Source of the DNA: Patescibacteria group bacterium
GTDB taxonomy: Bacteria; Patescibacteriota; Minisyncoccia; UBA6257; GWB1-50-10
Length of the DNA: 60,258 nt
Assembly (NCBI GenBank): GCA_023474215.1
Contig: JAMCYI010000004.1
Location: 1-60,258 of the forward strand
Reading direction: 5' to 3'
In this document: positions 1 through 60,258 of the stretch, one piece after another
How positions within the stretch are numbered: position 1 is the first letter of the stretch
Layout: every line of letters begins with the position of its first letter
Translations under genes and position numbers: made by a program
The notes under the pieces: generated by a model
Told to the model about the DNA's origin: nothing
Seen by the model: the letters and a program-made list of their open reading frames with translations, nothing else
The model's database searches: none

Positions 1-523
1 CCGGTGCCGAAGGAACCACGGTCGTCCCGGATCCGCCGGTCGTCGTTACCGTACCCATCATCGCGTTCACGGCCTTCATCGTAATGGGGCCGAAGTAACC
101 CGCTGCGGGCGAGATGCTGTTAGCTGCCTGGAATTTCGCGAGAGCGGCTTTCGTCAAAGAACCAAAGTAACCCGTCGCAGAAACCGTAAGGTATCCCTTG
201 GCATTCAAGAAGTTCTGCAATGCCGTGACATCAGCTCCCTTTGAACCGAGGGTGAGGACCTTGGTAAAGGTGTAGGAAGAGGTCGAAGGCGTTGAAGATC
301 CACCGGTCGTGGTCGGCTGGCCCGTCAACGCCGCTTGCACGTTGTTGATGGTAGCCTGATCAGCTCCGAAACTCTGCAGCAAACTCAAAATTGAGTCGAC
401 TTGCTGAGTCGAAAGACCGGCAGCTTGAGCCAAAGGAGCAAAGCTGGAACCCGCGAACCACAAAGCGGTCGCGACGACCAGCCCTACTGATATTGCTTTT
501 CGACTAAAACTATTCATTTTCAT
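1..523 (-). CDS. Secreted surface protein with peptidoglycan-binding domain (5' part, truncated by window edge)
   Basis: Manual translation from ATG at 523: MKMNSFSRKAISVGLVVATALWFAGSSFAPLAQAAGLSTQQVDSILSLLQSFGADQATINNVQAALTG...LTLGSKGADVTALQNFL...TGYFGSLTKAALAKFQAANSISPAAGYFGPIT. Signal peptide plus PG_binding_1-type motifs. Not in the ORF track because it has no stop in the window. Confidence 0.85.
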   Translation of the reverse strand, partial: MKMNSFSRKAISVGLVVATALWFAGSSFAPLAQAAGLSTQQVDSILSLLQSFGADQATINNVQAALTGQPTTTGGSSTPSTSSYTFTKVLTLGSKGADVTALQNFLNAKGYLTVSATGYFGSLTKAALAKFQAANSISPAAGYFGPITMKAVNAMMGTVTTTGGSGTTVVPSAP

Positions 524-800
524 TTTTTATTTTTTATTTGACTTTACTTACTATTTTCCCTGTCCTTTTGAGACAGAGTCGACCTTTGGTACTTGTTTTT
601 CGGAATGCCGCCCTGCGGAACCGTTCGACCTGGTCCGCCGACGACACTAGTAGCTATAAAACAGCGAATCCCCACTTGGAAGTGGGGAAACGCTAAAAGC
701 CTCTTATGCATAAATCCGCCGTGAGGCGGATTAAGCAATTCGTACTTCATAGCGCTTGGCCTCACTCCAAGCTCTAACTGATGTTTTCTATTATAACAAA
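524..800 (-). promoter_or_regulatory. Promoter (TTGAAT-N16-TATAAT with TG extension) and ~260-nt multi-hairpin 5' leader
   Basis: Minus strand ttgaat...tgttataat at about 790-817. Downstream hairpins include gcttgg/ccaagc, aatccgcc/ggcggatt and tccccact/agtgggga. Confidence 0.55.
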
Positions 801-819
801 CTACGAGAGAAATTCAAGA

Positions 820-948
820 ATTGGTGCATATCATCTACCAATCCCCGATCCCTCTACCAAGATAAAACGAAGAAATCGTGGGAATGTTACGAAAATAGAT
901 AATGGATAATAGATATTGGGCACCTGGGATTGGATATCGGCTAAAAAG
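820..948. repeat. Degenerate inverted heptamer array downstream of four-helix-bundle gene
   Basis: aatagataatggataatagatattggg...ggattggata opposed to tatcatctaccaatccccgatccctctacc. Confidence 0.55.
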
Positions 949-1311
949 CTAGGATTTATGCAGGTTTTTAGTTGTCGCTATATAGCCGTTCAATCTCACC
1001 AGGAGATTCCTGAGATCACCCACCAGATCCTCGGCTTTCTTGCCATCAACTATCCCCCTCTCTTTTAGTACATCAACCCAATGGATGGACTCAAATAAAG
1101 AACCCCTCGCATTGTAGTTAAATTTATTTCTATCGAGGTAATGAAACCGGCCAAAACCCTCTGCGACATTCGCCGCTATTGAGTCTATGGCAGTGATAAA
1201 CTGATCTCCAATTACCTTTCTCGTCCGCCAATCAAATTGCTCATAAAGCGCCCACCCTTTCCCCGAAATAATTCTTGCAAGCTTATAAACTTCTAGATCC
1301 CCCAACTCCAT
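949..1311 (-). CDS. Four helix bundle protein (IVP / 23S-intervening-sequence-protein family)
   Basis: 120 aa with family motifs DLEVYKLA, DQ...A.DSIAANVAEG.GR and ARGSL.E. Confidence 0.85.
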   Translation of the reverse strand: MELGDLEVYKLARIISGKGWALYEQFDWRTRKVIGDQFITAIDSIAANVAEGFGRFHYLDRNKFNYNARGSLFESIHWVDVLKERGIVDGKKAEDLVGDLRNLLVRLNGYIATTKNLHKS

Positions 1312-1314
1312 CTT

Positions 1315-1355
1315 ACGTCCATTATCCTCTATCTATTCTCTTCTATCCAGCATCT
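1315..1355. repeat. Degenerate heptamer array upstream of four-helix-bundle gene
   Basis: Minus strand ggataga-agagaat-agataga-ggataat-ggacgta just before the ATG; partly complementary to the downstream array. Confidence 0.5.
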
Positions 1356-1356
1356 G

Positions 1357-2109
1357 TCAGATGCGCCAGGAGACGGTGGCGAAAATGATCGATGAAATGA
1401 CGATAAAAAGGGTTATTTCCCGAAAAACAAAGGAGGAATTCAAAAACCCGCGCACATGGGCCAGCACCGTATCCCGGGATATGAGTAAAAGGAGCGACAT
1501 AAAGGCTGCCGCATTCAAGAAACCGAGAGGTAGAAAGACGACGATCGTCGCAAGCTCGGCGGAAAGAACGCCGAGGGTCATGCCGTAGAGGCGCATTTTG
1601 CGCGATTCCCACGAAGCGAAGGTTTGCCAATACTCCTTAAAGAGCCAGTAGACCACCGCAAAAGCGAAAAAGAGCCACCAAAACTCACTCCAGAATGAAT
1701 TTTCCGAAAATGAAGGTGTCCGCGAAAAAAGAACCGCAAAAAAGGAAAAGGCGACGGCGATGGAAGTCAAGCCGTACGCAAAAAACTTATTCGAAAAAAC
1801 GGCTCCCATGAGTCCCAAAAGGGCAAAGAGGATCAAGCCGTAGACCAGAAGGAGGAGACTCGGGAGCGAAAACGAGGCAAGCGCAAGGAGAAACACAATC
1901 TGAAGCAGCCAAAAAGAAAATCTGAAATCGCGGCGGGCGGCACCCGCTGTCAAGTAAACGTAGAGGAGAACGCATAAAAATCCAAAAACCGCGAAGAAAG
2001 AGAACGAAGCGAGGTAGACCAAGTAAAGCGCCGCAACCCCGAGGAGCGTTTTCTCAAGCAACCTCCACGTTGTTCGATTTATTAACGAAGATATGAACCT
2101 CTTTACCAT
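1357..2109 (-). CDS. Multi-pass membrane protein, unknown function
   Basis: 250 aa, about 8 hydrophobic segments, overlaps the clpB 3' end. Confidence 0.7.
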
Positions 2110-4681
2110 CTTTCAAAAGTCCCCTGACCATTTTGTCCGCCAAAGCATCCACGATCACCTTTTGGATCAAACGCTTGATCGGCCGCGCGCCGTAGTTCGG
2201 ATCGAACCCGTGCTCAACCAAATAGCGCCGAACTTCCGGTTTGATCTTCAAGGATATTCCCCTGCCGGCAAGGCGACGCTCGACCTCGCCAATCTGGATG
2301 TCGACGATATGTTCGACATCCTTCGGCGTCAGCGATTTGAAGATGATGGTCTCGTCGAGCCGGTTCAGAAATTCCGGCTTGAAGGTTTCCCGCAAGGATT
2401 CCATCACCTTTTCCCTGAATGATTCTTCTTTCGTTTCCAACTCCTCGGCTTCGCCGATCTCAAATCCCAAACCGGACATTTCTTTGAGGTAATGGCTTCC
2501 GACATTCGATGTCAAAATAATGATCGTATTCCTGAAATTGACCGTTTTCCCCTTGCCGTCGGTCAGCCGTCCGTTATCTAAAACCTGGAGGAGGATATTA
2601 AATACCTCCGGATGCGCTTTTTCGATCTCATCGAACAAGATCAAGCTGTAAGGCCGGTGCCGGACAATCTCCGTAAGCTGGCCGCCTTCTTCATGACCGA
2701 CGTACCCCGGCGGCGAACCGATGAGGCGCGATACCGCATGGCGTTCCATATATTCCGACATATCGATCCGGACGAGCGATTTTTCGTCGTTGAACATGAA
2801 AGCCGAGAGCGCACGCGCAAGTTCCGTCTTCCCGACGCCGGTCGGACCCAAAAACATAAAGGATCCGCTCGGCCGGTCTTCATCCGCGAGGCCGACGCGC
2901 GATCTGCGGAGCGCACGCGCAACCGCATTGATTGCCTCTTCCTGTCCCACCACGCGTTTTGCGAGCTCTTCTTCGATGCGGGCGAGTTTCTTCACCTCGG
3001 ATTCGAGCATTTTTGAGACCGGTATCCCCGTCCACCGCGAAACCACGGCAGCGATATCTTCCTCATCAACCGTTTCTTTGATGAATTTGCCGGCGCTTTG
3101 CTTTGTCTTTCCCCCTTTTTCCGTTTTTTGATAATCGCGCTCTGCCTTGGGAAGTTTCCCATACCGGATCTCTGCAACTTTGTCGAAATTCCCCTCCCGC
3201 TCGGCAAGCTCCGCCTCCCTCCGCAAATCCTCGATCTGCTTCCGAAGATCATGAAGGCCGCTTGCGCCCTTTTTCTCCGTTTCCCACCGCGCGGAAAGGT
3301 GGGTGTTCTCCAATTTCAATTTTTTGAGCTCTGCATTGATCTCTTTCAAGCGCGCCGGTGTCTTTTTCGAACCGTCCTTCGCGAGAGCCGATTTCTCAAC
3401 CTCGAGGCGCATAATCTCCTTCCGCACTCCTTCGATTTCGGAGGGAATGCTGTCCGATTCCAAGCGCCGCGCGGCAGCTGCCTCATCGATCAAATCGATC
3501 GCCTTGTCCGGCAAGAATCGATCGGTGATGTAGCGAGCGCTCAAATTGACCGCCGTAATGATGGCGTCATCGGTGATCTTCAAGCCGTGGTGCATTTCGT
3601 ATTTTTCTTTGAGTCCGCGGAGGATCGAGATCGAATCTTCAATCGAGGGTTCTTCAACCATCACCGGCTGGAAGCGCCGCTCGAGCGCCGCATCTTTCTC
3701 GATGTATTTTTGATATTCCTTCAAGGTCGTCGCGCCGATCGCGTGGAGTTCGCCGCGCGCAAGAGCCGGCTTCAAAAGATTCGAAGCATCAACCGCGCCT
3801 TCCGCGGCACCGGCGCCCACGATCATATGAATCTCGTCGATGAAGAGAATAATCTTTCCTTCCGCTTTTTCGATCTCCCGGAGAAACGCTTTCAACCGGT
3901 CCTCGAACTCGCCCCGAAACTTTGTTCCGGCGACCAAGGACCCCAGATCGAGCGTCAAAACTTCTTTATTTTTCAAAGGCTCCGGAACGTCGCCTTGAAC
4001 GATCTTTTCGGCGAGGCCTTCGACGATCGCGGTCTTTCCGACGCCCGGCTCGCCGATTAAAACCGGATTGTTCTTTGTGCGGCGCGAAAGGATCTGCATC
4101 ACCCGGCGGAGTTCTTCTTCCCGCCCGATCACCGGGTCGAGCTTCCCTTGCTTCGCCTTGTTTGTGAGATTGACGGCATATTTTTCGAGGACCTGGAACT
4201 TTGATTCCGGCGTCTCGTCCGTCACCCGAACCGACCCGCGAAGATCGTGAAGCGTGCGGTGCAGCAAGTCGCGCTTCACGCCCGCCTTCATCAAAATTTC
4301 GGCCGCCGGCGAAGGGACTTCGAGAAGCGCCAAGAACAAATGTTCGCAAGAAACGAACTCGTCCTTGTAGCGGCTTGCCACTTCCCCCGCTTTGTCCAAG
4401 ATCTTGATGATCTCCTGAGAAAGATACATTTGCCCCACGCTTCCGCTTGAAGCGAAAACCTTGGGGAGCAATTCGAGCGATTTTAAAACTTCGCGCTCGA
4501 GGCCCGGCAGATCGATGTTCATTTTTTCGAGGAGCGGGCGGACGAGCGTTTGATCGTCCCCCAAAAGCGCGTAAAGAAGATGAGTGGCCCGAAGTTCGCC
4601 GTGATTGTACCGGGCAACCATGTCCTGCGCCGATTGCAGGGCTTCCTGTGCTTTGATGGTAAACCGTTGAAAATTAGGCAT
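2054..4681 (-). CDS. clpB: ATP-dependent disaggregase ClpB
   Basis: 875 aa. Clp N-domain, Walker A GEPGVGKT and GPTGVGKT, Walker B LFIDEIH and LFDEIEK, coiled-coil M-domain, GYVG pore loop. Confidence 0.95.
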
Positions 4682-4699
4682 ATATGTTAATTATACGTC

Positions 4700-4748
4700 A
4701 TTCTACCTCCCTTTACGAGGATTAGCAAGAGAGCGGGTTGAGCGCTAA
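4700..4748 (-). promoter_or_regulatory. CIRCE-like (HrcA) operator overlapping a sigma70 promoter of clpB
   Basis: Plus strand 4722-4748 TTAGCAAGA-N9-GAGCGCTAA versus consensus TTAGCACTC-N9-GAGTGCTAA. Minus strand TTGCTA-N17-TAGAAT. Confidence 0.7.
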
Positions 4749-4752
4749 TACG

Positions 4753-6036
4753 CTATTGGCTTAGGCTGTCGGGGCGCTTGGCAAGCGTGACGGGAATGTT
4801 CAAGGTCTGATTCCCCCGCTGAACTTTCAACGTCACCGTGTCGCCGACGTTGTACTGGTCGATGAGCGATATGAGCGTATTTGTGGCGTCCACGGTGCTC
4901 CCATTCACCTCGAGGATGATGTCCTCCGCCTTGAGCCCCGCTTTCTCGGCAGGCGAACCGGGAACGATCGCCGGTCCGTTGGTATCGCCGCGAAGGAGCG
5001 CGCCGTGATCAACCGACAGGTTTTGCGTTTTTGCCATGTCTGCCGTAATGGAAAGATACCGCACGCCGAGGTACGGCGTTTCAATGACGCCGCTCTTTTG
5101 AACCGATTCGATGTCCTTCTTTGCTTGATTGATGGGTATCGCAAAACCGATGTTCTGCGCGCCCGAAACGATCGCCGTATTGATGCCGATGACATCGCCG
5201 TTCAAATCCAAGAGCGGCCCGCCGGAGTTGCCGGGGTTGATGGCTGCGTCGGTTTGCATGACGCCTTGGATCGTTTCAGAGCCGTAGGTCGCGCCCGACG
5301 CGGTGATCGTCCGCGCAAGACCCGAGAGGACGCCAACTGAGACGGTATTGCGGAATTCTCCGAGCGCGTTTCCGATTGCAATCATCGTCTGGCCGAGTTG
5401 CAATCCGTCGGAATTGCCGAGAGTCACCGTCGGAAGTCCGGTTGCATCGATCTTAATAAGCGCCAGATCCTGCACGGGATCGCGCGCCAAAACCTTCGCG
5501 TCGTATTTTTTTCCGTTATTCAAAAGGACGGTATAGGTGGCCGATGTATCGGAAACGACATGCTTATTCGTCACGATAAGGCCGTCGGGTGAGACGATGA
5601 ATCCCGAGCCGCCGCCAACTTCTTGGAGCTTGCTGCCTTTTTGGCACGGCACGTATGTTTGGAAGTTGCCACCGAAGCCGTTGCCGAAGAACTGCTGAAA
5701 CTCCGGCGGAAGGTTAGAGAACGGGCTGAATTCCTGCGGACACTGCTCGATGATCGGCACATCCTTCGAAACGACGATCGAGACGACGGCGGGCGACGCT
5801 TTCTTTACCGCATCGATGACCGCCTGCTCGTAACTATCTGCCGACTGGTACGGCGTCGTGGTCGCCCCGGCAGAACCGGTCGAAGTCGTGGACGTCGAGG
5901 AGGGCTTACCGCTCAAAAAATCCCAAATATTGCTCAAGAAATCCGCGTGAGCGGTACCGGAACTCGCGACCGACCCGACAAAACCGCCTACGAGAGCAGC
6001 AATAATAATGTAGGATGCTACTTTTTTACTGGACAT
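4753..6036 (-). CDS. htrA: HtrA/DegP-family serine protease with PDZ domain
   Basis: GSGFIVS, VTNKHVV, DLALIKI, QTDAAINPGNSGGPL, C-terminal PDZ, N-terminal signal/TM. Confidence 0.92.
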   Translation of the reverse strand: MSSKKVASYIIIAALVGGFVGSVASSGTAHADFLSNIWDFLSGKPSSTSTTSTGSAGATTTPYQSADSYEQAVIDAVKKASPAVVSIVVSKDVPIIEQCPQEFSPFSNLPPEFQQFFGNGFGGNFQTYVPCQKGSKLQEVGGGSGFIVSPDGLIVTNKHVVSDTSATYTVLLNNGKKYDAKVLARDPVQDLALIKIDATGLPTVTLGNSDGLQLGQTMIAIGNALGEFRNTVSVGVLSGLARTITASGATYGSETIQGVMQTDAAINPGNSGGPLLDLNGDVIGINTAIVSGAQNIGFAIPINQAKKDIESVQKSGVIETPYLGVRYLSITADMAKTQNLSVDHGALLRGDTNGPAIVPGSPAEKAGLKAEDIILEVNGSTVDATNTLISLIDQYNVGDTVTLKVQRGNQTLNIPVTLAKRPDSLSQ

Positions 6037-6048
6037 ATTTACTTACTA

Positions 6049-6828
6049 TTACTTGATCTCGTACTGAAGTGTTACAGAAACGTTTACCTCGTTGGAGCCG
6101 GGTTCGATGGTCGGCGCGGGCACCGCTGCACCGCCTGCCGAACCTACCGACATCGTTCTTGCATAATCATACATCGGCTGCACGGTATTGTTGCTTGCAT
6201 TGATGGAAAGAAGGCGGCCCACCGAAAATCCCGCTTCGCTTGCGATCTCTTGTGCCTGCGCTTCGGCTTTTTGGATCGCCTGCGCCCGAGCTTCGGCTTG
6301 AACCGACGTCGGATCGTCGATCGTGAAGTTGAGCGACGAAACCGAATTTGCGCCGTTCGAGACGACGCCCGAGAGGATATCGCCGATCTTCGAGAAATCC
6401 CTGACTTTAACGGCGAGGTTTTGCGTCACCGTATATCCGACGATGGTCGGCACGCAGGGCGTTACGCTCGAGAGCGGATTCTGACAATACTGGTACCGCG
6501 GCGAAATGTTGTAACCGCTCGTCTGAATGTCTTTTTGATCGACGCCTTCGCCCTTCACAAAGCCCACGACCTTATTCATGGCAGTGGTGTTCTGCGATTG
6601 GAGCGATCCCAAATCTTTGCCGCCTTCCGTCACGACGCTCGCCGTGAATTCGGCAACGTCGGGAGCGGCAGTCGCCTTACCGCTCGCGGTAACGTAAAAG
6701 CTCCGATACGACGACGGCTGGACCGCATTGCCGTACGTACCGGCCGCCGAAAGCGCCGCATAGCCGACCGCGAGCACCGCAAGAATGATTGCGACGTATA
6801 ATACCCCCTTTGTTTTCTCTGTATTCAT
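6049..6828 (-). CDS. SIMPL domain (DUF541) protein
   Basis: N-terminal TM; V.ASG.A.A.PD.A, DIQTS.Y.I.P.Y and IEPG..EV.VSVTL.YEI patterns. Confidence 0.85.
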   Translation of the reverse strand: MNTEKTKGVLYVAIILAVLAVGYAALSAAGTYGNAVQPSSYRSFYVTASGKATAAPDVAEFTASVVTEGGKDLGSLQSQNTTAMNKVVGFVKGEGVDQKDIQTSGYNISPRYQYCQNPLSSVTPCVPTIVGYTVTQNLAVKVRDFSKIGDILSGVVSNGANSVSSLNFTIDDPTSVQAEARAQAIQKAEAQAQEIASEAGFSVGRLLSINASNNTVQPMYDYARTMSVGSAGGAAVPAPTIEPGSNEVNVSVTLQYEIK

Positions 6829-6844
6829 ATTCCTATTATAACAA

Positions 6845-6932
6845 ATTTTGAATTATAGAATTTTGAATTTCGATTGAATTCGAGAATTCATAAATTAAAT
6901 AATTCATTCGAAATTAAATCATTCGAAATTTA
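6845..6932. repeat. Inverted heptamer-repeat element, copy A1 (AATTTTG/TTCGAAA flavour)
   Basis: aattttgaatttcgattgaattcgagaattcataaattaaataattcattcgaaattaaatcattcgaaatt; nearly identical to 8830-8908. Confidence 0.8.
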
Positions 6933-8216
6933 AACTATCTTTTTGATTCTTCGGATTACCTCATCTATCTCTTTTCTCGTTGTTGTAATGCCGAAGCTGA
7001 ACCGGACGCTCCCCCGCACGCGCTCTTCGGGAAACCCCAGGGCATGGAGAACATGCGACGGCGTGAACGCCCGGGCCGAACAGGCCGAACCGGCCGAAGC
7101 CGCGATCCCCGCTTGATCGAGCTGTACCAAAAAATCGCCGGTGAATTCGCTCGGGAAATAAACGTTCAGGATATGCGGCGCATCGGCATTCCCGTTGATC
7201 TCCGCTTTTTTATACGCAGCCTTGAGCTTCTTCCAAAAATAATTTTTGGCATCCCCGACATACTTTGCGTTTTTGTTCCGCGACGCATAGGCGAGTTCCA
7301 CCGCCTTTCCGAAGCCGGCGACCGCGGGCGTGTTCTCCGTGCCAGAACGAAAACCGAACTCTTGGCCGCCACCCGTCACCTGCGGTGACAGAAATTTCGA
7401 ATTTTGAATTTCGAATTTTGAATTTACGTACAAGGCGCCGACGCCTTTCGGGCCGTACACTTTTTGGCCGGAGAGGGTCATAAGGTCGACGCCGAGTTTT
7501 TCGACATCGCAATCGAGGTACATCAACGCCTGCGCAGCGTCGGTATGAAAGAGCGGGTAGGAGGAGAAACTTGCCTCACGAAAAGACGGGGTCTCACTCG
7601 GCCAGCGACTCGTTCGCCCCTTGGCTCTCGCCCTCGCTCTCTCGCTTCGCTCGAACCCTGCCCGCTCGGACTCCGAGACACTTTTCTTAGAGACAAGTTT
7701 CTCCTCCTTAAATTTTTCTATGACGCTTGAGATTTTTTTAATTGGCTGGATGGTACCGATTTCGTTGTTCACATACATCACGGAGACGAGGATGGTTCGT
7801 TCATCGAGCGCTTCTTCCAATTTTTTGAGATCGACGACCCCCTTTTTGTCGACTGGGAGGACGACGACCTCGACGCCGTCACGTTCAAGCTCATGGGCGG
7901 TATCGAGAACCGATTCGTGTTCGATAGCCGAAACGATTACCTTGGGGGTTGGTCCTCCGTACCCTCGCACGATCCCGCGGAGCGCTAGGTTATTCGCTTC
8001 CGTTGCGGACCCGGTAAAAATGACTTCGCGGAATTCGGCGCCGATCGAGCGGGCAAACACCTCGCGAGCGGCATCCACGGCGGCCATCGCTTCTTGGCCG
8101 AATGAGTGGAGCGAACCCGGGTTGCCGTATTTCTCGGAAAAATACGGCAGCATTGTTTTTAAAGCCTCCGGACGGACTGGAGTTGATGCCGCATAATCTA
8201 AATAAATCTTTTTCAT
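6930..8216 (-). CDS. iscS: Cysteine desulfurase (IscS/NifS-type) carrying two repeat-derived in-frame insertions
   Basis: YLDYAAST, GNPGSLH, FTGSATEANN, HTDAAQ, SGQKVYGPKGVG, RSGTEN, AGSAC. Start placed at MKKIY (8216); the track starts at 8231. Confidence 0.9.
   Translation of the reverse strand: MKKIYLDYAASTPVRPEALKTMLPYFSEKYGNPGSLHSFGQEAMAAVDAAREVFARSIGAEFREVIFTGSATEANNLALRGIVRGYGGPTPKVIVSAIEHESVLDTAHELERDGVEVVVLPVDKKGVVDLKKLEEALDERTILVSVMYVNNEIGTIQPIKKISSVIEKFKEEKLVSKKSVSESERAGFERSERARARAKGRTSRWPSETPSFREASFSSYPLFHTDAAQALMYLDCDVEKLGVDLMTLSGQKVYGPKGVGALYVNSKFEIQNSKFLSPQVTGGGQEFGFRSGTENTPAVAGFGKAVELAYASRNKNAKYVGDAKNYFWKKLKAAYKKAEINGNADAPHILNVYFPSEFTGDFLVQLDQAGIAASAGSACSARAFTPSHVLHALGFPEERVRGSVRFSFGITTTRKEIDEVIRRIKKIV
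7391..7425. repeat. Heptamer-repeat tract in frame within iscS
   Basis: gaaatttcgaattttgaatttcgaattttgaattt encodes NSKFEIQNSKF. Confidence 0.75.
7559..7708. mobile_element. Palindromic miniature element inserted in frame in iscS (150 bp)
   Basis: Perfect 15-bp inverted ends aggaggagaaacttg / caagtttctcctcct. Core ctcgccctcgctc...gcccgctcggactccgagac is shared with 20089, 34208 and 42156. Confidence 0.75.
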
Positions 8217-8228
8217 GGTTTCAAGTAT

Positions 8229-8362
8229 CAAACAAAAACCTAAATCCTAAGCACTAAATTCTAAACAATATCCAAATCCAAAATCATAATGACCGAAACG
8301 TGTTTGGTATTTGGCGCTTTGAGCTTTATTTAGGATTTAGGATTTGGAATTTAGGATTTCGT
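8229..8362. repeat. Inverted heptamer-repeat element (CTAAATC/GATTTAG flavour)
   Basis: cctaaatcctaagcactaaattctaaac ... tttaggatttaggatttggaatttaggatt, between the mgtC-family stop and iscS. Confidence 0.8.
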
Positions 8363-8363
8363 C

Positions 8364-8816
8364 TTATTCTGGGATTTCCTTCACGCCGATCTTGCGGGTA
8401 ATGAACAAGACGAGAGCCAAGCCGATCGCGCTTAAAAACGCGAACGAGAAAAGTCCGATGCCGCACAAGATGCCCAAGCTCGCAACGACCCACACCGTTG
8501 CCGCGGTCGTCAAACTCCGCACCTTATTCCCTTCATGAAGAATGACGCCGGCGCCCAAGAAACCGACGCCGACGACGATGTTCCCGACAACCGTAAGGAA
8601 TCCGCTGTTCCGCGCGATGACATCTGCGAGATTGCCGACTTGAACGACATACGGCAGCGTGATGCCGACCATCGTGAAGATGGCCGCACCCGCCGCAACC
8701 ATGAGATCAGTCCGAATACCCGCTTCTTTGCCCATAAGTTCCCGCTCGAGGCCGATGATCGCGCCGACCACGACCGCGGCACCCAGGCGAAGAAGCATGT
8801 CTTGAAGAGTTAACAT
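8364..8816 (-). CDS. MgtC/SapB family membrane protein
   Basis: LLRLGAAVVVGAIIGLERE...AGIRT...; GVGFLGAGVI; SLTTAATVW. Confidence 0.9.
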   Translation of the reverse strand: MLTLQDMLLRLGAAVVVGAIIGLERELMGKEAGIRTDLMVAAGAAIFTMVGITLPYVVQVGNLADVIARNSGFLTVVGNIVVGVGFLGAGVILHEGNKVRSLTTAATVWVVASLGILCGIGLFSFAFLSAIGLALVLFITRKIGVKEIPE

Positions 8817-8829
8817 GAGTTAATTATAC

Positions 8830-8908
8830 AATTTTGAATTTTGAATTTCGATTGAATTCGAGAATTCGTGAATTAAGTAATTTACTCGAAATTAAATCAT
8901 TCGAAATT
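8830..8908. repeat. Inverted heptamer-repeat element, copy A2
   Basis: aattttgaattttgaatttcgattgaattcgagaattcgtgaattaagtaatttactcgaaattaaatcattcgaaatt; near-duplicate of 6845-6932. Confidence 0.8.
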
Positions 8909-8911
8909 CTC

Positions 8912-9487
8912 TTATTCGTACCTGGGGTTGGTTTCTTTGACGCCGGCCTTGTAGTTCGCATACCGCGCAAGAGCAAAGAACAAACTCGAAAGCCGGTTCA
9001 TGAATATCCCCGATTCTTCCGATATCTTTTTCTTTTCGCCGAATTTCACGAGCGTCCGTTCGGCCCGCCTCGCCAAGGTCCGCGCAAAGTCGAGCGATGC
9101 TCCCATCGGACTCCCGCCGGGGATGATAAAATTTCTGATGGGCGGAATCTTCGAATCGATCTCCAAAATGACGCTTTCCATGAACTGCGATTTCTCCACA
9201 TCGATCTTTTTAAAATCCTTCACCGAATATTCGAAACCGACGGCTGCAACTTCCGCCTGGAGCATGAACAGGCTCTCCTCGACGAAGATGAGGATCTTGT
9301 CGAAGGAAAGTTTTTTGAGCTTGAAATTATTTTTCGGAGTTATCTTCGAGCGGCACACGCCGAGCCACGCGTTCAATTCGTCGAGATCGCCCAGCACGTC
9401 GAAGAGCGGCGAGCTTTTCGGCAGGCGCTTGTTCCCGTATAAACTCTTTCCTCCGTCCCCCCGGCCGGTATAGAAGTTAGTCTTCAT
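8912..9487 (-). CDS. PduO-type ATP:cob(I)alamin adenosyltransferase family protein
   Basis: FYTGRGDGGKS, LGDLDELNAWLG, FIIPGGS...LDFART.ARRAER, NRLSSLFFALARY. Confidence 0.9.
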   Translation of the reverse strand: MKTNFYTGRGDGGKSLYGNKRLPKSSPLFDVLGDLDELNAWLGVCRSKITPKNNFKLKKLSFDKILIFVEESLFMLQAEVAAVGFEYSVKDFKKIDVEKSQFMESVILEIDSKIPPIRNFIIPGGSPMGASLDFARTLARRAERTLVKFGEKKKISEESGIFMNRLSSLFFALARYANYKAGVKETNPRYE

Positions 9488-10268
9488 GACGATAACTTTT
9501 CTCTAATTGTACTCTATCCACGGGAGCTGAGCGATCCCACATATACTTGAACCACGCGCGATATCCATCCGCAAGATCAGCACTTCGAATAACAAAAAAG
9601 ACCGCTTTATTACTCATTTTACCAAGCATAAGACCCGCATAGGTTACGACATAATCACCAAATACCTGAATTCCGGAATTGAGAGCCGAATACCCCTTCG
9701 GTAAGAAACGGAATTCGCCCTTTCCCCCAAAACCCCTCAAGAGGTCGAGGCGGGATTTCATCTCATAATCATACAATCCGCGGAATACTATTTTTTTGCG
9801 ATTTGCTTCTCTGAAGAAAGCCGATCGTGCAGTCGACAAGCGATCGTCCTGCCATCCCCCCTTCGCGCCAATAAAATAGCTATCCTTACCAACGCGAAGA
9901 ATGTCCCGCCAAATATTTTTTTGACCCTCGAGACCCCGGTAAATATAAATCTCCTCCGATGCGACGCGGTGCTCAAACTTCTTTTTCAACTCCGGCAGAA
10001 TGGCCGCCAATTTTTCCTGTTTTTCCCCCAAGAGCTCCGTCAACTTATCCGGATCGACGGCATTGTATTTATTCTCCCCCGGTGAAACGATTTGAAAACA
10101 CAATCCTTTGTCAACAAGTCGCTGAATGGCATCGTAAGCATTCCGGCGATGGATACCGGCGGCAAGAGCGATCTCTGAAACAGATGATTCACCCTTCTCA
10201 ATAAGAGAGAGGTACATTTTTGCCTCATTGGGACTCAATCCCAAACTCTCAAATATTTCGTTTTCCAT
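9477..10268 (-). CDS. TrmB-family HTH transcriptional regulator
   Basis: LGLSPNEAKMYLSL...S.SEIA...GIHRRNAYDAI.RL..KGL winged helix plus C-terminal effector-like domain. Start placed at MENEIF. Confidence 0.8.
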   Translation of the reverse strand: MENEIFESLGLSPNEAKMYLSLIEKGESSVSEIALAAGIHRRNAYDAIQRLVDKGLCFQIVSPGENKYNAVDPDKLTELLGEKQEKLAAILPELKKKFEHRVASEEIYIYRGLEGQKNIWRDILRVGKDSYFIGAKGGWQDDRLSTARSAFFREANRKKIVFRGLYDYEMKSRLDLLRGFGGKGEFRFLPKGYSALNSGIQVFGDYVVTYAGLMLGKMSNKAVFFVIRSADLADGYRAWFKYMWDRSAPVDRVQLEKSYRHED

Positions 10269-10379
10269 ATTTTTAGTGGTGGCTATCGACACCCTATGGT
10301 GCTATTGGCCACTCAATAATAAAAGCATACGCTTCCCCACAGTTGTTTGTCAAACCACCTTAAGAAAGGAGTAATTACT

Positions 10380-10970
10380 ATGGATAAAGTATTGTGGGGA
10401 TATCTCTCAGTCGGCATAACCCTTGCGGGCTACGCCATCTATATCGCCTCGATGTACCGCACCACAGAACCCAAAAAGCGCATAAAACCCCATCCCCTAT
10501 CATGGGCACTCTTCGGATTTTTAACCGCCACGGGGTGGCTCATTCAAAAATCTCAGGACGGGCAAGCAGGAAGTTGGTGTCTCGGCGTTACGGCGCTCTT
10601 CTGCTTCGTCATCGCCGGAATCAGTTTTTGGAAATACCCATGGAAATTTGAGTGGAAGGATTGGGTTTGGATTGTTGCAGGGATGGCATTGTTTCTTTTT
10701 TATCTCATTACCAAGACCCCGACGCTTTCCGCAACGCTCGCAACATTGGCAGATCTTGTAGGTTACGGCCCCACACTCCGAAAAGGGTGGCGGGAGCCGC
10801 ACACCGACAATCCAACGAATTTTGCGTTCAATAGTGCGAAGTGCATCCCAGCCCTTCTTGCGCTTGCATCGTATTCTTGGGCAACTATGGTTTATCTCGT
10901 CATGCTTACTATTATGAACGGGGGTGTCACATTCATGCTCATCGCGAGACGGGCAAGAGTAAAAGTGTAA
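10380..10970 (+). CDS. Multi-pass membrane protein (PQ-loop-like), divergent from the TrmB regulator
   Basis: About 7 TM; AAGGAG Shine-Dalgarno at 10366-10371 before ATG 10380. Confidence 0.7.
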   Translation: MDKVLWGYLSVGITLAGYAIYIASMYRTTEPKKRIKPHPLSWALFGFLTATGWLIQKSQDGQAGSWCLGVTALFCFVIAGISFWKYPWKFEWKDWVWIVAGMALFLFYLITKTPTLSATLATLADLVGYGPTLRKGWREPHTDNPTNFAFNSAKCIPALLALASYSWATMVYLVMLTIMNGGVTFMLIARRARVKV

Positions 10971-10978
10971 ATTTATAC

Positions 10979-11018
10979 AAACAGACGGACTTCCCGAGAA
11001 GCCGTCTGTTTTTGTTTT
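10979..11018. terminator. Intrinsic terminator between convergent genes
   Basis: aaacagacgg...ccgtctgttt stem followed by a T-rich tract. Confidence 0.7.
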
Positions 11019-12053
11019 CTATATTTTTCGCACGATCGCAAAAGGGGTCATTTCGTCGGATTGGCCGAGCGGATTGTCCCGGAAGAGTTTTCCAATGAAT
11101 TTCTCCGAAGGCGCGCGGGTTGATTTGCCGAGCGAGAAGGCGCCACGGTAGTTGGCGTCGAGGATGACGGCCTCGCACCCCAAGGCTTTTTTGAACCGCC
11201 GGGCTGCCCCGTTCGGGTCTTTGGGCGCACGCTTCGCCGAATGCGCGTATTCCAAAACAAGGAAGGACATCGGGCAATCGATCGATTTCGCTTGTTTGCC
11301 GCAAATGCGGTAAAACATGCCTTTGATACCCAAGGGGCGAGTGAGAGCCGAGACGACCGCGGCAAAAAGGACGCGGGGGTAGCCGGCTTCCTCGATGAAG
11401 AGCTGCATCGCAAGCGCCGTCCCGTGGCCGAAGCCGCGGAATTCGCTCGAACCGTAATAATTGCCGACGCGCGCCCCAAGGAATCGCGCCAGGGACGACG
11501 GATGGATGTCGGACATGCTGACGACGCGCCCTTGCGTCACGGAAAGCGCTTTTTCACTCACAAAGAGGATATCGCCGGATCTCAGATATGGCTTTACATA
11601 TTCTTCGAGGATCGGCAGAAGATCGGTGTCACGCTCGGTAAGAAGGCGCGTCCGGACCGGCAGGCGTTGATACGTCACGCCATCCACGTCGATTTCGATC
11701 TTCTTTCCGGGATTCGCGACGAACTCGCCGGACGGCTTCCGCTCGACACCCGCCGACGATGTTTCATTGAAAGAAACCTTCTCGCCGCGGAAGAGCGCAA
11801 GAAGTTTTGCGGCGCGCTCTCCAATCGCCGCAGAACTCTCGTGGAGCGCGGCGCGCGATCGCAAAAGCTCGGTCACCTCCATATAAAGAATGTGGGCTTC
11901 ATCGATGCGGTCTTTTTTGAAAAGCGCTTCGGTGACGGGTGCGCCATCGCTCATTACGACTTCGACGGTTGCCGATCCGTCTTCGTGCGGAACGTAGCGG
12001 ATCACAAAACCCGTCTTATCCCTCATTTCGTCATACGTCTCCGGTTTTTCCAT
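11019..12053 (-). CDS. Protein with C-terminal F420-0:gamma-glutamyl ligase-like domain and unknown N-terminal domain
   Basis: P.RT.LL....DL...L..Y......GDILFVSEKA.S.TQGR and IDCP...D.N pattern in the C-terminal two thirds. Confidence 0.6.
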   Translation of the reverse strand: MEKPETYDEMRDKTGFVIRYVPHEDGSATVEVVMSDGAPVTEALFKKDRIDEAHILYMEVTELLRSRAALHESSAAIGERAAKLLALFRGEKVSFNETSSAGVERKPSGEFVANPGKKIEIDVDGVTYQRLPVRTRLLTERDTDLLPILEEYVKPYLRSGDILFVSEKALSVTQGRVVSMSDIHPSSLARFLGARVGNYYGSSEFRGFGHGTALAMQLFIEEAGYPRVLFAAVVSALTRPLGIKGMFYRICGKQAKSIDCPMSFLVLEYAHSAKRAPKDPNGAARRFKKALGCEAVILDANYRGAFSLGKSTRAPSEKFIGKLFRDNPLGQSDEMTPFAIVRKI

Positions 12054-12068
12054 AGTGAAGTGATTTTA

Positions 12069-12923
12069 TCACTTTCCTGAACTCTTCACGATCTCGCTGA
12101 TGTAATCTTCCACGCGGCGCTTCGGTTTCCAACCCAGCGCACGCGACTTTGCGGTATCGATCGAAGACGAACTCCGGTTCCCCTTTCGTTCCGGGAGCCA
12201 CTGGATCGGATGATTGAAAAGGTTTGCAATATCGACAATGGAATATTCTTCTTCAGAGCCTAAATGAAATCCGTCGCCGCTCCCTTTCGTTCCCACGAGC
12301 GTCAAACCGTCCACCACATCGTCGATGTGGGTGAACATACGCTTCTGGGCCCCCGGCAAAACGACGGGAAGTGGTTTGCCGGCGAGGTAATGCTGCTTGA
12401 AAATCTCGATCACGGTACCGTACTTGTCCGCGCGCTCGCCCGGGCCGTACACGTTGTAGAGATATGCGATGGCGAACGGCAGGTCGTACCACGCAGCATA
12501 ATTCTTGACGAGCTCCGCGTTCATTGCTTTCGCCCACGCATACGGACTTTGGTCTTTGCCGTTTCCCCTCTCGGCGAATTTCGTCGAGGAACCGACATAG
12601 ACGAGCTTGCACTTCTTCTTGCGCCAAAATTCGAGAACGCCGGCGGTCCCTGCAATGTTCAAATCCCAAACCATGTGAGGCTCGGAAAAACTGACCTCGA
12701 CGCGCGAATACTCGCCGAGATGGAACAAAAGATCGACGTCCTCCGGAACGTGACGAGCGACATCTTTCGTATGCCCCTCGCGATATGACACTTTTGGCAC
12801 GTGATTGTCATGCAAACCGGCGAAATAGTTGTCGAGAGAAATGACCGCATGGCCGTCTTCTGCAAGCCGGCGGCAAAGATGCGAACCTACGAATCCGGCT
12901 CCTCCGGTGACCAATACTTTCAT
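12069..12923 (-). CDS. NAD-dependent epimerase/dehydratase (extended SDR)
   Basis: VTGGAGFVGSHL, SS, YAWAK (YxxxK), YNVYGPG. Confidence 0.9.
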   Translation of the reverse strand: MKVLVTGGAGFVGSHLCRRLAEDGHAVISLDNYFAGLHDNHVPKVSYREGHTKDVARHVPEDVDLLFHLGEYSRVEVSFSEPHMVWDLNIAGTAGVLEFWRKKKCKLVYVGSSTKFAERGNGKDQSPYAWAKAMNAELVKNYAAWYDLPFAIAYLYNVYGPGERADKYGTVIEIFKQHYLAGKPLPVVLPGAQKRMFTHIDDVVDGLTLVGTKGSGDGFHLGSEEEYSIVDIANLFNHPIQWLPERKGNRSSSSIDTAKSRALGWKPKRRVEDYISEIVKSSGK

Positions 12924-12931
12924 TATTTGTG

Positions 12932-13003
12932 GGTGTCTAGAGAGGATCGAACTCTCGTAACCTGCTCCACAGGCAGGCGCTCTACCACTGAGCTATAGAC
13001 ACC
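12932..13003 (-). tRNA. tRNA-His(GTG)
   Basis: G-1 GTGTCTA TA GCTC..GAGC, anticodon arm CCTGC CT GTG GA GCAGG, T-arm GAGAG TTCGATC CTCTC, discriminator C. Confidence 0.95.
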
Positions 13004-13186
13004 ATTCTTTCCTGCCAAATTCAATAAGAGGTTAATGCCCGATGACGATACACTAACGGATTTTACGAAGTTTTAAATTGTCTAGAACTCGATACTCTTG
13101 GCAGTTATAAAACCTCTCCTTGATTTGATAGTAAACCCAAAATCCGTATTGTACAACTGTACTTACGCACAAGTGTGGTATGATGG

Positions 13187-13945
13187 GTGGGTATGGGAGG
13201 GTTTCTCGACAATCTCGGTCAAATTGTTTTGACCCATCAAGCGTGGAGCCATTACTTGATCGCGCTCGGCATCCTGATCCAAGGCGAACTGACCGTCCTC
13301 GTCTCCGTTTACCTGGTCCTCTCCGGGAGCCTCGGGTGGCTCGACTTCCTTATTCCAGCATTCCTCGGCATTTTGATCGGCGACTACCTCCTTTACTTTT
13401 TAGGAAGGATCTTCCGAAACACGAGATTCGGCTGGAAAATGTACAAGCGCCTCAAGCAAAACAAAACGACCCAGTTCTACACCTACTACGTTTCCAAAAA
13501 CCTCAGGAAGATCATCATCCTTTCGAAATTCCTCATCGGCACGAATTTCATAGCCCTCCTTGCGGTCGGCTGGACCAAGGTGAAATTCAGCAAATTCTTT
13601 AAAGCGCACCTCGTTGCCGTCATCGCATGGCTCGCCGGAGTCACATTCGTCGCCTACTTCCTTGCGGGCGGCGTGTACCTTTTGAAAGCGGAGAAAGTCT
13701 TCAGACAAGTCGAGATCGGTATCGGCGTCGTCCTCCTCATTATGATCGGAGGCGAGATCATCCTCAAGAAAACACTCGGTAAGGCGCTCTCTTTCGAATC
13801 GAAAGTAAAAGAGATCGGAGAAAAATTGAACGAGAAAATAGAAAGCGACAACCTGCAAAACGAGGGACAGCCGGAGACCGGCCGGATCAAAAGCGAACAC
13901 GCCGAGAATATTTTCAAGCGCGAGGAAGAAGAGGAAGATGATTGA
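13187..13945 (+). CDS. DedA/VTT family membrane protein
   Basis: GE.TVL...YL...G, GDYLLYFLGR, SKFLIG pattern; acidic C-tail overlaps the convergent gene. Confidence 0.8.
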   Translation: MGMGGFLDNLGQIVLTHQAWSHYLIALGILIQGELTVLVSVYLVLSGSLGWLDFLIPAFLGILIGDYLLYFLGRIFRNTRFGWKMYKRLKQNKTTQFYTYYVSKNLRKIIILSKFLIGTNFIALLAVGWTKVKFSKFFKAHLVAVIAWLAGVTFVAYFLAGGVYLLKAEKVFRQVEIGIGVVLLIMIGGEIILKKTLGKALSFESKVKEIGEKLNEKIESDNLQNEGQPETGRIKSEHAENIFKREEEEEDD

Positions 13946-14255
13946 TCTTCGCGGCCAAGATGAAGTCGTTCTCCGAGAGACCGCCGATCGCGTGCGTTGA
14001 AAGCGCGAGCTTTACCTTGTTGTAGAAGATGTAGATGTCGGGGTGGTGATCCTCCTCGTTCGCAATTTCAGCAACGGCATTCACGAACGCCATCGACTCT
14101 TTGAAGTCCTTGAACTCAAAATCACGGCCGATGCTTTTCTTGTCGTCGGCGAGTTTCCACCCCAGGGTCTCCGACAAGTATTTGTTCGCTTCTTCTTCTG
14201 TCATTGGAGGCATTCCCCCTTCGCACGGTACGCATTTTTTAGAAAGTAGGTCCAT
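13914..14255 (-). CDS. Pterin-4-alpha-carbinolamine dehydratase family
   Basis: C.PC.GG, F.FKDF.E..AFVN.VA.IA.EEDHHPDI, LSTHAIGGLSENDFILAAKI. Confidence 0.92.
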   Translation of the reverse strand: MDLLSKKCVPCEGGMPPMTEEEANKYLSETLGWKLADDKKSIGRDFEFKDFKESMAFVNAVAEIANEEDHHPDIYIFYNKVKLALSTHAIGGLSENDFILAAKINHLPLLPRA

Positions 14256-14342
14256 GGAGATAGTATAAACCTAAACTTCTGATTGTAAAATTCCGAACCC
14301 AATGTGATATAATGTAGAGGTAAGCATTGGGAGTACAGGAAT

Positions 14343-15032
14343 ATGCGTAAGGACAAAGAACAGGCACTTAAATTACGTCTCTCCGGCAAGAGCTACGCGG
14401 AGATCAGCAGAGAGCTAGGTATACCTAAAGCCACTTTATCAGATTGGTTTTCTCAACTTATACTTCCCCCCTTTGCTCAACAAAAAATTCAAAAGAGAAC
14501 AAGGGAACGCTCGCTTGCCGGACTATTAAACCGAAATAAAAACCAGACTGCACTTGCAATACGCCGGAGAGATAAAACGCGATCACGGGCACAAAAAATG
14601 ATTGGAAACATTTCAAGACGCGAACTCCTTCTTATTGGAACTGCATTATATTGGGCAGAAGGATATAAGAGGACAAAGGTTAAGAATGGCCGCGAGCTCA
14701 CCCATCACCCCGTCAGTTTAACCAATTCAGACCCGAACCTTATTAAATTATTCTTGCGATTTTTGCGGGAAATCTGCAATGTACCGGAAACAAAAATACA
14801 CGCCGATGTGCGGATCTACGAACACCTCAACGAAAAACAACTGCTGGAATTTTGGTCAAGAACGACAAACATACGCAAAGAAAAATTCAGCAAATTTTAC
14901 TACGGCATCAGCAAATCAAGCTTGGGAAAACGACCGTTTAACATCTTGCCTTTCGGCACAATACAGATTAGAGTAAATGACACAAAGCTATTCCATACGA
15001 TTATGGGATGGATTGAAGGGCTTCGAGTATAG
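14343..15032 (+). CDS. N-terminal HTH plus single-motif LAGLIDADG-like homing endonuclease
   Basis: A..LR..GKSY.EI...LGIPKATLS.W helix-turn-helix; IGTALYWAEG motif; LTNSDP.LI..F..FL pattern. AT-richer than neighbours. Confidence 0.65.
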   Translation: MRKDKEQALKLRLSGKSYAEISRELGIPKATLSDWFSQLILPPFAQQKIQKRTRERSLAGLLNRNKNQTALAIRRRDKTRSRAQKMIGNISRRELLLIGTALYWAEGYKRTKVKNGRELTHHPVSLTNSDPNLIKLFLRFLREICNVPETKIHADVRIYEHLNEKQLLEFWSRTTNIRKEKFSKFYYGISKSSLGKRPFNILPFGTIQIRVNDTKLFHTIMGWIEGLRV

Positions 15033-15053
15033 CGCGACCCTTAAAAACCGAAT

Positions 15054-15328
15054 GCCGTGGTAGCTCAGTGGTAGAGCATTCGCCTGAACTCTTCGGGCAC
15101 CGATTCAGCAATGAGCCGGAAAAAACTGGGTGAATTCGGGGAAACTTCGCAAGAACAATCCCGAGCCAAGCCCCAACAAGAAGGTTGGGGAAGGTGTAGA
15201 GACTATCCCTTCGGGGAGTACCTCGATGTAAATCGGGGGAAGCGCCCAGCTCCGCAGAAGCGGATGATGATATAGTCCAACTTCGCAGGAAGAGCGATTG
15301 GTCGGGGGTTCGATTCCCTCCCGCGGCA
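15054..15328 (+). tRNA. tRNA-Phe(GAA) split by a group I intron (exons 15054-15085 and 15289-15328)
   Basis: Joined exons: GCCGTGG TA GCTC AGTGGTA GAGC A TTCGC CT|GAA GA GCGAT TGGTC GGGGG TTCGATT CCCTC CCGCGGC A. Confidence 0.88.
15086..15288 (+). mobile_element. ORF-less group I self-splicing intron (203 nt, IC3-like)
   Basis: P AATTCGGGGAAAC, Q AATCCCGAGC, R GTAGAGACTA, S GATATAGTCC. P1 GCCU/GGGC with U.G at the 5' splice site, P10 ctcttc/gaagag, terminal omega-G. Confidence 0.88.
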
Positions 15329-15329
15329 C

Positions 15330-15368
15330 AAATTCGAAATGCGTCCTTGGTGGACGCGTTTTGAATTT
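15330..15368 (+). terminator. Hairpin/terminator after tRNA-Phe
   Basis: aaattcgaaa-tgcgtcc-ttggt-ggacgcg-ttttgaattt. Confidence 0.55.
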
Positions 15369-15403
15369 TATATCCCCGGGAATCAAATGAGGGTGAGTTT
15401 GTT

Positions 15404-16522
15404 TTATTGCTGGGGAGCAGAGGAAGTCGAAAGAAAGGGCGTCGGGTCGTACGAGTTCGCGGGATTCCACGCCATCCACGTATCGCCGTAGCCGGCATCG
15501 CGAACGGCGCTTATTTCGTCATCCACCATCGTCGCGTCGTACGGCGGCACGCCGAGCGTGAAATCCTGGATCCACGGCCGGACGATCACGGTCGAACTTG
15601 CAGGCATCAGTTTTTTGCCGTCTTCGAGCGTCTGGTAAACGACTTGGTACGGCTCTTCGGCGGGATTTGGAAAACCGAAATTGCCGGGCGTATAGAGCGA
15701 GGGGTAAACCATGGGATCGATGACATTAAAATATTTCGCGGCTTCCGCGACATGCTGGCCGATCCCCAACCCGCTATCCTTCACAAAACTGTACGCAAAG
15801 AGATCGGCCGAAAGGACAGCTTTGGGATATGCATCGCGGATGTGCGACGTAAGGTAGCTGAAGAACTGGTCGATGATGCCGGACATGGAAGACATGCCGT
15901 CGTAGACCGGATAGACGGCCGATTGAATGCTCCCCGAAGGAAAACGAATGTAATCGAAATTCACTTCGTCGAAGCCGAGCTTCAAAGCTCCGATGGCAGC
16001 CGCGACATTCGCGTCCCACACCAAATGGCTTGCGGGGTCGACCCAATATGAGGGTCCGCCGCTCGCCGACCACAACCCCCCCGACGTATCGCGGAGCGCA
16101 AGCTCGGGGTGTTCTTTCGCCATCGCATTGTCTTGAAAGACAACGATGCGGGCGATGGTATAGATGCCGTTTTGATGGAATTCATCGACGACGCGTTTCA
16201 TGCCGGGCCCCACATACGTTCCGTCGCCGTCCTTCACGTTGATCACAACGGCATTCAATCGCGTGGACTTAACGAGCCGAATCATCGCGCGGACATTCGA
16301 GGGAACGGAAACCGTCGCTGCGGTAAGATACACCGCGCGAACGTCGGAAGGCGATATGCCGACGGTCGAAGTTTCGGCGACAGGCGGCGTGCTCGTCGAT
16401 GCGGCGGGCGCCGACGCCCCTTCCGGCACGGGCGACGAGGGTGCAGCGCTCCGGAAACCAAAAACAACAAGAGCGATGCTTGCAATAAGTACTGCGAAAT
16501 TTACCCAGGAATCTTTTTTCAT
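15404..16522 (-). CDS. Putative glycoside hydrolase (DUF4015-like TIM barrel), membrane-anchored
   Basis: RAVYLT, VVI.VKDGDG, ARIVVFQD, GFDEVNFDYIRFP, PMVYPS, VRPWIQDF. The track start (16612) lies inside tRNA-Arg, so ATG 16522 is used. Confidence 0.75.
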   Translation of the reverse strand: MKKDSWVNFAVLIASIALVVFGFRSAAPSSPVPEGASAPAASTSTPPVAETSTVGISPSDVRAVYLTAATVSVPSNVRAMIRLVKSTRLNAVVINVKDGDGTYVGPGMKRVVDEFHQNGIYTIARIVVFQDNAMAKEHPELALRDTSGGLWSASGGPSYWVDPASHLVWDANVAAAIGALKLGFDEVNFDYIRFPSGSIQSAVYPVYDGMSSMSGIIDQFFSYLTSHIRDAYPKAVLSADLFAYSFVKDSGLGIGQHVAEAAKYFNVIDPMVYPSLYTPGNFGFPNPAEEPYQVVYQTLEDGKKLMPASSTVIVRPWIQDFTLGVPPYDATMVDDEISAVRDAGYGDTWMAWNPANSYDPTPFLSTSSAPQQ

Positions 16523-16582
16523 GCAGGAACTCAGTTCAATTCCGATTATCGGAGACTTTCTGCCAAAAACTAGCTCATCATG

Positions 16583-16654
16583 TCCCCTCGGTAGGAATCG
16601 AACCCACATCAAAGCCTTAGAAGAGCTCTGCTCTATCCATTGAGCTACGAGGGG
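16583..16654 (-). tRNA. tRNA-Arg(TCT)
   Basis: CCCCTCG TA GCTC AATGGATA GAGC A GAGCT CT TCT AA GGCTT TGAT GTGGG TTCGATT CCTAC CGAGGGG A. Confidence 0.95.
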
Positions 16655-16724
16655 AATTGAAGCCTCTTAGGGCTTGAAATCTGTTTTACAATATACCCAC
16701 TTTTGCCTAGAATGTAAATGAATT

Positions 16725-16795
16725 CGGGGCGTAGTGTAACGGTAGCACGAGTCCTTTGGGAGGATTTAGTTCCAGTTCAAATCTGGGCGCCCCGA
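16725..16795 (+). tRNA. tRNA-Pro(TGG)
   Basis: CGGGGCG TA GTGT AACGGTA GCAC G AGTCC TT TGG GA GGATT TAGT TCCAG TTCAAAT CTGGG CGCCCCG A. Confidence 0.93.
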
Positions 16796-16819
16796 CAAAA
16801 CATATTCACCTTATCTGTG

Positions 16820-16944
16820 CCCAGATTTGAACTGGGAAGGGGTCGGGAAACCGAGAGGTTTCCCGCAGTGGAAACACTAAAACCGCAAGGTGTTAGGGAG
16901 CAAGCGTCAGCGAGCGACGTTCAACTCTGGGCGCCCCGACAAAA
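16820..16944 (+). mobile_element. tRNA-anchored miniature element (Pro copy)
   Basis: Antisense T-arm cccagatttgaactgg, core gaaggggtcgggaaac...tttcccg...aaaaccgcaaggtgttagggagc, then gcgacg and a 3' tRNA copy ttcaactctgggcgccccgacaaaa. Confidence 0.8.
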
Positions 16945-16947
16945 TTT

Positions 16948-18504
16948 TTACATCTCTTCCAAAAGTTCCGGAAGCAGACTTTGGCCGGTCATCTCTTTCG
17001 GTTTCGGTATCCGCAGAAGATCGAGGGCCGTCGGCGCAACGTCGGAGAGCATACCAATGACGGGAAGCGGCGTCAAAACCGGCGTCGGCGTTCGCTTCTT
17101 GAATTGCTTTCCCACCAAATAGAACGGCACGGGACTCGGATCGTGCTTGGTTTCCGGTTCCCCGGTTTTCAGATCCAAAAGCACCTCCGCGTTCCCGTGA
17201 TCCGACGTCACCATGACCACGTGCCCCAAAGGCAAAGAAGTTCCGATGAGCCGCTTCAATTCGTCGTCGATGACCGTCACGGCGGCCTTGGTCGCCTCGT
17301 AGTTGCCGGTATGCGCGACCATGTCGGCGTTCGCATAATTCACCAAAATGAAATCAAATGTTCCTTCCCCCAAGGCAGCGATGACGCGATCGGTGATCGG
17401 GTGCGCCATCATCTCCGGATGATCGTCGTGATGAATGATGCCTTGCGACGGAATGAGGACGCGGTACTCGTTGGGAAACGGCGGCTCGCGAAGGCCGTTG
17501 AAAAAATAGGTGACGTGCGCGTATTTTTCCGTCTCCGCGACCCGAAGCTGCATTTTTCCCGCCTCGGCGAGCACTTCACCCAATGTTTTCTGCACCAAGG
17601 CATCGGGGAAAGCGACGGGCACCTGGAACGACCGGTCGTAGTTCGTCATGGTCGCAAGATAGAGATGCTCGAACGTTTTCACCCTGAAGTTTTTGAAATT
17701 CGGATCGGCAAAAGCCCCCACGATCTGCCGCATTCGATCTTCGCGGAAATTGAAGAAAATGACGGCATCGTTATCCGCAATCGGATGAGGCTCCCCTACC
17801 GCCGACGGCTCCAAATATTCATCGTTGAGATTCTTATCATAGGCCCGCGCCGCAACTTCTCCCGCCGCGGCAACCGGGGCGGTTTCGCCCGTCAAAACGC
17901 GATAGACCTTTTCGGTGCGATCCCAATGCTTGTCGCGATCCATGGCATAGTACCGGCCCGAAACGCTCGCAAGCATCTTCGAAGCATCAATGCCGGTATC
18001 CCGCGACAACTGCAGAAGGAGATTGGAAAACGAACGAGGGGCGCTGTCCCGCCCGTCGGAAAAAAGATGAAGGGAAAGATTTTGAACGCCGCCGTCGCGC
18101 GCCATTTTAATGAGCGCCTCGAGATGCTTGAGCGATGCGTGGACATTCGATTCCGTCAGGAGCCCCACGAGATGCAAACGCGACTTCCGTTCATTCACCC
18201 AATCGATCGCCGACACAAGAACTTTATTTTTAATAAAGCTCCCGTCCTCCACGGCGGAAGAAATCTTCGGAAAGTGTTCCCACGGAACGCGGCCGGCCCC
18301 TATCGTCACATGCCCGACCTCGCTGTTCCCCTCTTCGTCGTACGGCAAACCGACCGACATTCCGGAGGCTTGGAGGGCTCCGCAGGGGAAATTCGACCGC
18401 ATAAAACCGATGGTTTTCGGATCCGCTTTGTAAATCGGGTTCGATTCATCGAGATTCCCGACCCCCCATCCGTCGAGAACGACCAAAACCAGCGTTTGCT
18501 TCAT
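16948..18504 (-). CDS. gpmI: 2,3-bisphosphoglycerate-independent phosphoglycerate mutase
   Basis: LVVLDGWG, GNSEVGH, DGRDSAP, GRYYAMDRD, FNFREDRMRQ, ETEKYAHVTYFFNG, NYANADMVAHTG, SDHGNAE. Start at MKQTL. Confidence 0.95.
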   Translation of the reverse strand: MKQTLVLVVLDGWGVGNLDESNPIYKADPKTIGFMRSNFPCGALQASGMSVGLPYDEEGNSEVGHVTIGAGRVPWEHFPKISSAVEDGSFIKNKVLVSAIDWVNERKSRLHLVGLLTESNVHASLKHLEALIKMARDGGVQNLSLHLFSDGRDSAPRSFSNLLLQLSRDTGIDASKMLASVSGRYYAMDRDKHWDRTEKVYRVLTGETAPVAAAGEVAARAYDKNLNDEYLEPSAVGEPHPIADNDAVIFFNFREDRMRQIVGAFADPNFKNFRVKTFEHLYLATMTNYDRSFQVPVAFPDALVQKTLGEVLAEAGKMQLRVAETEKYAHVTYFFNGLREPPFPNEYRVLIPSQGIIHHDDHPEMMAHPITDRVIAALGEGTFDFILVNYANADMVAHTGNYEATKAAVTVIDDELKRLIGTSLPLGHVVMVTSDHGNAEVLLDLKTGEPETKHDPSPVPFYLVGKQFKKRTPTPVLTPLPVIGMLSDVAPTALDLLRIPKPKEMTGQSLLPELLEEM

Positions 18505-18571
18505 CGATTCAATTCTAATATAATAGGAACCATAAAGTCGATGGACATCAAAAGAATAAATTTTTTCACCT

Positions 18572-20089
18572 ATGGAACTCATCCCCTGGATTGTGGGCAT
18601 TGTTGCAGGTTTGGCAATCGGATACGGCGTTCGGGTTTCAATCGCCAAGCGCCTTCAAAACTCACTCGAGAAAAAAGCAGAAGCGGAACTTGAATCCGCA
18701 AAGTCGGAAGCAAAAGAGATCGTCGTCGAAGCGAAGGATAAGGCCTCCTCGATCCTCGAGAACGCCAACAAGGAAGAGCGCGACCGAAAACAGGAACTCC
18801 GGCAGCTTGAAGAACGCCTCTTGAAGCGCGAGGACCTGCTCGATCAAAAACTTCGGGAACTGGACAACGGCGAAAAATCGCTGAAGTCAAAAGAGAACGA
18901 GATCAAGGAAAAGGAAAATGACGTGGAACACCTCCGCGAGCGCGCCGTCGGCGAGCTTGAAAAGGTTTCGGGGCTCACGAGGGAGGAAGCGCGGAAGGCG
19001 ATGTTCGAAGAGATCGAAACATCCGCAAAACAAGATCTCGCAACGTCGCTCGCCAAACTCGAACGCGAGCGCGAAGAAGAAATAGAAAAGAAAGCGAACG
19101 AGATCATCACGACAGCGATCCAGCGGTATTCGAGGAACGCGATCGCCGATGTGACGACCTCCGTCGTCGGACTCCCCGACGAAGACATCAAAGCGAAGAT
19201 CATCGGAAAAGAAGGGAGAAATATCCGGGCCTTCGAGCGCTTGACCGGCGTTGAGGTCATCGTGGACGAAACGCCGGAGAACGTGGTCCTTTCGTCATTC
19301 GATCCGATGCGACGCGAACTCGCCAAAATGGCGCTCGAAAAGCTCATCAAGGACGGCAGGATCCACCCCGCAAAGATCGAAGAGAAAGTCGAGGAAGCGC
19401 GCCAAGAACTCGAACAAAGGATACAAAAGATAGGAGAAGAGGCGGCATACGAAGTCGGCATTTTAGACCTTCCAAAAGAAATCGTGAATCTCCTCGGCAG
19501 ATTGAATTTCAGGACGAGCTACGGCCAAAACGTACTGCTCCACTCGGTTGAAATGGCGCACATCGCCGGCATGATGGCAACCGAACTCCACCTGAACGTC
19601 GATGTCGCAAAGAAGGGGGCCCTTCTTCACGACATCGGGAAAGCCGTCGACCATGAAGTGGAAGGAACGCACGTTGAGATCGGCAGAAAACTCTTGAAGA
19701 AGTACGGCATTGCTGAAAACGTCATCCAAGCCATGGAATCGCACCACGAAGAATACCCGTATGCGACGCCGGAATCGTACCTCGTCGCGGCAGCAGATGT
19801 CATTTCCGCGGCGCGGCCCGGCGCTCGGCGCGATACGCTCGAAAAATACATCAAGAGACTGGAAGACATCGAAAAGGCGGTCGGCAGCTTCGAAGGGGTC
19901 AAGCAATCGTATGCCGTTTCGGCAGGACGGGAAGTCAGAGTTTTCGTCGTCCCCGAGAAGATCGACGATTTTGGAGCCCTGGAACTCGCAAAGAAGATAT
20001 CCAACAAGATCCAATCGGACGTCCAATACCCCGGCGAGATCAAGGTAACCGTCATCCGTGAGGTGCGGGCGGTGGAGTACGCGAGGTAG
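18572..20089 (+). CDS. rny: Ribonuclease Y
   Basis: N-terminal TM, coiled coil, KH IIGKEGRNIR, HD motif LLHDIGKA, AAD.ISAARPGARR. Confidence 0.96.
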   Translation: MELIPWIVGIVAGLAIGYGVRVSIAKRLQNSLEKKAEAELESAKSEAKEIVVEAKDKASSILENANKEERDRKQELRQLEERLLKREDLLDQKLRELDNGEKSLKSKENEIKEKENDVEHLRERAVGELEKVSGLTREEARKAMFEEIETSAKQDLATSLAKLEREREEEIEKKANEIITTAIQRYSRNAIADVTTSVVGLPDEDIKAKIIGKEGRNIRAFERLTGVEVIVDETPENVVLSSFDPMRRELAKMALEKLIKDGRIHPAKIEEKVEEARQELEQRIQKIGEEAAYEVGILDLPKEIVNLLGRLNFRTSYGQNVLLHSVEMAHIAGMMATELHLNVDVAKKGALLHDIGKAVDHEVEGTHVEIGRKLLKKYGIAENVIQAMESHHEEYPYATPESYLVAAADVISAARPGARRDTLEKYIKRLEDIEKAVGSFEGVKQSYAVSAGREVRVFVVPEKIDDFGALELAKKISNKIQSDVQYPGEIKVTVIREVRAVEYAR

Positions 20090-20238
20090 GCGAAAAGGCT
20101 CGTTAATCCTCGAAAACACGCGCCAGTCCGCCCCAACCGGCGGACTGCGCTCGTTCTCGTCCTCGCTCGCACCCACGGGGGCGCCGTGCCCGCTCGGACT
20201 CCGAAACGGTTTTCTCGAACCAACGAGCTTTTCCCGCC
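20089..20238. mobile_element. Palindromic miniature element after rny stop
   Basis: Outer arms aaaaggctcgtt / aacgagctttt; scaffold cgaaaacacg-[gtccgcc/ggcggac]-gcgctcgttctcgtcctcgctc-[insert]-gtgcccgctcggactccgaaacggttttctcg. Confidence 0.8.
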
Positions 20239-20322
20239 GATAGTTAAATTATGTAGTAATGTAGAGGTATATTTGTTATAATGGTTTCGAAGAACGGAAA
20301 GGTCGCTAAGTAAAAAACAACC

Positions 20323-20598
20323 ATGAAAAAGGACGGATTGGTAGAAGCTGTCATCAAGGCAGCAAACACGGAAACCAAGAAACAGGCTCAAGAAGCCGTT
20401 GAAGCGGTTTTCGACGCGATCGTAAAGTCGTTATCGAGAGGAGAAGAGGTCGCGATCGCCGGATTCGGCACATTCCGCGTTGCAAAAAGAGCGGCCAGAA
20501 TGGGCGTCAACCCGAAAACCGGGGAAAAGATCCAGATCGCAGCTTCCACGAAGCCGAAATTCAGAGCCGGAAAGCTCTTGAAGGAGGCGGTCAAATAG
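20323..20598 (+). CDS. hup: HU family DNA-binding protein
   Basis: GEEVAIAGFGTFRV..RAAR.G.NPKTGEKIQIAA...PKFRAGK.LKEAV. Confidence 0.95.
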   Translation: MKKDGLVEAVIKAANTETKKQAQEAVEAVFDAIVKSLSRGEEVAIAGFGTFRVAKRAARMGVNPKTGEKIQIAASTKPKFRAGKLLKEAVK

Positions 20599-20620
20599 GA
20601 GGCTAAGGAATATTTCTTAA

Positions 20621-20648
20621 CAAAAAACTCCCCATAGGGAGTTTTTTG
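20621..20648. terminator. Bidirectional intrinsic terminator
   Basis: caaaaaactccc-cata-gggagttttttg. Confidence 0.8.
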
Positions 20649-20668
20649 TTTTATTTATTCACTTTTCT

Positions 20669-21583
20669 TTATTGCTGAAGCAATTTCCTCACTAAATTGC
20701 TTATATCAATAAAGTTTTGGTAGGCGTCTTTGATCTTACTGAGTGACTCGCCGACCAAACCTTTGATTGATACGATTTGAGGGGTGCTGGTGCTTTCTGC
20801 CGTGTCAGTGGAAGTTGCAGTTGAAGTGGAAGGTGAAGTGGACGTTGCAACCGTCTCAGTCGAGGTTGCCTCGGTCGATGTCGCTTCGGTCGAGGTTGCC
20901 GTCAAAGGCTCCACGTCGCTCTTTAAAAACAATTGATAGGCTTGATTATTGAGATCTTTCGCGCCCTTGATGTCGCTTGATGCCGCGTCGAGCATCCCGC
21001 TGATGGCTTTTTGATTCTTCGATGAGAAGTTCAGCGTGGAAAGATCGCTTTGAATATTGTTCAACCTCTTTTCGGACGTCCCAATGGCGGAAAATTCCTG
21101 CCGTACCAAGAAGAAGTCCTGCAGCTGGTTCAAGAGAGGCACATAGTTCTTATCCCTCCACGTTTTAAAATCCGACGCCATTGACTTGATGTCGTCGAGG
21201 GTCGGCGAAGAGCTTGCAAGCGCCTGGCGTTCGGAATCGTAGTAAACCAAAGCGTTCGTCAGCCCATCCAGCGAGTTCTTTACCCAAACGTTGTAATCGG
21301 CATCCTTATCAACGGTCAGGAGCTTCAGCTCGAAGTCCTTCGCCTCGGCCGTCGAAAGATCCAGCACTTGATTGAAAGCGCTGACGCGGAGCGTTACGTC
21401 GCTCACGTCGCCTGCGTCCTTTGCGGAAAGAAGATTATCGAGCGCATCCTTCGCACTTTGAAAAACTTGATTGACCGCACTCGTACTCGTGCCGCTGTCG
21501 GCGAGAACCGGCGACGCGAAGCCAAGGCCCGCAAGCCCCATAACCGCCGTCACGATCAAAATTTTCTTTGCGTATTGATACAT
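20669..21583 (-). CDS. Exported helical protein with Thr/Ser-rich repeat linker
   Basis: Signal peptide ending FASPVLA; TSTEA-TSTEA-TSTET repeats near the C-terminus. Third gene of the ECF cassette. Confidence 0.7.
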   Translation of the reverse strand: MYQYAKKILIVTAVMGLAGLGFASPVLADSGTSTSAVNQVFQSAKDALDNLLSAKDAGDVSDVTLRVSAFNQVLDLSTAEAKDFELKLLTVDKDADYNVWVKNSLDGLTNALVYYDSERQALASSSPTLDDIKSMASDFKTWRDKNYVPLLNQLQDFFLVRQEFSAIGTSEKRLNNIQSDLSTLNFSSKNQKAISGMLDAASSDIKGAKDLNNQAYQLFLKSDVEPLTATSTEATSTEATSTETVATSTSPSTSTATSTDTAESTSTPQIVSIKGLVGESLSKIKDAYQNFIDISNLVRKLLQQ

Positions 21584-21584
21584 C

Positions 21585-22061
21585 TTATTGGGAAATTTGA
21601 TTCAACAGGTCGTTGATCTGCTGGTCCGTCGACGTCACGGAAACACCCGTCGTAAGCTTCGAGCCTTCCGACTGGAGAACTTCGGCATTCAAATGCGGAG
21701 CTTTATTGCTCGTGATCGCGGTAATGGTGTTATCGATCGTTTGGTTCACTTGATTGTTGTAGCTCACCTCATTCAAGGCAATATTAATGCTCATACCCTG
21801 AAGTTCGTTGTTGAGCGTCTCGGCGCTTGCGATCGGCAAGCCATTCGACTTCCCCGGTATAAAGAGGGGTGAAAAGGCATAGCCGACGACGATGAGGGCA
21901 ATGAGTGCGAACGAGGCCGCCCAAGCGGTGAAATACATGCGCACGCCAACCCTTCCGCCTCGTTCAAGGGAAAGAATGGTCGCCCTGCTCTTCGCAAGAA
22001 AAGCGGCATCAGGCTCTATAAGACTAAGCCTCTTCAGTTGTTTGGGAAAATCCCGATTCAT
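21585..22061 (-). CDS. Single-TM protein, candidate anti-sigma factor
   Basis: Overlaps the ECF sigma 3' end; short cytoplasmic N-terminus (LKRLSLIEPDAAFL..SR..IL), TM, then extracellular domain. Confidence 0.55.
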   Translation of the reverse strand: MNRDFPKQLKRLSLIEPDAAFLAKSRATILSLERGGRVGVRMYFTAWAASFALIALIVVGYAFSPLFIPGKSNGLPIASAETLNNELQGMSINIALNEVSYNNQVNQTIDNTITAITSNKAPHLNAEVLQSEGSKLTTGVSVTSTDQQINDLLNQISQ

Positions 22062-22593
22062 GTTTTTCTATTTCTTTCTTCAGTTGCTTCAAAGCGCGGT
22101 GCTGAATGACCCGTATCGCTCCTTCGCTCTTGTCGAGCGCGCCTGCGATCTCCCGATTCGTCATGTCATCGACGAACTTCATGATAAGGACATCCTGGTA
22201 CGCCGGCTCGAGAGAAGCAACGCAATTTTTCACCATTGCAAGGTCCGAATCAAAATCCAGTTTTTTGGCAAAATCCGGATCCGCGGAGAACGTTTCTTCC
22301 GGAACGACATCGATGTCGACCACCGGACGCTTGGTCCGCCAGTAATCGATGACCGCATTCCGAGCGACCTTATAAAGGTAGCTTGAAAAGGGCACCCCCC
22401 GCACATCGAACGTTTCGATATTCTTCCAAGCGCTCAAAAAAACTTCATGGGTAAGGTCTTCCGCCTCGCCCTTCCTTCCTCCGAGCTTCAAGAAGAAATA
22501 CCGGTATATCTTAGGGGCATACTTGTCGTATATTTCGCCAAATGAAGGGCTATCCCCTTTTTTGGCCTTTCTCAAGAGCTTTTCGTCCTCCAT
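22024..22593 (-). CDS. ECF-type RNA polymerase sigma factor
   Basis: AEDLTHEVFLSAW, F.SYLYKVARN.VIDY.R (region 2); L...Y..VL...F.D.M.N.EIA..L.KSEGAIRV.QHRAL (region 4). Confidence 0.92.
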   Translation of the reverse strand: MEDEKLLRKAKKGDSPSFGEIYDKYAPKIYRYFFLKLGGRKGEAEDLTHEVFLSAWKNIETFDVRGVPFSSYLYKVARNAVIDYWRTKRPVVDIDVVPEETFSADPDFAKKLDFDSDLAMVKNCVASLEPAYQDVLIMKFVDDMTNREIAGALDKSEGAIRVIQHRALKQLKKEIEKHESGFSQTTEEA

Positions 22594-22723
22594 AGGTTAA
22601 AACGACGCCGTTCCGATTTTGTTTCTGTGTTACAGATCCAGAGTGTAACACTCTGTAACAAGCGTCAGGAAAATGGTAGCAATAACCGCAGAAAAGGGCA
22701 AGAAATAAGAGGATTTTTTAAAT

Positions 22724-22852
22724 TGGAGCGGGTAAGGGGAGTGAAACCCATCGCTTCACGCAAGTGAAGCTCTTTGAAACCAAGCGGTTTCAATACTTCC
22801 GCAACGGGGAAACTCCCGTTTCCCCGACCCCCTTCTCAGGTTCGACTCCTGA
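22724..22852 (-). mobile_element. tRNA-anchored miniature element (Gly copy)
   Basis: tRNA-sense: ctcagg-agtcgaa-cctgag hairpin (antisense T-loop), gaagggggtcggggaaacgggagtttcccg core, gagc..gcgatg, then 3' copy ggtttcactccccttacccgctcca ending in CCA. Confidence 0.8.
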
Positions 22853-22863
22853 GATAGATTTTG

Positions 22864-22934
22864 AGCGGGTAAGGGGAGTCGAACCCCTCTCATCAGCTTG
22901 GAAAGCTGAGGTAATACCGATATACGATACCCGC
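22864..22934 (-). tRNA. tRNA-Gly(TCC)
   Basis: GCGGGTA acceptor, anticodon arm TCAGC TT TCC AA GCTGA, T-arm AGGGG TTCGACT CCCCT, TACCCGC T. Confidence 0.93.
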
Positions 22935-23015
22935 ACGTGACGGTTTTAATCTTAAACAAAAAGGCGATTCGGGGCAAGCTGGAAAAACGAATCGAATAAT
23001 GGTAAAGTCTAGGGA

Positions 23016-23648
23016 ATGAAATTTAAGGACAAGAAATCCGATATCATCGAGGACAAGCATTTGCGGCAAAAAATAGCGCTTCTCGTCGTGCCGGTCATTG
23101 CGATCGTCGGCCTCGCCGTTTATGCAGCAGCAGGCCAAAACACCACGGAACCGCCTCAAGGCTTCGTCGCCTCCCGGCAAAACCTTTCCGAGATCAGCAA
23201 GGATATCGCAAACTTGAACCAAGAGATGTCACGGGAGATCTCGACGATCCAAGAGGCCAAGAAGGCAGGTGATACGGGAAAAGCCCTGCAGGCCATTCAA
23301 AGCGCCAAACAGACGAATGCCGAAGCGGTCACAAAAGCTCAAAGTTTTTCCGCGGGCCTCGCAGAGATGTCAAAGTCCCTGAGCGGCTTCACCTCGACGA
23401 CGAGCCAAACGCTGGCCGCCCAAGCCGTCGCAACCGAAATTTCGCTGACCAACGAATTCATAACCTATACGAAACTTCTCGATAACTTCCTCACTCTCCT
23501 CTCGGCATCGATCACGAACGACAATCCGACCATCGAAAACAACATCAAAACCTCGCTTGCCGAAATCAACAAAAAGGTTGACGACATCAATAAACTGAAC
23601 CAAACGTTCCTTCAGGAGATCGCAAGCTTCGATAAATCCCTTCAATAA
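23016..23648 (+). CDS. Membrane-anchored coiled-coil hypothetical protein
   Basis: One N-terminal TM followed by long amphipathic helices. Confidence 0.7.
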   Translation: MKFKDKKSDIIEDKHLRQKIALLVVPVIAIVGLAVYAAAGQNTTEPPQGFVASRQNLSEISKDIANLNQEMSREISTIQEAKKAGDTGKALQAIQSAKQTNAEAVTKAQSFSAGLAEMSKSLSGFTSTTSQTLAAQAVATEISLTNEFITYTKLLDNFLTLLSASITNDNPTIENNIKTSLAEINKKVDDINKLNQTFLQEIASFDKSLQ

Positions 23649-23650
23649 CC

Positions 23651-24013
23651 ATGAAGTTTATCGGCAAATTCATCTTTCACATCTTTTCGAATATCATCGC
23701 GATACTCGTGACCAATTATGCGGTCCCGGGCTTCTTTTCCGGCGGGATACAGGACCTTGTGATCGCCGCGCTTATTCTTTCCGTCATCAACACATTCCTC
23801 AAGCCCCTTTTGAAACTCCTCTCGGGCCCGCTTATCCTTCTCACGTTCGGCCTTTTCACCATCGTCATCAACGCTGTTTCGATCTATATCCTTGACATAG
23901 TGAGCCAAGCGATTACAATTCAAGGATTGAAGGAGCTTATCATTGCGACGCTTATCATAAGCTTCATAAATTTCATCGTAAGCTCATCGGCAAAACTCGG
24001 ATATAAAAAATAA
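23651..24013 (+). CDS. Phage-holin-family / DUF360 membrane protein
   Basis: AALILSVINTFLKPLLKLLSGPLILLTFGLFTIVINA pattern. Confidence 0.8.
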   Translation: MKFIGKFIFHIFSNIIAILVTNYAVPGFFSGGIQDLVIAALILSVINTFLKPLLKLLSGPLILLTFGLFTIVINAVSIYILDIVSQAITIQGLKELIIATLIISFINFIVSSSAKLGYKK

Positions 24014-24220
24014 ATGATTCTTGCACTCCAAATAGCGGTTTCGATCATCCTCATCATCCTCGTCATCATTCAAGAGCGGGCAAGCGGCATTTCGGGCGTT
24101 TTCGGCGGGCAGGGCGCAACTCCCTACCAAACGAGAAGGGGGCTTGAAAAGACCATCTTCTATGCGACCATCGTATTCGCCGTCATTTTCGCGGCGCTTG
24201 CGATAGCGAATCTGCTCTAG
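24014..24220 (+). CDS. secG: Preprotein translocase subunit SecG
   Basis: LVIIQERASGISGVFGG...TRRGLEK.IFY.T two-TM pattern. Confidence 0.88.
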   Translation: MILALQIAVSIILIILVIIQERASGISGVFGGQGATPYQTRRGLEKTIFYATIVFAVIFAALAIANLL

Positions 24221-24299
24221 ATATAGACAGATAGAAACGGATATAATAGATATACAACATATCTCCGTCTTTATCCGTAGTATCCGTCTTATCTCGATT
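24218..24299. repeat. Degenerate inverted short-repeat element (GATA/TATCCG flavour)
   Basis: tagatatagacagatagaaacggatataatagatat opposed to atatctccgtctttatccgtagtatccgtcttatct; starts at the secG stop. Confidence 0.6.
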
Positions 24300-24301
24300 T
24301 C

Positions 24302-25912
24302 ATGAACTTACTTAGCATCATCTTCGATAAATTCTCAACGAAAGAAAGGAAGCTTTTTCTCGGCGGCATTATTCTCGTTGTCCTTCTCCTTATATTCCTG
24401 GTGTTCCTCATCATACGAGACTCTGGCACCTTCGTTTCCATTCCCGGAGGGTCCTATACGGAGGGTATCGTAGGTCAGCCGATCAACATCAATCCAATCC
24501 TCTCTGCAAACCCCACCGATCAGGAAATGAGCCTTCTTTTGTATTCCCGCCTTTCCAACCTCCTCCAAACATGGAATGCGAGCTCCGACGGCAAAACCTA
24601 CACCCTGGAGCTTAAAGATGGCTTGAAGTGGAGCGACGGGCAGCCCCTTACAAGCGATGACGTCCTCTTTACCATCAATACGGTGCAAAATTACAACGCC
24701 CATTCTCCTTTCTATCAAAGTTGGCAGGGCGTCTCGGCGGAGCGCGTGAGTTCCCTTCAAATAAAGATAACCCTTCCGAATCAAAACGTCTTCTTTATGG
24801 ACAATGTCGACAATCTCCCCGTAATACCGGAACACATTTACGGGTCGATACCGGCGGAGAACTACTCGCTCTCGGATTACAAACTGCAGCCGATCGGGAG
24901 CGGCCCCTATCTCTTCAAAAGTTTTGCAAAAAGGAAGGATGGCTTCATAACGTCGTATGAACTTGCCGCAAATCCCTTCTACGCCGGAACCAAGCCGCTT
25001 ATACCGACCTTCTCGTTCAAATTTTTCGAAAATACCGACGAAGTCACCCAAGCCCTGGAACTCCACCAGATCAACGGCTACGGCTCGATGTGGCCGACCG
25101 GCATCGACACCTCCCTCTTGAAAGGCTTTGTTGTCGACACGATCCCGGCATCCGACTACTACGCTGTCTTTTTCAATCCTGCCGTGAACCCCATACTGAA
25201 GGACCCGAACATACGGGCGGCCCTCACCATGAGCATCGATACGAATGAGATCATTGATAAGGTCCTCTCGCCGGAAGCGACGCCGGCGGCAGGACCGGTT
25301 CTCATTCCGGGAATTCCGGCCCCGACATCGACATCGAGCACATCGACGGCAGCAAGCCTTGTCAGCAAGTATAAATCGAAAAACAAAAACCAGCCCCTCA
25401 CCATCACCTTGTCGGTACCGGACGTTCAATTCTTGAAGAACGTGGCGCAAATCATCCAAAGCGACTGGGAAAGCATCGGCATCGATCAGGTGAACATTCA
25501 AACCGTCGATATGTCAGATCCGGTGAATTCCCCCCTTAAGACCAGGGATTATGACGCGCTTCTTTTCGGAAACTTCCTTCAAAATCCCGAAGATCTCTTC
25601 CCCTTCTGGCACTCCTCTCAAACAACCTATCCCGGCCTCAATCTTGCTTCGTACCAAAGCACGAAAGCCGACAATCTCATGGAAACGATCAGAGAAACCT
25701 CCGACGAGGGCACGCGGCAAACGCTTCTTGCAAATCTTCAATCGACCATCATGAACGATGACCCGGCAGCTTTTCTTTTCTCGCTCCCTTATCTATACAT
25801 CCACTCGGACGACCTTCGGGGATTTGCAAGCGGACACGTTGCATCGCCTTCCGACCTGTACCGCGACGTGAGCCACTGGTCGATCGCGGAAGTGCAAGTG
25901 ATAAAACCATGA
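24302..25912 (+). CDS. Peptide ABC transporter substrate-binding protein (family 5)
   Basis: Y.EGIVGQP..INP, DG.TYT..LK.G.KWSDG.PLT.DDV.FT, PIGSGPY, R.ALT..ID, D.FPFWHS. Confidence 0.88.
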   Translation: MNLLSIIFDKFSTKERKLFLGGIILVVLLLIFLVFLIIRDSGTFVSIPGGSYTEGIVGQPININPILSANPTDQEMSLLLYSRLSNLLQTWNASSDGKTYTLELKDGLKWSDGQPLTSDDVLFTINTVQNYNAHSPFYQSWQGVSAERVSSLQIKITLPNQNVFFMDNVDNLPVIPEHIYGSIPAENYSLSDYKLQPIGSGPYLFKSFAKRKDGFITSYELAANPFYAGTKPLIPTFSFKFFENTDEVTQALELHQINGYGSMWPTGIDTSLLKGFVVDTIPASDYYAVFFNPAVNPILKDPNIRAALTMSIDTNEIIDKVLSPEATPAAGPVLIPGIPAPTSTSSTSTAASLVSKYKSKNKNQPLTITLSVPDVQFLKNVAQIIQSDWESIGIDQVNIQTVDMSDPVNSPLKTRDYDALLFGNFLQNPEDLFPFWHSSQTTYPGLNLASYQSTKADNLMETIRETSDEGTRQTLLANLQSTIMNDDPAAFLFSLPYLYIHSDDLRGFASGHVASPSDLYRDVSHWSIAEVQVIKP

Positions 25913-26886
25913 CCTCATTCGAAAAGAATCTCCGCCGCTTCGAGAGCCAGCTTTCGAGCCGGAACATCAAAACGGCAAATTTCAAAGGACTCAAAGATCC
26001 GAAACCGGATGCCATCGTCATCTGCGGCATGGGCGGATCGGGCCTCGCGGGCGACATCATCCGGGAACACGCCGCAATCCTCAAGATCCCCGTTCCCGTC
26101 GTGACCCTAAAGAACGATGGATTGCTCCCACTCCCTTTCAAGCGCCCGTTCTATATTTGCATCTCTTTCTCGGGCAACACCGAAGAAACCATCCACTGTC
26201 TTACCGAAGCCTTGAAGGCGAAGAAAAAATCCGGCATCGCGATCGTAACGGGGAGAGGCGGGACAATGAGAAAAATTGCGGAAAAAAAGATGCTTCCGGC
26301 GTCTTATTTCGACCCCGGGGACTTGACACCGCGTGAAGCTTCTGGCATGATGTACTACGGAATAGCGAGCGTACTCCAGGCGATCTTCCCCGCAGTCGCC
26401 GTTCGGGACCTCTCCCGAACGATCAAGGCGGCTCAGTTTTCCGCACGCGGCATATCGCTAGCCGGGAAACTCAAAGGGAAAAATATTCTGGTGTATTCCG
26501 ACGAAGCACATGCGGCCCTGGGCTACATCTGGAAGATCAGCTTCAATGAAACAGGCAAGAACGCCGCATTTTGGAACACATATTCGGAAATCAATCATAA
26601 CGAGATCGTCGGCTTCGAAAACATCAAAGGGCCCTGGTTCGCCCTTTGGCTTACGGACCCCGCTCTCGAACGGAAGAATAAAGATAAAATAAAATTCGTC
26701 GCGCAAAAAATGAAACAGCGCGGCATTGAAAGCGCAATGATTCCCCTCGAAGGGAAAAATGACGAGGAAAAATTTTGGAACGGCGTCGCGTTCGCTTGGT
26801 GGACCGCACTCGGCCTCGCGAAGAAGAACGGCGTCGCGCCGGAAGAAACAAAAATCATCGACGAACTTAAAAAACGGTTTCAATAA
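25909..26886 (+). CDS. Bifunctional phosphoglucose/phosphomannose isomerase (SIS domain)
   Basis: GMGGSGLAG, SFSGNTEETI, K...NE.GK, E.NHNEI.G. Confidence 0.85.
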   Translation: MTSFEKNLRRFESQLSSRNIKTANFKGLKDPKPDAIVICGMGGSGLAGDIIREHAAILKIPVPVVTLKNDGLLPLPFKRPFYICISFSGNTEETIHCLTEALKAKKKSGIAIVTGRGGTMRKIAEKKMLPASYFDPGDLTPREASGMMYYGIASVLQAIFPAVAVRDLSRTIKAAQFSARGISLAGKLKGKNILVYSDEAHAALGYIWKISFNETGKNAAFWNTYSEINHNEIVGFENIKGPWFALWLTDPALERKNKDKIKFVAQKMKQRGIESAMIPLEGKNDEEKFWNGVAFAWWTALGLAKKNGVAPEETKIIDELKKRFQ

Positions 26887-26891
26887 CGTCT

Positions 26892-26975
26892 GGGCAGGTG
26901 GCGGAACCGGCAGACGCGCAGGCTTCAGGAGCCTGTGGGAGCAATCCCGTGAGGGTTCAAGTCCCTCTCTGCCCA
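26892..26975 (+). tRNA. tRNA-Leu(CAG)
   Basis: GGGCAGG acceptor, anticodon arm CAGGC TT CAG GA GCCTG, long variable arm, GAGGG TTCAAGT CCCTC. Confidence 0.95.
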
Positions 26976-27087
26976 CAATGAAAATTAAAAAAGTCGAATA
27001 ATTTTCAGAACTAAACACTCGGCGGGCCCCTTCACCGTCCGCGGTTTAGCACACACTCAATAAAAAGTCGTTAGAAAAATAAAAAAT

Positions 27088-28803
27088 ATGACTCCAAGAG
27101 GAGTAAAAACAAACATCAAACCGCCGGAAAAAGTGTCCGGCGACCACGTCCGCCTTGCGGCCCTCGGCGGACTTGAAGAAATCGGCCGCAACATGTCGTT
27201 CATCGAATACAAGAACGACATCGTCGCGATCGACATGGGCCTCCAGTTCCCCGAGGAAACGACGCCGGGCGTCGACTTCATCATCCCGAACGTCTCGTAC
27301 CTCGAAGAACGAAAAGAAAAGGTCAAAGCGGTCATCATCACACACGCCCACTACGACCACATCGGCGCCATGCCCTACCTTATGGGCAAACTCGGCAACC
27401 CTCCGGTATATGCCACGAGGATGTCGCGCGCCATTATCGAAAAGCGGCAGAACGAATTCACCAATGCACCGCGCCTCCGGGTGCAGGAAGTACGATATGG
27501 TGACCGCTTCAAGATCAGCGAGAACATCGAACTCGAATTTTTCGGCGTTGATCACACGATCCCCGAAACCATGGGCGTCATCGTAAAAACGCCCGTCGGG
27601 AATATCGTCCACTTCGCCGACTTCCGCATTGAATACAACGAGAAGGACGAGCCGCAAGGTCTCGAAACCTTCAAGCGCATCGGCGACATGGGCGTCCACA
27701 CCTTCATGGTGGACAGCACGAATGCCGAAGAAGAAGGCCATTCGCTTTCAGAAAAAGTCATCGAAAAGAACATCGAGATGCTCATCAAGCAGGCGAAAGG
27801 CAGGATCATCCTTGCAACCTTTTCTTCGATGATTACGAGAATCGCCGAGATCATCAAAATCGCCGAGAAACTCGGAAAGAAGGTTGCCGTGAACGGCCGA
27901 TCGATGCGGGACAACGTCCTCATCGCGAAAAACCTCGGATACGTCAAGACAAAGAACAAAGACACCTTGATCGCGGTCGAGGACATCCACAAATACAAAG
28001 ACAATGAGGTTCTCATCCTTTCGACCGGCGCCCAAGGAGAATCTTCCGCGGGCCTCATGAAGATCGTGACGGGAATCCACAAGTACATCAAGCTGAAGGT
28101 CGGCGACACCGTCATCTTTTCGTCTTCCGTCATCCCGGGAAACGAACGCGGCGTCCAAAACCTCAAGGACAACTTGGCGCGGCAGGGCGCGATCGTCTAC
28201 ACCTCATCCATCATCGACATCCACGTGAGCGGACACGCCATGAAGGATGATATCGATCTCGCTGTGCGGGCGCTTCGGCCGAAATTCGTCATGCCGGTCC
28301 ACGGTTATTACTTCATGCGATTCGCAAACGGCCAAAACGCCGTCCGCGCCGGCGTGCGGCCGGAAAACGTCCGACTTATGGATAACGGACAAGTCGCCCG
28401 CCTCACAAAAGAAGAGTTCGTCATAACGGGGGAAACCGTTCCAGCGAACTACGTTTTAGTCGACGGCCTCGGCGTCGGCGACATCGGCGAAGTGGTCCTT
28501 CGGGACCGCTTGCTGCTCGCTGAAGAAGGCATGTTCGTCGTCATCACGACCCTCGACCGGAAAACCGGTCGGGTCATAAAAAACCCGGACATCATTTCGC
28601 GCGGCTTCATTTACCTCCGCGAAAATCAGGAGCTTTTGGACGAGATCCGGCGGAAGGTGCGCGGCATCTTCGGCAGGATCCCCCGCCGCGAGGAAGTGGA
28701 CACCGATTATTTGAAAGCCCTCATTCGGGACCAGATCGGCCAATTCTTGTACAACAAGACGAAGCGGAGACCGATGGTCTTGCCGGTGATCATCGAGATC
28801 TAG
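27088..28803 (+). CDS. rnj: Ribonuclease J
   Basis: LGGLEEIGRNM, THAHYDHIGA, GVDHTIP, DFR, DSTNA, HVSGHA, PVHG, RRPMVLPVIIE. Confidence 0.95.
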   Translation: MTPRGVKTNIKPPEKVSGDHVRLAALGGLEEIGRNMSFIEYKNDIVAIDMGLQFPEETTPGVDFIIPNVSYLEERKEKVKAVIITHAHYDHIGAMPYLMGKLGNPPVYATRMSRAIIEKRQNEFTNAPRLRVQEVRYGDRFKISENIELEFFGVDHTIPETMGVIVKTPVGNIVHFADFRIEYNEKDEPQGLETFKRIGDMGVHTFMVDSTNAEEEGHSLSEKVIEKNIEMLIKQAKGRIILATFSSMITRIAEIIKIAEKLGKKVAVNGRSMRDNVLIAKNLGYVKTKNKDTLIAVEDIHKYKDNEVLILSTGAQGESSAGLMKIVTGIHKYIKLKVGDTVIFSSSVIPGNERGVQNLKDNLARQGAIVYTSSIIDIHVSGHAMKDDIDLAVRALRPKFVMPVHGYYFMRFANGQNAVRAGVRPENVRLMDNGQVARLTKEEFVITGETVPANYVLVDGLGVGDIGEVVLRDRLLLAEEGMFVVITTLDRKTGRVIKNPDIISRGFIYLRENQELLDEIRRKVRGIFGRIPRREEVDTDYLKALIRDQIGQFLYNKTKRRPMVLPVIIEI

Positions 28804-28808
28804 GGCTC

Positions 28809-28879
28809 GTCGCGTACCACCCGCTCAGGCTGTCTCCGGGGCGACGCCCAAGTCTTAGCCTTCGCAGGCGGTACGCGAC
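28809..28879. repeat. GC-rich palindromic hairpin after rnj stop
   Basis: gtcgcgtacc (28809-28818) / ggtacgcgac (28870-28879), with inner aggct/agcct. Confidence 0.55.
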
Positions 28880-28899
28880 TCACCATCAGTAGTAAAGTG

Positions 28900-28934
28900 C
28901 CCCCGGGAATCCTATGGACTCCCGGGGGTTTTCT
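28900..28934 (+). terminator. Intrinsic terminator hairpin 8 nt upstream of trpS start
   Basis: cccccgggaatcc-tat-ggactcccggggg-ttttct. Confidence 0.7.
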
Positions 28935-28942
28935 ATTCCATA

Positions 28943-29941
28943 ATGGATACTATGAAACCAGTGCTTGTGTCGGGCATCCAGCCGACGGGAAAACTGCATA
29001 TCGGGAATTACTTGGGATCACTGAAGAATTTCGTCGCGCTTCAAGACCTCGACGAATATCAATGCTTCTTTTTCATCGCCGACCTCCATTCCCTGACCGA
29101 AGACTTCAATCCGAAGGAAAAGGCAAGTCAAATACGGAACGTGGTCGCCGACTATCTCGCTGCGGGTCTCAATCCGAAGCAATCGGTCATTTTCCAGCAA
29201 TCGGAGATTCCGGCACACACGGAACTCGCCGTCATTTTGAACAACTTCGCCCCGATCGGAGAAATGGAACGAATGACGCAATTCAAGGACAAGTCCAAAA
29301 ACCAGGCCGGCAACATCAATATGGGCCTCTTCGACTATCCCGTCCTCATGGCGGCCGATATCCTTCTCTACGGCGCATCCGTCGTCCCCGTCGGCGAAGA
29401 TCAAGTACAGCACCTCGAGCTTGCCCGGACGCTCGCCCGAAGATTCAATGCAAAATTCGGCAAAACATTCGTCGAACCGAAGCCGATCCTCACGGAAGCG
29501 AAACGCATCATGAGCCTGGACGATCCGACGAAAAAAATGTCCAAGTCGCGGCCCCAAGGATGCCTCTTCCTCGACGACGAGCCGGATGTGATCCGCAAAA
29601 AGGTCCAGCGCGCAGTGACCGATTCCGGCAGCGAAATTAAATATGATCCGGAGCGGAAGCCTGCACTCTCGAATCTCATGAGCGTGTATGCGAACATGGC
29701 GGACGTCCGCATGGATCAAATCGAATCCGCGTTCAAAGGGAAGGGCTACGGCGACTTCAAAAAAGGCCTCGCCGAAGTCATCATACAAGCGCTCGCGCCG
29801 TTCCAAGAAAAGAAGCGGAAACTCCTTGCAAGCCCGGGCATCATCAAAAAAGCGCTCGCCGCCGGGAACAAAAAAGCGAGTTTGGTTGCCGATAAAAAAA
29901 TCGAGGAAATAAAAGAGAAAATAGGCATATCACTTGACTAG
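28943..29941 (+). CDS. trpS: Tryptophan--tRNA ligase
   Basis: SGIQPTGKLHIGNY, YPVLMAADIL, VPVGEDQVQHLEL, KKMSKS. Confidence 0.97.
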   Translation: MDTMKPVLVSGIQPTGKLHIGNYLGSLKNFVALQDLDEYQCFFFIADLHSLTEDFNPKEKASQIRNVVADYLAAGLNPKQSVIFQQSEIPAHTELAVILNNFAPIGEMERMTQFKDKSKNQAGNINMGLFDYPVLMAADILLYGASVVPVGEDQVQHLELARTLARRFNAKFGKTFVEPKPILTEAKRIMSLDDPTKKMSKSRPQGCLFLDDEPDVIRKKVQRAVTDSGSEIKYDPERKPALSNLMSVYANMADVRMDQIESAFKGKGYGDFKKGLAEVIIQALAPFQEKKRKLLASPGIIKKALAAGNKKASLVADKKIEEIKEKIGISLD

Positions 29942-29975
29942 GCAGCCCAACGATGTTATTATTTACAGAGTAATT

Positions 29976-30431
29976 ATGAGTATTGAAAATTTCCCGACCG
30001 AGCACCAATCAACATTCGAAGAAATGGAGCGCGAACTCGGCGACCCCGAGAGACTGCGACTCCCCGTCGATTTGGAAAAGTTGAGGGAAGAAGTCGCCGA
30101 AGAAGGACTCAAGAAGCTGATCGACAGCACCATCCAGTACTGCGAGCGATATACCGAAAGCGTCGCCGCATACAAGGAGTTGCTCACCGATCCTTCAAGA
30201 GACAAAGCCGACCAAGCGCAGCTCGATATGACGGAGCACGTCGTCCACGACGCGACCGTCGATGCGATCAACATCCTCGCGCGAGAGCTCAAGAAAGCGG
30301 GCTATGACACGCGTTGGATCGCTTCTTTCAGATCGAGAGCTGAGTATGGAAGGTTGGCTCTCCTCACGACATACCGAATTTTGGAAAGGCAATCACCCAA
30401 TAGAAAGGAGGGCGATAACAATGGAAAATAA
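29976..30431 (+). CDS. Hypothetical acidic helical protein
   Basis: Natural composition and codon use; start placed at MSIENF. Confidence 0.65.
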   Translation: MSIENFPTEHQSTFEEMERELGDPERLRLPVDLEKLREEVAEEGLKKLIDSTIQYCERYTESVAAYKELLTDPSRDKADQAQLDMTEHVVHDATVDAINILARELKKAGYDTRWIASFRSRAEYGRLALLTTYRILERQSPNRKEGDNNGK

Positions 30432-30609
30432 GATCCTCGGTAAAGCGGAAAAGGATGGCCTGGTCTTCAAATATATAAGGCTGGCCATCAACAAGAAGAA
30501 CGGCGCCAACGGCGAAGTAAGGAAAGAAATGGAAGAAATAAGGAAAATTCTTAATATGTCCCACGGGGACATCATAAAAGAGGCAAAACGACTCACCACC
30601 GGCGCATAG
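30421..30609 (+). CDS. Small hypothetical protein (62 aa)
   Basis: ATG 30421 preceded by AAGGAGG, overlaps the upstream stop; MENKILGKAEKDGLVFKYIRLAINKKNG... Confidence 0.6.
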   Translation: MENKILGKAEKDGLVFKYIRLAINKKNGANGEVRKEMEEIRKILNMSHGDIIKEAKRLTTGA

Positions 30610-30620
30610 TTTAAAAACCA

Positions 30621-30660
30621 AGGAGCGGTTTCATCAAAAGAACCGCTCCTACTTTTTTAT
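30621..30660. terminator. Intrinsic terminator at convergent junction with ileS
   Basis: aggagcggtt...aaccgctcct-acttttttat. Confidence 0.7.
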
Positions 30661-33600
30661 TCCGATCCAGATCGGGTCGCCGTCGAATTTCGTCTCGATC
30701 TCGACATCGAACTTGTCGGAACGCCTAAGAAGAATGTCCGAAGCGTTTATTTCTTTCATCAGGAGCTTTTTATTGCGCTCCACAATATTTTTAACCTCGG
30801 GTTGGGCTTCGACGAGAAGCGTTATCTTGTCTTTGGGGACAAACCCGCCGTCTTGGCGAAGATCTTGGATCATGCGCACGAGCTCGCGAACCGTTCCCTC
30901 TTCTTTGAGCTCCGGCGTGATCACCGTGTCGAGGACGAAATCCTCTTTTAACTTGGAGTCGAAGGTCACTTCTTTTACATTGATTTCATCCTTTAAAATT
31001 TCGAGAAGAGCCGCATCCATCTTCGATCTCGAATCCTTGACCGCGAGCGACGCGAGGGGCTGGCGTACTTTGATCCCCAATTCCGCACGCTTTGCGAGAG
31101 CAGCACTCGCGAGATCGCGCACCGTCTTCATGCCGTGTAACAATTTCGAGTTCCGAGTTTCGAGTTTTGGGCTGGTCTTAGGCCATTCCTCCAGGTGGAC
31201 CGAGAGCTCACCCTTCAAAGAGACGGACTGATAGAGCGCATCGGCGAAGAACGGCATAAAAGGAGCAAGGAGCTTGGTAAGTTCGGTAAGACAATACCGG
31301 AGCGTCGCCGACGCCGCGGCATAATCCTTCTTGTTGTCCGGCTTTTGGAGCCGCCTCCGCGAACGGCGGATATACCACCGCGAAAGGTCGTTCACGAACT
31401 CTTCAATCGACTTGCCGGCGCCGCCGATATCATACGCATCAAGGGCTTTGGTCGAAACAGCGATGGCTTCGTCGAGGCGCGCGATGACCCACCGATCGAG
31501 AACGTTCGATTTCGCGGTCGGCGCTTTATATTTGGCGCTTTTATCGGCGTACGTCCGGTAGAAAACGTACGAGTTGTACATCATGAGGATGAACTGACGG
31601 AGCACTTTCCCGAGGTCTGCTTCGTCGAAGCGCTTCGGTTCGCCCGGCGCATTCACGGTATAAAAATACCACCGGACGGTATCGGCGCCGTATTTTTGGA
31701 TCATGTCCCACGGGCTCACGGTATTTCCCTTTGACTTCGACATCTTTTGGGCGTTCTTATCGAGCAGGAGGCCCAAGGAGATCACGTTCCGGTACGGTGC
31801 TTTTTTCTTCAAGAGCGTTGCGACGGCAAGGAGCGTATAGAACCAGCCGCGCGTTTGATCGATCCCTTCAACGATGTAATCGGCGGGATACAGAAGCTTT
31901 GTCTTGTTCTCGAAAGGATAGTGGTCTTCGGCGAAGGGCATCGATCCGGAATCGAACCAAACGTCCGCGACCTCGGGAATCCGCTTCATCGTCCCGCCGC
32001 ATGTGCATTGAAAAACGGCTTCGTCGACGTACGGCTTATGGAGATCGATCTCGCCGGTATCGTTCCGGGGGATCATTTTGAGGCTGAGCTTCCGGATTTC
32101 GGCGAACGTTATAAAATCATCGCCCCGCTTTTCTTTTTCAGCGATCGCCTCGCGCTCCGTCCACCCTTCGGCAACCTGGAAAAGCATCCAAATCGGGTAC
32201 TCGTGCGTCACGAGAAGGATGTTCTTTCCTTCATACTTCAACTCGCATTCCTTGAGGAAATTCCACAAGCGCGTCCGAAGATCGCGGACCGACTCCCCTC
32301 CTTCGGGCCGCCGCTCGAATTTCGACTGAAAGGTCGGGAAAAGCACGTGGTATTTCTCATCGTGGCAGCCCATGAGGTCCGCCCCCAATTGGATCTCTTC
32401 AAGACGCTTGTCCACCTTCGCATCCGCCGTGCCCAGGATCCCAAGATCAATCTCATCGGTTTCCTTCGTCCGCAAAATATCGGACGTGATGACGACGTCG
32501 ATCTTCTTCCCTTTCCGGGCAAGCTCGTGCTTGAACTTTTTGATCGACAATTCGACTTGCCGCTTGCCACGGGCGGTCAGGTGGAATTTCGTTTTTGTCG
32601 CATCGATGATATCAAGGACGTTGTTTTCCGCTTCGCCGTGGCGCATGACCCAATAGCTGTTCTTCGGGCGGCCGAGTTTTTTTGCGAGCTCGCCGACGCC
32701 CCCTAAGACTTCGGTCCTGCCGCATTTTTTACAGACCCAAACCGGAAGCGGCGTTCCCCAATACCGTTCGCGCGAGATCGCCCAATCCTTGACATCCTTC
32801 AGCCATTCGCCGAATCTTCCGTTTTTGATGGTCGCAGGGACCCAGTTCACCGTCTTATTCGAAGCCAAAAGCTCGCGCTTCAATTTGGACATGCCGATGA
32901 ACCACGAATCGCGCGCGTAGTAAAGGATCGGCGTGCCACATCGCCAGCAAAACGGGTATTCGTGCTCGTACTTTTCGGTCTTTAAAAGGAAATTCCGCTC
33001 CTTGAGAAGTTCGAATATCTTTTCTTCGGTTTCTTTCGCCTTCACGTACATCCCCGCAAGCTCAGGGACATCGGCGGTGAATTTCCCCAACGTATCGACG
33101 GTATGATGTTTCGGCAAGCCGACCTTCGTTCCCAATTGGTAATCGTCCTCGCCGTACATGACGGCCGTATGAACGACGCCGGTCCCGTCTTCGGTCGTCA
33201 CGAAATCGGCCGGATATACCCGATACGAGCTCTCTGTTTTCAATTTTTTGACGTCGAAGAGCGGCTCATACCGCAAGCCGACGAGATCCTTGCCACTGAA
33301 AATATTGAGTATCTGGTATTTAGTATTGAGTACTTTATCTGCCAAAAGAGAAGCGATAATGTATTTTTCATCGCTCCCTTCAATACTGACTACTGTATAC
33401 TTGATACTCTCGCCAACTGCGAGGGCGACATTTCCGGGGAGCGTCCACGGCGTCGTCGTCCATGAAAGGACATAGGTATTGCCATCGGTCGTAAAGCTTC
33501 TGCCGATCGTCTGGTTCGGCAAAAGCCTGAACTTCATGTACACCGACATATCCTCGGTCGTCTTGTACCCTTGGGCGAGCTCGTGCGACGACAAGGCCGT

Positions 33601-34161
33601 CCCGCACCGCGTGCACCACGAAATCACCTTATGCCCCTGGTAGAGGAGTTTTTTCTTGTGGACCTCGGAGAAGATCCACCACAAGGTCTCCATGTAGTTC
33701 TTGTCGTACGTGATGTACGGATGATCCATGTCGAGCCAAAAGCCGATGCGCTCAGTGATCCGTTCCCACTCGTCCTTGTATTCCCATACCGACTCGCGGC
33801 ATTTTTTATTGAACGCCGCAATGCCGTATTCTTCGATCTCTTTCTTCGATCTCAACCCGAGCTTTTTTTCAACCTCGATCTCAACCGGCAGACCGTGCGT
33901 ATCCCATCCGGCCCGGCGCGGAACGGAAAATCCGGCCATTGTCCTGTACCGGAGGACGATGTCCTTGAACGAGCGCGAGAGCACATGATGGATCCCCGGA
34001 CGGCCGTTCGCCGTGGGGGGGCCTTCATAAAAAACGAACTTCTTTTTAGCTTTGTTCTTTTTGAGCGATTTCTCGAAAATGCCGTTTTCTTTCCAGAATT
34101 TCAACACCTTCTCTTCGACTTCCGGCAGGGAGAATGCGGAATTGTCCAAATTATCAAGCAT
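30649..34161 (-). CDS. ileS: Isoleucine--tRNA ligase (type 2) with inserted histidine-phosphatase domain
   Basis: FYEGPPTANG, GWDTHGLPVE, WTTTPWTLPGN, GTGVVH, DWAISRERYWGTP, KMSKSKGN; insert with MRHGEAENN. Confidence 0.95.
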   Translation of the reverse strand: MLDNLDNSAFSLPEVEEKVLKFWKENGIFEKSLKKNKAKKKFVFYEGPPTANGRPGIHHVLSRSFKDIVLRYRTMAGFSVPRRAGWDTHGLPVEIEVEKKLGLRSKKEIEEYGIAAFNKKCRESVWEYKDEWERITERIGFWLDMDHPYITYDKNYMETLWWIFSEVHKKKLLYQGHKVISWCTRCGTALSSHELAQGYKTTEDMSVYMKFRLLPNQTIGRSFTTDGNTYVLSWTTTPWTLPGNVALAVGESIKYTVVSIEGSDEKYIIASLLADKVLNTKYQILNIFSGKDLVGLRYEPLFDVKKLKTESSYRVYPADFVTTEDGTGVVHTAVMYGEDDYQLGTKVGLPKHHTVDTLGKFTADVPELAGMYVKAKETEEKIFELLKERNFLLKTEKYEHEYPFCWRCGTPILYYARDSWFIGMSKLKRELLASNKTVNWVPATIKNGRFGEWLKDVKDWAISRERYWGTPLPVWVCKKCGRTEVLGGVGELAKKLGRPKNSYWVMRHGEAENNVLDIIDATKTKFHLTARGKRQVELSIKKFKHELARKGKKIDVVITSDILRTKETDEIDLGILGTADAKVDKRLEEIQLGADLMGCHDEKYHVLFPTFQSKFERRPEGGESVRDLRTRLWNFLKECELKYEGKNILLVTHEYPIWMLFQVAEGWTEREAIAEKEKRGDDFITFAEIRKLSLKMIPRNDTGEIDLHKPYVDEAVFQCTCGGTMKRIPEVADVWFDSGSMPFAEDHYPFENKTKLLYPADYIVEGIDQTRGWFYTLLAVATLLKKKAPYRNVISLGLLLDKNAQKMSKSKGNTVSPWDMIQKYGADTVRWYFYTVNAPGEPKRFDEADLGKVLRQFILMMYNSYVFYRTYADKSAKYKAPTAKSNVLDRWVIARLDEAIAVSTKALDAYDIGGAGKSIEEFVNDLSRWYIRRSRRRLQKPDNKKDYAAASATLRYCLTELTKLLAPFMPFFADALYQSVSLKGELSVHLEEWPKTSPKLETRNSKLLHGMKTVRDLASAALAKRAELGIKVRQPLASLAVKDSRSKMDAALLEILKDEINVKEVTFDSKLKEDFVLDTVITPELKEEGTVRELVRMIQDLRQDGGFVPKDKITLLVEAQPEVKNIVERNKKLLMKEINASDILLRRSDKFDVEIETKFDGDPIWIGIKK

Positions 34162-34207
34162 TGATGCTCATTTTACCAGAAAATTTACATCTAACAACTC
34201 TCCCAAA

Positions 34208-34363
34208 CGGCTCTGATTTCTTCAAGAAAACCGTTGCGGAGTCCGAGCGGGCACGGTCCCAGCCAGTCCGTGGACCGGCTGGGGAGCGAGGATGAGGATG
34301 AGCACGAGCGCGCGTTTCACGCCGGGAAACGCGACGAGTGTTTGCGAGAAGAAATCAGAGCCG
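34208..34363. mobile_element. Palindromic miniature element between argS and ileS
   Basis: Perfect 16-bp arms cggctctgatttcttc / gaagaaatcagagccg; reverse-orientation scaffold aaaaccgttgcggagtccgagcgggcac...gcgagg...gagcgc...gtgtttgcg. Confidence 0.82.
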
Positions 34364-34372
34364 ATCCGTCCT

Positions 34373-35959
34373 CTACATCTCTTCCGGCGGCACAATACCC
34401 AAAAGGCGAAAGGCGTTCTCAAAAACGATGGCGGATGCGGCAACCAAGGCGAGTTTCGGCCGTTCACGCTCGCTGCCGATCACCTTTTCTTCTTCATAAA
34501 AATTGTGGAACGATTTGACGGCCCCCATGAGATACCGGGTAAGCCGATGGACTTCGTAATCCCGCGCCGACTCGGCAACAACATCGGGAAAAAAGGCAAG
34601 GCGGACCATCAGTTCGCGCTCGGCAACCGAACCCAAAGCACTGAGGTCTTGCGTCTTTGCTTTCACCGGAACGCCGGCCTTCGCGAGGATCTTTTTTGCG
34701 CGTACGAGAGCATACTCGGCATAAAACACGGGATTTTTCGACGAACGCTCCTTCGCCAAATCCAAATCGAAATCGATGTGAGAATTCGCGCCGACCGCAA
34801 GGAAGAAAAACTTCGCGACATCGACGCCGACCTCATCCACGAGATCCTCGAACGTGACGAACGTCCCTTTCCGCTTCGACATTTTGACAAACTCTTCCCC
34901 TTTCTTGATGAGAATGGCCTGCGTTATCACAACGTCCGATCTTTTGAATTTCAAGATGTCCGCGACCGCCTGGATCCGCCGCACATAGCCGTAATGGTCG
35001 GGGCCCAAAACATTGATCTTCCAGTCAAACCCCCGTTTTTTGGTCTCGAGATAGTGGCCGGCATCGACCAAAAAATATGTCGGGAGGTTATCTTTCGTAA
35101 GAAGCACCCGGTCCTTGTCGTCGCTAAAATCGGTCGTTTTGAGCCACACGGCACCGTCGCGTTCATATACCTTTCCCGACTTCCGAAGGAGCCGCAACGC
35201 CTTTTCAGGAAGTTTCTTCTTCCGAACGCTCCGTTCCGATGTATACCGATCGAAATGTATGCCGGATTTTTTTTCGATGACGTGCTTGATGCCCTCCAAA
35301 AAATCATCCGCCGCCCGCTCGCCGACGGCCTCCGGGTTTTCCCGATGCCGTTCCACGAACGCGCGGTTCCTGCCCGCCCATTCTTTGACGTATTCGCCTT
35401 GATAAAATTCTTCGGAGCTTTCGATGAATCCCAATGCGGCAAGGATCGATCTTCCGAGCGTTAAAACCTGATTGCCGCTGTCGTTCACGTAGTATTCGCG
35501 TTCGACGTCGGCACCGGCAAAAGCAAGGACATTCGAAAGCGCGGTTCCGTAAAAACCGCCGCGGCCGTTCGCAAGCGTCAGGGGTCCCGTGGGGTTTGCC
35601 GATATGAATTCGACTTGCACGCGCCCCTTGACCGACCGGGAAGAACCGTACTTCATGCCTGCTTTTATAATCTCGCCGATCTCCCTTTGAAGTGACTTCT
35701 TCGAGACCCAAAAATTAATGAAGCCGTTTTCCGAAACGCCGATCCGGTCCACCGCGTCGATCGGAGACCTCCGAAACGAATCCGCGAACTCGTTTGCCGC
35801 TTCCCGCGGAGATCTTTTTTCGGACCTTGCAAGCGCAAATGCGATGTTTGTCGCATAGTCGGCATCGGTCGCCTTTTTATCCGGAACTTCGACCGAAAAT
35901 CCGGTCTCAAGACCGGTCACCTCCTTCAGCTTTCTTTCTATTTCCTCTTTTATCGTCAT
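34373..35959 (-). CDS. argS: Arginine--tRNA ligase
   Basis: DYATNIA, GFINF, VEFISANPTGPL, EYYVNDSGNQ, YFLVDAGHY, GPDHYGY, KMSKRKG, NPVFYAEYA.VR. Start placed at MTIKEE (35959). Confidence 0.95.
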   Translation of the reverse strand: MTIKEEIERKLKEVTGLETGFSVEVPDKKATDADYATNIAFALARSEKRSPREAANEFADSFRRSPIDAVDRIGVSENGFINFWVSKKSLQREIGEIIKAGMKYGSSRSVKGRVQVEFISANPTGPLTLANGRGGFYGTALSNVLAFAGADVEREYYVNDSGNQVLTLGRSILAALGFIESSEEFYQGEYVKEWAGRNRAFVERHRENPEAVGERAADDFLEGIKHVIEKKSGIHFDRYTSERSVRKKKLPEKALRLLRKSGKVYERDGAVWLKTTDFSDDKDRVLLTKDNLPTYFLVDAGHYLETKKRGFDWKINVLGPDHYGYVRRIQAVADILKFKRSDVVITQAILIKKGEEFVKMSKRKGTFVTFEDLVDEVGVDVAKFFFLAVGANSHIDFDLDLAKERSSKNPVFYAEYALVRAKKILAKAGVPVKAKTQDLSALGSVAERELMVRLAFFPDVVAESARDYEVHRLTRYLMGAVKSFHNFYEEEKVIGSERERPKLALVAASAIVFENAFRLLGIVPPEEM

Positions 35960-36009
35960 AAATCTTATTTTTAGTATATACCAAGATGAGGTACTATGAA
36001 TACCATACG

Positions 36010-36441
36010 ATGGCCATATTTGCGGAAAACAAAAGAGCTCTCTTCGACTACGAGATCCTCGGGGCATTCGAGGCCGGCATTGTGCTGAAAGGCTACGAAG
36101 CAAAGGCCGTAACGAGCGGCCGCGTGAACCTTTCGGGATCCTACGCTTCCCTCGTGCGGGGCGAGCTTTGGATCGTGAATCTCGACATCCCGCCCTATCA
36201 GCCAAAGAATATCCCCGGCCCGTACGATCCCAAGCGGTCGAGAAAACTCCTCGTCACCAAAAGCGAACTCAATGAACTTGTCGGAAAGACGAAGGGGTTG
36301 ACACTTATTCCGATGAAGATGTATAGTAAGCGCGGCAAAATAAAGCTCGAGATCGGACTCGCAAAATCGAGGAAGAAGAAAGACAAGCGCGAGGTCATCA
36401 AGCAACGCGAAACTCAGAAAGAAATCAAACGTTTTATCTAG
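36010..36441 (+). CDS. smpB: SsrA-binding protein SmpB
   Basis: AENKRA.FDYEI...EAGIVL.GYE.K, DPKRSRKLL, KLEIGLAKSRKK.DKRE.IK.RE. Confidence 0.96.
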   Translation: MAIFAENKRALFDYEILGAFEAGIVLKGYEAKAVTSGRVNLSGSYASLVRGELWIVNLDIPPYQPKNIPGPYDPKRSRKLLVTKSELNELVGKTKGLTLIPMKMYSKRGKIKLEIGLAKSRKKKDKREVIKQRETQKEIKRFI

Positions 36442-36605
36442 AGCCCACCTCAAGAGTATCTTTCGTCACGAGCCTCCGGTTTTCCGAGCGAGGCAAGGAA
36501 CGACGACGAAGCTGTATCGGCAAGGCAGATCCAGCGAGGAGGAGTGACGAAGCCGCAGCCGGAAAAGCGAAGGTACAGTAGAAAGGATATTCTTGAGGTG
36601 GGCTC
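36441..36605. mobile_element. Large palindromic element between smpB and ssrA
   Basis: Arms gagcccacctcaaga(gtatctttc) / (gaaaggatat)tcttgaggtgggctc; inside, two degenerate units gcgagg...gacgaagcYgYa.cgg. Confidence 0.7.
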
Positions 36606-36609
36606 CTAT

Positions 36610-36946
36610 GGGGGCGCACGCTTCGACAGGAAAGCTCTTTGAAAGTAGCAAGCCGAGGGGCGGTAAACTCGTAAAACTGCCGCACAAAAGAACTGACAAC
36701 AACAAAGTTGCAGCCCCGGCATTGGCGTTCGCTTAATGCCGGCCCCGGTTCCATGAGAATCGGGCATCGGTCCTCTCTTCCCGCAGGAGGATAACCGGTG
36801 TCATATCGCGGGATCGCTCGCCCCAAGGGGTTCCCCATACCGGCGAGTTAAACCATCGGGAACGATTTTGCTCTCTTTTCGAGAACTAAGCTTGTAGAAT
36901 ACTCTCAAATAATTTCTTGGACGAGGGTCCAATCCCTCCGCCTCCA
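36610..36946 (+). ncRNA. ssrA: tmRNA (one-piece); tag (A)DNNKVAAPALAFA*
   Basis: 5' GGGGGCG...TTCGACAGG; 3' GGACGAGGGTCCAATCCCTCCGCCTCCA; tag ORF gac aac aac aaa gtt gca gcc ccg gca ttg gcg ttc gct taa; adjacent to smpB. Confidence 0.92.
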
Positions 36947-36986
36947 CAATCAAAAAGGCCGGCATGAATGCCGGCCTTTTTGATTG
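36947..36986 (+). terminator. Terminator of ssrA
   Basis: caatcaaaaaggccggca-tgaa-tgccggcctttttgattg. Confidence 0.8.
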
Positions 36987-36995
36987 GTTGCTGCA

Positions 36996-37024
36996 GAGCG
37001 ACTCGCGACGGTCCAATCCCTCCC
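36996..37024 (+). repeat. Partial tRNA-anchored element module with duplicated tmRNA T-arm
   Basis: gagc-gactc-gcgacg-gtccaatccctcc repeats tmRNA ggtccaatccctcc and matches the 3' module of the tRNA elements. Confidence 0.55.
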
Positions 37025-37062
37025 CGTTTGCATTTTGGCGCATTTTTTATTAGTATTCTCGT

Positions 37063-37599
37063 ATCGCTTATCAAAGACCATACAGACCAGCGCCCACCCC
37101 GCGGCAGAGAATAAACGGGGAAATAACGGCCATTGAGCTTCGTGTCATCGACGAATCGGGAGAAAATCTCGGCGTCATGAAGAAAGAAGAGGCTCTTGCG
37201 AAGGCCATGCTCGCGGGACTCGACCTTATCGAGATCGCTCCGCAAGCCGTGCCTCCCGTCGCGAGGATCATGAGCTTCGATAAATGGCGGTATCAAAGGG
37301 AAAAAGAAGAAAAGCGATCGAAGCAGGCACAAAAACAAAAAGAACTGAAGCAGGTGCAGATCTCAGCCCGGATCGCCGAGAACGACATGGCGATGAAAGC
37401 GAAACAGGCCGAGAAATTCCTTGCGGAAGGCCACAAGGTTGAAATTCACCTCCGGCTCCGGGGAAGAGAAAAGGCGAACAAAGAATGGGCACTGGGACGC
37501 ATAAAAGAATTCACGGGGAAAATAACCATACCGTACCAAGTGACCATGGAACCGCGGCAAGGAGGAAGAGGATACCTCATGCAAATAACCAAGAAATAA
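37063..37599 (+). CDS. infC: Translation initiation factor IF-3, probable non-AUG (ATC) start
   Basis: The frame is open upstream of track ATG 37177 to a stop at 37051 and encodes RINGEITAIELRVIDESGENLG. ATC at 37063 fits known infC autoregulatory starts. Confidence 0.9.
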   Translation: MAYQRPYRPAPTPRQRINGEITAIELRVIDESGENLGVMKKEEALAKAMLAGLDLIEIAPQAVPPVARIMSFDKWRYQREKEEKRSKQAQKQKELKQVQISARIAENDMAMKAKQAEKFLAEGHKVEIHLRLRGREKANKEWALGRIKEFTGKITIPYQVTMEPRQGGRGYLMQITKK

Positions 37600-37600
37600 T

Positions 37601-37771
37601 ATGAAGAAAAGCGTATCAAAAAGGATCAGAATAACGAAATCGGGCAAGGTTCTTCGCCGGGCAATGGCCCTGGGCCATTCGCGGGCGAATAAAAGAACAG
37701 TGCAGATCAAGCGCAAAAAAAACGCCCGCACCTTGGGAAACGTCGATGTACAAAAACTTATCAATAACTAA
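37601..37771 (+). CDS. rpmI: 50S ribosomal protein L35
   Basis: MKKSVSKRIRITKSGKVLRRAMALGHSRANKRTVQIKRKK..., between infC and rplT (too short for the track). Confidence 0.9.
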   Translation: MKKSVSKRIRITKSGKVLRRAMALGHSRANKRTVQIKRKKNARTLGNVDVQKLINN

Positions 37772-38118
37772 TGCCAAGAGTAAAACGAGGCACAATTGCC
37801 CATAAAAAAAGAGAAAAGCTCCTCAAAAAGAGCAAGGGATATAAGTGGAGCCGAAAATCAAAGGAGCGCGCCGCACGCGAAGCGCTTCTTCATGGTCTTG
37901 CGAGAAAGCTAAAGGGCAGAAAGGAAAAGAAGAGGGCTTACCGCACGCTTTGGGAGACCGAAATCAATGCGGGAGCGAGACTCCAAGGCACGACCTACAG
38001 CAAGCTCATCGGTGCGTTGAAAAAGGCAGACATCAAACTCGACAGAAAGATCCTTGCCGAACTTGCCGGCAACGAACCGGACACTTTTAAAGCAATAATC
38101 GACTCCCTTAAGGGGTAG
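37771..38118 (+). CDS. rplT: 50S ribosomal protein L20
   Basis: MPRVKRG...KR....KGY, RK.KKR.YR.LW...INAGAR, LDRKILAELA. Confidence 0.96.
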   Translation: MPRVKRGTIAHKKREKLLKKSKGYKWSRKSKERAAREALLHGLARKLKGRKEKKRAYRTLWETEINAGARLQGTTYSKLIGALKKADIKLDRKILAELAGNEPDTFKAIIDSLKG

Positions 38119-38605
38119 TCGTCTGCTTCTTCGGCTGCTGCACCTTCCTCGTAATGGAGGTGTACGCTTTTTTGAGATTCGATTTCAAATTCGGGGCCTT
38201 CAGCATCCGCAAGGCATCTTTGTAGAGGAACCAGCCGTACCCTTGGTGTTCCCGCGGCACGATGGTGACCGACTGCGTTTTCGTTTCCGCCAAATAGTAG
38301 ATCACGAGGCGCGGGATCCGCTTTTTTTCCTTCGTATAAAAGACAAATCGATCGGAAACCTTGAACCAGTTGATGAACCGCAAGTTCGGCGCTTTGATGC
38401 CCGTTTCTTCCTCGACTTCCCGCAAGGCTGCCTTAAAGCTCTTTTCTCCTTCGGCCAGCTTCCCCTTCGGGAAATTCCAATAACTGCCCCCGTGGTACAA
38501 GAGCAGAAACTTTATCCCTTCCTCCGCCCGCCTGAAGATGATCACGCCTGCGGAGATCGAAAGGTCGCCCTCTTTTTTATTACTCACCGATGATTGGTCC
38601 GGCAT
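38108..38605 (-). CDS. NUDIX hydrolase (Ap4A-hydrolase-like)
   Basis: SAGVII, WNFPKGKLAEGE...AALREVEEETGI NUDIX box, EH..Y.W. Confidence 0.88.
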   Translation of the reverse strand: MPDQSSVSNKKEGDLSISAGVIIFRRAEEGIKFLLLYHGGSYWNFPKGKLAEGEKSFKAALREVEEETGIKAPNLRFINWFKVSDRFVFYTKEKKRIPRLVIYYLAETKTQSVTIVPREHQGYGWFLYKDALRMLKAPNLKSNLKKAYTSITRKVQQPKKQTTTP

Positions 38606-39248
38606 GGTCTCGTAAAATAGGTTGTTTTAACGTTTGTTTCGGTAAAATGAGGTCCGGCACCATAAAGAGAAGGATCGCTCCAGCAAATGCCGCAAGGGAT
38701 CCCAAAATGAAGATGAAATCAAACCCCAAGAGGAGCGCAATGCCGCCGCCAACGAATGCCATGACGGAAGAAATGATGTCGATGCCGAAGTGGTCGAGCG
38801 TCCACTCGAGCGAGTAGTGATCTTTATCCAAATGCCTCGAAAAGATCGCCGGCCAGGAAGAAGAATACAGAGCGAACGCAAGACCCTGTACCACCATGGA
38901 AGCGAGGAGCGCCGGGACGCTCCGGACGGCCAAAAAGATCAAACACACGAGGCCGCCGAGTAAAAGTCCGATGAGGAGGGCGTAAAAGTCATCCTTTTCC
39001 CCCTCATGCTTGTCCAAGTAGAACGAAATGGGCACTTCGGAGATCGCCTTCACCAAATAGTACAGCGCAGCAGCAGCTCCGACGGTAAATACGTTCGCCG
39101 CGCCGATCCGTTGCAATATAAAAACCGCAAAGATCGGAGAAATGAGCCCCCATCCTCCCCAAAACAAATAGTCGGAGAGGATGAAGAACCGCACTACTTT
39201 GTTCATCTTCATTTCGCCGAAGCTTATTTTAAAGCGAGGGAATTTCAT
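38580..39248 (-). CDS. Half-size MFS-like membrane protein
   Basis: About 6 TM; LISPIFAVFI...GA...VG.AAA.Y.L..A. Confidence 0.7.
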   Translation of the reverse strand: MKFPRFKISFGEMKMNKVVRFFILSDYLFWGGWGLISPIFAVFILQRIGAANVFTVGAAAALYYLVKAISEVPISFYLDKHEGEKDDFYALLIGLLLGGLVCLIFLAVRSVPALLASMVVQGLAFALYSSSWPAIFSRHLDKDHYSLEWTLDHFGIDIISSVMAFVGGGIALLLGFDFIFILGSLAAFAGAILLFMVPDLILPKQTLKQPILRDHAGPIIGE

Positions 39249-39266
39249 AGGTTCGATAGTTAGAGA

Positions 39267-41759
39267 CTAGCCTTTTGAAACTTGAAAATCAAATGCCCCA
39301 TTTTGGAACGTGATGGTAACCGTGTCGCCGTTGCCGAGGCTTCCATCGAGGATCTTGTTCGCTAAAACGCTTTTAATGTCATCGGATATGACCTTCCGCA
39401 AGGGGCGCGCGCCGAAAACCGGATCGTACCCCCGCCTTCCAAGCTCACCCAATACCGCATCGTCGTATACGATATCGATGCCCTTATCCTCCCCCAACGC
39501 CTCCTTCAATTCATTGACCGACAATCCGGCGATCTTCTTGATCTCGTCTTCCTTCAAGTCCCTGAAAACGACGATATCCGAGAACCGATTCAAGAGTTCG
39601 GGCCTGAAAAAATCGGACAGCTTTTGCTTCAATTCGCCCGCAATATCCTCGACCCGCTTCCCTTTTTCAATCTCCGATTTTATGAAGTCGGAGTTGGCAT
39701 TCGACGTCGCGATAATGATGGTATTTTGGAAATCGACAGTCTTCCCCAAGCTGTCGGTCAGCCGCCCGTCGTCGAATACTTGAAGGAAAAGGTTCAAAAC
39801 GTCGGGGTGGGCCTTTTCAAACTCGTCGAGCAGCACCAAGGTATAAGGATTATCCGAAACGGCGTCGGTCAACGTTCCGGTCTTCGATCCGTCGGGAGTG
39901 CCGATCAGCCGGAAAATGCTCGTCTTGTCCTGATACTCGGACATATCGAAGCGCTGCATGGCCGTTTTTGAACCGAACTGCACTTCCGCAAGGATCTTCG
40001 AAAGTTCGGTCTTTCCAACGCCGGTCGGACCAACAAAAAGAAATGCGGCGATCGGTCCCCCCTTCCGAGAAAGCCCGCTCCGATATTCCCGAAGCGCCCG
40101 AGCAACCGCGGAAACTGCCGCGTCCTGATTGATGAGCTTTTTATGAATGACATCCTCGAGCCCCAAAAGCTTCGAGGCTTCGTCCGCCGTAACCCTTTGG
40201 ATCGGAATTCGCGAAAGGTTTTCCGCAACCATATCCACGTCTTGGACAGAGATCGATTTCTTTTTGTTTTCGACCGCCTCGGCAAGCGTTTGCTTCAGGA
40301 GATCGACGGCGCTTCCCGGCAAAAGCTTTGCGTGAAAATACCGCTTCGCAAGATAGACAGATTCCTTAATGACGCTGAAAGGGACGAAAACGCGGTACTG
40401 CCGCTCGAGGAGAAGACTTTGGTAGATCAAGAATTTGACGGCTTCTTCTTCACTGATCTCGTCGACCCGGACCACCTCGAATTGTTCGAGAAAATCAGAC
40501 CGCGGCTCGATGTATGTTTTGAATTCACGGGGATACGTTTCACCGATCACGGGAATGGCCGCGCTTTTTACGATCGGCAAAATAATATCGATCGCATTCA
40601 CGGTTTCTTTCGACGTTCGGAAAAGGTCGTGCATATTGGGGACAAAGAGAACGATATTCCCCGCAAGAAGGATCTCCTCGGTGATGTCGTTCAAACGAGC
40701 GGTCAAAACCTCCGGCGTAGCATTCCCCAGGAGATTGCCGATCTCGAGGGACACCAGCCGCTTATCAAAGAGTTCTTCGGGAACTTCGTCTTTTATGATG
40801 GAAAACGCCAAATGATCGATAATGGTCGACTTTCCCGCCCCTGCTTCGCCGACCAAAATGGCGTTCGGCTTCCCGGGCCGCGCGATGACCTGAAGGAGCT
40901 CCTCATATTCTTTTTCGTGGCCGATGAGAAAACCGACGGCTTCGGAGCGCGCCAAGTCGGTAAGGTCCGTCGAAAATTTGTCGAGCGTCGGCGTCGGCCG
41001 GGCCGTCCAAGCACGATTCATGGTCCGATGCCTCAAGAATCCCGGCCGGTGGGCAAAGCCGCCGATGATCTTCGGCATGAACCGCGGGGCGCCGAATATC
41101 TTCCGCCATTTGCCGAACACTACCGCGGATTCGACGTCCTCCTTTTTAATGCCTGATGCAATGAAAACCTTTTCAAGGTCGGCGTCGCCGACATCAAAGA
41201 TACCGGCAAACAGATTCCGAGGATAAATAAAAACATCGTTATGACTGCGCGCATTTTCATATGCCCGGGACACCAAATCGCCCAAAACCGAAAGATAACT
41301 TTCTTTCGAAAACTTTCCCTTGCCATCAAAAGCGACGGCAGCTTTTTGGAGAAGGATCTCGGGTTTCACATCCAAGCGCTTCAAAATTTCACAGATATCG
41401 TCACGCTCAACGAGAAGTTCCAAAAGAACGAGATAAAAACTCACATTGGCCCCTTTCGATTTTCTGAATGCGGAGCTTAAAATGCGGTATGAGGATGGCG
41501 TCAGAGCGTCGCCGACGTTCCCTTTCCCGCGCCCGATCTCCACAAGGTTCCGCTCGCCGTCCCCAATGTGCATGGCTCGATCGGCAAGAAACAAAGCAAA
41601 AAGAATGCCGAGAGCGATAAGCCTCGCGTTCTGCGACAAGAGTAAAACCAGCGTCACGGCAACCACGACGACATATGCCGAATAACCGAGGAGCCGCGCG
41701 AGAAAATCACCCGCTTGGCTCAAAAATATCCGTTTGCTTTTAAAATACAGATCAGACAT
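39267..41759 (-). CDS. Membrane-anchored Clp/Hsp100 AAA+ ATPase with degenerate NBD1
   Basis: Two N-terminal hydrophobic helices. NBD1 GEAGAGKST with LFVPNMHD in place of LFIDEIH; NBD2 [33 protein letters not shown]. Confidence 0.85.
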   Translation of the reverse strand: MSDLYFKSKRIFLSQAGDFLARLLGYSAYVVVVAVTLVLLLSQNARLIALGILFALFLADRAMHIGDGERNLVEIGRGKGNVGDALTPSSYRILSSAFRKSKGANVSFYLVLLELLVERDDICEILKRLDVKPEILLQKAAVAFDGKGKFSKESYLSVLGDLVSRAYENARSHNDVFIYPRNLFAGIFDVGDADLEKVFIASGIKKEDVESAVVFGKWRKIFGAPRFMPKIIGGFAHRPGFLRHRTMNRAWTARPTPTLDKFSTDLTDLARSEAVGFLIGHEKEYEELLQVIARPGKPNAILVGEAGAGKSTIIDHLAFSIIKDEVPEELFDKRLVSLEIGNLLGNATPEVLTARLNDITEEILLAGNIVLFVPNMHDLFRTSKETVNAIDIILPIVKSAAIPVIGETYPREFKTYIEPRSDFLEQFEVVRVDEISEEEAVKFLIYQSLLLERQYRVFVPFSVIKESVYLAKRYFHAKLLPGSAVDLLKQTLAEAVENKKKSISVQDVDMVAENLSRIPIQRVTADEASKLLGLEDVIHKKLINQDAAVSAVARALREYRSGLSRKGGPIAAFLFVGPTGVGKTELSKILAEVQFGSKTAMQRFDMSEYQDKTSIFRLIGTPDGSKTGTLTDAVSDNPYTLVLLDEFEKAHPDVLNLFLQVFDDGRLTDSLGKTVDFQNTIIIATSNANSDFIKSEIEKGKRVEDIAGELKQKLSDFFRPELLNRFSDIVVFRDLKEDEIKKIAGLSVNELKEALGEDKGIDIVYDDAVLGELGRRGYDPVFGARPLRKVISDDIKSVLANKILDGSLGNGDTVTITFQNGAFDFQVSKG

Positions 41760-42099
41760 GGAATACGCCCAAAAATACCGCGACCAGGACCGGCGGGATC
41801 AAAAGCCAAATAATGTACAAGGCAACGGCTGCAAAAAAGACGATCGCATAAAAGACCGAGGCGACCAAGATCCGCACCGCCCTCAGAAAGAACCCCAGAA
41901 CGTAACCGGCGAACGTGTAGTCCTTATAGAGCGGAGTAAAAAGATTTTTGAGGGTTATTTTCCATGCCAAGACCTTGTCGAAATCGTGCAGCCGATCGAG
42001 GACGTAATTAGAGTACAACTTCGCGCTTCGAACGTACCAATGCCTTAAAAAATCAACGATCCGCCACAGGAACTTCTGCCCTAAATAGGCCAAAACCAT
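41752..42099 (-). CDS. Small membrane protein translationally coupled to the Clp-like ATPase
   Basis: 115 aa, F.RHWY and PLYKDYT..G..LGF..R, hydrophobic C-terminus; 8-nt overlap. Confidence 0.7.
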   Translation of the reverse strand: MVLAYLGQKFLWRIVDFLRHWYVRSAKLYSNYVLDRLHDFDKVLAWKITLKNLFTPLYKDYTFAGYVLGFFLRAVRILVASVFYAIVFFAAVALYIIWLLIPPVLVAVFLGVFHV

Positions 42100-42155
42100 A
42101 CTCCTTCATTATACTGTCTCACTCCATGAATTTCTAATTACCCCAATCAGCTTTC

Positions 42156-42437
42156 GGGAAGCCGGCTCGCTTTTCTCAAACACGCTGTCAATCCGCCCCA
42201 GCCGGCGGATTGCGCTCGCTCTCGACCTCGCTCGGAGAGGATCGGAAAGGTTCGTGCGGCAGCTCTCGGAGGTTCAAAAGCTCGGTTCCGCCGGTGAGGC
42301 GGATTTTGAACCGAGAGCGCAGGGCGGCGCTTGCCGCCGGAGCAAGCGAACGCCCGGTGCCGGTAGGGCCTTTCCGATCCTCTCCACCATGCCCGCTCGG
42401 TCTCCGAGACGGTTTGATCAGAGCGAGCCGGCTTCCC
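42156..42437. mobile_element. Nested palindromic miniature element after murB stop (282 bp)
   Basis: 16-bp arms gggaagccggctcgct / agcgagccggcttccc; inner 17-bp arms ggagaggatcggaaagg / cctttccgatcctctcc; same scaffold as 20089 and 34208. Confidence 0.85.
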
Positions 42438-43378
42438 TATTGCACATATCGCACCTCTTCCTCAAGGAGGATGCCGAATTTCCTATGTACCTTCTTCCTT
42501 AAAATATTTGCGAGCTTCCGCACGTCGGCGGCCTTCGCGCGCCCCTTATTGACGAAGAGGTTCCCGTGGAAAGAAGCGATCTCGATACCCCCAACGCGCA
42601 TCCCCTTCGAACCGACCGACTCCAAAAGGTATCCGGCCGGTATTTTTCCATCGATGATTTTCGATCGGTCGATCCTTTCAAGGGATTTTCGCGGAACATC
42701 GGCGGCGAGGACATTCTTAAAGAAACTTCCGGGACATTTGATCCCCGGCTTGTACTTTTTCTCGCGTATCGCAATGATATGCCTCGAGATCCGTCTCAAG
42801 GCCGCCGCATTCCCCGCCTTGAATCCAAGCCGAATCCGCAAAACAAGCCACTGCCGTTCTTTAAAGACGCTTTGGCGATAAGCGAAGTTGCACTCGCGTT
42901 TCGAGATCCACCGCTTTTTTTTACCGTCCCAAATTTCAACGGACTTGACGATCTCGGCGATGGAGTGGCCGTATGCACCGGCATTTCCGACGACCGCACC
43001 ACCGACCGTTCCCGGTATCCCCGAGAGCGTCTCGAGCCCCGAAAGTCCCCGGCCGATGGATCTTTTCACAACTTCGCCGAGAAGGACGCCGCCGTCCGCC
43101 ACACACTCTTTTCCTTGAAAAGAGATTTTCCCTCCAAAAAACCGCAAAACAAGCCCCTTCAACTTTCCATCGGGAAAGACAGTGTTGCTTCCCCCCGCAA
43201 ATATCGTGAGGGGCATCTTATTTTTTTTCGCCCATTCTGCAATATCGACGAATTTCTCGGGCGTCTCGGCAATGGCAAGATACTCAGAAACTCCGCCGAT
43301 CTTGAACGTCGAAAGCGGAGCGAGTTTTGCGTCTTTTTTGATCTTAAATTGAGTGAAAACCTCCGGCCGAGTCATCAA
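42437..43378 (-). CDS. murB: UDP-N-acetylenolpyruvoylglucosamine reductase
   Basis: STFKIGG, GGSN, GLETLSGIPGTVGGAVVGNAGAYG, FAYRQS.F, GSFFKN, HGNLFVN, LEEEV. Confidence 0.95.
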   Translation of the reverse strand: MMTRPEVFTQFKIKKDAKLAPLSTFKIGGVSEYLAIAETPEKFVDIAEWAKKNKMPLTIFAGGSNTVFPDGKLKGLVLRFFGGKISFQGKECVADGGVLLGEVVKRSIGRGLSGLETLSGIPGTVGGAVVGNAGAYGHSIAEIVKSVEIWDGKKKRWISKRECNFAYRQSVFKERQWLVLRIRLGFKAGNAAALRRISRHIIAIREKKYKPGIKCPGSFFKNVLAADVPRKSLERIDRSKIIDGKIPAGYLLESVGSKGMRVGGIEIASFHGNLFVNKGRAKAADVRKLANILRKKVHRKFGILLEEEVRYVQ

Positions 43379-43417
43379 ATTACCCTTCAGTATATGCTAA
43401 ACTGAAGGTGTTCACAA

Positions 43418-44791
43418 ATGGAAGAAAAACTCATCGAGAGCATCTCCGGCGTTCGGGGCGTAGTCGGTAAAACACTCACCCCCGACGTCGTCGTGCGGTA
43501 TGCCGAAGCTTTTGCGAGATTTTCGAAACGCGGGACGATCGTTATCGGACGCGACGGGAGATATCACGGCGCTTCCTTCTATGACATCCTCCGGGGAACA
43601 CTCATTGCAGGCGGCTGCCGAGTGGTTGACATCGGCGTCTGCCCGACGCCGACCGTGGAACTTGCCGTCCTGCACTCCCGGGCGGCGGGCGGCGCCATTG
43701 TGACCGCAAGCCACAATCCGCAAGAATGGAACGGCTTGAAGTTCCTCGATAAAGCCGGCATTTTTCTGAATGCCGAAGAAAACAAAAGGCTTCTTGCGTG
43801 CGCCGCGGAAGGCCCGGCGTATCCCGGGTACCGGTCGGTTGGATCTCTCAACGACGGATCCTTCTTCGTCCGCGATCACATTGAGTGCATCCTCGCAATG
43901 AAAGCGATCGACGTGCCGTCGGTAAGAAGAAGAAAATTGAAGGTTGTCGTCGACGCCGTCAACGCTTCGGGCTCCCTCATTGTTCCGGAACTTCTCCGCG
44001 GACTCGGCTGCAAAGTCGTTGCCATGAATTGCGAGCCAACCGGCGTATTCCCCCGAAAACCGGAACCGCTCCCCGAAAACATCACCGCCGTCATGAAGCG
44101 AGTGCGGAAAGAAAAGGCGGACCTCGGCGTCGTCGTCGACCCGGATGCCGACCGGCTCGTCCTGGTAACAGAAAAAGGGGAACCCTTCAATGAGGAATAC
44201 ACCATCGCTCAAGCCGTCGACCTTGTCTTCAAAAAAATACCGAAACAAAAACGGATCGCCGTCGTGAATCTCTCGACGACCCGGGCCGTTGATGAAATAG
44301 CGAAACGGCGGAACGGCAGGGTTCTTCGATCGGCCGTCGGTGAAATCAACGTAGTACAAAAGATGAAAAAGGTGCATGCGACGATCGGCGGCGAAGGCAG
44401 CGGCGGCGTGATCCTCCCCGAGGTTCATTACGGACGCGACGCCTTGGTCGGCATTGCGCTTGCACTCGAAAACCTCGCCGAATTTGGCGGGACGCTCTCT
44501 GAATACAAAAAAACGCTTCCATCGCTTGAGATCGTAAAAAAGAAAATCAGCATCGGAAAAAGAAAACCCGACGCCGTGATCGAAATGCTCAAAGACCGAT
44601 TTTCAAAGTTCAAGATAAACACCGACGATGGATTGAAAGTCGATGCTCCGGACTACTGGATCCACGTCAGAAAATCGAATACGGAACCCGTGATGCGCAT
44701 TATTGCAGAAGCGAGGACCAAACGAGAAGCCGAAATTCACATCGCCGAAATCGAGCACATCATGGAAAAACAACAAGGAGGGTTACGCTGA
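43418..44791 (+). CDS. glmM: Phosphoglucosamine mutase / alpha-D-phosphohexomutase
   Basis: SGVRG, GRDGR, PTPT, TASHNPQEWNGLKF, DPDADR, GGEGSGG, RKSNTEP. Confidence 0.85.
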   Translation: MEEKLIESISGVRGVVGKTLTPDVVVRYAEAFARFSKRGTIVIGRDGRYHGASFYDILRGTLIAGGCRVVDIGVCPTPTVELAVLHSRAAGGAIVTASHNPQEWNGLKFLDKAGIFLNAEENKRLLACAAEGPAYPGYRSVGSLNDGSFFVRDHIECILAMKAIDVPSVRRRKLKVVVDAVNASGSLIVPELLRGLGCKVVAMNCEPTGVFPRKPEPLPENITAVMKRVRKEKADLGVVVDPDADRLVLVTEKGEPFNEEYTIAQAVDLVFKKIPKQKRIAVVNLSTTRAVDEIAKRRNGRVLRSAVGEINVVQKMKKVHATIGGEGSGGVILPEVHYGRDALVGIALALENLAEFGGTLSEYKKTLPSLEIVKKKISIGKRKPDAVIEMLKDRFSKFKINTDDGLKVDAPDYWIHVRKSNTEPVMRIIAEARTKREAEIHIAEIEHIMEKQQGGLR

Positions 44792-44821
44792 CGCGCACCC
44801 TCCCGCTTTTTGGGATCGGCT

Positions 44822-45022
44822 TCACTCTTCCAGATGGCCGACCGACCCACCTTCAAGCCGATCGAACTGGAAAAAAACCTCTTTTGCATCCGGATTATTC
44901 TTCTCCTTCACGCTGAACCCAAGGGGGTGGATCTCAAGGTCTATCTTATCCTCGAGGAAGCTTTTGATCACTGCGTCAAAGAGATACTCCTCTTCTCTTC
45001 TCGTCAACTTGTCGCGTTCCAT
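44822..45022 (-). CDS. Small acidic hypothetical protein (66 aa)
   Basis: Fills the gap, natural composition, TATAAT upstream. Confidence 0.5.
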   Translation of the reverse strand: MERDKLTRREEEYLFDAVIKSFLEDKIDLEIHPLGFSVKEKNNPDAKEVFFQFDRLEGGSVGHLEE

Positions 45023-45071
45023 GATGCCTCCGATGTTTTATTGCCGGTAAGTTCTAATGTTTATTATAGCA

Positions 45072-45180
45072 GTGCGCCCACGAGGAATTGAACGTCGCTT
45101 TGCTCCCTAACACCTTGCGGTTTTAGTATTTCCACCACGGGGAAACTCCCGTTTCCCCGACCCCCTTCCCGTTCAATTCA
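45072..45180 (-). mobile_element. tRNA-anchored miniature element (Arg-CCG copy)
   Basis: tRNA-sense: gaattgaac (antisense T-loop), gggaagggggtcggggaaacgggagtttcccc, aaaaccgcaaggtgttagggagc-aaa-gcgacg, then copy ttcaattcctcgtgggcgcac. Confidence 0.82.
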
Positions 45181-45181
45181 G

Positions 45182-45253
45182 TGCGCCCACGAGGAATTGA
45201 ACCTCGATTTTATCCTTCGGAGGGATACGCTCTATCCGTTGAGCTATGGGCGC
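45182..45253 (-). tRNA. tRNA-Arg(CCG)
   Basis: GCGCCCA TA GCTC AACGGATA GAGC G TATCC CT CCG AA GGATA AAAT CGAGG TTCAATT CCTCG TGGGCGC A. Confidence 0.95.
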
Positions 45254-46553
45254 TCACACCCATGATGATACCGAGGGTTAACCAAAACATCAACTGGCCG
45301 GACTCCAAATCCCAAAAAAAGTGGTCCACCATCCCAAAAGCAAGCCACGAAACGCCGAGAACGAGCGGAAAGAAAAGATTTAAACCCTGCTCGCTCTTCC
45401 GCTCTTTCCAAAACTCTTTTGCTGCGGGCCAAAAAACACTCCACAGAAACCCGACGAACAAAGCGAGCCCAACGAGACCCGTTTCCGATGCAATAAGGAG
45501 ATAGAGATTGTGCGCCGGCTGCCACTGCCAGCTCGAATGCATGCCTTGGCCTTGATACAATCCCGCCGTAAGGCCGGCAAGAACTTCGTTGCCGACACCG
45601 ACGCCGAAAATCGGATGCGATCGGATGAGATCGAACGCTATCAGCCCGTAATCGACCCGATATGTCACCGAGGGTTCGGTAAGAGAAACGCTGTCCCGCG
45701 CCGTGGCAAGCCCCTTGAAACCGAACGCGGAAAAGACGACGAAAAGGAGGAGGATGCCGATCAAAAAGAGCGACCGCCGCCTCAAAAAAGCCTCGGAAAG
45801 CCCGTAGACGATCGTCGTCCCAACGGCGAAAACAAAAACGGCAAGCCCCGACCGGGAAAAAGTAAGGAGGATCGCCGAAAGAATGAGAAAAAGAGCGGCG
45901 ACGATCCCGAGCCTTTTCAACGCATCCCGCTTCTCATCGCCAGTCCTCGAAAAAACAAAGAGGAGTGCGACAAATCCAAAAACCAAGAATCCCGCAAGAA
46001 TGTTCGCATGCGGCATCGTGCCGTAGATCCGCAAAAAATCGCCGAAGGCGGTCGAGGCCCGCGCAACCCCTTCCGTCATGGGGCCGAGAACGGATTCGCC
46101 GAGAATGCGAAGGCCCACGCTCGCTTGATCCCTGAATTGCAGAAGGCCGACGACAGCTTCGGCGACGGCGGAACACCCAAGAACCAAGAAAGTATTTTTC
46201 AAGTTTAAAAAACCGTCGCTCATCATGCGGGCAATAATAAGAGCGAAAAGAGCGAAAAGAGCGAGATGAAAAAACGCGTAAACGGCCAAACCGAAACTCA
46301 AGGAGAAAAAGACGGAAACAAGGGCGGCAGCGAGGAACGACAGAAGCCACCACGCCCGCCGATCGAGCGATATTTTTCTCAAATTCAGGACGACAAAAAG
46401 CAAAACAATGATATCGAGGCCGTACAGGAAGAATGAACCGTAGGAAATCGGGATCTTGAACGGCTCGGGAAAGGAAGTGATGAACTTTTTGGTTCCGATT
46501 GGAACCAAAAAAACCAAGAGATAAAACAGCAACTTGTTCAGCGAATTTTTCAT
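45210..46553 (-). CDS. O-antigen ligase-family membrane protein
   Basis: Multi-TM; RIYGTMPHANILAG, TFSRSG, P..GVG.GN, PAHN.YL....ETG. Start placed at MKNSL. Confidence 0.85.
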   Translation of the reverse strand: MKNSLNKLLFYLLVFLVPIGTKKFITSFPEPFKIPISYGSFFLYGLDIIVLLFVVLNLRKISLDRRAWWLLSFLAAALVSVFFSLSFGLAVYAFFHLALFALFALIIARMMSDGFLNLKNTFLVLGCSAVAEAVVGLLQFRDQASVGLRILGESVLGPMTEGVARASTAFGDFLRIYGTMPHANILAGFLVFGFVALLFVFSRTGDEKRDALKRLGIVAALFLILSAILLTFSRSGLAVFVFAVGTTIVYGLSEAFLRRRSLFLIGILLLFVVFSAFGFKGLATARDSVSLTEPSVTYRVDYGLIAFDLIRSHPIFGVGVGNEVLAGLTAGLYQGQGMHSSWQWQPAHNLYLLIASETGLVGLALFVGFLWSVFWPAAKEFWKERKSEQGLNLFFPLVLGVSWLAFGMVDHFFWDLESGQLMFWLTLGIIMGVSAHSSTDRAYPSEG

Positions 46554-46582
46554 TCGTTTTAAGAATACCAGATCCATCGGCC

Positions 46583-46852
46583 TTACATCACGTACACCCG
46601 GTCCCCTTCTCGAACCTTGTCCTTTACCTTGATGCCTATTTCATCCCCCGGTCCGGCCTCGCGCACGGATTCATGCTCGATCTGGATGGATTGCACAACG
46701 TCGTCGAAATCGGTTGTTGCGCCGACGAATCGCACGGCATCGCCGACCTTGACCGGCTTCACGAGTTTCATGGCGGCAACACCGACATGGCCAAAGTAAT
46801 GCGTTACGATACCGACCATGACGGCCTTTCCGGCATCTTGGGAATTTGGCAT
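46583..46852 (-). CDS. Small translation-elongation-factor-like beta-barrel protein
   Basis: VG.VTHYF.H.GVAA, L.VGD.V.F.G.TTDF...V.SIQIEH.....A.PGDEIGIKV...VREGD.VY. Confidence 0.75.
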   Translation of the reverse strand: MPNSQDAGKAVMVGIVTHYFGHVGVAAMKLVKPVKVGDAVRFVGATTDFDDVVQSIQIEHESVREAGPGDEIGIKVKDKVREGDRVYVM

Positions 46853-46890
46853 AGTATTTTCGCCTTTCTTACCCGACCTTTCCCGATAAC

Positions 46891-47544
46891 TTAAAGAATT
46901 TTTCCGTGAATGCCGTCTCTCTTCTCTTCAATCTCCACCAACTTCATCACTTGATCCAAAAGTTTCGAGGGATCGTTCGAAAAAACGACATTTGACGATC
47001 CGCGGTGGGCCTTTTCAAGGATTTCCCGGAGCATGTCGGCCGTTCCGCCGGTACCTTCCAAAACGCCGATCGGCTTATGATCTTCAAAGCCAATGGTAAA
47101 TTCGTTCAAGGTCCCCATCCTTCCGCAAATAGTGATGATGGCATCAGCCGATCTCGTCAAGAGCAAATTCCGCCCCGAGTAATCAAAGCCGGTATAGACA
47201 ATAAGGTCGTGATAATCGAGCGGTAAATGGTACGTCTTCACGTGAGCAAGCTTTGAAACCGCCGGCGAAAGTCCGATCACAATGCCGCCGGCTTCCTTCG
47301 CGCCTTTTGCCGCCCAGTACGGCATTCCCGTCGTTGCACCCGTCACGAGAATCAAATCGCGTTTCGCGATCTCCCGGCCGATGGCCTCGGCCTTCTCAAA
47401 TGAATCTTTCGAACAGTGTCCGGTTTCGGCGGCGCCGGAAACGCAAATTTTATATTTCAAATGATAGGTATGGTTGTGATTTTCGAATCTTCCCAATCCA
47501 TCCTTTTTCCCTTGTTCTTTTTCCTTCGATTTTTTGATAGGCAT
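46891..47544 (-). CDS. LOG/SLOG-family nucleotide-binding protein
   Basis: VTGATTGMP, AKEAGG.VIGLSP, GRN..L.RSADA.I...G..GTL.E. Start placed at MPIKK. Confidence 0.85.
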   Translation of the reverse strand: MPIKKSKEKEQGKKDGLGRFENHNHTYHLKYKICVSGAAETGHCSKDSFEKAEAIGREIAKRDLILVTGATTGMPYWAAKGAKEAGGIVIGLSPAVSKLAHVKTYHLPLDYHDLIVYTGFDYSGRNLLLTRSADAIITICGRMGTLNEFTIGFEDHKPIGVLEGTGGTADMLREILEKAHRGSSNVVFSNDPSKLLDQVMKLVEIEEKRDGIHGKIL

Positions 47545-47551
47545 ACTCGAA

Positions 47552-48907
47552 TTATAACAGCACCGAATCCCCCCGTGAAGGAGCGAGGACGTCGAGGGAA
47601 AATTTTTCCTTGATCTTTTCCGCAAGGACGTCGGAAGCATTCCCGTCGCCTTGGACCACAAAGACCTTTTTCACACCCTTCCCCAACCGAAAAACCCAAT
47701 CGAGGAGCTGGCTTTGGTCGGCGTGAGCCGAATAACCGCTGATCGAAAGGATCGTCGCCTTTACCTCGACGGCCTGGCCGAGGATCTCGACGCGGCGTTC
47801 TCCATCCAAAAGCCTCCGCCCCAAGGAATTCACCGATTGATACCCGACAATAAGGAGCGTGCTCCGAGGATCGGAAAGATAACGGACCTCATGGTGTAAA
47901 ATCCTTCCGCCATTCGACATCCCGGCGCCGGCTATCACGATCTTGGGCGGCTGGACATCGTTGATCTTTTTTGACTCTTCTTTCGTAAGCGTCGTCGTAA
48001 GGCCGGGAAAATCAAAAATATTTTCGCCCGACCGCACCACATCAATGAAGCCTTCGTTGAAATACAACGGGTTTTGGGAATACTTCCGATAGACATCCGT
48101 AAGCTTGATGGCAAGAGGGCTGTCGACAAAAACCGGCACGGCGGGGATTTCTTTCTTCTCGACCATGTCATTCAACTCGAAGAGCATCTCTTGGGTCCGC
48201 TCGAGAGCGAAAGCTGGGATCATAAGGACGCCTCCTCGGCGGACGGAACCTTGAACATCTTCCCGCAATATCTCTTTCCGCTTATCTAAATCCTCATGGA
48301 TCCGGTCGCCGTATGCGGACTCCACAAGCGCATAATCGGCATCCATCGGATACTCCGTCCCCGTAATAAGGGGTGACGGATTGTTCCCGAGGTCGCCGGA
48401 AAAGACGATCTTTTTCCCCTCAACCGACACCACAAGCGAAGACGAACCTAAAATGTGGCCCGCATTGAAAAATTCCACTGAAAACGGCCCGACCGCGACC
48501 GTTTTATGATATGCAAATCCTTGCCACAGGCCGAGCGTCCGATCGATATCATCGCCGTCGTAGAGCGGCTGATGGCCCCTTTTTACCGCTTCTTCACCGA
48601 ACAAATGCGCCGTATCTTCAAGCATGGGCAAAGCAAAATCATTGGTCGGCTCCGTTGAATAAATTGCCCCGCGAAAACCATCCTTCACAAGCTTAGGAAG
48701 ACGACCGATGTGATCGATGTGGGCATGCGTCACAAAAACCGCCTGCACCTCGCGCGGATTATACGGGAACTGCTCATAATTCAAATCTTCGCAAAAGCTT
48801 TCCCCTTGATTCAATCCGCAATCGACGAGGATCTTCGTATCACCGGATTCCAAAAGATAATTGGAGCCGGTGACGATCTTGGCCCCGCCGCAAAAAGTAA
48901 GCTTCAT
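47552..48907 (-). CDS. MBL-fold beta-CASP RNA-processing nuclease family
   Basis: GGA..VTGSNYL, VDCG, THAHIDHIGRLP, NAGHILGS, FSGDLG, ES.YGDR.H, AGM.NGGRI.HH, SAHAD. Confidence 0.9.
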   Translation of the reverse strand: MKLTFCGGAKIVTGSNYLLESGDTKILVDCGLNQGESFCEDLNYEQFPYNPREVQAVFVTHAHIDHIGRLPKLVKDGFRGAIYSTEPTNDFALPMLEDTAHLFGEEAVKRGHQPLYDGDDIDRTLGLWQGFAYHKTVAVGPFSVEFFNAGHILGSSSLVVSVEGKKIVFSGDLGNNPSPLITGTEYPMDADYALVESAYGDRIHEDLDKRKEILREDVQGSVRRGGVLMIPAFALERTQEMLFELNDMVEKKEIPAVPVFVDSPLAIKLTDVYRKYSQNPLYFNEGFIDVVRSGENIFDFPGLTTTLTKEESKKINDVQPPKIVIAGAGMSNGGRILHHEVRYLSDPRSTLLIVGYQSVNSLGRRLLDGERRVEILGQAVEVKATILSISGYSAHADQSQLLDWVFRLGKGVKKVFVVQGDGNASDVLAEKIKEKFSLDVLAPSRGDSVLL

Positions 48908-48914
48908 CCCGCCA

Positions 48915-50198
48915 TTATACCCCGCTTTGCTCGTTCGCAAAACGTTCGGCGACAAGCTCCTTTACGATTTCCCTCTCATTCCACGGAATCGTCCTCTTTT
49001 TTGCAATATGAATAGAAGACTCGCTTCCCTTTCCGGTTGCAACGACAACGTCCCCCGGCAAAGCCCCATAGAGAGCTTTTCGGAGAGCTTCACGGCGATC
49101 GAGGACCTTCCAGTAGTTCTTTGAAATTTGGAACTTGGAATTTGGGGTTTGCAAAAGTCCGGCCTCTATCTCATGTATGATGGCTTCCGGGTCTTCGTCG
49201 TAAGGATCTTCGTCGGTCAAAATAACTTCGTCGCAGAATTTTGCGGCGATGCCGCCCATAACCTTCCGCTTCCACTTATCCCGCCCGCCGCCGGCGGAAC
49301 CAAGAACACAGATCAATTTTCCACCGGATTCTTCGGCGAACGAGCTTTGCGCAGCCGAATAAATCTTCTCGAGCGAGTCCGGAGTGTGGGCATAATCGAC
49401 GATCGCCGCGAATGGTTCCTTTATCACAAGATCAAACCGCCCCGGCGTTCCGGCGAATTCCCGAAAGGCCTTTTGGACCGCCGCAAGCGGCACGCCGCGA
49501 ACGGTCGCAAACCGGAGGGCGGCGGCAGCATTTAAAATGTTGAAATCGGGCATAAGCCAATCGGCGATCGCCCGGCGGCCGGAAGCAGTCTTAAGATCCC
49601 ATCCCCACGACTCCGCTTCACGGACGAAATATTGCCTGTCAAACGGAAAGATTTCGGCATCGGGAGCGCCTTCGACGGCGCGGATGAAATAATCCTTGTT
49701 TTCATCTTCGGCGTTCACAAAAAACTGCTTTGGCCTTTTGCGTGACCGAAGGACATCTTGAAAAAATCTGACCTTGGCCGCCCGATAATTCTCGAACGAA
49801 CCGTGCGATTCGATATGTTCGGGAGAAAGGTTCATAAAAAATGCCGCATCCCAATCGATGAACCGATCGCGCCACTGAACGACGCCCTGTGAAGTGACTT
49901 CCACAAAGGCATATTCGGCACCCGCGCGGACCGCATCCCTCAAGAAGCGCTGAATGAAAAACCTACCCGGCATGGTATTGCCCGAGACCTTTTTTGTTTC
50001 AGAGCCGACGATCCGCCGCTTCACGGAAGAAAGAAGGGCTGTTTTTTTTCCAGCCGATTCCAGAACGGCATTCAAAAGTTCGAGCGTGCTCGATTTTCCC
50101 TTTGTGCCGGTAACGCCGATGACCGTGAGATGCCGGCTCGGCCGGCCGTATATGACATTTCCGAGAAACGCCAGCAAAAAATGATAAATTTTCCTCAT
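48915..50198 (-). CDS. murE: UDP-N-acetylmuramoyl-tripeptide synthetase (MurE family)
   Basis: GVTGTKGKSST, EVTSQG, NLSPEHIESHGSFENY..AK, GRF, VDYAHTPDSL, GGGRDKWKR..MG, DEDPYDEDP, GKGSE. Confidence 0.88.
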   Translation of the reverse strand: MRKIYHFLLAFLGNVIYGRPSRHLTVIGVTGTKGKSSTLELLNAVLESAGKKTALLSSVKRRIVGSETKKVSGNTMPGRFFIQRFLRDAVRAGAEYAFVEVTSQGVVQWRDRFIDWDAAFFMNLSPEHIESHGSFENYRAAKVRFFQDVLRSRKRPKQFFVNAEDENKDYFIRAVEGAPDAEIFPFDRQYFVREAESWGWDLKTASGRRAIADWLMPDFNILNAAAALRFATVRGVPLAAVQKAFREFAGTPGRFDLVIKEPFAAIVDYAHTPDSLEKIYSAAQSSFAEESGGKLICVLGSAGGGRDKWKRKVMGGIAAKFCDEVILTDEDPYDEDPEAIIHEIEAGLLQTPNSKFQISKNYWKVLDRREALRKALYGALPGDVVVATGKGSESSIHIAKKRTIPWNEREIVKELVAERFANEQSGV

Positions 50199-50779
50199 TT
50201 TTTTTCACCCAACACCTTCAGGGCGCCCCGGAGCTTTTCTTCAACGCCCGCATTGGGAACGTCGTTCATCGCGGAAAGCACCCCTTTTACCGTACGCCGG
50301 TCATATCCCAATCCCACGAGAGCATCTTCAACCTCGACGTTCACTTCGGTCGCCTTATCGAGCCCCTTCACCTCAGAAACGTTGATCTTATTCTGAAGTT
50401 CCAAGATGATCCGTTCCGCGGTCTTCTTTCCAATGCCCGGGGCGCGCGACAAGACGTCGGCTTTTTTACCGACGATCGCCGCCATGACATTGGGGAACGA
50501 GTCCAGGTCAAGAATGAGAAGCGCCGTCCGGGGGCCGACGCCGGAGACCGTGATGAGCATCTCGAAGAATTTCAGCTCCCCTTCGTTGAGAAAACCGTAA
50601 AGCTCCAGCGCATCCTCTTTGACGTGGAGGTGCGAGTAGACAAAGACCTCTTCGCCCCTCGGCGGGAGCTTGTACAACGTTTCAGCATTGGAGGATACCT
50701 TGAACCCGACGCCGCCGACGTCAATAACAAAGAAGTTTTCCTTCTTTTCGACAATCTTTCCGGAAAGCGAGTATATCAT
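50195..50779 (-). CDS. ruvA: Holliday junction branch migration protein RuvA
   Basis: DVGGVGF.V, Y.HLHVKEDALELYGF, ITVSGVGPR.A, PGIGKKTAERIILEL. Confidence 0.95.
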   Translation of the reverse strand: MIYSLSGKIVEKKENFFVIDVGGVGFKVSSNAETLYKLPPRGEEVFVYSHLHVKEDALELYGFLNEGELKFFEMLITVSGVGPRTALLILDLDSFPNVMAAIVGKKADVLSRAPGIGKKTAERIILELQNKINVSEVKGLDKATEVNVEVEDALVGLGYDRRTVKGVLSAMNDVPNAGVEEKLRGALKVLGEKK

Positions 50780-50789
50780 CACCAATCAT

Positions 50790-50919
50790 TATACCCTCTC
50801 CGAAATCCAAAGCCCAAATGACAAATGTCAAATCAATATCAAGGCTCAAATTTCAAATTTTGACATTCGGCTGTTTGGATTTAATTTGATATTTGGAATT
50901 TGGATTTTGAAATTGACAT
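50790..50919. repeat. Inverted heptamer-repeat element (CAAAT/ATTTG flavour) ending in the rpsT -35 box
   Basis: cgaaatccaaagcccaaatgacaaatgtcaaatc ... ttggatttaatttgatatttggaatttggattttgaaattgaca; TTGACA-N17-TACTAT follows. Confidence 0.75.
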
Positions 50920-50953
50920 ATCCCCCCGCAAAAGGTACTATATATCTACTTAT

Positions 50954-51229
50954 ATGCCTATCACGAAATCAGCAAAAAAGGCGCTCCGAAAAAGCTCCCG
51001 AAGGCGCGAAATGAACCTCGGAAGAAAGAAAAAAATGAGATCCGAGATCAACGCTTTCAAAAAGCTCGTCGACGCCGGAAAATTTGACGAAGCAAAGAAG
51101 GCTCTCCCGACCGTCTATCAAGCCCTCGATAAAATGTCCAAGGTTAAATTCATCAAAAAAGGGAGGGCAAATCGGCTGAAATCGAGGCTTTCCCAAAAAC
51201 TCAATTCAGCTCAAAACAAAGTCAAGTAA
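50954..51229 (+). CDS. rpsT: 30S ribosomal protein S20
   Basis: MPITKSAKKALRKS.RR...N...K..MRS.I, LDKM.K...IKK.RANRLKSRL. Confidence 0.95.
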   Translation: MPITKSAKKALRKSSRRREMNLGRKKKMRSEINAFKKLVDAGKFDEAKKALPTVYQALDKMSKVKFIKKGRANRLKSRLSQKLNSAQNKVK

Positions 51230-52009
51230 CGCTTCCGGGAGGTCCAATTTCCCGCTTTTTACCGAAACATCGTACGCCGCAAGGCGTGCGATTTCTTTTC
51301 CGGCTGCCTGGAGCGCCAGCGAATTGAAGATATGGCCGGAGTCGGCGCCTTCCAAAAACAGCTTTTCAAGAAAGACAATCTTTTCCGTCCATCGTCCCGC
51401 TCCAATGATCCTCCGCGAAAGCGTCCACACCTCGTCGAAGTTCGGAAACGAAGAAATCTTGTTCAAATCCTCCAAGGAGACGGTCTTTTTGCCGAGAAAT
51501 CCGGCTTTTTCTATTTCGCTCGCTGCAATCCAACTCCTCCCTTCTTTTTTGCCGGCCAAGTAATCGAGGAAAAACGAAAGGGCGTCGGGGGAAAAAGAAA
51601 ACCCTCTCTTTTCCGTCTCATCCGACACGAACGAAGAAAGGCTTCGCCCCGCGAGCTCCTCAAACTCGTAGGACGTGACGGGTTTTTCAAGAAGAAAGCC
51701 GAACGCCTTCAGCGGCTTTCCCCGATCCAAAACAAAAAGATGAACCGAAGGATCGGCAGCCTCTTCTTTTAAAAATTTTATCCATTCCTTGTCCGCAAGC
51801 GACCCGCCTTCTTCCACGGTCGCGATCTTCAATCCGCCGAAGATCGATTGTTGCCGGCAAAAATCCTTTACCCCCCTCCACGCATCGGGATTTTCTTCCA
51901 CGTCGGCATCCATCCGCTCGCTTATTTCCCCTTCTTCAAGACGACCAATGAGTTCCGCAAATTTCGCGTTTCGCCGCAGTGAATCGGGGCCGAATAAATA
52001 CGTGATCAT
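51206..52009 (-). CDS. holA: DNA polymerase III delta subunit (HolA-like)
   Basis: MITYLFGPDS.RR, ..S.F...K.A.., AS.EIEK; divergent. Start placed at MITYL. Confidence 0.65.
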   Translation of the reverse strand: MITYLFGPDSLRRNAKFAELIGRLEEGEISERMDADVEENPDAWRGVKDFCRQQSIFGGLKIATVEEGGSLADKEWIKFLKEEAADPSVHLFVLDRGKPLKAFGFLLEKPVTSYEFEELAGRSLSSFVSDETEKRGFSFSPDALSFFLDYLAGKKEGRSWIAASEIEKAGFLGKKTVSLEDLNKISSFPNFDEVWTLSRRIIGAGRWTEKIVFLEKLFLEGADSGHIFNSLALQAAGKEIARLAAYDVSVKSGKLDLPEALLDFVLS

Positions 52010-52080
52010 CTCTTTTTCATAATTGTACAACAAAAAACGGCGTATCCCACAAGGGCAGGATACGCCGCTCGACACACGTC

Positions 52081-52503
52081 TTACTGGGTGGATGCCCAAA
52101 GTCTTCCTTGGCTCAAATGAACCGTCCAGATCCTCGTCGGGGGGTTATAAGAATTTCCCGTAAAGACCTGGGAAACGCTCTGGTAAGACCCCCGGACTTG
52201 GGCCGTGATGGACATTTGTGGATACTGGGTATAATCCCAGTAAAAGAACCACGATCCGCCCGGAGGAACATCGTTGGCATAAAATTCATCTCCCCACCGG
52301 CCCGCTTGGCGAAAATCGATGGCAACGCCGGTGTTATTAATGCATCGTATACCGCCGAACGTGATGGGGAACCCGCCTTTTTGGATTACCTTCCCCTGCC
52401 CCACGTCGACGACGGTCAACTGAAGGGGATAAAAAGCCATGCATCCGCCAAACACTGCCGCGAATGCCAGGACGGCGGCAAACATTCCTATTCTCGTTTT
52501 CAT
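52081..52503 (-). CDS. Putative lipoprotein, unknown function
   Basis: MKTRIGMFAAVLAFAAVFGGC lipobox-like signal; beta-rich aromatic body. Confidence 0.65.
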   Translation of the reverse strand: MKTRIGMFAAVLAFAAVFGGCMAFYPLQLTVVDVGQGKVIQKGGFPITFGGIRCINNTGVAIDFRQAGRWGDEFYANDVPPGGSWFFYWDYTQYPQMSITAQVRGSYQSVSQVFTGNSYNPPTRIWTVHLSQGRLWASTQ

Positions 52504-52657
52504 TTTATACCTCCACCGATCTACATCGGCATTTTATTTCAGAAACTCTGTGTTATTTAAAACTTTATGTGCTGTCTTTATGTTGCGATTATACATCTTT
52601 TTTGAAAAAACGTCAATAATCGTTACGAATCACCAAAATTACGCTATAATGCAACCA

Positions 52658-54325
52658 ATGCTTCAATCGAAAAAAGACGTGGAAGAGGCCCTCCAAAGAC
52701 AGCGGCGCGAAGCGGAGGAAAACGACGCCAAGCGGCGGGCTGCGGAACGCGGATTCCCCTACCTCGACCTCATATCGGCAAAGGCGCCGACCGAAATCCA
52801 AGCCATGTCCCTCGTTCCGGAAAACGAGGCGCGGGAAGCGCTTCTCGCACCCCTCCAAATTTCGAGAAAGAAGCTTCGCGTGGCCGTCTTCGACCCCGAA
52901 CTCCCAAAGACAAAAGAGCTTCTCGAAAAACTCAAGGAAGCCCATGAGGTTTCCGCGAACGTCTCGTCGATGACGAGCCTCGCCCACGCGTGGAGCTACT
53001 ACCGGTACGTGGTCCCCGAAAAAGAGATCACCGGCAAGGTGGACATCAATGAAAAGACGCTGAATGAATTGAGGGAAAAAATAAAGAGCTTGGAAAACCT
53101 GAACGCGGAACTTGCCGGATTTTCGAGCCCTTACCTTTCACAGGTCCTTGAGATCATTCTCTCGGGAGCGATCGCGCTCGGCGCTTCCGACATCCACCTC
53201 GAACCGACGGAAGAACACGGGACTCTCCGGCTCCGCATCGACGGCCTTCTTCATACCGCGTACGACAAGTTCAACCTCATGATGTATCGATCGATCGTCA
53301 CGAGGATCAAGCTGCTTTCAAGCCTGAAGCTCAATGTTTCGAACGAACCGCAGGATGGACGGTTCACTATCGGCCTTTCCGACCGCAACATCGAAATCAG
53401 AACCTCCATTATCCCCTCCGACTACGGGGAAACGGTGGTACTCCGGCTCCTGGACCCGAAAGCGCTCAAGGTCAACCTCGAGGAATTAGGGTGGCGGCCC
53501 GACGATCTCGCGATCGTTTACGATGAAATCAAAAAACCGAACGGCCTCATTTTAAATACCGGCCCGACCGGATCGGGAAAAACAACGACGCTCTATGCGT
53601 TCCTCCGGAAGGTCTTCAAGCCCGAAATGAAAATCATCACCGTCGAAGATCCGATCGAATACCATCTGCCGGGCATCTCCCAAACACAAGTTGATGCGGC
53701 TGCCGGGTATACGTTCGCTTCCGGCCTCCGATCTATCTTGCGACAAGACCCGAACGTCATCCTGGTCGGCGAGATCAGGGACAAAGAAACGGCCGACATC
53801 GCCCTCAACGCTTCTTTGACCGGCCACTTGGTCTTTTCAACACTCCACACGAACGATGCCGTCGGCGCCATTCCCCGCCTTATCGATCTCGGGGTGCCAA
53901 CGAACATCTTGGGGCCGTCTCTCAGCCTCATTATCGCGCAGAGGCTTGTACGGGTTCTCTGCAATGCATGCAAAACGGAAGTCAAACCAGATGAAGCCTT
54001 GAAAAACAAAATACAATCGTTTTTAAACGCCATTCCGAAAAGGGTGGACAGGTCCCCCTACGCGGACTACAAGATCTACGAAAGCCGCGGGTGCGACCAA
54101 TGCGGGCACATCGGCTATAAAGGAAGGACGTCGATCTTCGAACTCTTTTCCGTGGACGAATCGGTCGAAGGAGCGATCTACAAAAACCCGACCGAAATGG
54201 AATTGAAAAAACTCGCGAAGGACAACGGCATGGTCACCATGCAAGAAGACGGCGTTTTGAAGGTGCTGCGCGGCACGACAAGTTTTTCGGAAGTCGAACG
54301 ATTGACCGGACCGATCGCGTGGTAG
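52658..54325 (+). CDS. pilB: GspE/PilB-family type IV pilus assembly ATPase
   Basis: ASDIHLEP, RLRIDG, PQDGRF, GE.VVLRLL, GPTGSGKTTTLY, TVEDPIEY, LRQDPNVILVGEIRD, TGHLVFSTLHTN, C..C motifs. Start placed at MLQSK. Confidence 0.9.
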   Translation: MLQSKKDVEEALQRQRREAEENDAKRRAAERGFPYLDLISAKAPTEIQAMSLVPENEAREALLAPLQISRKKLRVAVFDPELPKTKELLEKLKEAHEVSANVSSMTSLAHAWSYYRYVVPEKEITGKVDINEKTLNELREKIKSLENLNAELAGFSSPYLSQVLEIILSGAIALGASDIHLEPTEEHGTLRLRIDGLLHTAYDKFNLMMYRSIVTRIKLLSSLKLNVSNEPQDGRFTIGLSDRNIEIRTSIIPSDYGETVVLRLLDPKALKVNLEELGWRPDDLAIVYDEIKKPNGLILNTGPTGSGKTTTLYAFLRKVFKPEMKIITVEDPIEYHLPGISQTQVDAAAGYTFASGLRSILRQDPNVILVGEIRDKETADIALNASLTGHLVFSTLHTNDAVGAIPRLIDLGVPTNILGPSLSLIIAQRLVRVLCNACKTEVKPDEALKNKIQSFLNAIPKRVDRSPYADYKIYESRGCDQCGHIGYKGRTSIFELFSVDESVEGAIYKNPTEMELKKLAKDNGMVTMQEDGVLKVLRGTTSFSEVERLTGPIAW

Positions 54326-54344
54326 ACAAACTCCCGAACGGCGA

Positions 54345-54522
54345 AATAAAATTCCCCGAGCACGTACATGCTCGGGGAATTTCTTCTCGCTGATGAAAGG
54401 TCTGTGGGCATAATGCCGTAAGGAGAGGCTTTATTAAGATTCGCTCGAGGAGGTGCCCAGCCGGAACCAAGCAGTCCGAAATCTGGAGCAAATCTCCTGC
54501 CCACAGGCCTCTCATCAGTGAC
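54345..54522 (-). ncRNA. Candidate standalone structured ncRNA (6S-like size)
   Basis: Minus-strand promoter TTGACA(54558-54553)-N17-TAATAT(54535-54530); long closing stem ctgatga.aggYctgtgggca / tgcccacagRcct.tcatcag; terminator at 54349-54382. Confidence 0.55.
54349..54382. terminator. Perfect 14-bp hairpin, bidirectional terminator candidate
   Basis: aaattccccgagca-cgtaca-tgctcggggaattt. Confidence 0.75.
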
Positions 54523-54614
54523 AGGCCCTATATTAGCATAAACGGTTTTAAATGTCAACCCTCGAAGAAACCGGCCCAGTGGGTGTATAATAAGAGAGAA
54601 AATAAGCAGATAAA

Positions 54615-55622
54615 ATGCCTAAAAATCAAGAAAAGACCAATGTCCCCGATGAAACGCAGAGCATCGAACAGCTCCTCCGCCCGCAGAGCTTCGCGGAATA
54701 TGTCGGCCAGGAGAAGATCAAAGATCACTTGAGGCTCATCTTGTCGGCGGCAAAAGGCCGGCACGAAAGTTCGGACCATCTGCTTTTTTACGGGCAAGCG
54801 GGACTTGGAAAGACGACGCTCGCTTACATCATCGGACAAGAAATGGGCGTCGGCGTCAGATCGACATCCGGACCGGCTCTCGAAAAACCGGGGGACATTG
54901 CGGCCATCCTCTCAAACTTGGAGCCGAACGAAATCCTCTTCATCGACGAGATCCACCGCATCAATAAATTGGTCGAGGAAATCTTTTACCCGGCCATGGA
55001 ATCCCGAAAGCTCCATCTTGTGATCGGCAAGGGGCCGGCGGCAAAAACATTCACCTTGGACCTGCCCCCCTTCACCGTCATCGGAGCAACCACGAAAGTG
55101 AACCTTCTTTCGGCGCCTCTCCGTTCCCGCTTCGGCGCAACATTCAGATTGGATTATTACCAAGACGACGATATTGAAAAAATCATCAAGCGCTCCGCAA
55201 AGATATTGAACGTCGCGATAACCGACGGCGCCGTGCGCCTTCTCGCCGGAGCATCGCGGTTCACGCCCCGGGTCGCAAACCGACTCTTGAAGCGCGCGCG
55301 CGACTATGCACAAGTGAAGGGGGTCCCGGAAATCGACGAAAACGTGGTGCTGCGAACCCTTGAAATGCTCGAGATCGATCCTCGGGGACTTGAAAACGCG
55401 GATCGGGAGCTTTTGAATGTGATCATAACGAAATTCAGCGGCGGGCCGGTCGGTCTCAAAACGCTTGCGGCGTCCTTGAACGACGAAATGGACACGATCG
55501 AGGAAGTATACGAACCGTTTCTCATGAAACTGGGATTCCTTCAACGAACGCCTTCCGGAAGGGTAGCAACAAAGCTTGCCTACGAGCACCTGGGGCTCGA
55601 GAAAGAAAAGAAACTCTTGTGA
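54615..55622 (+). CDS. ruvB: Holliday junction branch migration ATPase RuvB
   Basis: LRPQSF.EYVGQ, GLGKTTLA, SGPALEKPGD, LFIDEIHR, GATT, TPRVANRLLKR, LQRTPSGR. Confidence 0.97.
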   Translation: MPKNQEKTNVPDETQSIEQLLRPQSFAEYVGQEKIKDHLRLILSAAKGRHESSDHLLFYGQAGLGKTTLAYIIGQEMGVGVRSTSGPALEKPGDIAAILSNLEPNEILFIDEIHRINKLVEEIFYPAMESRKLHLVIGKGPAAKTFTLDLPPFTVIGATTKVNLLSAPLRSRFGATFRLDYYQDDDIEKIIKRSAKILNVAITDGAVRLLAGASRFTPRVANRLLKRARDYAQVKGVPEIDENVVLRTLEMLEIDPRGLENADRELLNVIITKFSGGPVGLKTLAASLNDEMDTIEEVYEPFLMKLGFLQRTPSGRVATKLAYEHLGLEKEKKLL

Positions 55623-56068
55623 TCATCGAAGTTCGATCGAAAAACGAAACACTCGCGCTGGCAAAATTGTTCGCCGAGAGCATATCCCCAAATGAGAAGG
55701 GGCCGCTCGTCATTGCGCTCCAGGGCGACCTTGGTGCCGGAAAAACCACGTTCATCAAAGGGCTTGCGCGCGGGCTGGGCATCCGAAAAAACATCACAAG
55801 CCCAACTTTTCTTATGGTAAGAAGGTATGAAATCCCCCGTCACCGAGGCGGCTTCAAAAATTTCTATCACGTCGATGCTTATCGGATGAGCTCCGCGCGC
55901 GACCTTGAAACGACGGGGCTCGCCGACGCTCTTCGCGACAAGCGGAGCATCATTGCCGTTGAGTGGGCCGACCGCATCCGAAAAAACCTCCCGCGGAAAG
56001 TCATCCGCATCGCGATCGCCCATCAAAAAGAAAACGAGCGAACAATCCTATTCTCGACAAAAAAATGA
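55619..56068 (+). CDS. tsaE: tRNA threonylcarbamoyladenosine biosynthesis ATPase TsaE
   Basis: L.GDLGAGKTTFIKG, ITSPTF, YHVDAYR, VEWAD. Confidence 0.93.
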   Translation: MIIEVRSKNETLALAKLFAESISPNEKGPLVIALQGDLGAGKTTFIKGLARGLGIRKNITSPTFLMVRRYEIPRHRGGFKNFYHVDAYRMSSARDLETTGLADALRDKRSIIAVEWADRIRKNLPRKVIRIAIAHQKENERTILFSTKK

Positions 56069-58524
56069 AAGAATTACTCCTTATCGACGCCAACTCGCTG
56101 ATCCACCGGGCATTTCACGCCCTTCCTCCGCTCACGTCGGACAGCGGTGCGCCATCGGGCGCGCTGTACGGGCTTTCCAGCATTCTCCTGAAGACCCTCA
56201 AAGAGCAAAAACCGGACTATGTTGCGGCGGCATTTGATCGCCCCGAACCGACATTCAGGAAAGAAATGTTCGACGATTATAAAGGGACGAGACCGAAGGC
56301 GCCCGACGAACTCATATCCCAAATCATCGAAGCGAGGAAACTTTTCGAAACATTCGGAATAAGAACGTTCGAAAAGGCCGGCTTTGAAGCCGATGACATC
56401 ATTGGAACTCTCGCCCGCCGGTTCGGAGCACATGAAGGACTTTCGGTCCGGATATTGACCGGCGACCTCGACACCCTTCAATTGGTGCAAGGGGAAAAAG
56501 TGGTGGTCGAGATCCTCAAAAAAGGCGTCAGCGAGACCATCGTCTATGACGAGGGGGCTGTCCGGGAACGGTACGGCTTGAAGCCGGAATTTTTAGTCGA
56601 TTACAAAGGCCTGGTCGGAGACAAATCGGACAACATCCCCGGCGTAAAAAACGTCGGACCAAAAACAGCGGAAAGGCTCCTTTTAAAATACGGCAGGCTC
56701 GAAGACGTCTTTTCGGCCAAAGCAAAAGACGATCCCGCCGCCCAAAAACTTCTCCCCTTCAAGAAAACGGCGTTCCTTTCAAAAGAACTCGCAACAATAA
56801 ACGACCGTGTCCCGATTACGGCGGAACTATCGGACCTTACATTCGAATCTCTGCCAGTGGAAGATTTAAGAAACTACTTCCTTGCGTGGAATTTCGGGAG
56901 CCTTTCAAAACGCTTGGAGGGAAATCCCCTTCGGGAAAAAGAAAATCAAAACGGAACGGCGGACAGAGAAACACTGAACGCGCTTTTTTTGTCTTCGTCG
57001 GCGGATTTGAACGAGACGACGCTCCAAACAAAAAATTTCGAGGTGGCTTGGGAATGGAAGCCGATCATAAAAGAGCTTCTTCAAGCCAAGAGAGGGGCTC
57101 CTCCGAATATTTTCGACATCTCAATCGCCTACTGGCTCCTCCACCCCGACACGGGCAAGATCTCGAAAGAGGAGGTTGCAAAAGAACTCCTCGGCAAGGA
57201 CCGCACGGACGACTCCGACTGGCGGAATATCTTCGCCCTCCTTAAGGAAAAGATCAAAAAGAACGGCCTTGAAAGGATTTTTTATGAAATTGAGATGCCG
57301 ACCGTCGGAATCCTCGCAAAAATGGAGCTTGCGGGGATAAAAATAGACACCGCTTCGGCCCAGGACGTACTCGGCAACCTCGAGGGGGAGCTTAAAAAAC
57401 TTGCCGAAGGAATTTACCGTGAGGCCGGCATTCCCTTTAACATCAATTCCCCGCGCGAAGTTTCCGGAATAGTCTTTGAAAAACTGGGGCTGCCGCCAGC
57501 AAAAAGGAAAAGGACCAAATCGGGGATCTTTTCGACGTCGTCCGAAATGATGTCTCATCTTCGGGGAACGAGAGTCGTCGATCTCATTTTAAGCTACCGG
57601 GAAGCGTTCAAAATGAAGTCGACCTACCTTGAGCCGATCATCCACATGACGGACGCCGACGGAAGGCTCCGAACGACCTTTCTGCAAACCGGCACAGCGA
57701 CCGGAAGGATTGCTTCGGAAAAACCGAATCTCCAGAATATCCCCCAAGAATCCCCGTGGTCTGAAAAAATACGAAATGTATTCGTGGCCGAAGAAGGGTG
57801 GAGTTTTGCCTCCTTCGATTATTCTCAGCTTGAGTTGCGGCTTTTGGCGCACGTTTCAAAGGACGCAAACCTCAAGGAGGCTTTTGCGCGCGGGCAAGAC
57901 ATTCACGCCATGACCGCAGCGGAAGTCTTCGGAGTCCGCCCGGAATTGGTCACAAAAGAAGAGCGTCGAATCGGGAAAACGCTGAACTTCGGCGTCGTCT
58001 ACGGCATGGGTCCCCGGGCATTCAGCGCAACATCCGACACAAGCCTCGTTGAAGCAGAGAAATTCATCGCAACATACTTCGAAAAATTTCCAGCCGTCCG
58101 CGCATGGCAAGAGGAAATTAAAAGATCGGTTGCCAAAGAAGGGTTTGTCCAGAACATCAACGGCCGGAAGCGGTGGTTCCCCGAACCGGCAAATAAAAGA
58201 ATAGCCTCCGAGAACGAGCGGGCAGCCGTCAATATGACCATTCAAAGTCTCGGCGCGGATATTTTAAAGCAAGCCATGATCGCTTCCTCGAAGCTTATCG
58301 ACGCATCGGAAAAGCTTCGGGGGAAGATAAGGATGCTCCTTACCATTCACGATGAATTGCTCTTTGAAATCCGCGATGATATTCTAAAAGAAACCACAGC
58401 AAGCATCGCAGATATCATGGAAAACGCCGAGCACCTTTCCGTCCCCCTGAAGGTCGAGGTAAGGGCCGGAAAAACGTGGGGAGCCCTAAAAACATACCAT
58501 CATGAACCCCATAAACTTCTTTAA
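56065..58524 (+). CDS. polA: DNA polymerase I (5'-3' exonuclease plus polymerase; eroded 3'-5' exo region)
   Basis: LLLIDANSLIHRAFHA, EADDIIG, GDKSDNIPGV, FNINSP, TATGRIASEKPNLQNIP, DYSQLELR, K.LNFGVVYGM, IHDELLFE. Start ATG 56065. Confidence 0.95.
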   Translation: MKELLLIDANSLIHRAFHALPPLTSDSGAPSGALYGLSSILLKTLKEQKPDYVAAAFDRPEPTFRKEMFDDYKGTRPKAPDELISQIIEARKLFETFGIRTFEKAGFEADDIIGTLARRFGAHEGLSVRILTGDLDTLQLVQGEKVVVEILKKGVSETIVYDEGAVRERYGLKPEFLVDYKGLVGDKSDNIPGVKNVGPKTAERLLLKYGRLEDVFSAKAKDDPAAQKLLPFKKTAFLSKELATINDRVPITAELSDLTFESLPVEDLRNYFLAWNFGSLSKRLEGNPLREKENQNGTADRETLNALFLSSSADLNETTLQTKNFEVAWEWKPIIKELLQAKRGAPPNIFDISIAYWLLHPDTGKISKEEVAKELLGKDRTDDSDWRNIFALLKEKIKKNGLERIFYEIEMPTVGILAKMELAGIKIDTASAQDVLGNLEGELKKLAEGIYREAGIPFNINSPREVSGIVFEKLGLPPAKRKRTKSGIFSTSSEMMSHLRGTRVVDLILSYREAFKMKSTYLEPIIHMTDADGRLRTTFLQTGTATGRIASEKPNLQNIPQESPWSEKIRNVFVAEEGWSFASFDYSQLELRLLAHVSKDANLKEAFARGQDIHAMTAAEVFGVRPELVTKEERRIGKTLNFGVVYGMGPRAFSATSDTSLVEAEKFIATYFEKFPAVRAWQEEIKRSVAKEGFVQNINGRKRWFPEPANKRIASENERAAVNMTIQSLGADILKQAMIASSKLIDASEKLRGKIRMLLTIHDELLFEIRDDILKETTASIADIMENAEHLSVPLKVEVRAGKTWGALKTYHHEPHKLL

Positions 58525-59812
58525 GGACCTGAGTTTTTATGCCAAGCAGGAAGGAGACAAAAAACCCCTTTTCCTTCTTGGGTTGTTTGTTGTCATAGCC
58601 ATCGTAAACATCGCTTTCGTACCCGGGATCATTACCGTCGCTGAACTTCTCGTGCTCCTTTTTATCTTCCTTACCCTCCTTGCCTCGTATCGGAATTTGC
58701 TGCGGGCAAGTTTTCAAAATAAAGCAAAGAACCTCGAATTGGAATCGGTGATCGAAAACATAAAGGATGGCGTCGTCGTTTACGACACCAATTTCCGGAT
58801 CCTCGACCTGAATAAAGCAACGGAAGAAATTTTCAATATATCGAAGGAAGAGGTTTTGGGGGTTCACGTGCAACCCGGAATGACGGCAAGCCCGCGCCTC
58901 AGAACCTTCGTGGAAACCATTTTCCCCTCGCTTGCGTCGTCCATCAACACCGTCTCCGACACGGGGTGGCCGAAAGTAGTCGACCTCACCTTTGAAGACC
59001 CTCACCTTGAGATCAGGACCTCTTTAAATCAAATTGCCGATCAAAGCGGCAAGGTGGTCGCTTTCCTTAAAATCATATCGAACAACACGCGGGAAAATAC
59101 CATTCTTGAATCAAAAAGCGAATTCCTGACCGTGTCGGCCCATCAGCTCAGAACACCCCTGACAGCGATCAATTGGACATTTGAAAGCTTGAAATCGTCC
59201 CTCTCAAAGGCGGGCGAAAAAACCGACCCCACCATCACAAATCTCGTCGACGAAGGGTGGGGGCTTGCCAAGCGATCACTCAAGATCATCGAAGATCTTT
59301 TGAGTGCCGCGAAAATAGAGGAAGGGAAGTTCGGATTTAATTTTGTCGAAACCGACCTCATGGAACTCCTAAAAACCATCCGGCAATCCGCCGAGGTAGT
59401 TGCCAAAGAGTATGGCATAACCGTAAATCTTTCCGGGAGCGGAACCTTCATTGTTCGAGCCGATCCAGAACGCCTCGGCATGGCCGTGACGAACATCCTT
59501 GATAATGCCATCAAATATAACGCGAAAGGAGGGAGCGTCGATATGCTCGTGGAGCCGGAACCGACCGATCGAACATTCGTCCGCTGCAGCATCTCCGATA
59601 CCGGCATTGGAATACCGAAGGAAAATTTGCCGAAGATTTTCCAAAAATTCTATCGCAGTGAAAATGCCCAACGCGTGGAGCCGAACGGCAGCGGTCTCGG
59701 CATGTATATAACCAAAAACATCATCGAGTCGCACGGCGGAACGATCCACGTCGAGTCGCAAATCGGTCGGGGAACGACGTTTTGGTTCACGCTCCCCGTT
59801 ATCCAGCGGTGA
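58502..59812 (+). CDS. Sensor histidine kinase (2 TM, PAS, HisKA, HATPase)
   Basis: AHQLRTPLTAI, N.LDNAIKYN, SDTGIGIP, IFQKFYR, GSGLGM, G.I.VES..GRGTTFWFTLP. Confidence 0.92.
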   Translation: MNPINFFKDLSFYAKQEGDKKPLFLLGLFVVIAIVNIAFVPGIITVAELLVLLFIFLTLLASYRNLLRASFQNKAKNLELESVIENIKDGVVVYDTNFRILDLNKATEEIFNISKEEVLGVHVQPGMTASPRLRTFVETIFPSLASSINTVSDTGWPKVVDLTFEDPHLEIRTSLNQIADQSGKVVAFLKIISNNTRENTILESKSEFLTVSAHQLRTPLTAINWTFESLKSSLSKAGEKTDPTITNLVDEGWGLAKRSLKIIEDLLSAAKIEEGKFGFNFVETDLMELLKTIRQSAEVVAKEYGITVNLSGSGTFIVRADPERLGMAVTNILDNAIKYNAKGGSVDMLVEPEPTDRTFVRCSISDTGIGIPKENLPKIFQKFYRSENAQRVEPNGSGLGMYITKNIIESHGGTIHVESQIGRGTTFWFTLPVIQR

Positions 59813-59817
59813 ACGTC

Positions 59818-60258
59818 ATGTCCGGGCACAGTCACTGGAAACAAATCAAAATAAAGAAGGCGGTGAGCGATGAAAAACGCGGCAAGGAATTTTCAAAACT
59901 CCTTGCCGCAATATCGATCGCAGCTCGAGCGGAAGCAAATCCGGATTTCAACCCGAGGCTCCGGACCGCGGTTTTAAAGGCAAAGGAGGCACAAGTACCC
60001 CAAGAAAACATCGATCGCGCGATACAAAAATCAAAGGACTCTTTCAATGATTTGGAGGAGATCACTTTGGAGTGTTATGGACCCGGCGGCGCCGCGATCA
60101 TCGTCGAAGCGGTGACATCGAGCCCCGGAAGGACCATCAATGACCTGAAGCTCATATTGAAAGAAAAAGGAGGGAAGCTCGGCGAGCCGGGAAGCGTGCG
60201 GTGGGCATTTGAGAAAGATGAGGGAGGCAATTGGAAGGCGAAATTCACCCAAAAGATC
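59818..60258 (+). CDS. YebC/PmpR family protein (truncated by window edge)
   Basis: Manual translation MSGHSHWKQIK.KK...DEKRGK.FSK...NPRLR.AV.KAK...VP.ENI.RAI...YGPGG. Confidence 0.92.
   Translation, partial: MSGHSHWKQIKIKKAVSDEKRGKEFSKLLAAISIAARAEANPDFNPRLRTAVLKAKEAQVPQENIDRAIQKSKDSFNDLEEITLECYGPGGAAIIVEAVTSSPGRTINDLKLILKEKGGKLGEPGSVRWAFEKDEGGNWKAKFTQKI

What the first reader, a model, noticed from the sequence alone, without database searches (positions are those of the whole stretch)
7559..7708. 150-bp palindromic element translated as a ~50-aa insertion inside cysteine desulfurase
Seen: perfect 15-bp inverted ends span exactly 150 bp (50 codons) and give the low-complexity peptide EEKLVSKKSVSESERAGFERSERARARAKGRTSRWPSETPSFREASFS just before HTDAAQ. 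The core matches the intergenic elements at 20089, 34208 and 42156. Established analogy: Rickettsia palindromic elements also sit in frame in conserved proteins. Inference: one arm may be an inverted copy of target coding sequence made on insertion. The hairpin might alternatively be skipped or excised at RNA level.
Basis: partly seen in the sequence, partly recalled or inferred. Interest (0 to 1): 0.65.

Follow-up and report, generated by a model that had tools for sequence, protein, structure and literature searches.

The report
Palindromic mobile element translated inside IscS
A 150-bp hairpin-forming repeat sits in frame in a cysteine desulfurase gene of an uncultured (CPR-like) bacterium and is most likely translated as a floppy 50-residue surface loop; it belongs to a large, apparently undescribed, structure-conserved element family found in many uncultivated phyla and in other essential genes.

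Summary
In detail: 7559-7708 is a 150-bp palindrome with 19-nt arms (18/19 paired). It adds 50 stop-free codons to the minus-strand iscS/nifS gene just before HTDAAQ. Solved homologues have about 6 residues there, and most orthologues have 3-10.

It is one of four copies in the window, plus one nested copy. The family has at least 100 copies of about 120-170 nt in Patescibacteria, Omnitrophota, WOR-3, Thermotogae-labelled MAGs, Bipolaricaulota, Planctomycetota and Actinomycetota MAGs. No Rfam family matches and I found no paper on it.

The core is a three-way junction with strong covariation. Wobble pairs single out the purine-rich strand as the structured one.

Most copies are intergenic. One subfamily sits in frame in IscS, TsaD, FolD and LeuRS, and another copy in DnaX, in either orientation and in different frames.

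In the insert, identity between orthologues is flat across codon positions (0.72/0.76/0.70), against 0.69/0.81/0.36 in the rest of the gene. So the nucleic acid is conserved, not the peptide.

The outer 8 bp of the iscS stem lie outside the element's own inverted repeat; the 5' side encodes K-E-E and the 3' side is its inverted copy.

Nothing supports RNA-level excision. How the element moves is unknown.

The parts
6930..8231 (-). iscS/nifS-type cysteine desulfurase gene (433 aa). The PLP and active-site residues H229, D231, Q234, K257 and C384 are intact.
   Evidence: ORF. Homologues are Pfam PF00266 cysteine desulfurases, with these columns invariant. PDB cysteine desulfurases match at E=2e-86. 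The AF2 fold has pLDDT above 90 outside the inserts.
7559..7708 (-). The whole 150-bp palindromic element, giving 50 in-frame codons (residues 175-224). The structured purine-rich strand is the mRNA sense strand here.
7701..7708 (-). Outer extension of the 5' (sense) arm, AGGAGGAG, covering codons (A)AG GAG GAG = K-E-E. It lies outside the subfamily's own inverted repeat and is probably native iscS sequence.
   Evidence: Comparison of IscS, TsaD, FolD and intergenic copies of the subfamily. A K/E-rich motif follows F-[KR] in 12 of 105 element-free orthologues.
7559..7566 (-). Outer extension of the 3' (sense) arm, CTCCTCCT (encodes ...S-S). It is the inverted copy of the K-E-E codons.
   Evidence: In the Liptonbacteria orthologue it co-varies with the 5' extension.
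7690..7700 (-). The subfamily's own terminal inverted repeat, 5' copy (sense AAACTTGTCTC).
   Evidence: The same 11 bp occur in TsaD copies L126 and L129.
7567..7577 (-). The subfamily's own terminal inverted repeat, 3' copy (sense GAGGCAAGTTT). It holds one G.U pair on the sense strand, which is a C-A mismatch on the other strand.
7575..7694 (-). Conserved three-way-junction core: P1b (GAAAAG/CUUUUC), the P3 domain with tandem G.A loops (CGGAGUCCGAGCGGGCA...GAGCGAGGGCGAG), and the P2 arm with a CGCUGG loop.
   Evidence: Covariance model hit of 75.5 bits, E=2e-21. Structure and covariation.
20089..20238 (-). Intergenic copy B (150 bp). It starts at the last base of the stop codon of an RNase Y-like gene (my reading of its sequence, not a database match).
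34208..34363 (+). Intergenic copy C (156 bp), lying between two minus-strand genes.
42156..42437 (-). Intergenic copy D (282 bp). Its last base is the first base of the stop codon of gene 42437..43378(-).
42248..42368 (+). A diverged copy nested in opposite orientation inside the P3b hairpin loop of copy D.
   Evidence: Covariance model hit of 25.2 bits, E=7e-6.

Best explanation
The 150-bp feature is a copy of a non-autonomous palindromic repeat element that lies in frame in a permissive surface loop of IscS, between the helix ending ...IEKFK and the strand YPLFHTDAAQ. The ribosome reads through it, giving a 50-residue, poorly ordered excursion that the enzyme tolerates. This is selfish DNA of the kind known from Rickettsia palindromic elements.

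Shown:
- It belongs to a family of at least 100 copies in many phyla.
- The family has a conserved three-way-junction fold supported by covariation.
- Constraint acts on one strand (the purine-rich one) and at the nucleotide level, not on the peptide.
- It occurs in frame in several essential proteins, in both orientations.
- The outer 8 bp of the stem are specific to the iscS copies.

Inferred:
- The insert is translated rather than removed.
- The core can flip in place by recombination between its arms.
- The stem was extended into host sequence by fold-back or template-switch copying of the K-E-E codons.
- The element moves as a folded single strand with help from an unidentified factor acting in trans, possibly at GA dinucleotides.
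For: Family and fold:
- At least 100 covariance-model hits in about 0.9 Mb of loci from many phyla, plus four copies and one nested copy in the window.
- 86.7% of cells are paired against 64.6% in shuffles. The covariation score is 0.588 against 0.201 shuffled (0 of 500 reach it) and 0.09-0.20 for slid controls.
- The N-N' pair in P3a shows GC 27, CG 8, UA 5, AU 4.

Structured strand:
- In the outer stems there are 71 A.C against 22 G.T mismatches on the pyrimidine-rich strand, scored symmetrically.
- In the inner helices there are 81 G.U against 23 A.C on the purine-rich strand, p=9e-9.

In-frame insertions:
- IscS: 14 orthologues, plus P0121.
- FolD, DnaX and TsaD, confirmed by Pfam.
- Six of seven metagenome copies of the iscS subfamily are in frame: four in TsaD-like ORFs, one in a LeuRS-like ORF (both my reading of the sequences) and one in IscS.

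The peptide is not what is conserved:
- Window against L120: identity by codon position is 0.72/0.76/0.70 in the insert and 0.69/0.81/0.36 in the rest of the gene.
- The Liptonbacteria orthologue L122 carries the same subfamily inverted at the same site, 81% identical over 144 nt, while the genes are 59% identical. It therefore encodes an unrelated peptide.

The stem is maintained:
- There are four two-sided compensatory changes between the window and L120, and four more between the window and L122 (sequences; comparison by eye).

Tolerance:
- The AF2 model keeps the fold above pLDDT 90, with the 10-residue blocks across the insert (181-220) at 44-73.
- Catalytic residues are intact.
- The element core is free of stops in 3.3 of 6 frames on average, against 1.8 for shuffles.

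No conserved neighbouring gene was found.
Against: - There is no transcript or protein evidence. The only metatranscriptomes from the same study contain almost nothing from this organism; not even its tmRNA is covered.
- No empty allele turned up in close relatives, so the order of events (insertion, extension, excision) is inferred from distant orthologues.
- Nucleotide conservation far above that of synonymous sites fits poorly with a purely selfish copy inherited vertically at a fixed locus. It needs selection on the copy, homogenisation by other copies, or repeated insertion.
- When a copy lies within 40 nt of a stop codon, the structured strand is antisense to that gene in 22 cases and sense in 7. 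The model does not explain this.
- In-frame copies are found more easily than frame-breaking ones, because my screens used intact ORFs.
Confidence: 0.72

Rival explanations
1. The element is removed or skipped after transcription, by self-splicing or self-cleavage and ligation, by a host RNA-processing enzyme acting on the long stem, or by ribosome bypass as in T4 gene 60 or the mitochondrial 'byp' elements (my recollection). The mature protein would then lack the 50 residues.
For: The stem brings the two junctions together, and the sense-strand RNA folds strongly (-72.5 kcal/mol, z=-4.8). In the window's iscS the structured strand is the mRNA strand. The window also holds a group I intron, so self-splicing RNAs exist in this genome.
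Against: No Rfam intron or ribozyme family matches, even at E up to 10. The same site in IscS, and the same loop in TsaD, holds the element in both orientations, which a strand-specific RNA mechanism would not tolerate. Every intragenic copy found is in frame and free of stops, which removal would not require. The codons flanking the insert (TTT AAG ... TCC TAC) do not match as take-off and landing codons would.
Confidence: 0.06
2. The family is a structured RNA or single-stranded DNA that benefits the host, for example a two-way terminator, an mRNA-end stabiliser or a protein-binding site. The iscS copy is then either a by-product or itself regulatory, for example as a translational pause site. 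This can be true alongside the selfish-element reading.
For: The core is strongly conserved across phyla. Conservation exceeds that of synonymous sites. 29 of 70 copies lie within 40 nt of a gene's stop codon. A copy sits 12-18 nt downstream of an RNase Y-like gene in two genomes whose proteins are 60% identical. The P1b pair GAAAAC/GUUUUC puts a U-run after a hairpin in both orientations, and the terminator scan flags 20142-20121(-) and 7665-7677(+).
Against: Terminator-like sites are no more frequent than in shuffled sequence, and the genome has ordinary terminators, for example 20619-20650. There are several copies per 60 kb in unrelated places, in both orientations, nested in one another and inside ORFs, which is how a mobile repeat behaves. 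The structured strand is usually antisense to the adjacent upstream gene, so that gene's transcript would not usually carry it.
Confidence: 0.2
3. The 50 residues are a lineage-specific functional loop of IscS kept by selection on the protein, and the palindrome is incidental.
For: Fourteen of about 116 orthologues keep an insert of similar length at this site. AF2 predicts helices in it, but with low confidence.
Against: Identity across the insert shows no codon periodicity. Orthologues with the inverted core encode an unrelated peptide (DGVSLAQPIAHPLDSRPRS...). The same DNA is read in another frame in TsaD. The same sequence also occurs in intergenic DNA.
Confidence: 0.03

Closest known systems
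Rickettsia palindromic elements (RPEs)
   Same: Palindromic repeats of about 100-150 bp with no gene of their own. They lie between genes and, in frame, inside unrelated housekeeping genes without destroying them (review PMC10969869). The insertion falls in a surface loop.
   Different: The host is a different phylum, and the family spans many phyla. RPE families each encode a conserved peptide; this element is read in several frames and in both orientations, and is conserved as nucleic acid. It has a covariation-supported three-way-junction core, a stem whose outer part differs from copy to copy, and copies flipped at the same site. Sequence relatedness to RPE-1 to RPE-10 could not be tested here.
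Bacterial MITEs and other palindromic repeats (ERIC, Correia, BOX/RUP/SPRITE)
   Same: Short, non-coding, multi-copy and hairpin-forming. Mostly intergenic, sometimes intragenic, and some resemble terminators (for the class; the rest is my own knowledge).
   Different: Terminal repeats are not conserved across the family, only within subfamilies (11 bp). No parent insertion sequence or transposase lies near any copy. At most a GA dinucleotide flanks the element: 17 of 63 on the left, 15 of 63 on the right, 10 on both, against a 6.7% background. It is the interior that is conserved, not the ends.
REP/BIME (REPIN) elements mobilised by RAYT transposases, and IS200/IS605-derived palindromic elements
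   Same: Recognition seems to depend on a folded single strand, and the P2 stem carries a bulged base, both reminiscent of substrates of HUH transposases (my own knowledge).
   Different: REPs are 20-40 bp with GTAG or CGTC heads (abstract of PMC3733652). This element is 120-170 nt with a three-way junction and no such head. No Y1 transposase gene was seen in the flanking DNA.
Translational bypass elements (T4 gene 60; mitochondrial 'byps')
   Same: Hairpin-forming insertions inside essential coding sequences (my own knowledge).
   Different: Those are not translated and need not keep the frame. Here every intragenic copy is in frame and free of stops, in either orientation.

Membership tests
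Rickettsia palindromic elements (RPE) | Palindromic repeat of about 100-150 bp, present in many copies per genome | tested here: met
   150 bp with 19-nt arms. Four copies plus one nested copy in 60 kb.
Rickettsia palindromic elements (RPE) | In-frame insertion in unrelated protein-coding genes that stay intact | tested here: met
   IscS, FolD, DnaX and TsaD (Pfam-confirmed), plus a LeuRS-like ORF.
Rickettsia palindromic elements (RPE) | Each family encodes a conserved peptide (PMC10969869) | tested here: not met
   Read in at least three frames and both orientations, and identity is flat across codon positions.
Rickettsia palindromic elements (RPE) | Sequence similarity to RPE-1 to RPE-10 of Rickettsia | not testable with these tools
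   No RPE consensus or Rickettsia collection was available. The host is a CPR-like MAG.
Classical MITE | Terminal inverted repeats conserved among copies and shared with a parent insertion sequence | tested here: not met
   Outer stems differ between copies. Only subfamilies share about 11 bp. No transposase gene recurs next to copies in 67 loci.
Classical MITE | Target-site duplication of fixed length | tested here: inconclusive
   GA flanks the stem on the left in 17 of 63 copies, on the right in 15 and on both sides in 10, against a 6.7% background. It is clear in the TsaD copies and absent at the iscS copy.
REP/REPIN | 20-40 bp palindrome with a GTAG or CGTC head | tested here: not met
   The element is 120-170 nt and has no such head.
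Group I or II intron, or a known self-cleaving ribozyme | Match to the family's covariance model; works in one strand only | tested here: not met
   No Rfam 15 match at gathering score or at E up to 10. Both orientations occur at the same site.
Translational bypass element | The insert need not keep the frame; matching take-off and landing codons | tested here: not met
   All intragenic copies are in frame and free of stops. The flanking codons AAG and TAC differ.
Any Rfam 15 RNA family | Score at or above the family's gathering threshold | tested here: not met

The most novel reading that the evidence does not exclude
The family may be a previously unrecognised kind of mobile, structure-defined nucleic acid: a three-way junction of about 120 nt with tandem G.A loops, conserved across at least seven bacterial phyla. 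It would be recognised as a folded single strand, RNA or DNA, by an unknown machine acting in trans. It would flip in place, nest into hairpin loops, extend its closing stem by copying host flanks in inverted orientation, and leave small palindromic scars. That would make it a major source of the loop insertions that make CPR proteins vary so much in length.
Probability: 0.3. Interest if true: 0.85.

Novelty: new variant of a known kind. Interest (0 to 1): 0.68.

Why it matters
If this reading is right, in-frame selfish DNA of the RPE kind is not a peculiarity of Rickettsia. It recurs in the small genomes of uncultivated bacteria and helps explain why their housekeeping proteins carry variable low-complexity loops.

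It gives annotators a covariance model with which to flag such insertions, and to spot false N-terminal extensions (see the L121 item under noticed in passing).

The family itself raises a testable question: what recognises a strongly conserved three-way junction, structured on one strand only, in so many phyla, and how does it move without a gene of its own?

The iscS, TsaD and FolD insertions are natural experiments on how much a surface loop of an essential enzyme can be lengthened.

Tried and rejected
- Rfam at gathering score over the whole window, and at E up to 10 on copy B: no family matches.
- Word-indexed protein search with the 49-aa insert peptide: nothing.
- HMM of five insert peptides against 1.84 billion representative proteins: one hit, another IscS.
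- Metatranscriptomes X13-X15 from the same study: essentially no coverage of this organism, not even its tmRNA, so there is no RNA evidence either way.
- Search for element-free alleles. Contigs of related strains in X8-X11 keep copies A and B. A junction pattern for an empty iscS site found nothing in the metagenome contigs.
- Viral contigs: one pattern match, which the covariance model rejected. Plasmids: no match.
- Guilt by association: no protein family recurs beside the copies. An apparent link to ileS turned out to be a mixed aminoacyl-tRNA-synthetase cluster with no constant position.
- Terminator and promoter scans: not above shuffled expectation.
- Orientation against GC skew: a weak bias only, 47 of 74, p=0.03.
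- I first read P0007's KAEKKSFYSK as proof that the 5' arm is native. It contains element-like P1b sequence and may equally be an excision scar.
- The motif F-[KR]-x-E-[KR] occurs in only 12 of 105 element-free orthologues, so calling the K-E-E codons native is suggestive, not proven.
- Four literature searches found no description of this element.

Full report
**1. What is there**

The minus-strand ORF 6930-8231 encodes a 433-aa class-V aminotransferase of the IscS/NifS type. Positions 7559-7708 form a 150-bp palindrome. Its 19-nt arms are 18/19 complementary and lie 112 nt apart. The terminal 14-mer occurs nowhere else in the window.

Independent assemblies carry it. A 1852-nt Logan contig of run X2 spans 6900-8207 with no gap, at the same depth as the flanks. 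A strain about 95% identical, in run X8, has it too.

Solved cysteine desulfurases align in two blocks, query 7-171 and 226-433. About 54 residues of the query face 6 residues of the solved chain. The catalytic His, Asp, Gln, Lys and Cys are all present. An AlphaFold2 model built on 24 orthologues keeps the fold above pLDDT 90. The 10-residue blocks across the insert (181-220) reach only 44-73.

**2. It is a repeat family, not a private loop**

The window holds three more copies, at 20089-20238, 34208-34363 and 42156-42437. The last one has a fifth, diverged copy nested in opposite orientation inside one of its hairpin loops.

About two thirds are real copies. They come from:
- Patescibacteria, including Saccharibacteria, Liptonbacteria, Uhrbacteria, Falkowbacteria and Moranbacteria;
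- Omnitrophota and WOR-3;
- MAGs labelled Thermotogae;
- Bipolaricaulota and Planctomycetota;
- one Actinomycetota MAG and one Eubacteriales MAG.

The remainder are chance matches in high-GC coding DNA.

Two of the loci (L006, L079) are the window's own genome, deposited as 'MAG: bacterium isolate WY2.bin70'. A covariance model built from 46 copies found 82 hits in the first 100 loci and 18 in the next 25.

Nothing in Rfam 15 matches, at gathering score or at E up to 10. Four full-text searches found no description. The element is absent from plasmids and, in effect, from viral contigs.

**3. Anatomy**

Read on its purine-rich strand, the element runs in this order:
- an outer stem, P1, that varies from copy to copy;
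- P1b, GAAAAC paired with GUUUUC;
- a P3 domain, CUC-GGA-GNCC-GA-GC-GGGCAYGGU-[variable hairpin]-GA-GC-GA-GGN'C-GA-GAG, in which two internal loops are tandem G.A;
- a P2 hairpin with a bulged base and a (Y)CGCUGG loop.

Covariation is strong:
- 86.7% of cells are paired, against 64.6% after shuffling.
- The covariation score is 0.588, against 0.201 shuffled (0 of 500 shuffles reach it) and 0.09-0.20 when partners are slid.
- 26 of 32 pairs show changes on both sides.
- The single variable base N in GGAGNCC co-varies with N' (GC 27, CG 8, UA 5, AU 4).

Mismatches show which strand matters. In the outer stems, scored symmetrically, there are 71 A.C against 22 G.T on the pyrimidine-rich strand. 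In the inner helices there are 81 G.U against 23 A.C on the purine-rich strand, p=9e-9. That second alignment was fitted to the model, so it leans that way. The tandem G.A loops also make sense only on the purine-rich strand.

Whether the folded form is RNA or single-stranded DNA cannot be decided here.

**4. Where copies sit**

About 85% of copies are intergenic, often tight against a stop codon. Of 70 copies, 29 lie within 40 nt of one. In 22 of those the structured strand is antisense to that gene, and in 7 it is sense. I cannot explain this bias.

No protein family recurs next to the copies, so the element carries no gene of its own and has no constant partner nearby.

On the purine-rich strand, GA flanks the outer stem more often than the 6.7% background predicts: 17 of 63 on the left, 15 on the right and 10 on both. 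This may be a 2-bp target duplication, a target preference, or one more G.A cap on the helix.

**5. In-frame copies are a pattern**

Among 116 close IscS orthologues, 14 carry the element at the same site. Ten have the window's orientation and four have the core inverted.

Other in-frame hosts are FolD, DnaX and TsaD, all confirmed by Pfam. There is also a copy at a second site in an IscS gene (L124).

A metagenome scan for the iscS subfamily returned seven copies, six of them in frame. Four are in TsaD-like ORFs, in both orientations in the same loop. One is in a LeuRS-like ORF and one in IscS. The TsaD and LeuRS assignments for these ORFs are my reading of their sequences.

The core is unusually open to translation: 3.3 of its 6 frames lack stops, against 1.8 for shuffles. 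About one random insertion in six would therefore keep a reading frame.

**6. What is conserved is the nucleic acid**

Between the window and orthologue L120 (same orientation and frame), identity by codon position is 0.69/0.81/0.36 in the gene. In the insert it is 0.72/0.76/0.70. So the insert shows no coding periodicity, and its third positions are twice as conserved as the gene's.

The Liptonbacteria orthologue L122 is 59% identical in nucleotides over the gene. It carries the same subfamily inverted at the same site, 81% identical over 144 nt, and so encodes an unrelated peptide. In TsaD the same DNA is read in yet another frame.

A specific role for the peptide is therefore very unlikely. 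The high nucleotide conservation needs one of three things: selection on the element, homogenisation by other copies, or repeated insertion.

**7.

Lining up the subfamily's copies shows that it has its own inverted repeat, AAACTTGYCTC...GAGGCAAGTTT. IscS and TsaD copies in different genomes share it.

In the window's iscS the palindrome continues for 8 more bp. On the 5' side, AGGAGGAG gives the K-E-E codons that follow the native F-K. On the 3' side, CTCCTCCT gives S-S before YPLFH.

L122 has AGAAGAAA / TTTCTTCT at the same places. The two sides have therefore changed together, at what are third codon positions in both arms. Between the window and L120, four more pairs changed on both sides.

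A K/E-rich motif after F-[KR] occurs in 12 of 105 element-free orthologues. The 5' extension is thus plausibly native sequence and the 3' extension its inverted copy.

Fold-back or template-switch synthesis at the hairpin would produce such an extension. That is my inference, not a result.

Some element-free orthologues carry small palindromes at this site, for example GAGAAA-AA-TTTCTC in L124. P0007 keeps only one arm. These are either excision scars or seeds for a later insertion, and I cannot tell which.

**8. Excision or bypass**

I found nothing in favour beyond the stable hairpin. The evidence against:
- there is no intron or ribozyme match;
- both orientations occur at one site in two different host genes;
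- the frame is invariably kept;
- the flanking codons do not match as take-off and landing codons would.

The only metatranscriptomes from the same study hold almost nothing from this organism, so the direct test is still to be done.

**9. Verdict**

The element is not shown to be an RPE, and it differs in having no conserved peptide.

I file it as a new variant of a known kind: a palindromic, non-autonomous repeat that is translated when it lands in a permissive loop. It belongs to a large, structure-conserved family found in many phyla, for which I found no description. How it moves and whether it serves the host remain open.

Noticed in passing
window 7396-7422 (inside iscS), 6855-6874 and 8833-8852 (intergenic): A second, AT-rich repeat (TTCGAATTTTGAATTTCGAA) is also read in frame in iscS, as NSKFEIQNSKF just before GGGQE. 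Solved homologues have a gap of about 6 residues there, and AF2 gives pLDDT 40-54. Orthologues carry similar SKFEIRNSKF-type palindromic inserts at three or more loop sites.
   Followed up: partly
window 15076-15299 (+), within about 15052-15335: A group I intron (Rfam RF00028, 53.2 bits) interrupts what looks like a tRNA gene in its anticodon loop (GCCGTGGTAGCTCAGTGGTAGAGCATTCGCCTGAA | intron | ...GGGTTCGATTCCC). By eye it is tRNA-Phe(GAA). ARAGORN did not call it.
   Followed up: partly
window 42248-42368 (+) inside 42156-42437: One copy of the element is nested, in opposite orientation, in the P3b hairpin loop of another. In L086 a plain hairpin sits in the P2 loop, and in L018 one sits in P3b. 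Hairpin loops therefore seem to be favoured insertion points.
   Followed up: partly
70 element copies in loci L001-L100 and the window: When a copy lies within 40 nt of a stop codon, its structured purine-rich strand is antisense to that gene in 22 cases and sense in 7. I have no explanation.
   Followed up: partly
window 20089-20238; L021:5569-5686: A copy lies 12-18 nt downstream of the stop codon of an RNase Y-like gene, in the same orientation, in two genomes whose RNase Y-like proteins are 60% identical. This is either an old orthologous insertion or a preferred site.
   Followed up: no
L121:1456-1574 (-), overlapping the start of the IscS gene at 1501: The annotated N-terminal extension of protein P0054 (MTLALALSLRSNHARSGSETLL...) is the translation of an element copy lying over the gene's start. 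It is probably a mis-called start codon.
   Followed up: no
L124:504-621 (-) within IscS gene 147-1577: An IscS gene with no element at the HTDAAQ site carries a diverged copy (39 bits) at another position in the gene. I did not map it onto the protein.
   Followed up: no
window 20041-20230, compared with contigs of run X8: Two strain variants of intergenic copy B differ from the window at 8 of 190 positions, against 4 of 571 and 7 of 600 in the flanks. One variant has an extra G that would turn a bulged C in the outer stem into a pair (my reading of the stem). The element varies faster than the DNA around it within the species.
   Followed up: partly
L004:2611-2724 (-) and L004:2765-2880 (+): Two copies lie 40 nt apart in opposite orientation in a Patescibacteria MAG.
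   Followed up: no

What the first reader, a model, noticed from the sequence alone, without database searches (positions are those of the whole stretch)
16820..16944. tRNA-tailored miniature elements: conserved core between an antisense T-loop and a sense 3' copy of each host tRNA
Seen at three different tRNAs: Pro 16820-16944, Gly 22724-22852 and Arg-CCG 45072-45180. Layout in tRNA sense: (a) a reverse-complement copy of that tRNA's own T-loop, usually as the loop of a hairpin (Pro cccag-atttgaa-ctggg; Gly ctcagg-agtcgaa-cctgag; Arg ctg-aattgaa-cgg); (b) a shared core GAAGGGG(G)TCGGG(G)AAAC...GTTTCCC; (c) an AAACCGC-aa/tt-GGT hairpin, then GAGC-N3-14-GCGAYG; (d) a direct copy of the tRNA from T-loop to acceptor end. 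The core is common while both ends track the host tRNA. Established: tyrosine integrases use the T-arm as an att core. Inference: either a non-autonomous element mobilised by a recombinase in trans that leaves direct plus inverted att cores, or a co-transcribed RNA whose anti-T-loop kisses the tRNA and affects processing. This is my top candidate for an undescribed system.
Basis: partly seen in the sequence, partly recalled or inferred. Interest (0 to 1): 0.88.

Follow-up and report, generated by a model that had tools for sequence, protein, structure and literature searches.

The report
Small tRNA-tailored mobile elements, CPR bacteria
Three ~100-base non-coding inserts just after tRNA genes belong to a large family of structured mini-elements in Patescibacteria that I could not find described anywhere; each has a conserved core flanked by an inverted and a direct copy of the sequence it landed next to, which suggests an unknown copy-and-paste mechanism.

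Summary
A covariance model of the core hits the window exactly three times (75-84 bits). Each hit lies just downstream of a tRNA (Pro, Gly, Arg-CCG) on the tRNA's strand. The tmRNA carries a deleted remnant.

The same core occurs in more than 160 loci, almost all from Patescibacteria (CPR) genomes. It has no Rfam family, no hit in 2.9 million viral contigs, and I found no paper on it.

The layout is: gene, spacer, exact reverse complement of tRNA positions 53 to about 65, conserved multi-hairpin core ending in an element-borne T-loop mimic, then an exact copy of tRNA positions about 60-73 plus a few trailer bases.

About one third of copies are not at tRNAs but follow the same grammar with arbitrary sequences. 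A second, unrelated core family uses the grammar too. Near-identical cores at different tRNAs carry different, locally matched arms, so the arms are most simply read as target-derived.

Relatives show an empty site, relics, serial insertions and tandem arrays. No recombinase or reverse transcriptase lies in the 60 kb.

Best reading: a new kind of non-autonomous mobile element that spreads through a single-stranded intermediate. The mechanism is inferred, not shown. The co-transcribed-RNA idea remains a rival.

The parts
16725..16796 (+). tRNA-Pro(UGG), intact host gene; G53 is at 16775 and the discriminator at 16795
16797..16818 (+). Spacer between tRNA-Pro and the inverted arm. Its first 4-5 bases (CAAAA, counted from 16796) recur after the downstream copy.
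16819..16835 (+). Left arm X': exact reverse complement of tRNA-Pro positions 50-66 (gcccagatttgaactgg)
16836..16918 (+). Conserved core: GAAGGGGUC junction strand, hairpin B 16844-16865, GUGGAAA junction strand, hairpin C 16877-16896, variable hairpin D 16900-16915, then GAC
   Evidence: (75 bits)
16919..16944 (+). Right arm: T-loop mimic GTTCAACT (the real T-loop is GTTCAAAT) plus an exact copy of tRNA positions 61-73 and the trailer CAAAA. It ends 3-4 nt before the gpmI stop codon.
22863..22934 (-). tRNA-Gly(UCC), intact host gene
22835..22853 (-). Left arm hairpin ctcagg-agtcgaa-cctgag. Positions 22839-22849 are the exact reverse complement of the tRNA-Gly T-loop region.
22750..22834 (-). 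Conserved core (hairpin B 22805-22826, hairpin C 22774-22793, hairpin D 22753-22770)
   Evidence: 84 bits
22723..22749 (-). Right arm: altered T-loop (GGTTTCACT; the real one is GGTTCGACT) plus an exact copy of the tRNA-Gly 3' strand, followed by CCA
45181..45253 (-). tRNA-Arg(CCG), intact host gene
45170..45179 (-). Left arm gaattgaacg, the reverse complement of the tRNA-Arg T-loop. It starts 1-2 nt after the tRNA, so there is no spacer.
45094..45169 (-). Conserved core (hairpin B 45138-45159, hairpin C 45107-45126, mini hairpin D 45097-45103)
   Evidence: 83.8 bits
45070..45093 (-). Right arm: copy of tRNA-Arg positions 53-73 plus CTG
36982..37023 (+). Relic of the same element after the tmRNA and its terminator. 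It keeps an anti-T-loop fragment (gattgg), the end of hairpin D (36996-37009) and a T-loop/3'-end copy (37010-37023). About 100 nt (left arm plus core) are deleted relative to relatives.

Best explanation
These are copies of a non-coding, non-autonomous mobile element family, about 85-150 nt long, found almost only in Patescibacteria.

What the element carries: a conserved multi-hairpin core. It begins 5' GGGAAG-GGGGUC, continues through an almost invariant hairpin CGGGGAAAC-loop-GUUUCCCCG, a G-rich junction strand UGGNGGAA, a covarying hairpin capped by AACC-GNNN-GGUU, and a variable hairpin between GAG and GAC. In tRNA-seeking lineages it ends in a T-loop-like 3' end (GUUCAAYU or GUGARA).

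What is copied from the landing site: both arms. The left arm is an inverted copy of the first 10-21 nt of the target. Its inner end is fixed at tRNA position 53 and its outer end varies. The right arm is a direct copy of the target from about position 57-61 to the end of the tRNA plus its trailer, sometimes through the terminator. The tRNA gene itself stays intact.

Proposed mechanism (inferred, not shown):
1. A single-stranded copy of the sense strand anneals by its T-loop-like 3' end, or by microhomology at other sites, to the complementary strand of a tRNA gene.
2. That 3' end is extended along the complementary strand. This makes the direct repeat and puts the element's own T-loop mimic at the junction.
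3. The displaced original strand folds back on itself and is filled in up to the branch point. This makes the inverted arm, an exact complement of the real tRNA with a fixed inner end.
4. The inverted arm is joined to the element's 5' end, which the compact core fold holds next to its 3' end.

The intermediate could be RNA, which needs a reverse transcriptase and resembles LINE/SINE target-primed copying with snap-back. It could equally be ssDNA copied by host replication and repair enzymes.
For: Shown:
- Core specificity: three hits in the window, all after tRNAs on the tRNA's strand.
Most are CPR MAGs.
- Orientation: 73 of 127 cores have a tRNA or tmRNA within 300 nt upstream on the same strand, and none on the opposite strand.
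- Structure: hairpins supported by covariation. The sense strand is more stable than the antisense in 44 of 46 copies.
- Position-wise anatomy: the left arm is the exact complement of the real tRNA; the right arm is exact from about position 60; its T-loop part follows the element's type.
- Arms tailored among close copies: near-identical cores at three different tRNAs (L214, L215/L242, L240) each carry their own locally matched arm.
- Same grammar at arbitrary non-tRNA targets, with direct repeats of 11-42 nt whose first 10-17 nt recur inverted.
- Same grammar around a second, unrelated core family.
- Turnover: empty orthologous site in L123; relic against intact copies at the tmRNA, and an older relic further downstream in L104; tandem arrays in L051, L096, L243, L073 and L103.
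- The direct repeat runs into the spacer in 10 of 59 loci, and in L007 and L116 it ends where the inverted arm begins.
- No recombinase or reverse transcriptase domain in any of the 40 window ORFs scanned. About 20 smaller ORFs were not scanned.
Against: - No free intermediate, enzyme or transcript has been observed.
- Many loci have a spacer, often a terminator, that is not detectably duplicated to the right of the element. The model needs those copies to have decayed, yet some of these cores look young.
- Positions 60-73 of the right arm stay identical to the tRNA even where spacers have diverged, and they track lineage-specific tRNA changes (L078 against L096; window against L079). That fits selection or gene conversion, meaning function, at least as well as recent insertion.
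- An RNA intermediate needs a reverse transcriptase that I did not find. An ssDNA intermediate has no known source.
- No consistent short target-site duplication was found outside the arms.
Confidence: 0.4

Rival explanations
1. A host-useful small RNA module. The core is co-transcribed behind the tRNA. Selection keeps its arms matched to that tRNA. The arms would give it a tRNA-like closing helix (T-stem and acceptor sequences) for RNase P/RNase Z-type processing, CCA addition or stability. Alternatively the left arm pairs with the tRNA's T-loop/T-stem to influence maturation or to act as a decoy.
For: - The core is extremely conserved across CPR phyla, with covarying helices.
- The sense strand folds better.
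- Right-arm positions 60-73 are kept identical to the tRNA and co-vary with it between relatives.
- The same non-random change in the T-loop copy recurs at many different tRNAs: GUGA opposite GAAC, which gives tandem G.A pairs.
- In about 10 of 75 copies the left arm reaches the acceptor end, making a full minihelix mimic.
- At the window's tmRNA relic, where the core is lost, the copy has decayed beyond position 66.
Against: - No dedicated promoter on either strand.
- In several loci I read, a terminator lies between the tRNA and the element.
- One third of copies sit at arbitrary non-tRNA sequences with the same arms.
- Distribution is patchy: 2 hits in 561 kb of CPR-rich gpmI loci, and an empty orthologous site.
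- An unrelated core uses the same grammar.
- Downstream genes are unrelated to one another.
Confidence: 0.25
2. RNA-mediated retrotransposition, a bacterial SINE. A reverse transcriptase supplied in trans copies the structured RNA at a nicked target. Template switching in the T-loop and snap-back at the RNA's 5' end create the arms.
For: - The duplicated target has variable length and the right junction varies between positions 57 and 61.
- The duplication ends either a few bases after the tRNA or at the end of the terminator. Those are the two natural RNA 3' ends.
- The inner end of the inverted arm is fixed and the outer end varies, as expected for run-off or snap-back synthesis.
- Two unrelated 'cargo' cores share the grammar, as LINE machinery mobilises different SINEs.
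Against: - No reverse transcriptase in the window ORFs scanned, and none is known to be universal in CPR (my own knowledge).
- The right arm follows the gene's trailer, not the CCA of a mature tRNA, in most cases: only 7 of 58 non-CCA genes have CCA in the copy.
- The inverted arm matches the real T-loop, not the junction's T-loop mimic, so simple snap-back on the new cDNA does not produce it.
Confidence: 0.15
3. One reading: scars or miniature derivatives of elements integrated by a tyrosine recombinase acting in trans. This includes an integron-attC-like or CTX-like folded single-strand att site formed by the two arms.
For: - A direct repeat of the tRNA 3' end with the newest copy next to the gene is the classic signature of integration into tRNA genes (established knowledge of tRNA att sites).
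- GAAC...GTTC arms around a structured centre resemble the attC inverse-core and core sites (my recollection of RYYYAAC/GTTRRRY).
- Other tRNA-Pro loci show insertions that bring whole replacement tRNAs (L124, L128).
Against: - No integrase nearby.
- No hit in viral contigs.
- Junction position varies.
- Arms are tailored even at unique non-tRNA sequences and differ among near-identical cores.
- Spacers with different terminators accompany near-identical cores.
Confidence: 0.1
4. A guide RNA gene for an unknown RNA-guided enzyme, working like IS110/IS1111 bridge or seekRNAs or a TnpB omega-RNA. The scaffold would be flanked by a segment antisense to the target and a segment sense to it, so the RNA can pair with both strands of the tRNA gene.
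For: - Conserved scaffold with variable flanks that match both strands of the adjacent target.
- A guide-like 14-20 nt sense segment lies directly 3' of the scaffold, preceded in the real target by a constant T-loop motif.
Against: - No partner gene lies nearby.
- No promoter.
- The matched sequence is a duplicated copy next to an intact target, not split flanks as in IS110.
- The scaffold is much shorter than the bridge RNAs I recalled from memory and did not resemble them; no alignment was run.
Confidence: 0.08

Closest known systems
Integrase-mediated integration into tRNA/tmRNA genes (attL/attR, displaced tRNA 3' ends, degraded remnants)
   Same: Sits at the 3' end of tRNA and tmRNA genes. 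Leaves a direct repeat of the tRNA 3' part. The host tRNA stays intact. Serial insertions put the newest copy next to the gene.
   Different: No integrase, about 100 nt, absent from viral contigs. It has an extra inverted copy of the target, a variable junction, arms also made from arbitrary non-tRNA sequences, and arms that differ among near-identical cores.
Folded single-strand recombination sites (integron attC, CTX phage attP hairpin)
   Same: Two inverted arms (…GAAC / GTTC…) around a structured, variable centre. Strand- and orientation-specific. Plausibly active as a single strand.
   Different: The attC and CTX arms are element-borne and conserved; here the arms are copied from the target. 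The multi-hairpin centre has an invariant sequence. No IntI or Xer dependence has been shown.
IS200/IS605 derivatives (PATEs), REP/RAYT elements
   Same: Small, non-coding, hairpin-rich, multi-copy and strand-specific. In IS608 an internal sequence pairs with the target.
   Different: Those insert without a long duplication, have constant ends and pair with only 4-5 nt targets. Here 11-60 nt of target is duplicated and 10-21 nt is inverted. No Y1 transposase was seen.
Non-LTR retrotransposition, SINEs and retrozymes; regeneration of the retroviral primer-binding site from the tRNA primer
   Same: A non-autonomous structured unit. Variable-length target duplication. A tRNA-complementary segment that appears to be re-copied to match the local tRNA.
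   Different: No reverse transcriptase identified, no A-tail. The inverted target copy is not a feature of SINEs. The tRNA-complementary segment covers positions 53-65 rather than the 3' terminal 18 nt.
IS110/IS1111 bridge RNA / seekRNA
   Same: An RNA-like scaffold carrying short sequences that match the top and bottom strands of the target.
   Different: No DEDD recombinase gene, no donor-binding loop identified. The flanks are duplicated target, not split target halves.
HDV-like theta ribozymes and other small ribozymes next to tRNAs
   Same: A small structured RNA-like motif immediately downstream of tRNA genes.
   Different: No match to any Rfam ribozyme model at a lax threshold. The fold I derived by eye for HDV-like and hammerhead ribozymes does not fit. 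A terminator often lies in between. tRNA-derived arms are not a feature of those ribozymes.

Membership tests
Integrase-type integrative element / att scar at a tRNA gene | Tyrosine (or serine) recombinase gene in or next to the element, or in a related full-length version | tested here: not met
   Pfam scans of 40 window ORFs found no recombinase. The core is absent from 2.9 M viral contigs.
Integrase-type integrative element / att scar at a tRNA gene | Direct repeat of the tRNA 3' segment starting at one fixed crossover position | tested here: inconclusive
   The direct repeat is present, but its start varies between positions 57 and 61 and its T-loop part follows the element's type.
MITE | Element-borne terminal inverted repeats plus a short target-site duplication of fixed length | tested here: not met
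   The inverted arms are target-specific. The duplication is 11-60 nt and variable. I found no consistent short duplication outside the arms.
Integron attC / CALIN | Conserved R''/R' boxes (RYYYAAC/GTTRRRY), a single imperfect hairpin with extrahelical bases, cassette ORFs, IntI | tested here: not met
   The arms end in YYRAAC/GTTCRA, and by inspection the fourth base differs from the recalled consensus. The centre is a multi-hairpin junction. No cassette ORFs or IntI.
IS200/IS605 PATE / REP | Constant left and right subterminal hairpins, insertion 3' of a 4-5 nt site without duplication, Y1 transposase in the genome | tested here: inconclusive
   Long duplications and variable arms argue against membership. 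Whether the genomes encode a Y1 transposase could not be tested.
IS110/IS1111 bridge or seekRNA | Encoded within an IS next to a DEDD recombinase gene; target- and donor-binding loops | tested here: not met
   No adjacent ORF of that kind in the window. The flanks are duplicated, not split, target.
Known small ribozymes (HDV-like/theta, hammerhead, twister, pistol, hatchet) and any Rfam family | Match to the family covariance model | tested here: not met
   Only tRNA reaches threshold. Nothing relevant appears at E up to 10 on the Pro element or E up to 1 on the variant cores.
SINE / non-LTR target-primed retrotransposition | Reverse transcriptase supplied in trans; an RNA intermediate | not testable with these tools
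   No reverse transcriptase in the window ORFs scanned. Whole genomes and transcriptomes were not available.
T-box-like tRNA sensor | UGGN pairing with the tRNA NCCA end, covarying with the discriminator base | tested here: not met
   The variable base in GUGGNGG shows no relation to the discriminator.

The most novel reading that the evidence does not exclude
The conserved core is itself the active agent. One version: a small catalytic or self-priming RNA/ssDNA that inserts next to T-loops using only host replication and repair enzymes, which would be a protein-free class of mobile element. The other version: a tRNA-tailored dual-strand guide for a still unknown RNA-guided enzyme common in CPR bacteria.
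Probability: 0.25. Interest if true: 0.95.

Novelty: categorically new. Interest (0 to 1): 0.85.

Why it matters
CPR/Patescibacteria make up a large share of bacterial diversity. They have tiny genomes and few recognised mobile elements. A widespread, ORF-less element whose arms appear to be rebuilt from each landing site would imply a nucleic-acid transaction not in the current catalogue of transposition and recombination mechanisms.

Three outcomes are possible, and each has consequences. If the process runs on host enzymes, it bears on how tRNA genes become hotspots for genome change. If the core is catalytic or a guide, it is a compact programmable module of about 70 nt.

If instead it is a functional RNA, it is one of the most conserved unannotated RNAs of this group, and it is tied to tRNA biology.

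Practically, these copies create pseudo-tRNA 3' ends and inverted repeats that can confuse annotation and assembly of CPR genomes.

Tried and rejected
- Known RNA families: Rfam at gathering and at lax E-values on the three types of core returned only tRNA, tmRNA and a group I intron.
- HDV-like and hammerhead folds: I tried these by hand on the core. The junction strands and helix order do not fit.
- T-box-like UGGN/discriminator pairing: no correlation.
- Cis-regulatory leader of a particular gene: downstream ORFs are unrelated to one another (PilB-like, GrpE-like, MgtC-like and others, by inspection of the translations).
- Dedicated promoter on either strand: not enriched; only L095 has a good sense promoter.
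- Retro-copy of mature tRNA: the right arm carries the gene's trailer, not CCA, in most cases.
- Short target-site duplication outside the arms: none consistent. A 9-nt repeat at the tmRNA loci L104 and L220 is the only clean case.
- Phage or plasmid origin: 0 hits in viral contigs.
- Empty allele of the window's tRNA-Pro site in metagenomes: 0 hits.
- Literature: six full-text searches, including the core sequence itself, found nothing relevant.
- G.U versus A.C counting on the model-fitted alignment to pick the strand was inconclusive because of register shifts. Folding-energy asymmetry was used instead; it may partly reflect G-richness.
- A Pfam census of the ORFs next to about 150 elements was prepared but not run, because the tool reports only the most frequent families.
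Full report
**What is in the window**

ARAGORN and Rfam find six tRNAs, a tmRNA and a group I intron. The sequence behind tRNA-Pro (16725-16796, +), tRNA-Gly (22863-22934, -) and tRNA-Arg-CCG (45181-45253, -) aligns over about 100 nt.

I built covariance model R1 from 58 short copies found elsewhere. It hits the window exactly three times: 16833-16900(+), 22770-22837(-) and 45103-45170(-), at 75-84 bits. The next credible score is below 12 bits.

Each hit is preceded by an exact reverse complement of the host tRNA's own T-loop region: 17, 11 and 10 nt. Each is followed by a copy of the tRNA's 3' part.

The tmRNA (36610-36949) is followed by its terminator and then by a remnant at 36982-37023. 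The remnant keeps only the last hairpin and the T-loop/3'-end copy.

tRNA-His, tRNA-Arg-TCT, tRNA-Leu and an intron-containing tRNA-Phe have no element.

**How widespread it is**

A 20-base gapped pattern from the core has only a handful of chance matches expected in 596 Gb, by my estimate.

By my count, 63 of the 80 listed titles are named Patescibacteria-group lineages: Saccharibacteria, Parcubacteria/Paceibacteria, Moranbacteria, Jorgensen-, Wolfe-, Nomura- and Taylorbacteria, among others. Eleven are unclassified 'bacterium' MAGs. Six carry other names (Bdellovibrionales, Bacteriovorax, Gamma- and Betaproteobacteria, Rhizomicrobium). Two of those six are not confirmed by the model.

A pattern for the window's own subtype found 46 loci, three already in hand from earlier scans, including Microgenomates and Doudnabacteria.

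The viral collection gave no hit. Rfam has no family for it at any threshold. Six literature searches, including the sequence itself, found nothing. On the sources I could search, the family is undescribed.

**Structure of the core**

The core reads 5' (G)GGAAG-GGGG(G)UC. Next comes hairpin B, CGGG(G)AAAC-loop-GUUUCCC(C)G, which is almost invariant in sequence. A G-rich strand follows, GU-GGNGG-AA, and some copies carry an extra hairpin here.

Hairpin C has a base that covaries freely and a conserved tip, AACC-GNNN-GGUU, with an A bulge or A.G mismatch. Then come RGAG, a hairpin D of very variable length, and GAC.

On 111 model-aligned copies, 93% of cells pair and 13 of 16 pairs show changes on both sides. 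This beats every shuffle and every slid control. Part of that signal in hairpin B comes from a one-base register shift; the base of hairpin C covaries clearly.

The two arms close the whole core as a further helix. A second 3' domain (…GGGGUGACC…CUAGAGGGCGGAAGCCCUAUAG…) replaces hairpins C and D in some lineages.

The tRNA-sense strand folds more stably than its complement in 44 of 46 copies, with a mean difference of -6.5 kcal/mol. So the active single strand is probably the sense strand, although G-richness contributes to this asymmetry.

**Anatomy of the arms**

I compared 58-75 tRNA-associated copies position by position.

- Left arm. It is an exact complement of the real tRNA starting at position 53. 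It extends outward for roughly a dozen nt (range 7-21) and always sits about 6 nt (GGGAAG) before the core.
- Right arm. It is essentially identical to the tRNA from position 60 to 73, with 8 and 6 mismatches in 58 at positions 60 and 61 and at most 3 at each later position. It continues 1-5 nt into the gene's trailer.
- T-loop part of the right arm. Positions 53-59 differ in 21-43 of 58 copies, and the differences are not random. GTGA(G/A)A replaces GTTC(G/A)A at many different tRNAs. That gives tandem G.A pairs opposite the left arm's GAAC.
- The same holds for the other variants. GTTCAACT or GTTCAATT(G) replaces GTTCAAAT across whole sub-lineages, whatever the host T-loop is.

The T-loop-like sequence at the right junction therefore belongs to the element. 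The left arm and positions 60-73 belong to the target.

**The arms are copied from the landing site**

Four lines of evidence point this way.

1. Arbitrary targets. Forty-one of 127 cores have no tRNA within 300 nt. These copies show the same grammar with arbitrary sequences. In L023 a 23-nt direct repeat, CACCGCAATGGGCGAAACGATAG, flanks the unit, and its first 12 nt recur inverted directly before the core. L024 (42 nt), L033 (22 nt), L113 (37 nt), L102, L009 and L091 behave alike.

2. Near-identical cores with different arms. L214, L215/L242 and L240 share even the hypervariable hairpin D (AAAATTTCGTCTGCGAAATTTT). They sit at three different tRNAs in two genomes. L214 and L240 each carry an inverted arm matching 13-14 nt of their own tRNA; L215/L242 match only 10 nt.

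3. A second core with the same grammar. Of 263 tRNA genes, 91 have an inverted copy of their own positions 53-63 within 170 nt downstream, against 3 upstream. Sixty-five of these are followed by this core. At least five exact matches, and roughly a dozen by inspection, are followed by a different core (GCCGGAGC…GAGGCG…) with the same arms. Others are followed by variants.

4. An exception that fits. In L035 the left arm matches the adjacent tRNA only in the T-loop and otherwise derives from another tRNA. This is what an occasional inherited arm, or a later rearrangement, would look like.

**Evidence for gain, loss and amplification**

The gpmI gene next to the Pro element let me fetch orthologous loci.

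- L121 (99% identity) has the same element.
- L122 (78%) has an element of a different core subtype at the same tRNA.
- L123 (70%, a closed 805-kb chromosome) keeps the order tRNA-Arg / tRNA-Pro / gpmI with only 12-13 nt between the tRNA and the gpmI stop. That is an empty site.

That same L123 genome has an intact element at its tmRNA (L220), where the window has only a relic lacking about 100 nt. L104 has an intact copy plus an older relic further downstream, so newer insertions lie next to the gene.

Tandem arrays with decayed distal units occur in L051, L096, L243, L103 and, for the second core, L073.

In a less biased sample, 80 gpmI loci covering 561 kb, only the two orthologous copies were found. 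The element is therefore patchy. The window's lineage is rich in copies: three intact plus one relic in 60 kb.

**What is not there**

Pfam scans of 40 window ORFs show ordinary CPR housekeeping genes: ClpB, HtrA, IleRS, a class I Trp/Tyr-type tRNA synthetase, RNase J, PolA, RuvB, a PilB-like ATPase, Mur enzymes, gpmI and PGM. There is no recombinase, transposase or reverse transcriptase. About 20 smaller ORFs were not scanned.

Neither strand has a consistent sigma-70-type promoter next to the element. In several loci I read, an intrinsic terminator lies between the tRNA and the left arm.

I found no consistent short target duplication outside the arms.

**Extent of the duplication**

In most copies the right arm stops 1-5 nt after the discriminator and follows the gene's trailer rather than CCA. 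Only 7 of 58 non-CCA genes have CCA in the copy.

In 10 of 59 loci with a long spacer, the spacer is also recognisably duplicated to the right. In L007 and L116 the duplication runs through the terminator and ends exactly where the inverted arm begins on the left.

**Most likely mechanism (inference)**

Any mechanism has to do several things at once:
- leave the gene intact;
- copy the target both directly and inverted;
- fix the inner end of the inverted copy at the position where the direct copy's homology to the element's 3' end begins;
- leave the outer ends variable;
- put the element's own T-loop mimic at the right junction;
- act in one orientation only;
- work for unrelated cores.

The simplest scheme I can build has four steps.

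1. A single-stranded sense copy of the core anneals by its T-loop-like 3' end to the complementary strand of a tRNA gene.
2. That end is extended along the complementary strand, producing the direct repeat.
3. The displaced original strand folds back and is filled in to the branch point, producing the exact inverted arm.
4. The inverted arm is ligated to the core's 5' end, which the compact fold holds next to the 3' end.

With an RNA intermediate this is a SINE-like, target-primed process and needs a reverse transcriptase. With ssDNA it could run on host replication and repair enzymes.

I give about 0.7 to 'mobile element with target-derived arms' and about 0.25 to this particular scheme. I report 0.4 overall.

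**Main rival**

The right arm's positions 60-73 stay identical to the tRNA even where spacers have diverged. They follow lineage-specific tRNA substitutions: L078 against L096, and window against L079, where the T-stem changes ctggg to ctcgg in the tRNA, the left arm and the right arm together. The T-loop mimic carries recurrent, structured changes.

These facts fit an RNA under selection. Such an RNA could have tRNA-like ends that are processed or recognised like a tRNA, or it could pair with its tRNA. The two readings are not exclusive, because a mobile element can depend on an RNA fold.

The integrase/att reading and the guide-RNA reading are less likely, for the reasons given under each rival.

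**Verdict**

Its architecture matches no known class of repeat, att site, ribozyme or guide RNA that I could test. The mechanism remains open.

Noticed in passing
window 15054-15328 (+): A tRNA-Phe(GAA) gene interrupted in the anticodon loop by a group I intron (Rfam hit 15076-15299, 53 bits). ARAGORN missed the gene. A terminator follows it and no mini-element.
   Followed up: partly
L003, L025, L049, L073, L077, L093, L108, L224, L243 (downstream of various tRNAs): A second, unrelated GC-rich core family (5' GCCGGAGC … GAGGCG 3') sits behind tRNAs with the same arms: an inverted T-loop copy on the left and a direct tRNA 3' copy on the right. It is sometimes in tandem arrays (L073, L025). No Rfam match.
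   Followed up: partly
L002 (~1010), L240, L243, L093: A roughly 20-nt perfect palindrome, CCTGCCTGCCGGCAGGCAGG or close variants, is inserted inside different parts of the elements or their arms. It looks like an even smaller nested mobile hairpin.
   Followed up: no
L124 and L128 (tRNA-Pro loci next to gpmI): Other kinds of insertion at the same tRNA-Pro. In L124 a complete second tRNA-Pro flanked by inverted repeats sits inside a split tRNA-Pro. In L128 a ~230-nt insert separates a tRNA-Pro from the 3' end of a different tRNA-Pro.
   Followed up: no
L012, L029/L047, L030, L043, L054, L071, L076, L084, L085, L114: A sub-family of the core lies between two similar long hairpins with conserved internal loops (…CCGCAGAAU…AUGAAUGCGG… and …CGCCUAAU…AGGACG…) instead of tRNA-derived arms. 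The reverse complement of the first hairpin also occurs in the L128 insert.
   Followed up: no
L026, L028, L031, L095, L099: A sub-family with a longer hairpin B lies directly upstream of start codons of unrelated genes. It has a conserved 3' flank, UAAC…GAUACCAC(U/A)AUG, and in L095 a good sigma-70 promoter (TTGAAA-16-TATAAT).
   Followed up: partly
window 30649-34161 (-): The isoleucyl-tRNA synthetase ORF (1170 aa) carries a histidine-phosphatase (His_Phos_1) domain inserted at residues ~504-669, in the middle of the catalytic domain.
   Followed up: no
L035 (two cores 3.7 kb apart): Two copies share an identical 60-nt left flank, and a ~75-nt inverted repeat bounds the segment between them. 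This suggests an inversion or rearrangement mediated by the elements. The left arm here derives from a tRNA other than the adjacent tRNA-Gln.
   Followed up: partly
L013, L215/L242: The terminators after the tRNA and after its downstream copy share A- and T-tracts but have completely different stems. Either the hairpin stems turn over unusually fast or the terminators have independent origins.
   Followed up: no

What the first reader, a model, noticed from the sequence alone, without database searches (positions are those of the whole stretch)
20089..20238. Modular palindromic cassette family with fixed scaffold, swappable hairpins and locus-specific arms
Seen in four copies: 7559, 20089, 34208 (reverse) and 42156. 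Shared order: outer arm, c(g)aaacac, hairpin 1, (gcg)ctcgYtctcgNcctcgctc, hairpin 2, Rtgcccgctcgg(a/t)ctccgaRacggtttt, outer arm. Hairpin 1, hairpin 2 and the 11-16 bp outer inverted arms differ in every copy, unlike classic MITEs with constant terminal repeats. Three copies start at or within 10 nt of a stop codon (rny, argS, murB). Inference: a REPIN-like or novel element whose insertion creates or rapidly converts its arms.
Basis: partly seen in the sequence, partly recalled or inferred. Interest (0 to 1): 0.78.

Follow-up and report, generated by a model that had tools for sequence, protein, structure and literature searches.

The report
Structured palindromic insertion element family
The four look-alike cassettes are real copies of an apparently undescribed, very widespread small insertion element of ultra-small uncultured bacteria; it folds into a conserved three-armed hairpin and can even sit in-frame inside essential genes.

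Summary
The window holds exactly four copies: 20090-20238, 7559-7708, 34208-34363 and 42156-42437. The motifs are far beyond chance, and more than 130 further copies turned up in public genomes and metagenomes, from Patescibacteria and Omnitrophota and, by their neighbouring genes, probably other phyla.

The "fixed scaffold with swappable hairpins" is really one three-way-junction fold. The two scaffold strings pair with each other, and their single variable bases covary perfectly. Every helix covaries, while the purine-rich loops are invariant.

Copies usually lie just after a stop codon. About 12-15% sit in-frame inside genes: IscS in this window, and TsaD, Mfd and a membrane protein elsewhere.

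The arms are not made at insertion. They travel with the element and then co-evolve by compensated changes. An empty site, a decaying copy and a remnant exist at the rny-hup junction.

I found no target-site duplication, no linked transposase and no promoter. There was no hit in Rfam, phage, plasmid or viral-contig collections, nor in the literature.

My best reading is a non-autonomous mobile element, like the in-frame palindromic elements of Rickettsia (RPE) or REP repeats. It is probably moved in trans through its folded single strand. The mobilising enzyme, and whether the intermediate is DNA or RNA, remain unknown.

The parts
20090..20238 (-). Copy A, whole element. It lies in the rny-hup spacer and starts one base after the rny stop codon. 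The folded (R) strand is the minus strand.
   Evidence: 84 bits, E = 6e-20. As RNA the minus strand folds at -84.1 kcal/mol and the plus strand at -64.5. As DNA the values are -38.6 and -35.8.
20090..20104 (.). Copy A, outer arm (P1), left half: GCGAAAAGGCTCGTT.
   Evidence: Complementary to 20222-20237.
20222..20237 (.). Copy A, outer arm (P1), right half: AACGAGCTTTTCCCGC.
20187..20207 (-). Copy A, 5' strand of helix P2 on the folded strand (CGGAG-N-CCGAGCGGGCA).
   Evidence: Invariant across copies. Its N pairs with N' of the other scaffold.
20150..20168 (-). Copy A, 3' strand of helix P2 (GAGCGAGG-N'-CGAG plus P2a).
20169..20186 (-).
   Evidence: The stem covaries. In 24 of 93 copies the tip is a C-GNA-G triloop.
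20120..20149 (-).
   Evidence: 12 of 14 pairs show changes on both sides. The family consensus has a conserved tip and a bulged A.
7559..7708 (-). Copy B. It lies in-frame, with no stop codons, inside the cysteine desulfurase (IscS/NifS-type) gene. The folded strand is the mRNA sense strand.
   Evidence: 81.4 bits.
6930..8231 (-). Host gene of copy B, cysteine desulfurase (Aminotran_5). The insert adds about 47 residues before the YPLFHTDAAQA motif.
34208..34363 (+). Copy C, between argS (stop 34373-34375, minus strand) and a class-I aminoacyl-tRNA synthetase gene. The folded strand is plus, antisense to both genes.
   Evidence: (77.8 bits). An orthologous copy in L036 is 98.7% identical.
42156..42437 (-). 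Copy D, directly after the murB stop codon. The folded strand is minus, the same sense as murB.
   Evidence: two partial hits; -164 kcal/mol, z = -7.4.
42234..42385 (-). Copy D, expanded and branched hairpin 2 (a 17-bp stem plus an inner domain) in place of the usual ~20-nt hairpin.
   Evidence: The same expansion occurs only in L118, at a different locus.

Best explanation
This is a family of small (about 130-160 bp, rarely about 280 bp), non-autonomous, selfish insertion elements.

**The fold (shown).** One strand folds into a three-way junction.
- P1 is a long outer stem, the 'arms'. Its sequence is free.
- P2 is a long irregular helix formed by the two conserved 'scaffolds'. It carries invariant purine-rich internal loops (GGA:GA, tandem GA:GA, GGGCAYGG:GA) and ends in a variable hairpin.
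- P3 is a hairpin with a bulged A and a conserved C-GCU-G tip.

**Also shown:**
- The whole unit, arms included, is what gets copied to new sites.
- Copies sit mostly just after stop codons, and sometimes in-frame inside genes, where they are translated through.
- Resident copies drift at about the neutral rate, yet keep their helices through compensated changes.

**Inferred:**
- The invariant unpaired bases are the handle by which a factor encoded elsewhere recognises the folded single strand.
- P1 brings the two element ends together for cutting and joining, which would explain the absence of target-site duplications.
- The intermediate is more likely single-stranded DNA than RNA.
- Hairpin-templated repair or conversion helps keep the arms complementary.
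For: **Multi-copy and mobile.**
- The window has four copies.
- L040 and L088, in one genome, share 177 bp at 93.8% identity with unrelated flanks.
- One subfamily lies inside IscS, TsaD and a membrane-protein gene.
- The D-type variant sits at different loci in the window and in L118.

**Gain, loss and decay at the rny-hup junction**.
- The window copy is intact.
- The L247 copy is decaying: 55.7 bits against 84, and about as divergent as third-codon positions (72% identity).
- L249 keeps only a remnant, and L250 is empty.

**Fold.**
- 92.1% of cells are paired on a MAFFT alignment, against 70% for shuffles and at most 51% for slid partners. 24 of 32 pairs have compensatory changes.
- On 106 model-aligned copies the figures are 93.6% and 30 of 32.
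- The N/N' pair is never broken.
- The top mutual-information pairs are all helix pairs.

**Strand specificity.**
- G.U/U.G 115 against A.C/C.A 22.
- A.G/G.A 110 against C.U/U.C 3.
- The R strand is more stable in 13 of 14 copies as RNA and in 7 of 7 as DNA.

**Mobile-element signatures.**
- No target-site duplication.
- No promoter enrichment on either side.
- No Rfam family.

**Hints for DNA rather than RNA.**
- C-GNA-G triloops cap hairpin 2 in 24 of 93 copies. From my own knowledge these are unusually stable in DNA.
- Orientation correlates with GC skew, 56 of 77.

**Cross-phylum spread.**
- One copy lies next to a PurD that is 100% identical to a protein of Candidatus Omnitrophica bacterium 4484_213.
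- Other copies lie next to a TolC-like gene and a NiFe-hydrogenase gene.
- Gene transfer between Omnitrophota and Patescibacteria has been reported (PMC12455944).
Against: - No transposase, integrase, reverse transcriptase or HUH protein was found in the window, neither in the ORFs scanned nor in the part read through synteny with L247, or within 4 kb of the element in 134 loci. The mobilising factor is purely hypothetical.
- No insertion polymorphism between near-identical genomes was seen. L036, the same species, has copy C.
- Core conservation across phyla, and 31 of 31 invariant positions kept in window copy A against 26 of 31 in its L247 orthologue (reading), could mean the element does something for the cell.
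- The folded strand lies mostly on the negative-GC-skew strand. That is the opposite of what I recall for IS608-type single-strand transposons.
- A three-way junction with tandem G.A pairs and a conserved U.G looks at least as RNA-like as DNA-like.
Confidence: 0.6

Rival explanations
1. It is a functional structured RNA or cis-acting RNA element, for example a 3'-UTR stabiliser, a processing or termination signal, or a small RNA gene. Its many copies would be kept because each does something for the neighbouring gene or the cell.
For: - It has the hallmark of functional RNAs: covarying helices around invariant unpaired nucleotides, a conserved U.G pair and tandem G.A motifs.
- The core is conserved between phyla.
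- Copies are tightly placed after stop codons: 27 of 61 lie within 20 nt.
- Window copy A keeps all invariant positions.
Against: - The better-folding strand is antisense to co-directional neighbouring genes in 30 of 41 cases, and no promoter signal lies upstream of it.
- Both orientations occur at the same IscS site.
- Copies sit inside coding sequences of unrelated genes and are translated through.
- Orthologous copies decay or are absent without loss of the flanking genes.
- Neighbouring genes share no functional theme.
Confidence: 0.17
2. It is a DNA-level host element: a cruciform or hairpin site bound by a chromosomal protein, as REP/BIME sites are bound by gyrase, IHF or polymerase I. 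It would be used for supercoiling, replication or chromosome organisation.
For: - It works in either orientation and in any genetic context.
- Orientation correlates with GC skew.
- It carries DNA-stable GNA triloops.
- It occurs at high density, 4 copies in 60 kb.
Against: - A duplex-binding or symmetric cruciform site would not need strand-specific purine-rich loops.
- Decay and loss occur at orthologous sites.
- Insertion into the coding sequence of essential genes is hard to see as site placement by the host.
Confidence: 0.08
3. The conserved core inserts on its own, and the arms either arise at insertion as an inverted copy of one flank or are the stem of a pre-existing local hairpin that the core targets.
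For: - The arms differ between almost all copies.
- The same spots hold unrelated palindromes in sister genomes: the IscS loop in L242/L243, and the spot after the rny stop in L248/L249.
- Hairpin 2 of copy D holds an extra nested module.
Against: - Copies at different loci share arms and even a few bases beyond them (L040/L088; L245/L189).
- The empty rny-hup site in L250 has neither arm and no hairpin.
- Arm differences between orthologous copies are explained by compensated substitutions.
Confidence: 0.08
4. It is a small intron-like element that is removed from RNA, so that genes carrying it are not disturbed.
For: P1 brings the two ends together, and the core has ribozyme-like conservation.
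Against: - Coding copies are open and in-frame in every IscS orthologue examined, despite different hairpin lengths and both orientations. That points to translation.
- Most copies are intergenic.
- There is no match to any intron or ribozyme family.
Confidence: 0.02

Closest known systems
Rickettsia palindromic elements (RPE)
   Same: - About 100-150 bp, palindromic, multi-copy, with no known transposase.
- Inserted in-frame into unrelated housekeeping genes and translated as extra surface peptide, and also found between genes (RPE features from PMC10969869).
- Here the host genes are IscS, TsaD, Mfd and a membrane protein.
   Different: - No sequence relationship was tested.
- RPEs are confined to Rickettsia. 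This family spans Patescibacteria, Omnitrophota and, judging by neighbouring genes, probably other phyla.
- Here only about 12-15% of copies are intragenic.
- This element has an invariant three-way-junction core with a strand-specific fold. I do not know of that being described for RPEs.
REP / BIME / REPIN elements mobilised by RAYT (Y1 HUH) transposases
   Same: - High-copy palindromes, mostly just downstream of genes.
- No target-site duplication.
- Recognised (for REP) as folded single strands by an enzyme encoded once per genome.
- Occasional inverted pairs: six loci here have head-to-head pairs.
   Different: - REPs are 20-40 nt simple hairpins with a GTAG or CGTC tag (PMC3733652). This element is 4-5 times longer, branched and has no such tag.
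- No RAYT gene was found.
- Intragenic copies occur here.
Bacterial MITEs (Correia, ERIC, RUP, Coxiella QMITEs)
   Same: Small, non-coding, multi-copy, able to fold, able to create in-frame fusions (PMC10969869).
   Different: - No constant terminal inverted repeats.
- No target-site duplication.
- No parent insertion sequence.
- The conserved part is internal, not terminal.
Integron attC sites
   Same: - Imperfect palindromes whose stems vary in sequence but keep structure.
- They start at or near the stop codon of the upstream gene.
- The recombinogenic folded strand is antisense to that gene (attC features from my own knowledge; here).
   Different: - attC sites have no about-100-nt conserved core, and they carry R''/R' boxes that are absent here.
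- Neighbours here are housekeeping genes, not cassette arrays next to an integrase.
- Intragenic copies occur here.
IS200/IS605-derived palindrome-associated elements (single-strand 'peel and paste')
   Same: - No target-site duplication.
- Strand-specific folded DNA with G.T and other mismatches as the recognised form.
- Orientation linked to replication (known biology from my own knowledge; here).
   Different: - Those elements have two separate subterminal hairpins and no long outer stem.
- They insert next to a fixed tetranucleotide, which is not seen here.
- The skew bias here has the opposite sign.
- No TnpA or TnpB was found.

Membership tests
Classic MITE | Terminal inverted repeats of constant sequence shared by the family | tested here: not met
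   Arms differ between nearly all of the 83 copies with clear arms (arm score of at least 11). Only close subfamily members share them.
Classic MITE | Target-site duplication flanking the element | tested here: not met
   41 of 83 copies have 0 bp and 26 have 1 bp of direct repeat. The 11 two-bp cases are mostly GA.
Classic MITE | Small, non-coding, multi-copy, with a related autonomous insertion sequence | tested here: inconclusive
   The element is small and multi-copy. No related transposase gene was found in the window or within 4 kb of the element in 134 loci. Whole genomes were not searchable.
REP/REPIN-RAYT | 20-40 nt hairpin with a conserved GTAG or CGTC tag at one end | tested here: not met
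   The element is 130-160 nt and branched, with no such tag at the arm ends. The REP definition is taken from PMC3733652.
REP/REPIN-RAYT | A RAYT (Y1 transposase) gene flanked by the repeats | tested here: inconclusive
   None was found in the window or in the loci fetched. One gene per genome could lie elsewhere.
REP/REPIN-RAYT | Extragenic location, often as inverted doublets | tested here: inconclusive
   Most copies are extragenic and follow stop codons. Six loci hold head-to-head pairs. About 12-15% of copies are intragenic.
Rickettsia palindromic elements | About 100-150-bp palindromic repeat inserted in-frame in protein-coding genes and translated | tested here: met
   IscS with the insert is called as one 428-aa protein. 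Orthologues carry homologous inserts. Copies also lie in TsaD and Mfd.
Rickettsia palindromic elements | Sequence homology to RPE families and occurrence in Rickettsia | not tested
   No RPE sequences were at hand. The hosts here are Patescibacteria and Omnitrophota.
Integron attC | R''(RYYYAAC) and R'(GTTRRRY) boxes at the ends, within cassette arrays next to intI | tested here: not met
   The arm ends have no such consensus. The neighbours are rny, argS, murB, purD, lysS, rnc and the like.
IS200/IS605-type single-strand transposon derivative | Insertion 3' of a fixed tetra- or pentanucleotide; subterminal hairpins; TnpA or TnpB present in the genome | tested here: inconclusive
   The only flank bias is A at position -1, in 48 of 83 copies. 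No TnpA or TnpB was seen. The architecture differs.
Any curated RNA family (Rfam 15) | Match to a covariance model at or near its gathering score | tested here: not met
   No hit on the window or on 15 loci at gathering thresholds. With E up to 10, only noise hits of at most 15 bits.
Self-splicing or excised intron | Removed from the transcript, so there is no constraint on frame or stop codons | tested here: not met
   Coding copies stay open and in-frame across orthologues and in both orientations. Excision itself cannot be tested here.

The most novel reading that the evidence does not exclude
The invariant three-way-junction core may be the working part of an unknown mobilisation system. 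It could be a structure-guided single-strand (DNA or RNA) cut-and-join mechanism, or a self-processing nucleic acid. The system would be shared by horizontal transfer among ultra-small groundwater bacteria (Patescibacteria, Omnitrophota). That would explain why loops are conserved across phyla while every helix is free to vary, and why no transposase is linked.
Probability: 0.25. Interest if true: 0.85.

Novelty: new variant of a known kind. Interest (0 to 1): 0.68.

Why it matters
- **Missing annotation.** Patescibacteria have tiny, streamlined genomes, yet this 60-kb window carries four copies of a 150-bp element, one of them inside an essential Fe-S cluster gene. A covariance model now exists to mask or annotate the family.
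- **Odd protein inserts explained.** The family accounts for puzzling charged inserts such as SVSE.ER...SETPSFRE in IscS, TsaD, Mfd and other proteins of these bacteria.
- **Marker of genetic exchange.** Its presence in both Patescibacteria and Omnitrophota offers a way to trace transfer between them.
- **A lead to a binding partner.** The pattern of invariant loops with free helices points to a specific, still unknown partner. Finding it could reveal a new transposition or nucleic-acid-processing activity.
- **A case study for palindrome evolution.** The element shows how palindromes keep their pairing while drifting at the neutral rate.

Tried and rejected
- **Genome-collection scan with the single 17-mer**. 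Most hits were chance matches in high-GC genomes, and only about 16 were real. A two-block pattern was used for the metagenome scan instead.
- **Known RNA families.** Five Rfam searches found nothing.
- **A linked gene.** All-against-all clustering of 1784 ORFs within 4 kb of the element in 134 loci gave only housekeeping families. The ORFs scanned in the window had no transposase, integrase, RT or HUH domain, and the part read through synteny with L247 showed none either.
- **Target-site duplications and flank motifs.** None were found.
- **A dedicated promoter on either side.** No enrichment.
- **Intrinsic terminator.** No U-run follows the arms (reading).
- **Pseudoknot or tertiary covariation.** The mutual-information scan showed none.
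- **The expanded hairpin of copy D as an independent element.** It was found only in D and L118.
- **Phage, plasmid and viral-contig collections.** No copies.
- **Literature.** No paper contains the core string, and none links MITE or REP elements with these phyla.
- **SRP RNA, sarcin-ricin loop and K-turn resemblances.** I considered these while reading the sequence and dropped them. The similar strings are not conserved across copies, or the motif geometry does not fit.
- **Constraint on copy C from its L036 orthologue.** Uninformative, because the two genomes are the same species (third-codon identity 97.7%).
Full report
**1. What is there**

- The 21-nt scaffold TGCCCGCTCGGWCTCCGARAC occurs four times with at most one mismatch. 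Shuffles of the window give 0.01.
- The middle scaffold occurs four times against 0.22 expected.
- A fifth, three-mismatch hit at 58204 lies inside polA coding sequence and is chance.
- A covariance model built later from 26 copies (copies A and B of this window and 24 from other sources) finds exactly these four elements and nothing else convincing in the 60 kb.

The refined coordinates are:
- A: 20090-20238
- B: 7559-7708
- C: 34208-34363
- D: 42156-42437

Pfam confirms the neighbours. They are RNase Y (18572-20089), HU (20323-20598), ArgRS (34373-36205), MurB (42437-43378) and a class-I aminoacyl-tRNA synthetase (30649-34161). Copy A's arm begins the base after the rny stop codon. Copy C ends 9 nt from the argS stop. 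Copy D overlaps the murB stop by one base.

**2. The fourth copy is inside a gene**

Copy B lies within the 433-codon minus-strand ORF 6930-8231, a cysteine desulfurase. It is in-frame and free of stop codons. It adds roughly the peptide KLVSKKSVSESERAGFERSERARARAKGRTSRWPSETPSFREASFSS just before the conserved YPLFHTDAAQA motif. Public gene calls treat it as one 428-aa Aminotran_5 protein.

Homologues identify the organism as a member of the Patescibacteria, also called the candidate phyla radiation, with Wolfebacteria/Jorgensenbacteria-like relatives. An alignment of 25 orthologues gives three classes at this loop:
- Some carry a homologous insert (P0009, P0017, P0087, P0100).
- Some have nothing (P0014, P0031, P0037, P0043).
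- The closest relatives (P0002, P0003) carry a different insert.

**3. The family is large and crosses phyla**

A scan of one genome per species with a 17-mer mostly hit high-GC genomes by chance. About 16 loci also had the second scaffold at the right spacing. They come from Patescibacteria, and from bins labelled Omnitrophota, WOR-3 and Thermotogae, plus unclassified bins.

Many are from groundwater and sediment. In all, 138 matches were found, 124 of them complete copies and 96 non-redundant.

Evidence that the family reaches beyond the candidate phyla radiation:
- One copy (L236) lies beside a PurD that is 100% identical to a protein of Candidatus Omnitrophica bacterium 4484_213.
- Other copies lie beside a TolC-like outer-membrane protein and a NiFe hydrogenase.
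- Transfer of genes between Omnitrophota and Patescibacteria in groundwater has been reported (PMC12455944).

There are no copies in the phage, plasmid or viral-contig collections. No Rfam family matches. No paper in the library contains the core string or links MITE or REP elements with these phyla.

**4. The anatomy is one conserved fold, not swappable modules**

RNAalifold on 13 copies paired the two 'scaffolds' with each other. The single variable base in CGGAG-N-CCGAG pairs with the single variable base in GAGG-N'-CGAG. The observed pairs were GC 6, CG 3, UA 2, UG 1 and AU 1, and the pair was never broken.

- **P1:** the arms plus a GAAAAG/CUUUUC-like extension.
- **P2, from the junction outward:** P2a (3-5 covarying pairs); loop GGA:GA; P2b (GNCC:GGN'C); a tandem GA:GA loop; P2c (GC:GC); loop GGGCAYGG:GA; then the variable hairpin.
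- **P3:** an outer stem, a bulged A, an inner stem and a C-GCU-G tip above a conserved U.G pair.

Support for the fold:

| Alignment | Cells paired | Controls | Pairs changed on both sides |
|---|---|---|---|
| 26 copies, MAFFT | 92.1% | 70.3% for shuffles; at most 51% for slid partners | 24 of 32 |
| 106 copies, aligned to the model | 93.6% | 66.5% for shuffles; at most 50.5% for slid partners | 30 of 32 |

The second alignment leans towards the model by construction. A mutual-information scan puts only helix pairs at the top. It adds two more P2a pairs, the inner stem of hairpin 2 and a P1 extension, and shows no pseudoknot.

So 'hairpin 1', 'hairpin 2' and the arms differ between copies because they are helices free to covary. 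The invariant bases are the unpaired ones.

**5. One strand is the folded one**

- As RNA, the R strand is more stable in 13 of 14 copies by 2-17 kcal/mol.
- With DNA parameters it is more stable in 7 of 7 copies by 3-7 kcal/mol.
- In the helices, G.U/U.G outnumber A.C/C.A by 115 to 22. A.G/G.A outnumber C.U/U.C by 110 to 3.
- Hairpin 2 is capped by C-GAA-G in 20 of 93 copies and by C-GCA-G in 4. From my own knowledge, C-GNA-G triloops are unusually stable in DNA. This is a hint, not proof, that the folded form is DNA.

**6. Where copies sit**

Among 109 distinct copies, about 12-15% lie inside long ORFs. Pfam confirms several hosts:
- Mfd in L185.
- TsaD in L144.
- A PMT_2-type glycosyltransferase in L123, near its N-terminus.
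- IscS in several genomes.
- A membrane-protein family without a Pfam hit, in L189, L194, L202 and L204.

Between co-directional genes the R strand is antisense in 30 of 41 cases. It lies on the strand with negative GC skew in 56 of 77 loci.

Read in the direction of the upstream gene, the element starts within 20 nt of that gene's stop codon in 27 of 61 cases. The next gene's start lies a median of 170 nt away.

Other context results:
- There is no target-site duplication. The only flank bias is an A before the 5' arm, in 48 of 83 copies.
- -10-like hexamers are not enriched on either side. The consensus scan around copy A finds no promoter.
- Clustering all ORFs within 4 kb of the element in 134 loci finds only housekeeping families.
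- The ORFs scanned in the window have no transposase, integrase, RT or HUH domain, and the part of the window read through synteny with L247 shows none either.
- Six loci carry two copies head-to-head, 50-200 nt apart.

**7. Do the arms come from the target? No**

- In one genome (JAZDOK01), copies L040 and L088 share a 177-bp unit at 93.8% identity, including the arms and about 15 nt beyond. The flanks are unrelated.
- In the subfamily that includes copy B, the IscS copy of L245 and the membrane-protein copy of L189 have nearly the same arms (CGGAATCTCGCCTC and CGAAACCTCGCCTC) and the same few bases outside them.
- The empty rny-hup junction of L250 reads stop codon, AAAC, then the hup promoter. 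It has neither arm and no hairpin.

The arms are therefore part of what moves.

They then evolve fast but in step:
- The IscS copies of L245 and L246 keep the outer CGGAA/TTCCG but differ inside by matched changes, TCTCGC/GCGAGA against GCTTTT/AAAGC.
- The orthologous copies L133 and L172 show the same behaviour.

**8. History at one locus**

RNase Y gives a graded series of relatives.

| Relative | Rny amino-acid identity | State of the rny-hup junction |
|---|---|---|
| L247 | 98% (third-codon identity 72%) | Orthologous copy, about 76% identical, 55.7 bits against 84 for the window copy |
| L248 | 91% | An unrelated AT-rich palindrome at the same spot |
| L249 | 86% | Only the 3' third of the element, plus another palindrome |
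| L250 | 82% | Empty |

In L247 the helices are kept by paired G:C to A:T changes, even in the normally invariant P2c pair. The conserved loops have mutated: GGA to GGG, GGGCA to GGACA, GA to AA.

This is what a resident selfish insert looks like, not an indispensable host signal. Pairing is kept while the recognition loops decay. That suggests a mechanical cause, such as repair or conversion templated by the hairpin itself, alongside or instead of selection.

One observation cuts the other way. The window copy keeps all 31 invariant core positions while L247 lost 5 (my count on the sequences). That fits selection, conversion from other copies in the genome, or unequal branch lengths. I cannot tell which.

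**9. Same site, both orientations**

At the IscS loop, the element is sense in the window, L245 and L246. It is inverted in L228, P0087 and P0100. The arms of the window copy and of L228 are similar. Either the segment flipped in place by recombination between its inverted arms, or related elements entered the same loop twice.

Sister genomes carry a different 75-nt palindrome in that loop (L242, L243). This loop, and the spot after the rny stop, seem to be places where palindromes are tolerated or attracted.

**10. What it most likely is**

The best-supported reading is a non-autonomous mobile element of the general RPE, REP or MITE kind, with an unusual build.
- Its conserved part is an internal three-way junction read on one strand.
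- Its termini are a free-sequence stem.
- It makes no target duplication.

Shown:
- Multi-copy dispersal with the arms included.
- Presence, absence and decay at orthologous sites.
- Translated in-frame inserts.
- A strand-specific covarying fold.
- No linked enzyme.

Inferred:
- A factor encoded elsewhere recognises the invariant loops of the folded single strand.
- P1 juxtaposes the ends for cutting and joining.
- The intermediate is more likely DNA than RNA. The grounds are the GNA triloops, the link with GC skew, the lack of a promoter, and activity in both orientations.

The bias in orientation and the closeness to stop codons could come from the insertion mechanism. They could equally come from selection against copies that disturb promoters, or that place the strongly folded strand in the mRNA. 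I could not separate the two.

**11. Comparison with known kinds**

- It works most like Rickettsia palindromic elements in its in-frame inserts (PMC10969869). It works most like REP elements in being high-copy, post-gene, free of target duplications and presumably mobilised in trans.
- It fails the defining tests for classic MITEs (constant terminal repeats, target duplications).
- It fails the test for REPs (short tagged hairpins, PMC3733652).
- It fails the tests for attC sites (R boxes, cassette context).
- It matches no curated RNA family.

I therefore file it as a new variant of a known kind, not as a member of any named family.

**12. Limits**

- Bin labels of metagenome-assembled genomes can be wrong. 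Only the Omnitrophota case was checked through a neighbouring protein.
- Gene calls in the loci are my own ORF heuristics.
- The large alignment was fitted to the model.
- Whole genomes could not be searched for a partner gene.
- No expression data were available.

Noticed in passing
window 15054-15329 (+): A tRNA-Phe(GAA) gene is split in its anticodon loop by a 203-nt group I intron (Rfam hit at 15076-15299). The plain tRNA scan missed the gene. ARAGORN finds it when introns are allowed.
   Followed up: partly
window 30649-34161 (-): A class-I aminoacyl-tRNA synthetase (Ile/Val type, 1170 aa) carries a histidine-phosphatase (His_Phos_1) domain at residues 504-669, inside its catalytic domain.
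   Followed up: no
window 7377-7436 (inside IscS) and about 8831-8854: A second, AT-rich repeat (AATTCAAAATTCGAAATTCAAAATTCGAAATTT, peptide NSKFEIQNSKF) lies in-frame in the same IscS gene. A similar string lies about 1.4 kb away.
   Followed up: partly
Alignment A2 of IscS orthologues; L242:10001-11299, L243:1184-2527: IscS of these bacteria carries unrelated in-frame inserts at four or more loop positions, and at least two of them are palindromic in the DNA. The window's closest relatives hold a different 75-nt palindrome exactly where copy B sits.
   Followed up: partly
L248:11519-11686 and L249:11519-11777: At the spot after the rny stop codon, L248 holds an unrelated AT-rich palindrome. 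L249 holds another GC-rich palindrome plus a remnant of the element. This suggests turnover of palindromes at fixed spots.
   Followed up: partly
L147:8782-9046, L178:2613-2877 (same contig as L008), L149:7898-8336, L180:546-891, L153:879-1153, L188:202-1141: Pairs of element copies lie head-to-head, 50-200 nt apart. In L147 and L178 one partner belongs to a divergent subfamily with a changed core, GTGCACTTTCGGGTTCCGAGAG.
   Followed up: partly
window 42234-42385 and L118: Copy D's hairpin 2 is replaced by a 150-nt branched domain with its own conserved strings (AAGCTCGGTTCCGCC, CGAGAGCGCAGGGC). It was seen only in D and L118, at different loci.
   Followed up: partly
window 13869-13978 (+): A weak covariance-model hit (13.7 bits, E = 0.12) overlaps the VTT-domain and Pterin_4a genes. 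It is probably noise.
   Followed up: no
window 949-1311 (-); L244:17080-17445: A gene of the '23S rRNA intervening sequence protein' family (PF05635) is present here, and one is also present in a syntenic relative.
   Followed up: no
L249:14734-21518: A relative with an 804-kb contig carries, a few kb from rny, a relaxase and coupling-protein island. It also carries a pair of genes (bAvd and RVT_1) resembling a diversity-generating retroelement.
   Followed up: no
window 34284-34302 versus L036: Copy C has a 6-nt duplication (CTCATC) in the 3' strand of P2 relative to the same-species copy in L036. It also differs by two substitutions; at one of them, in hairpin 2, L036 has a G.U pair on the folded strand where the window has a standard pair.
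   Followed up: yes
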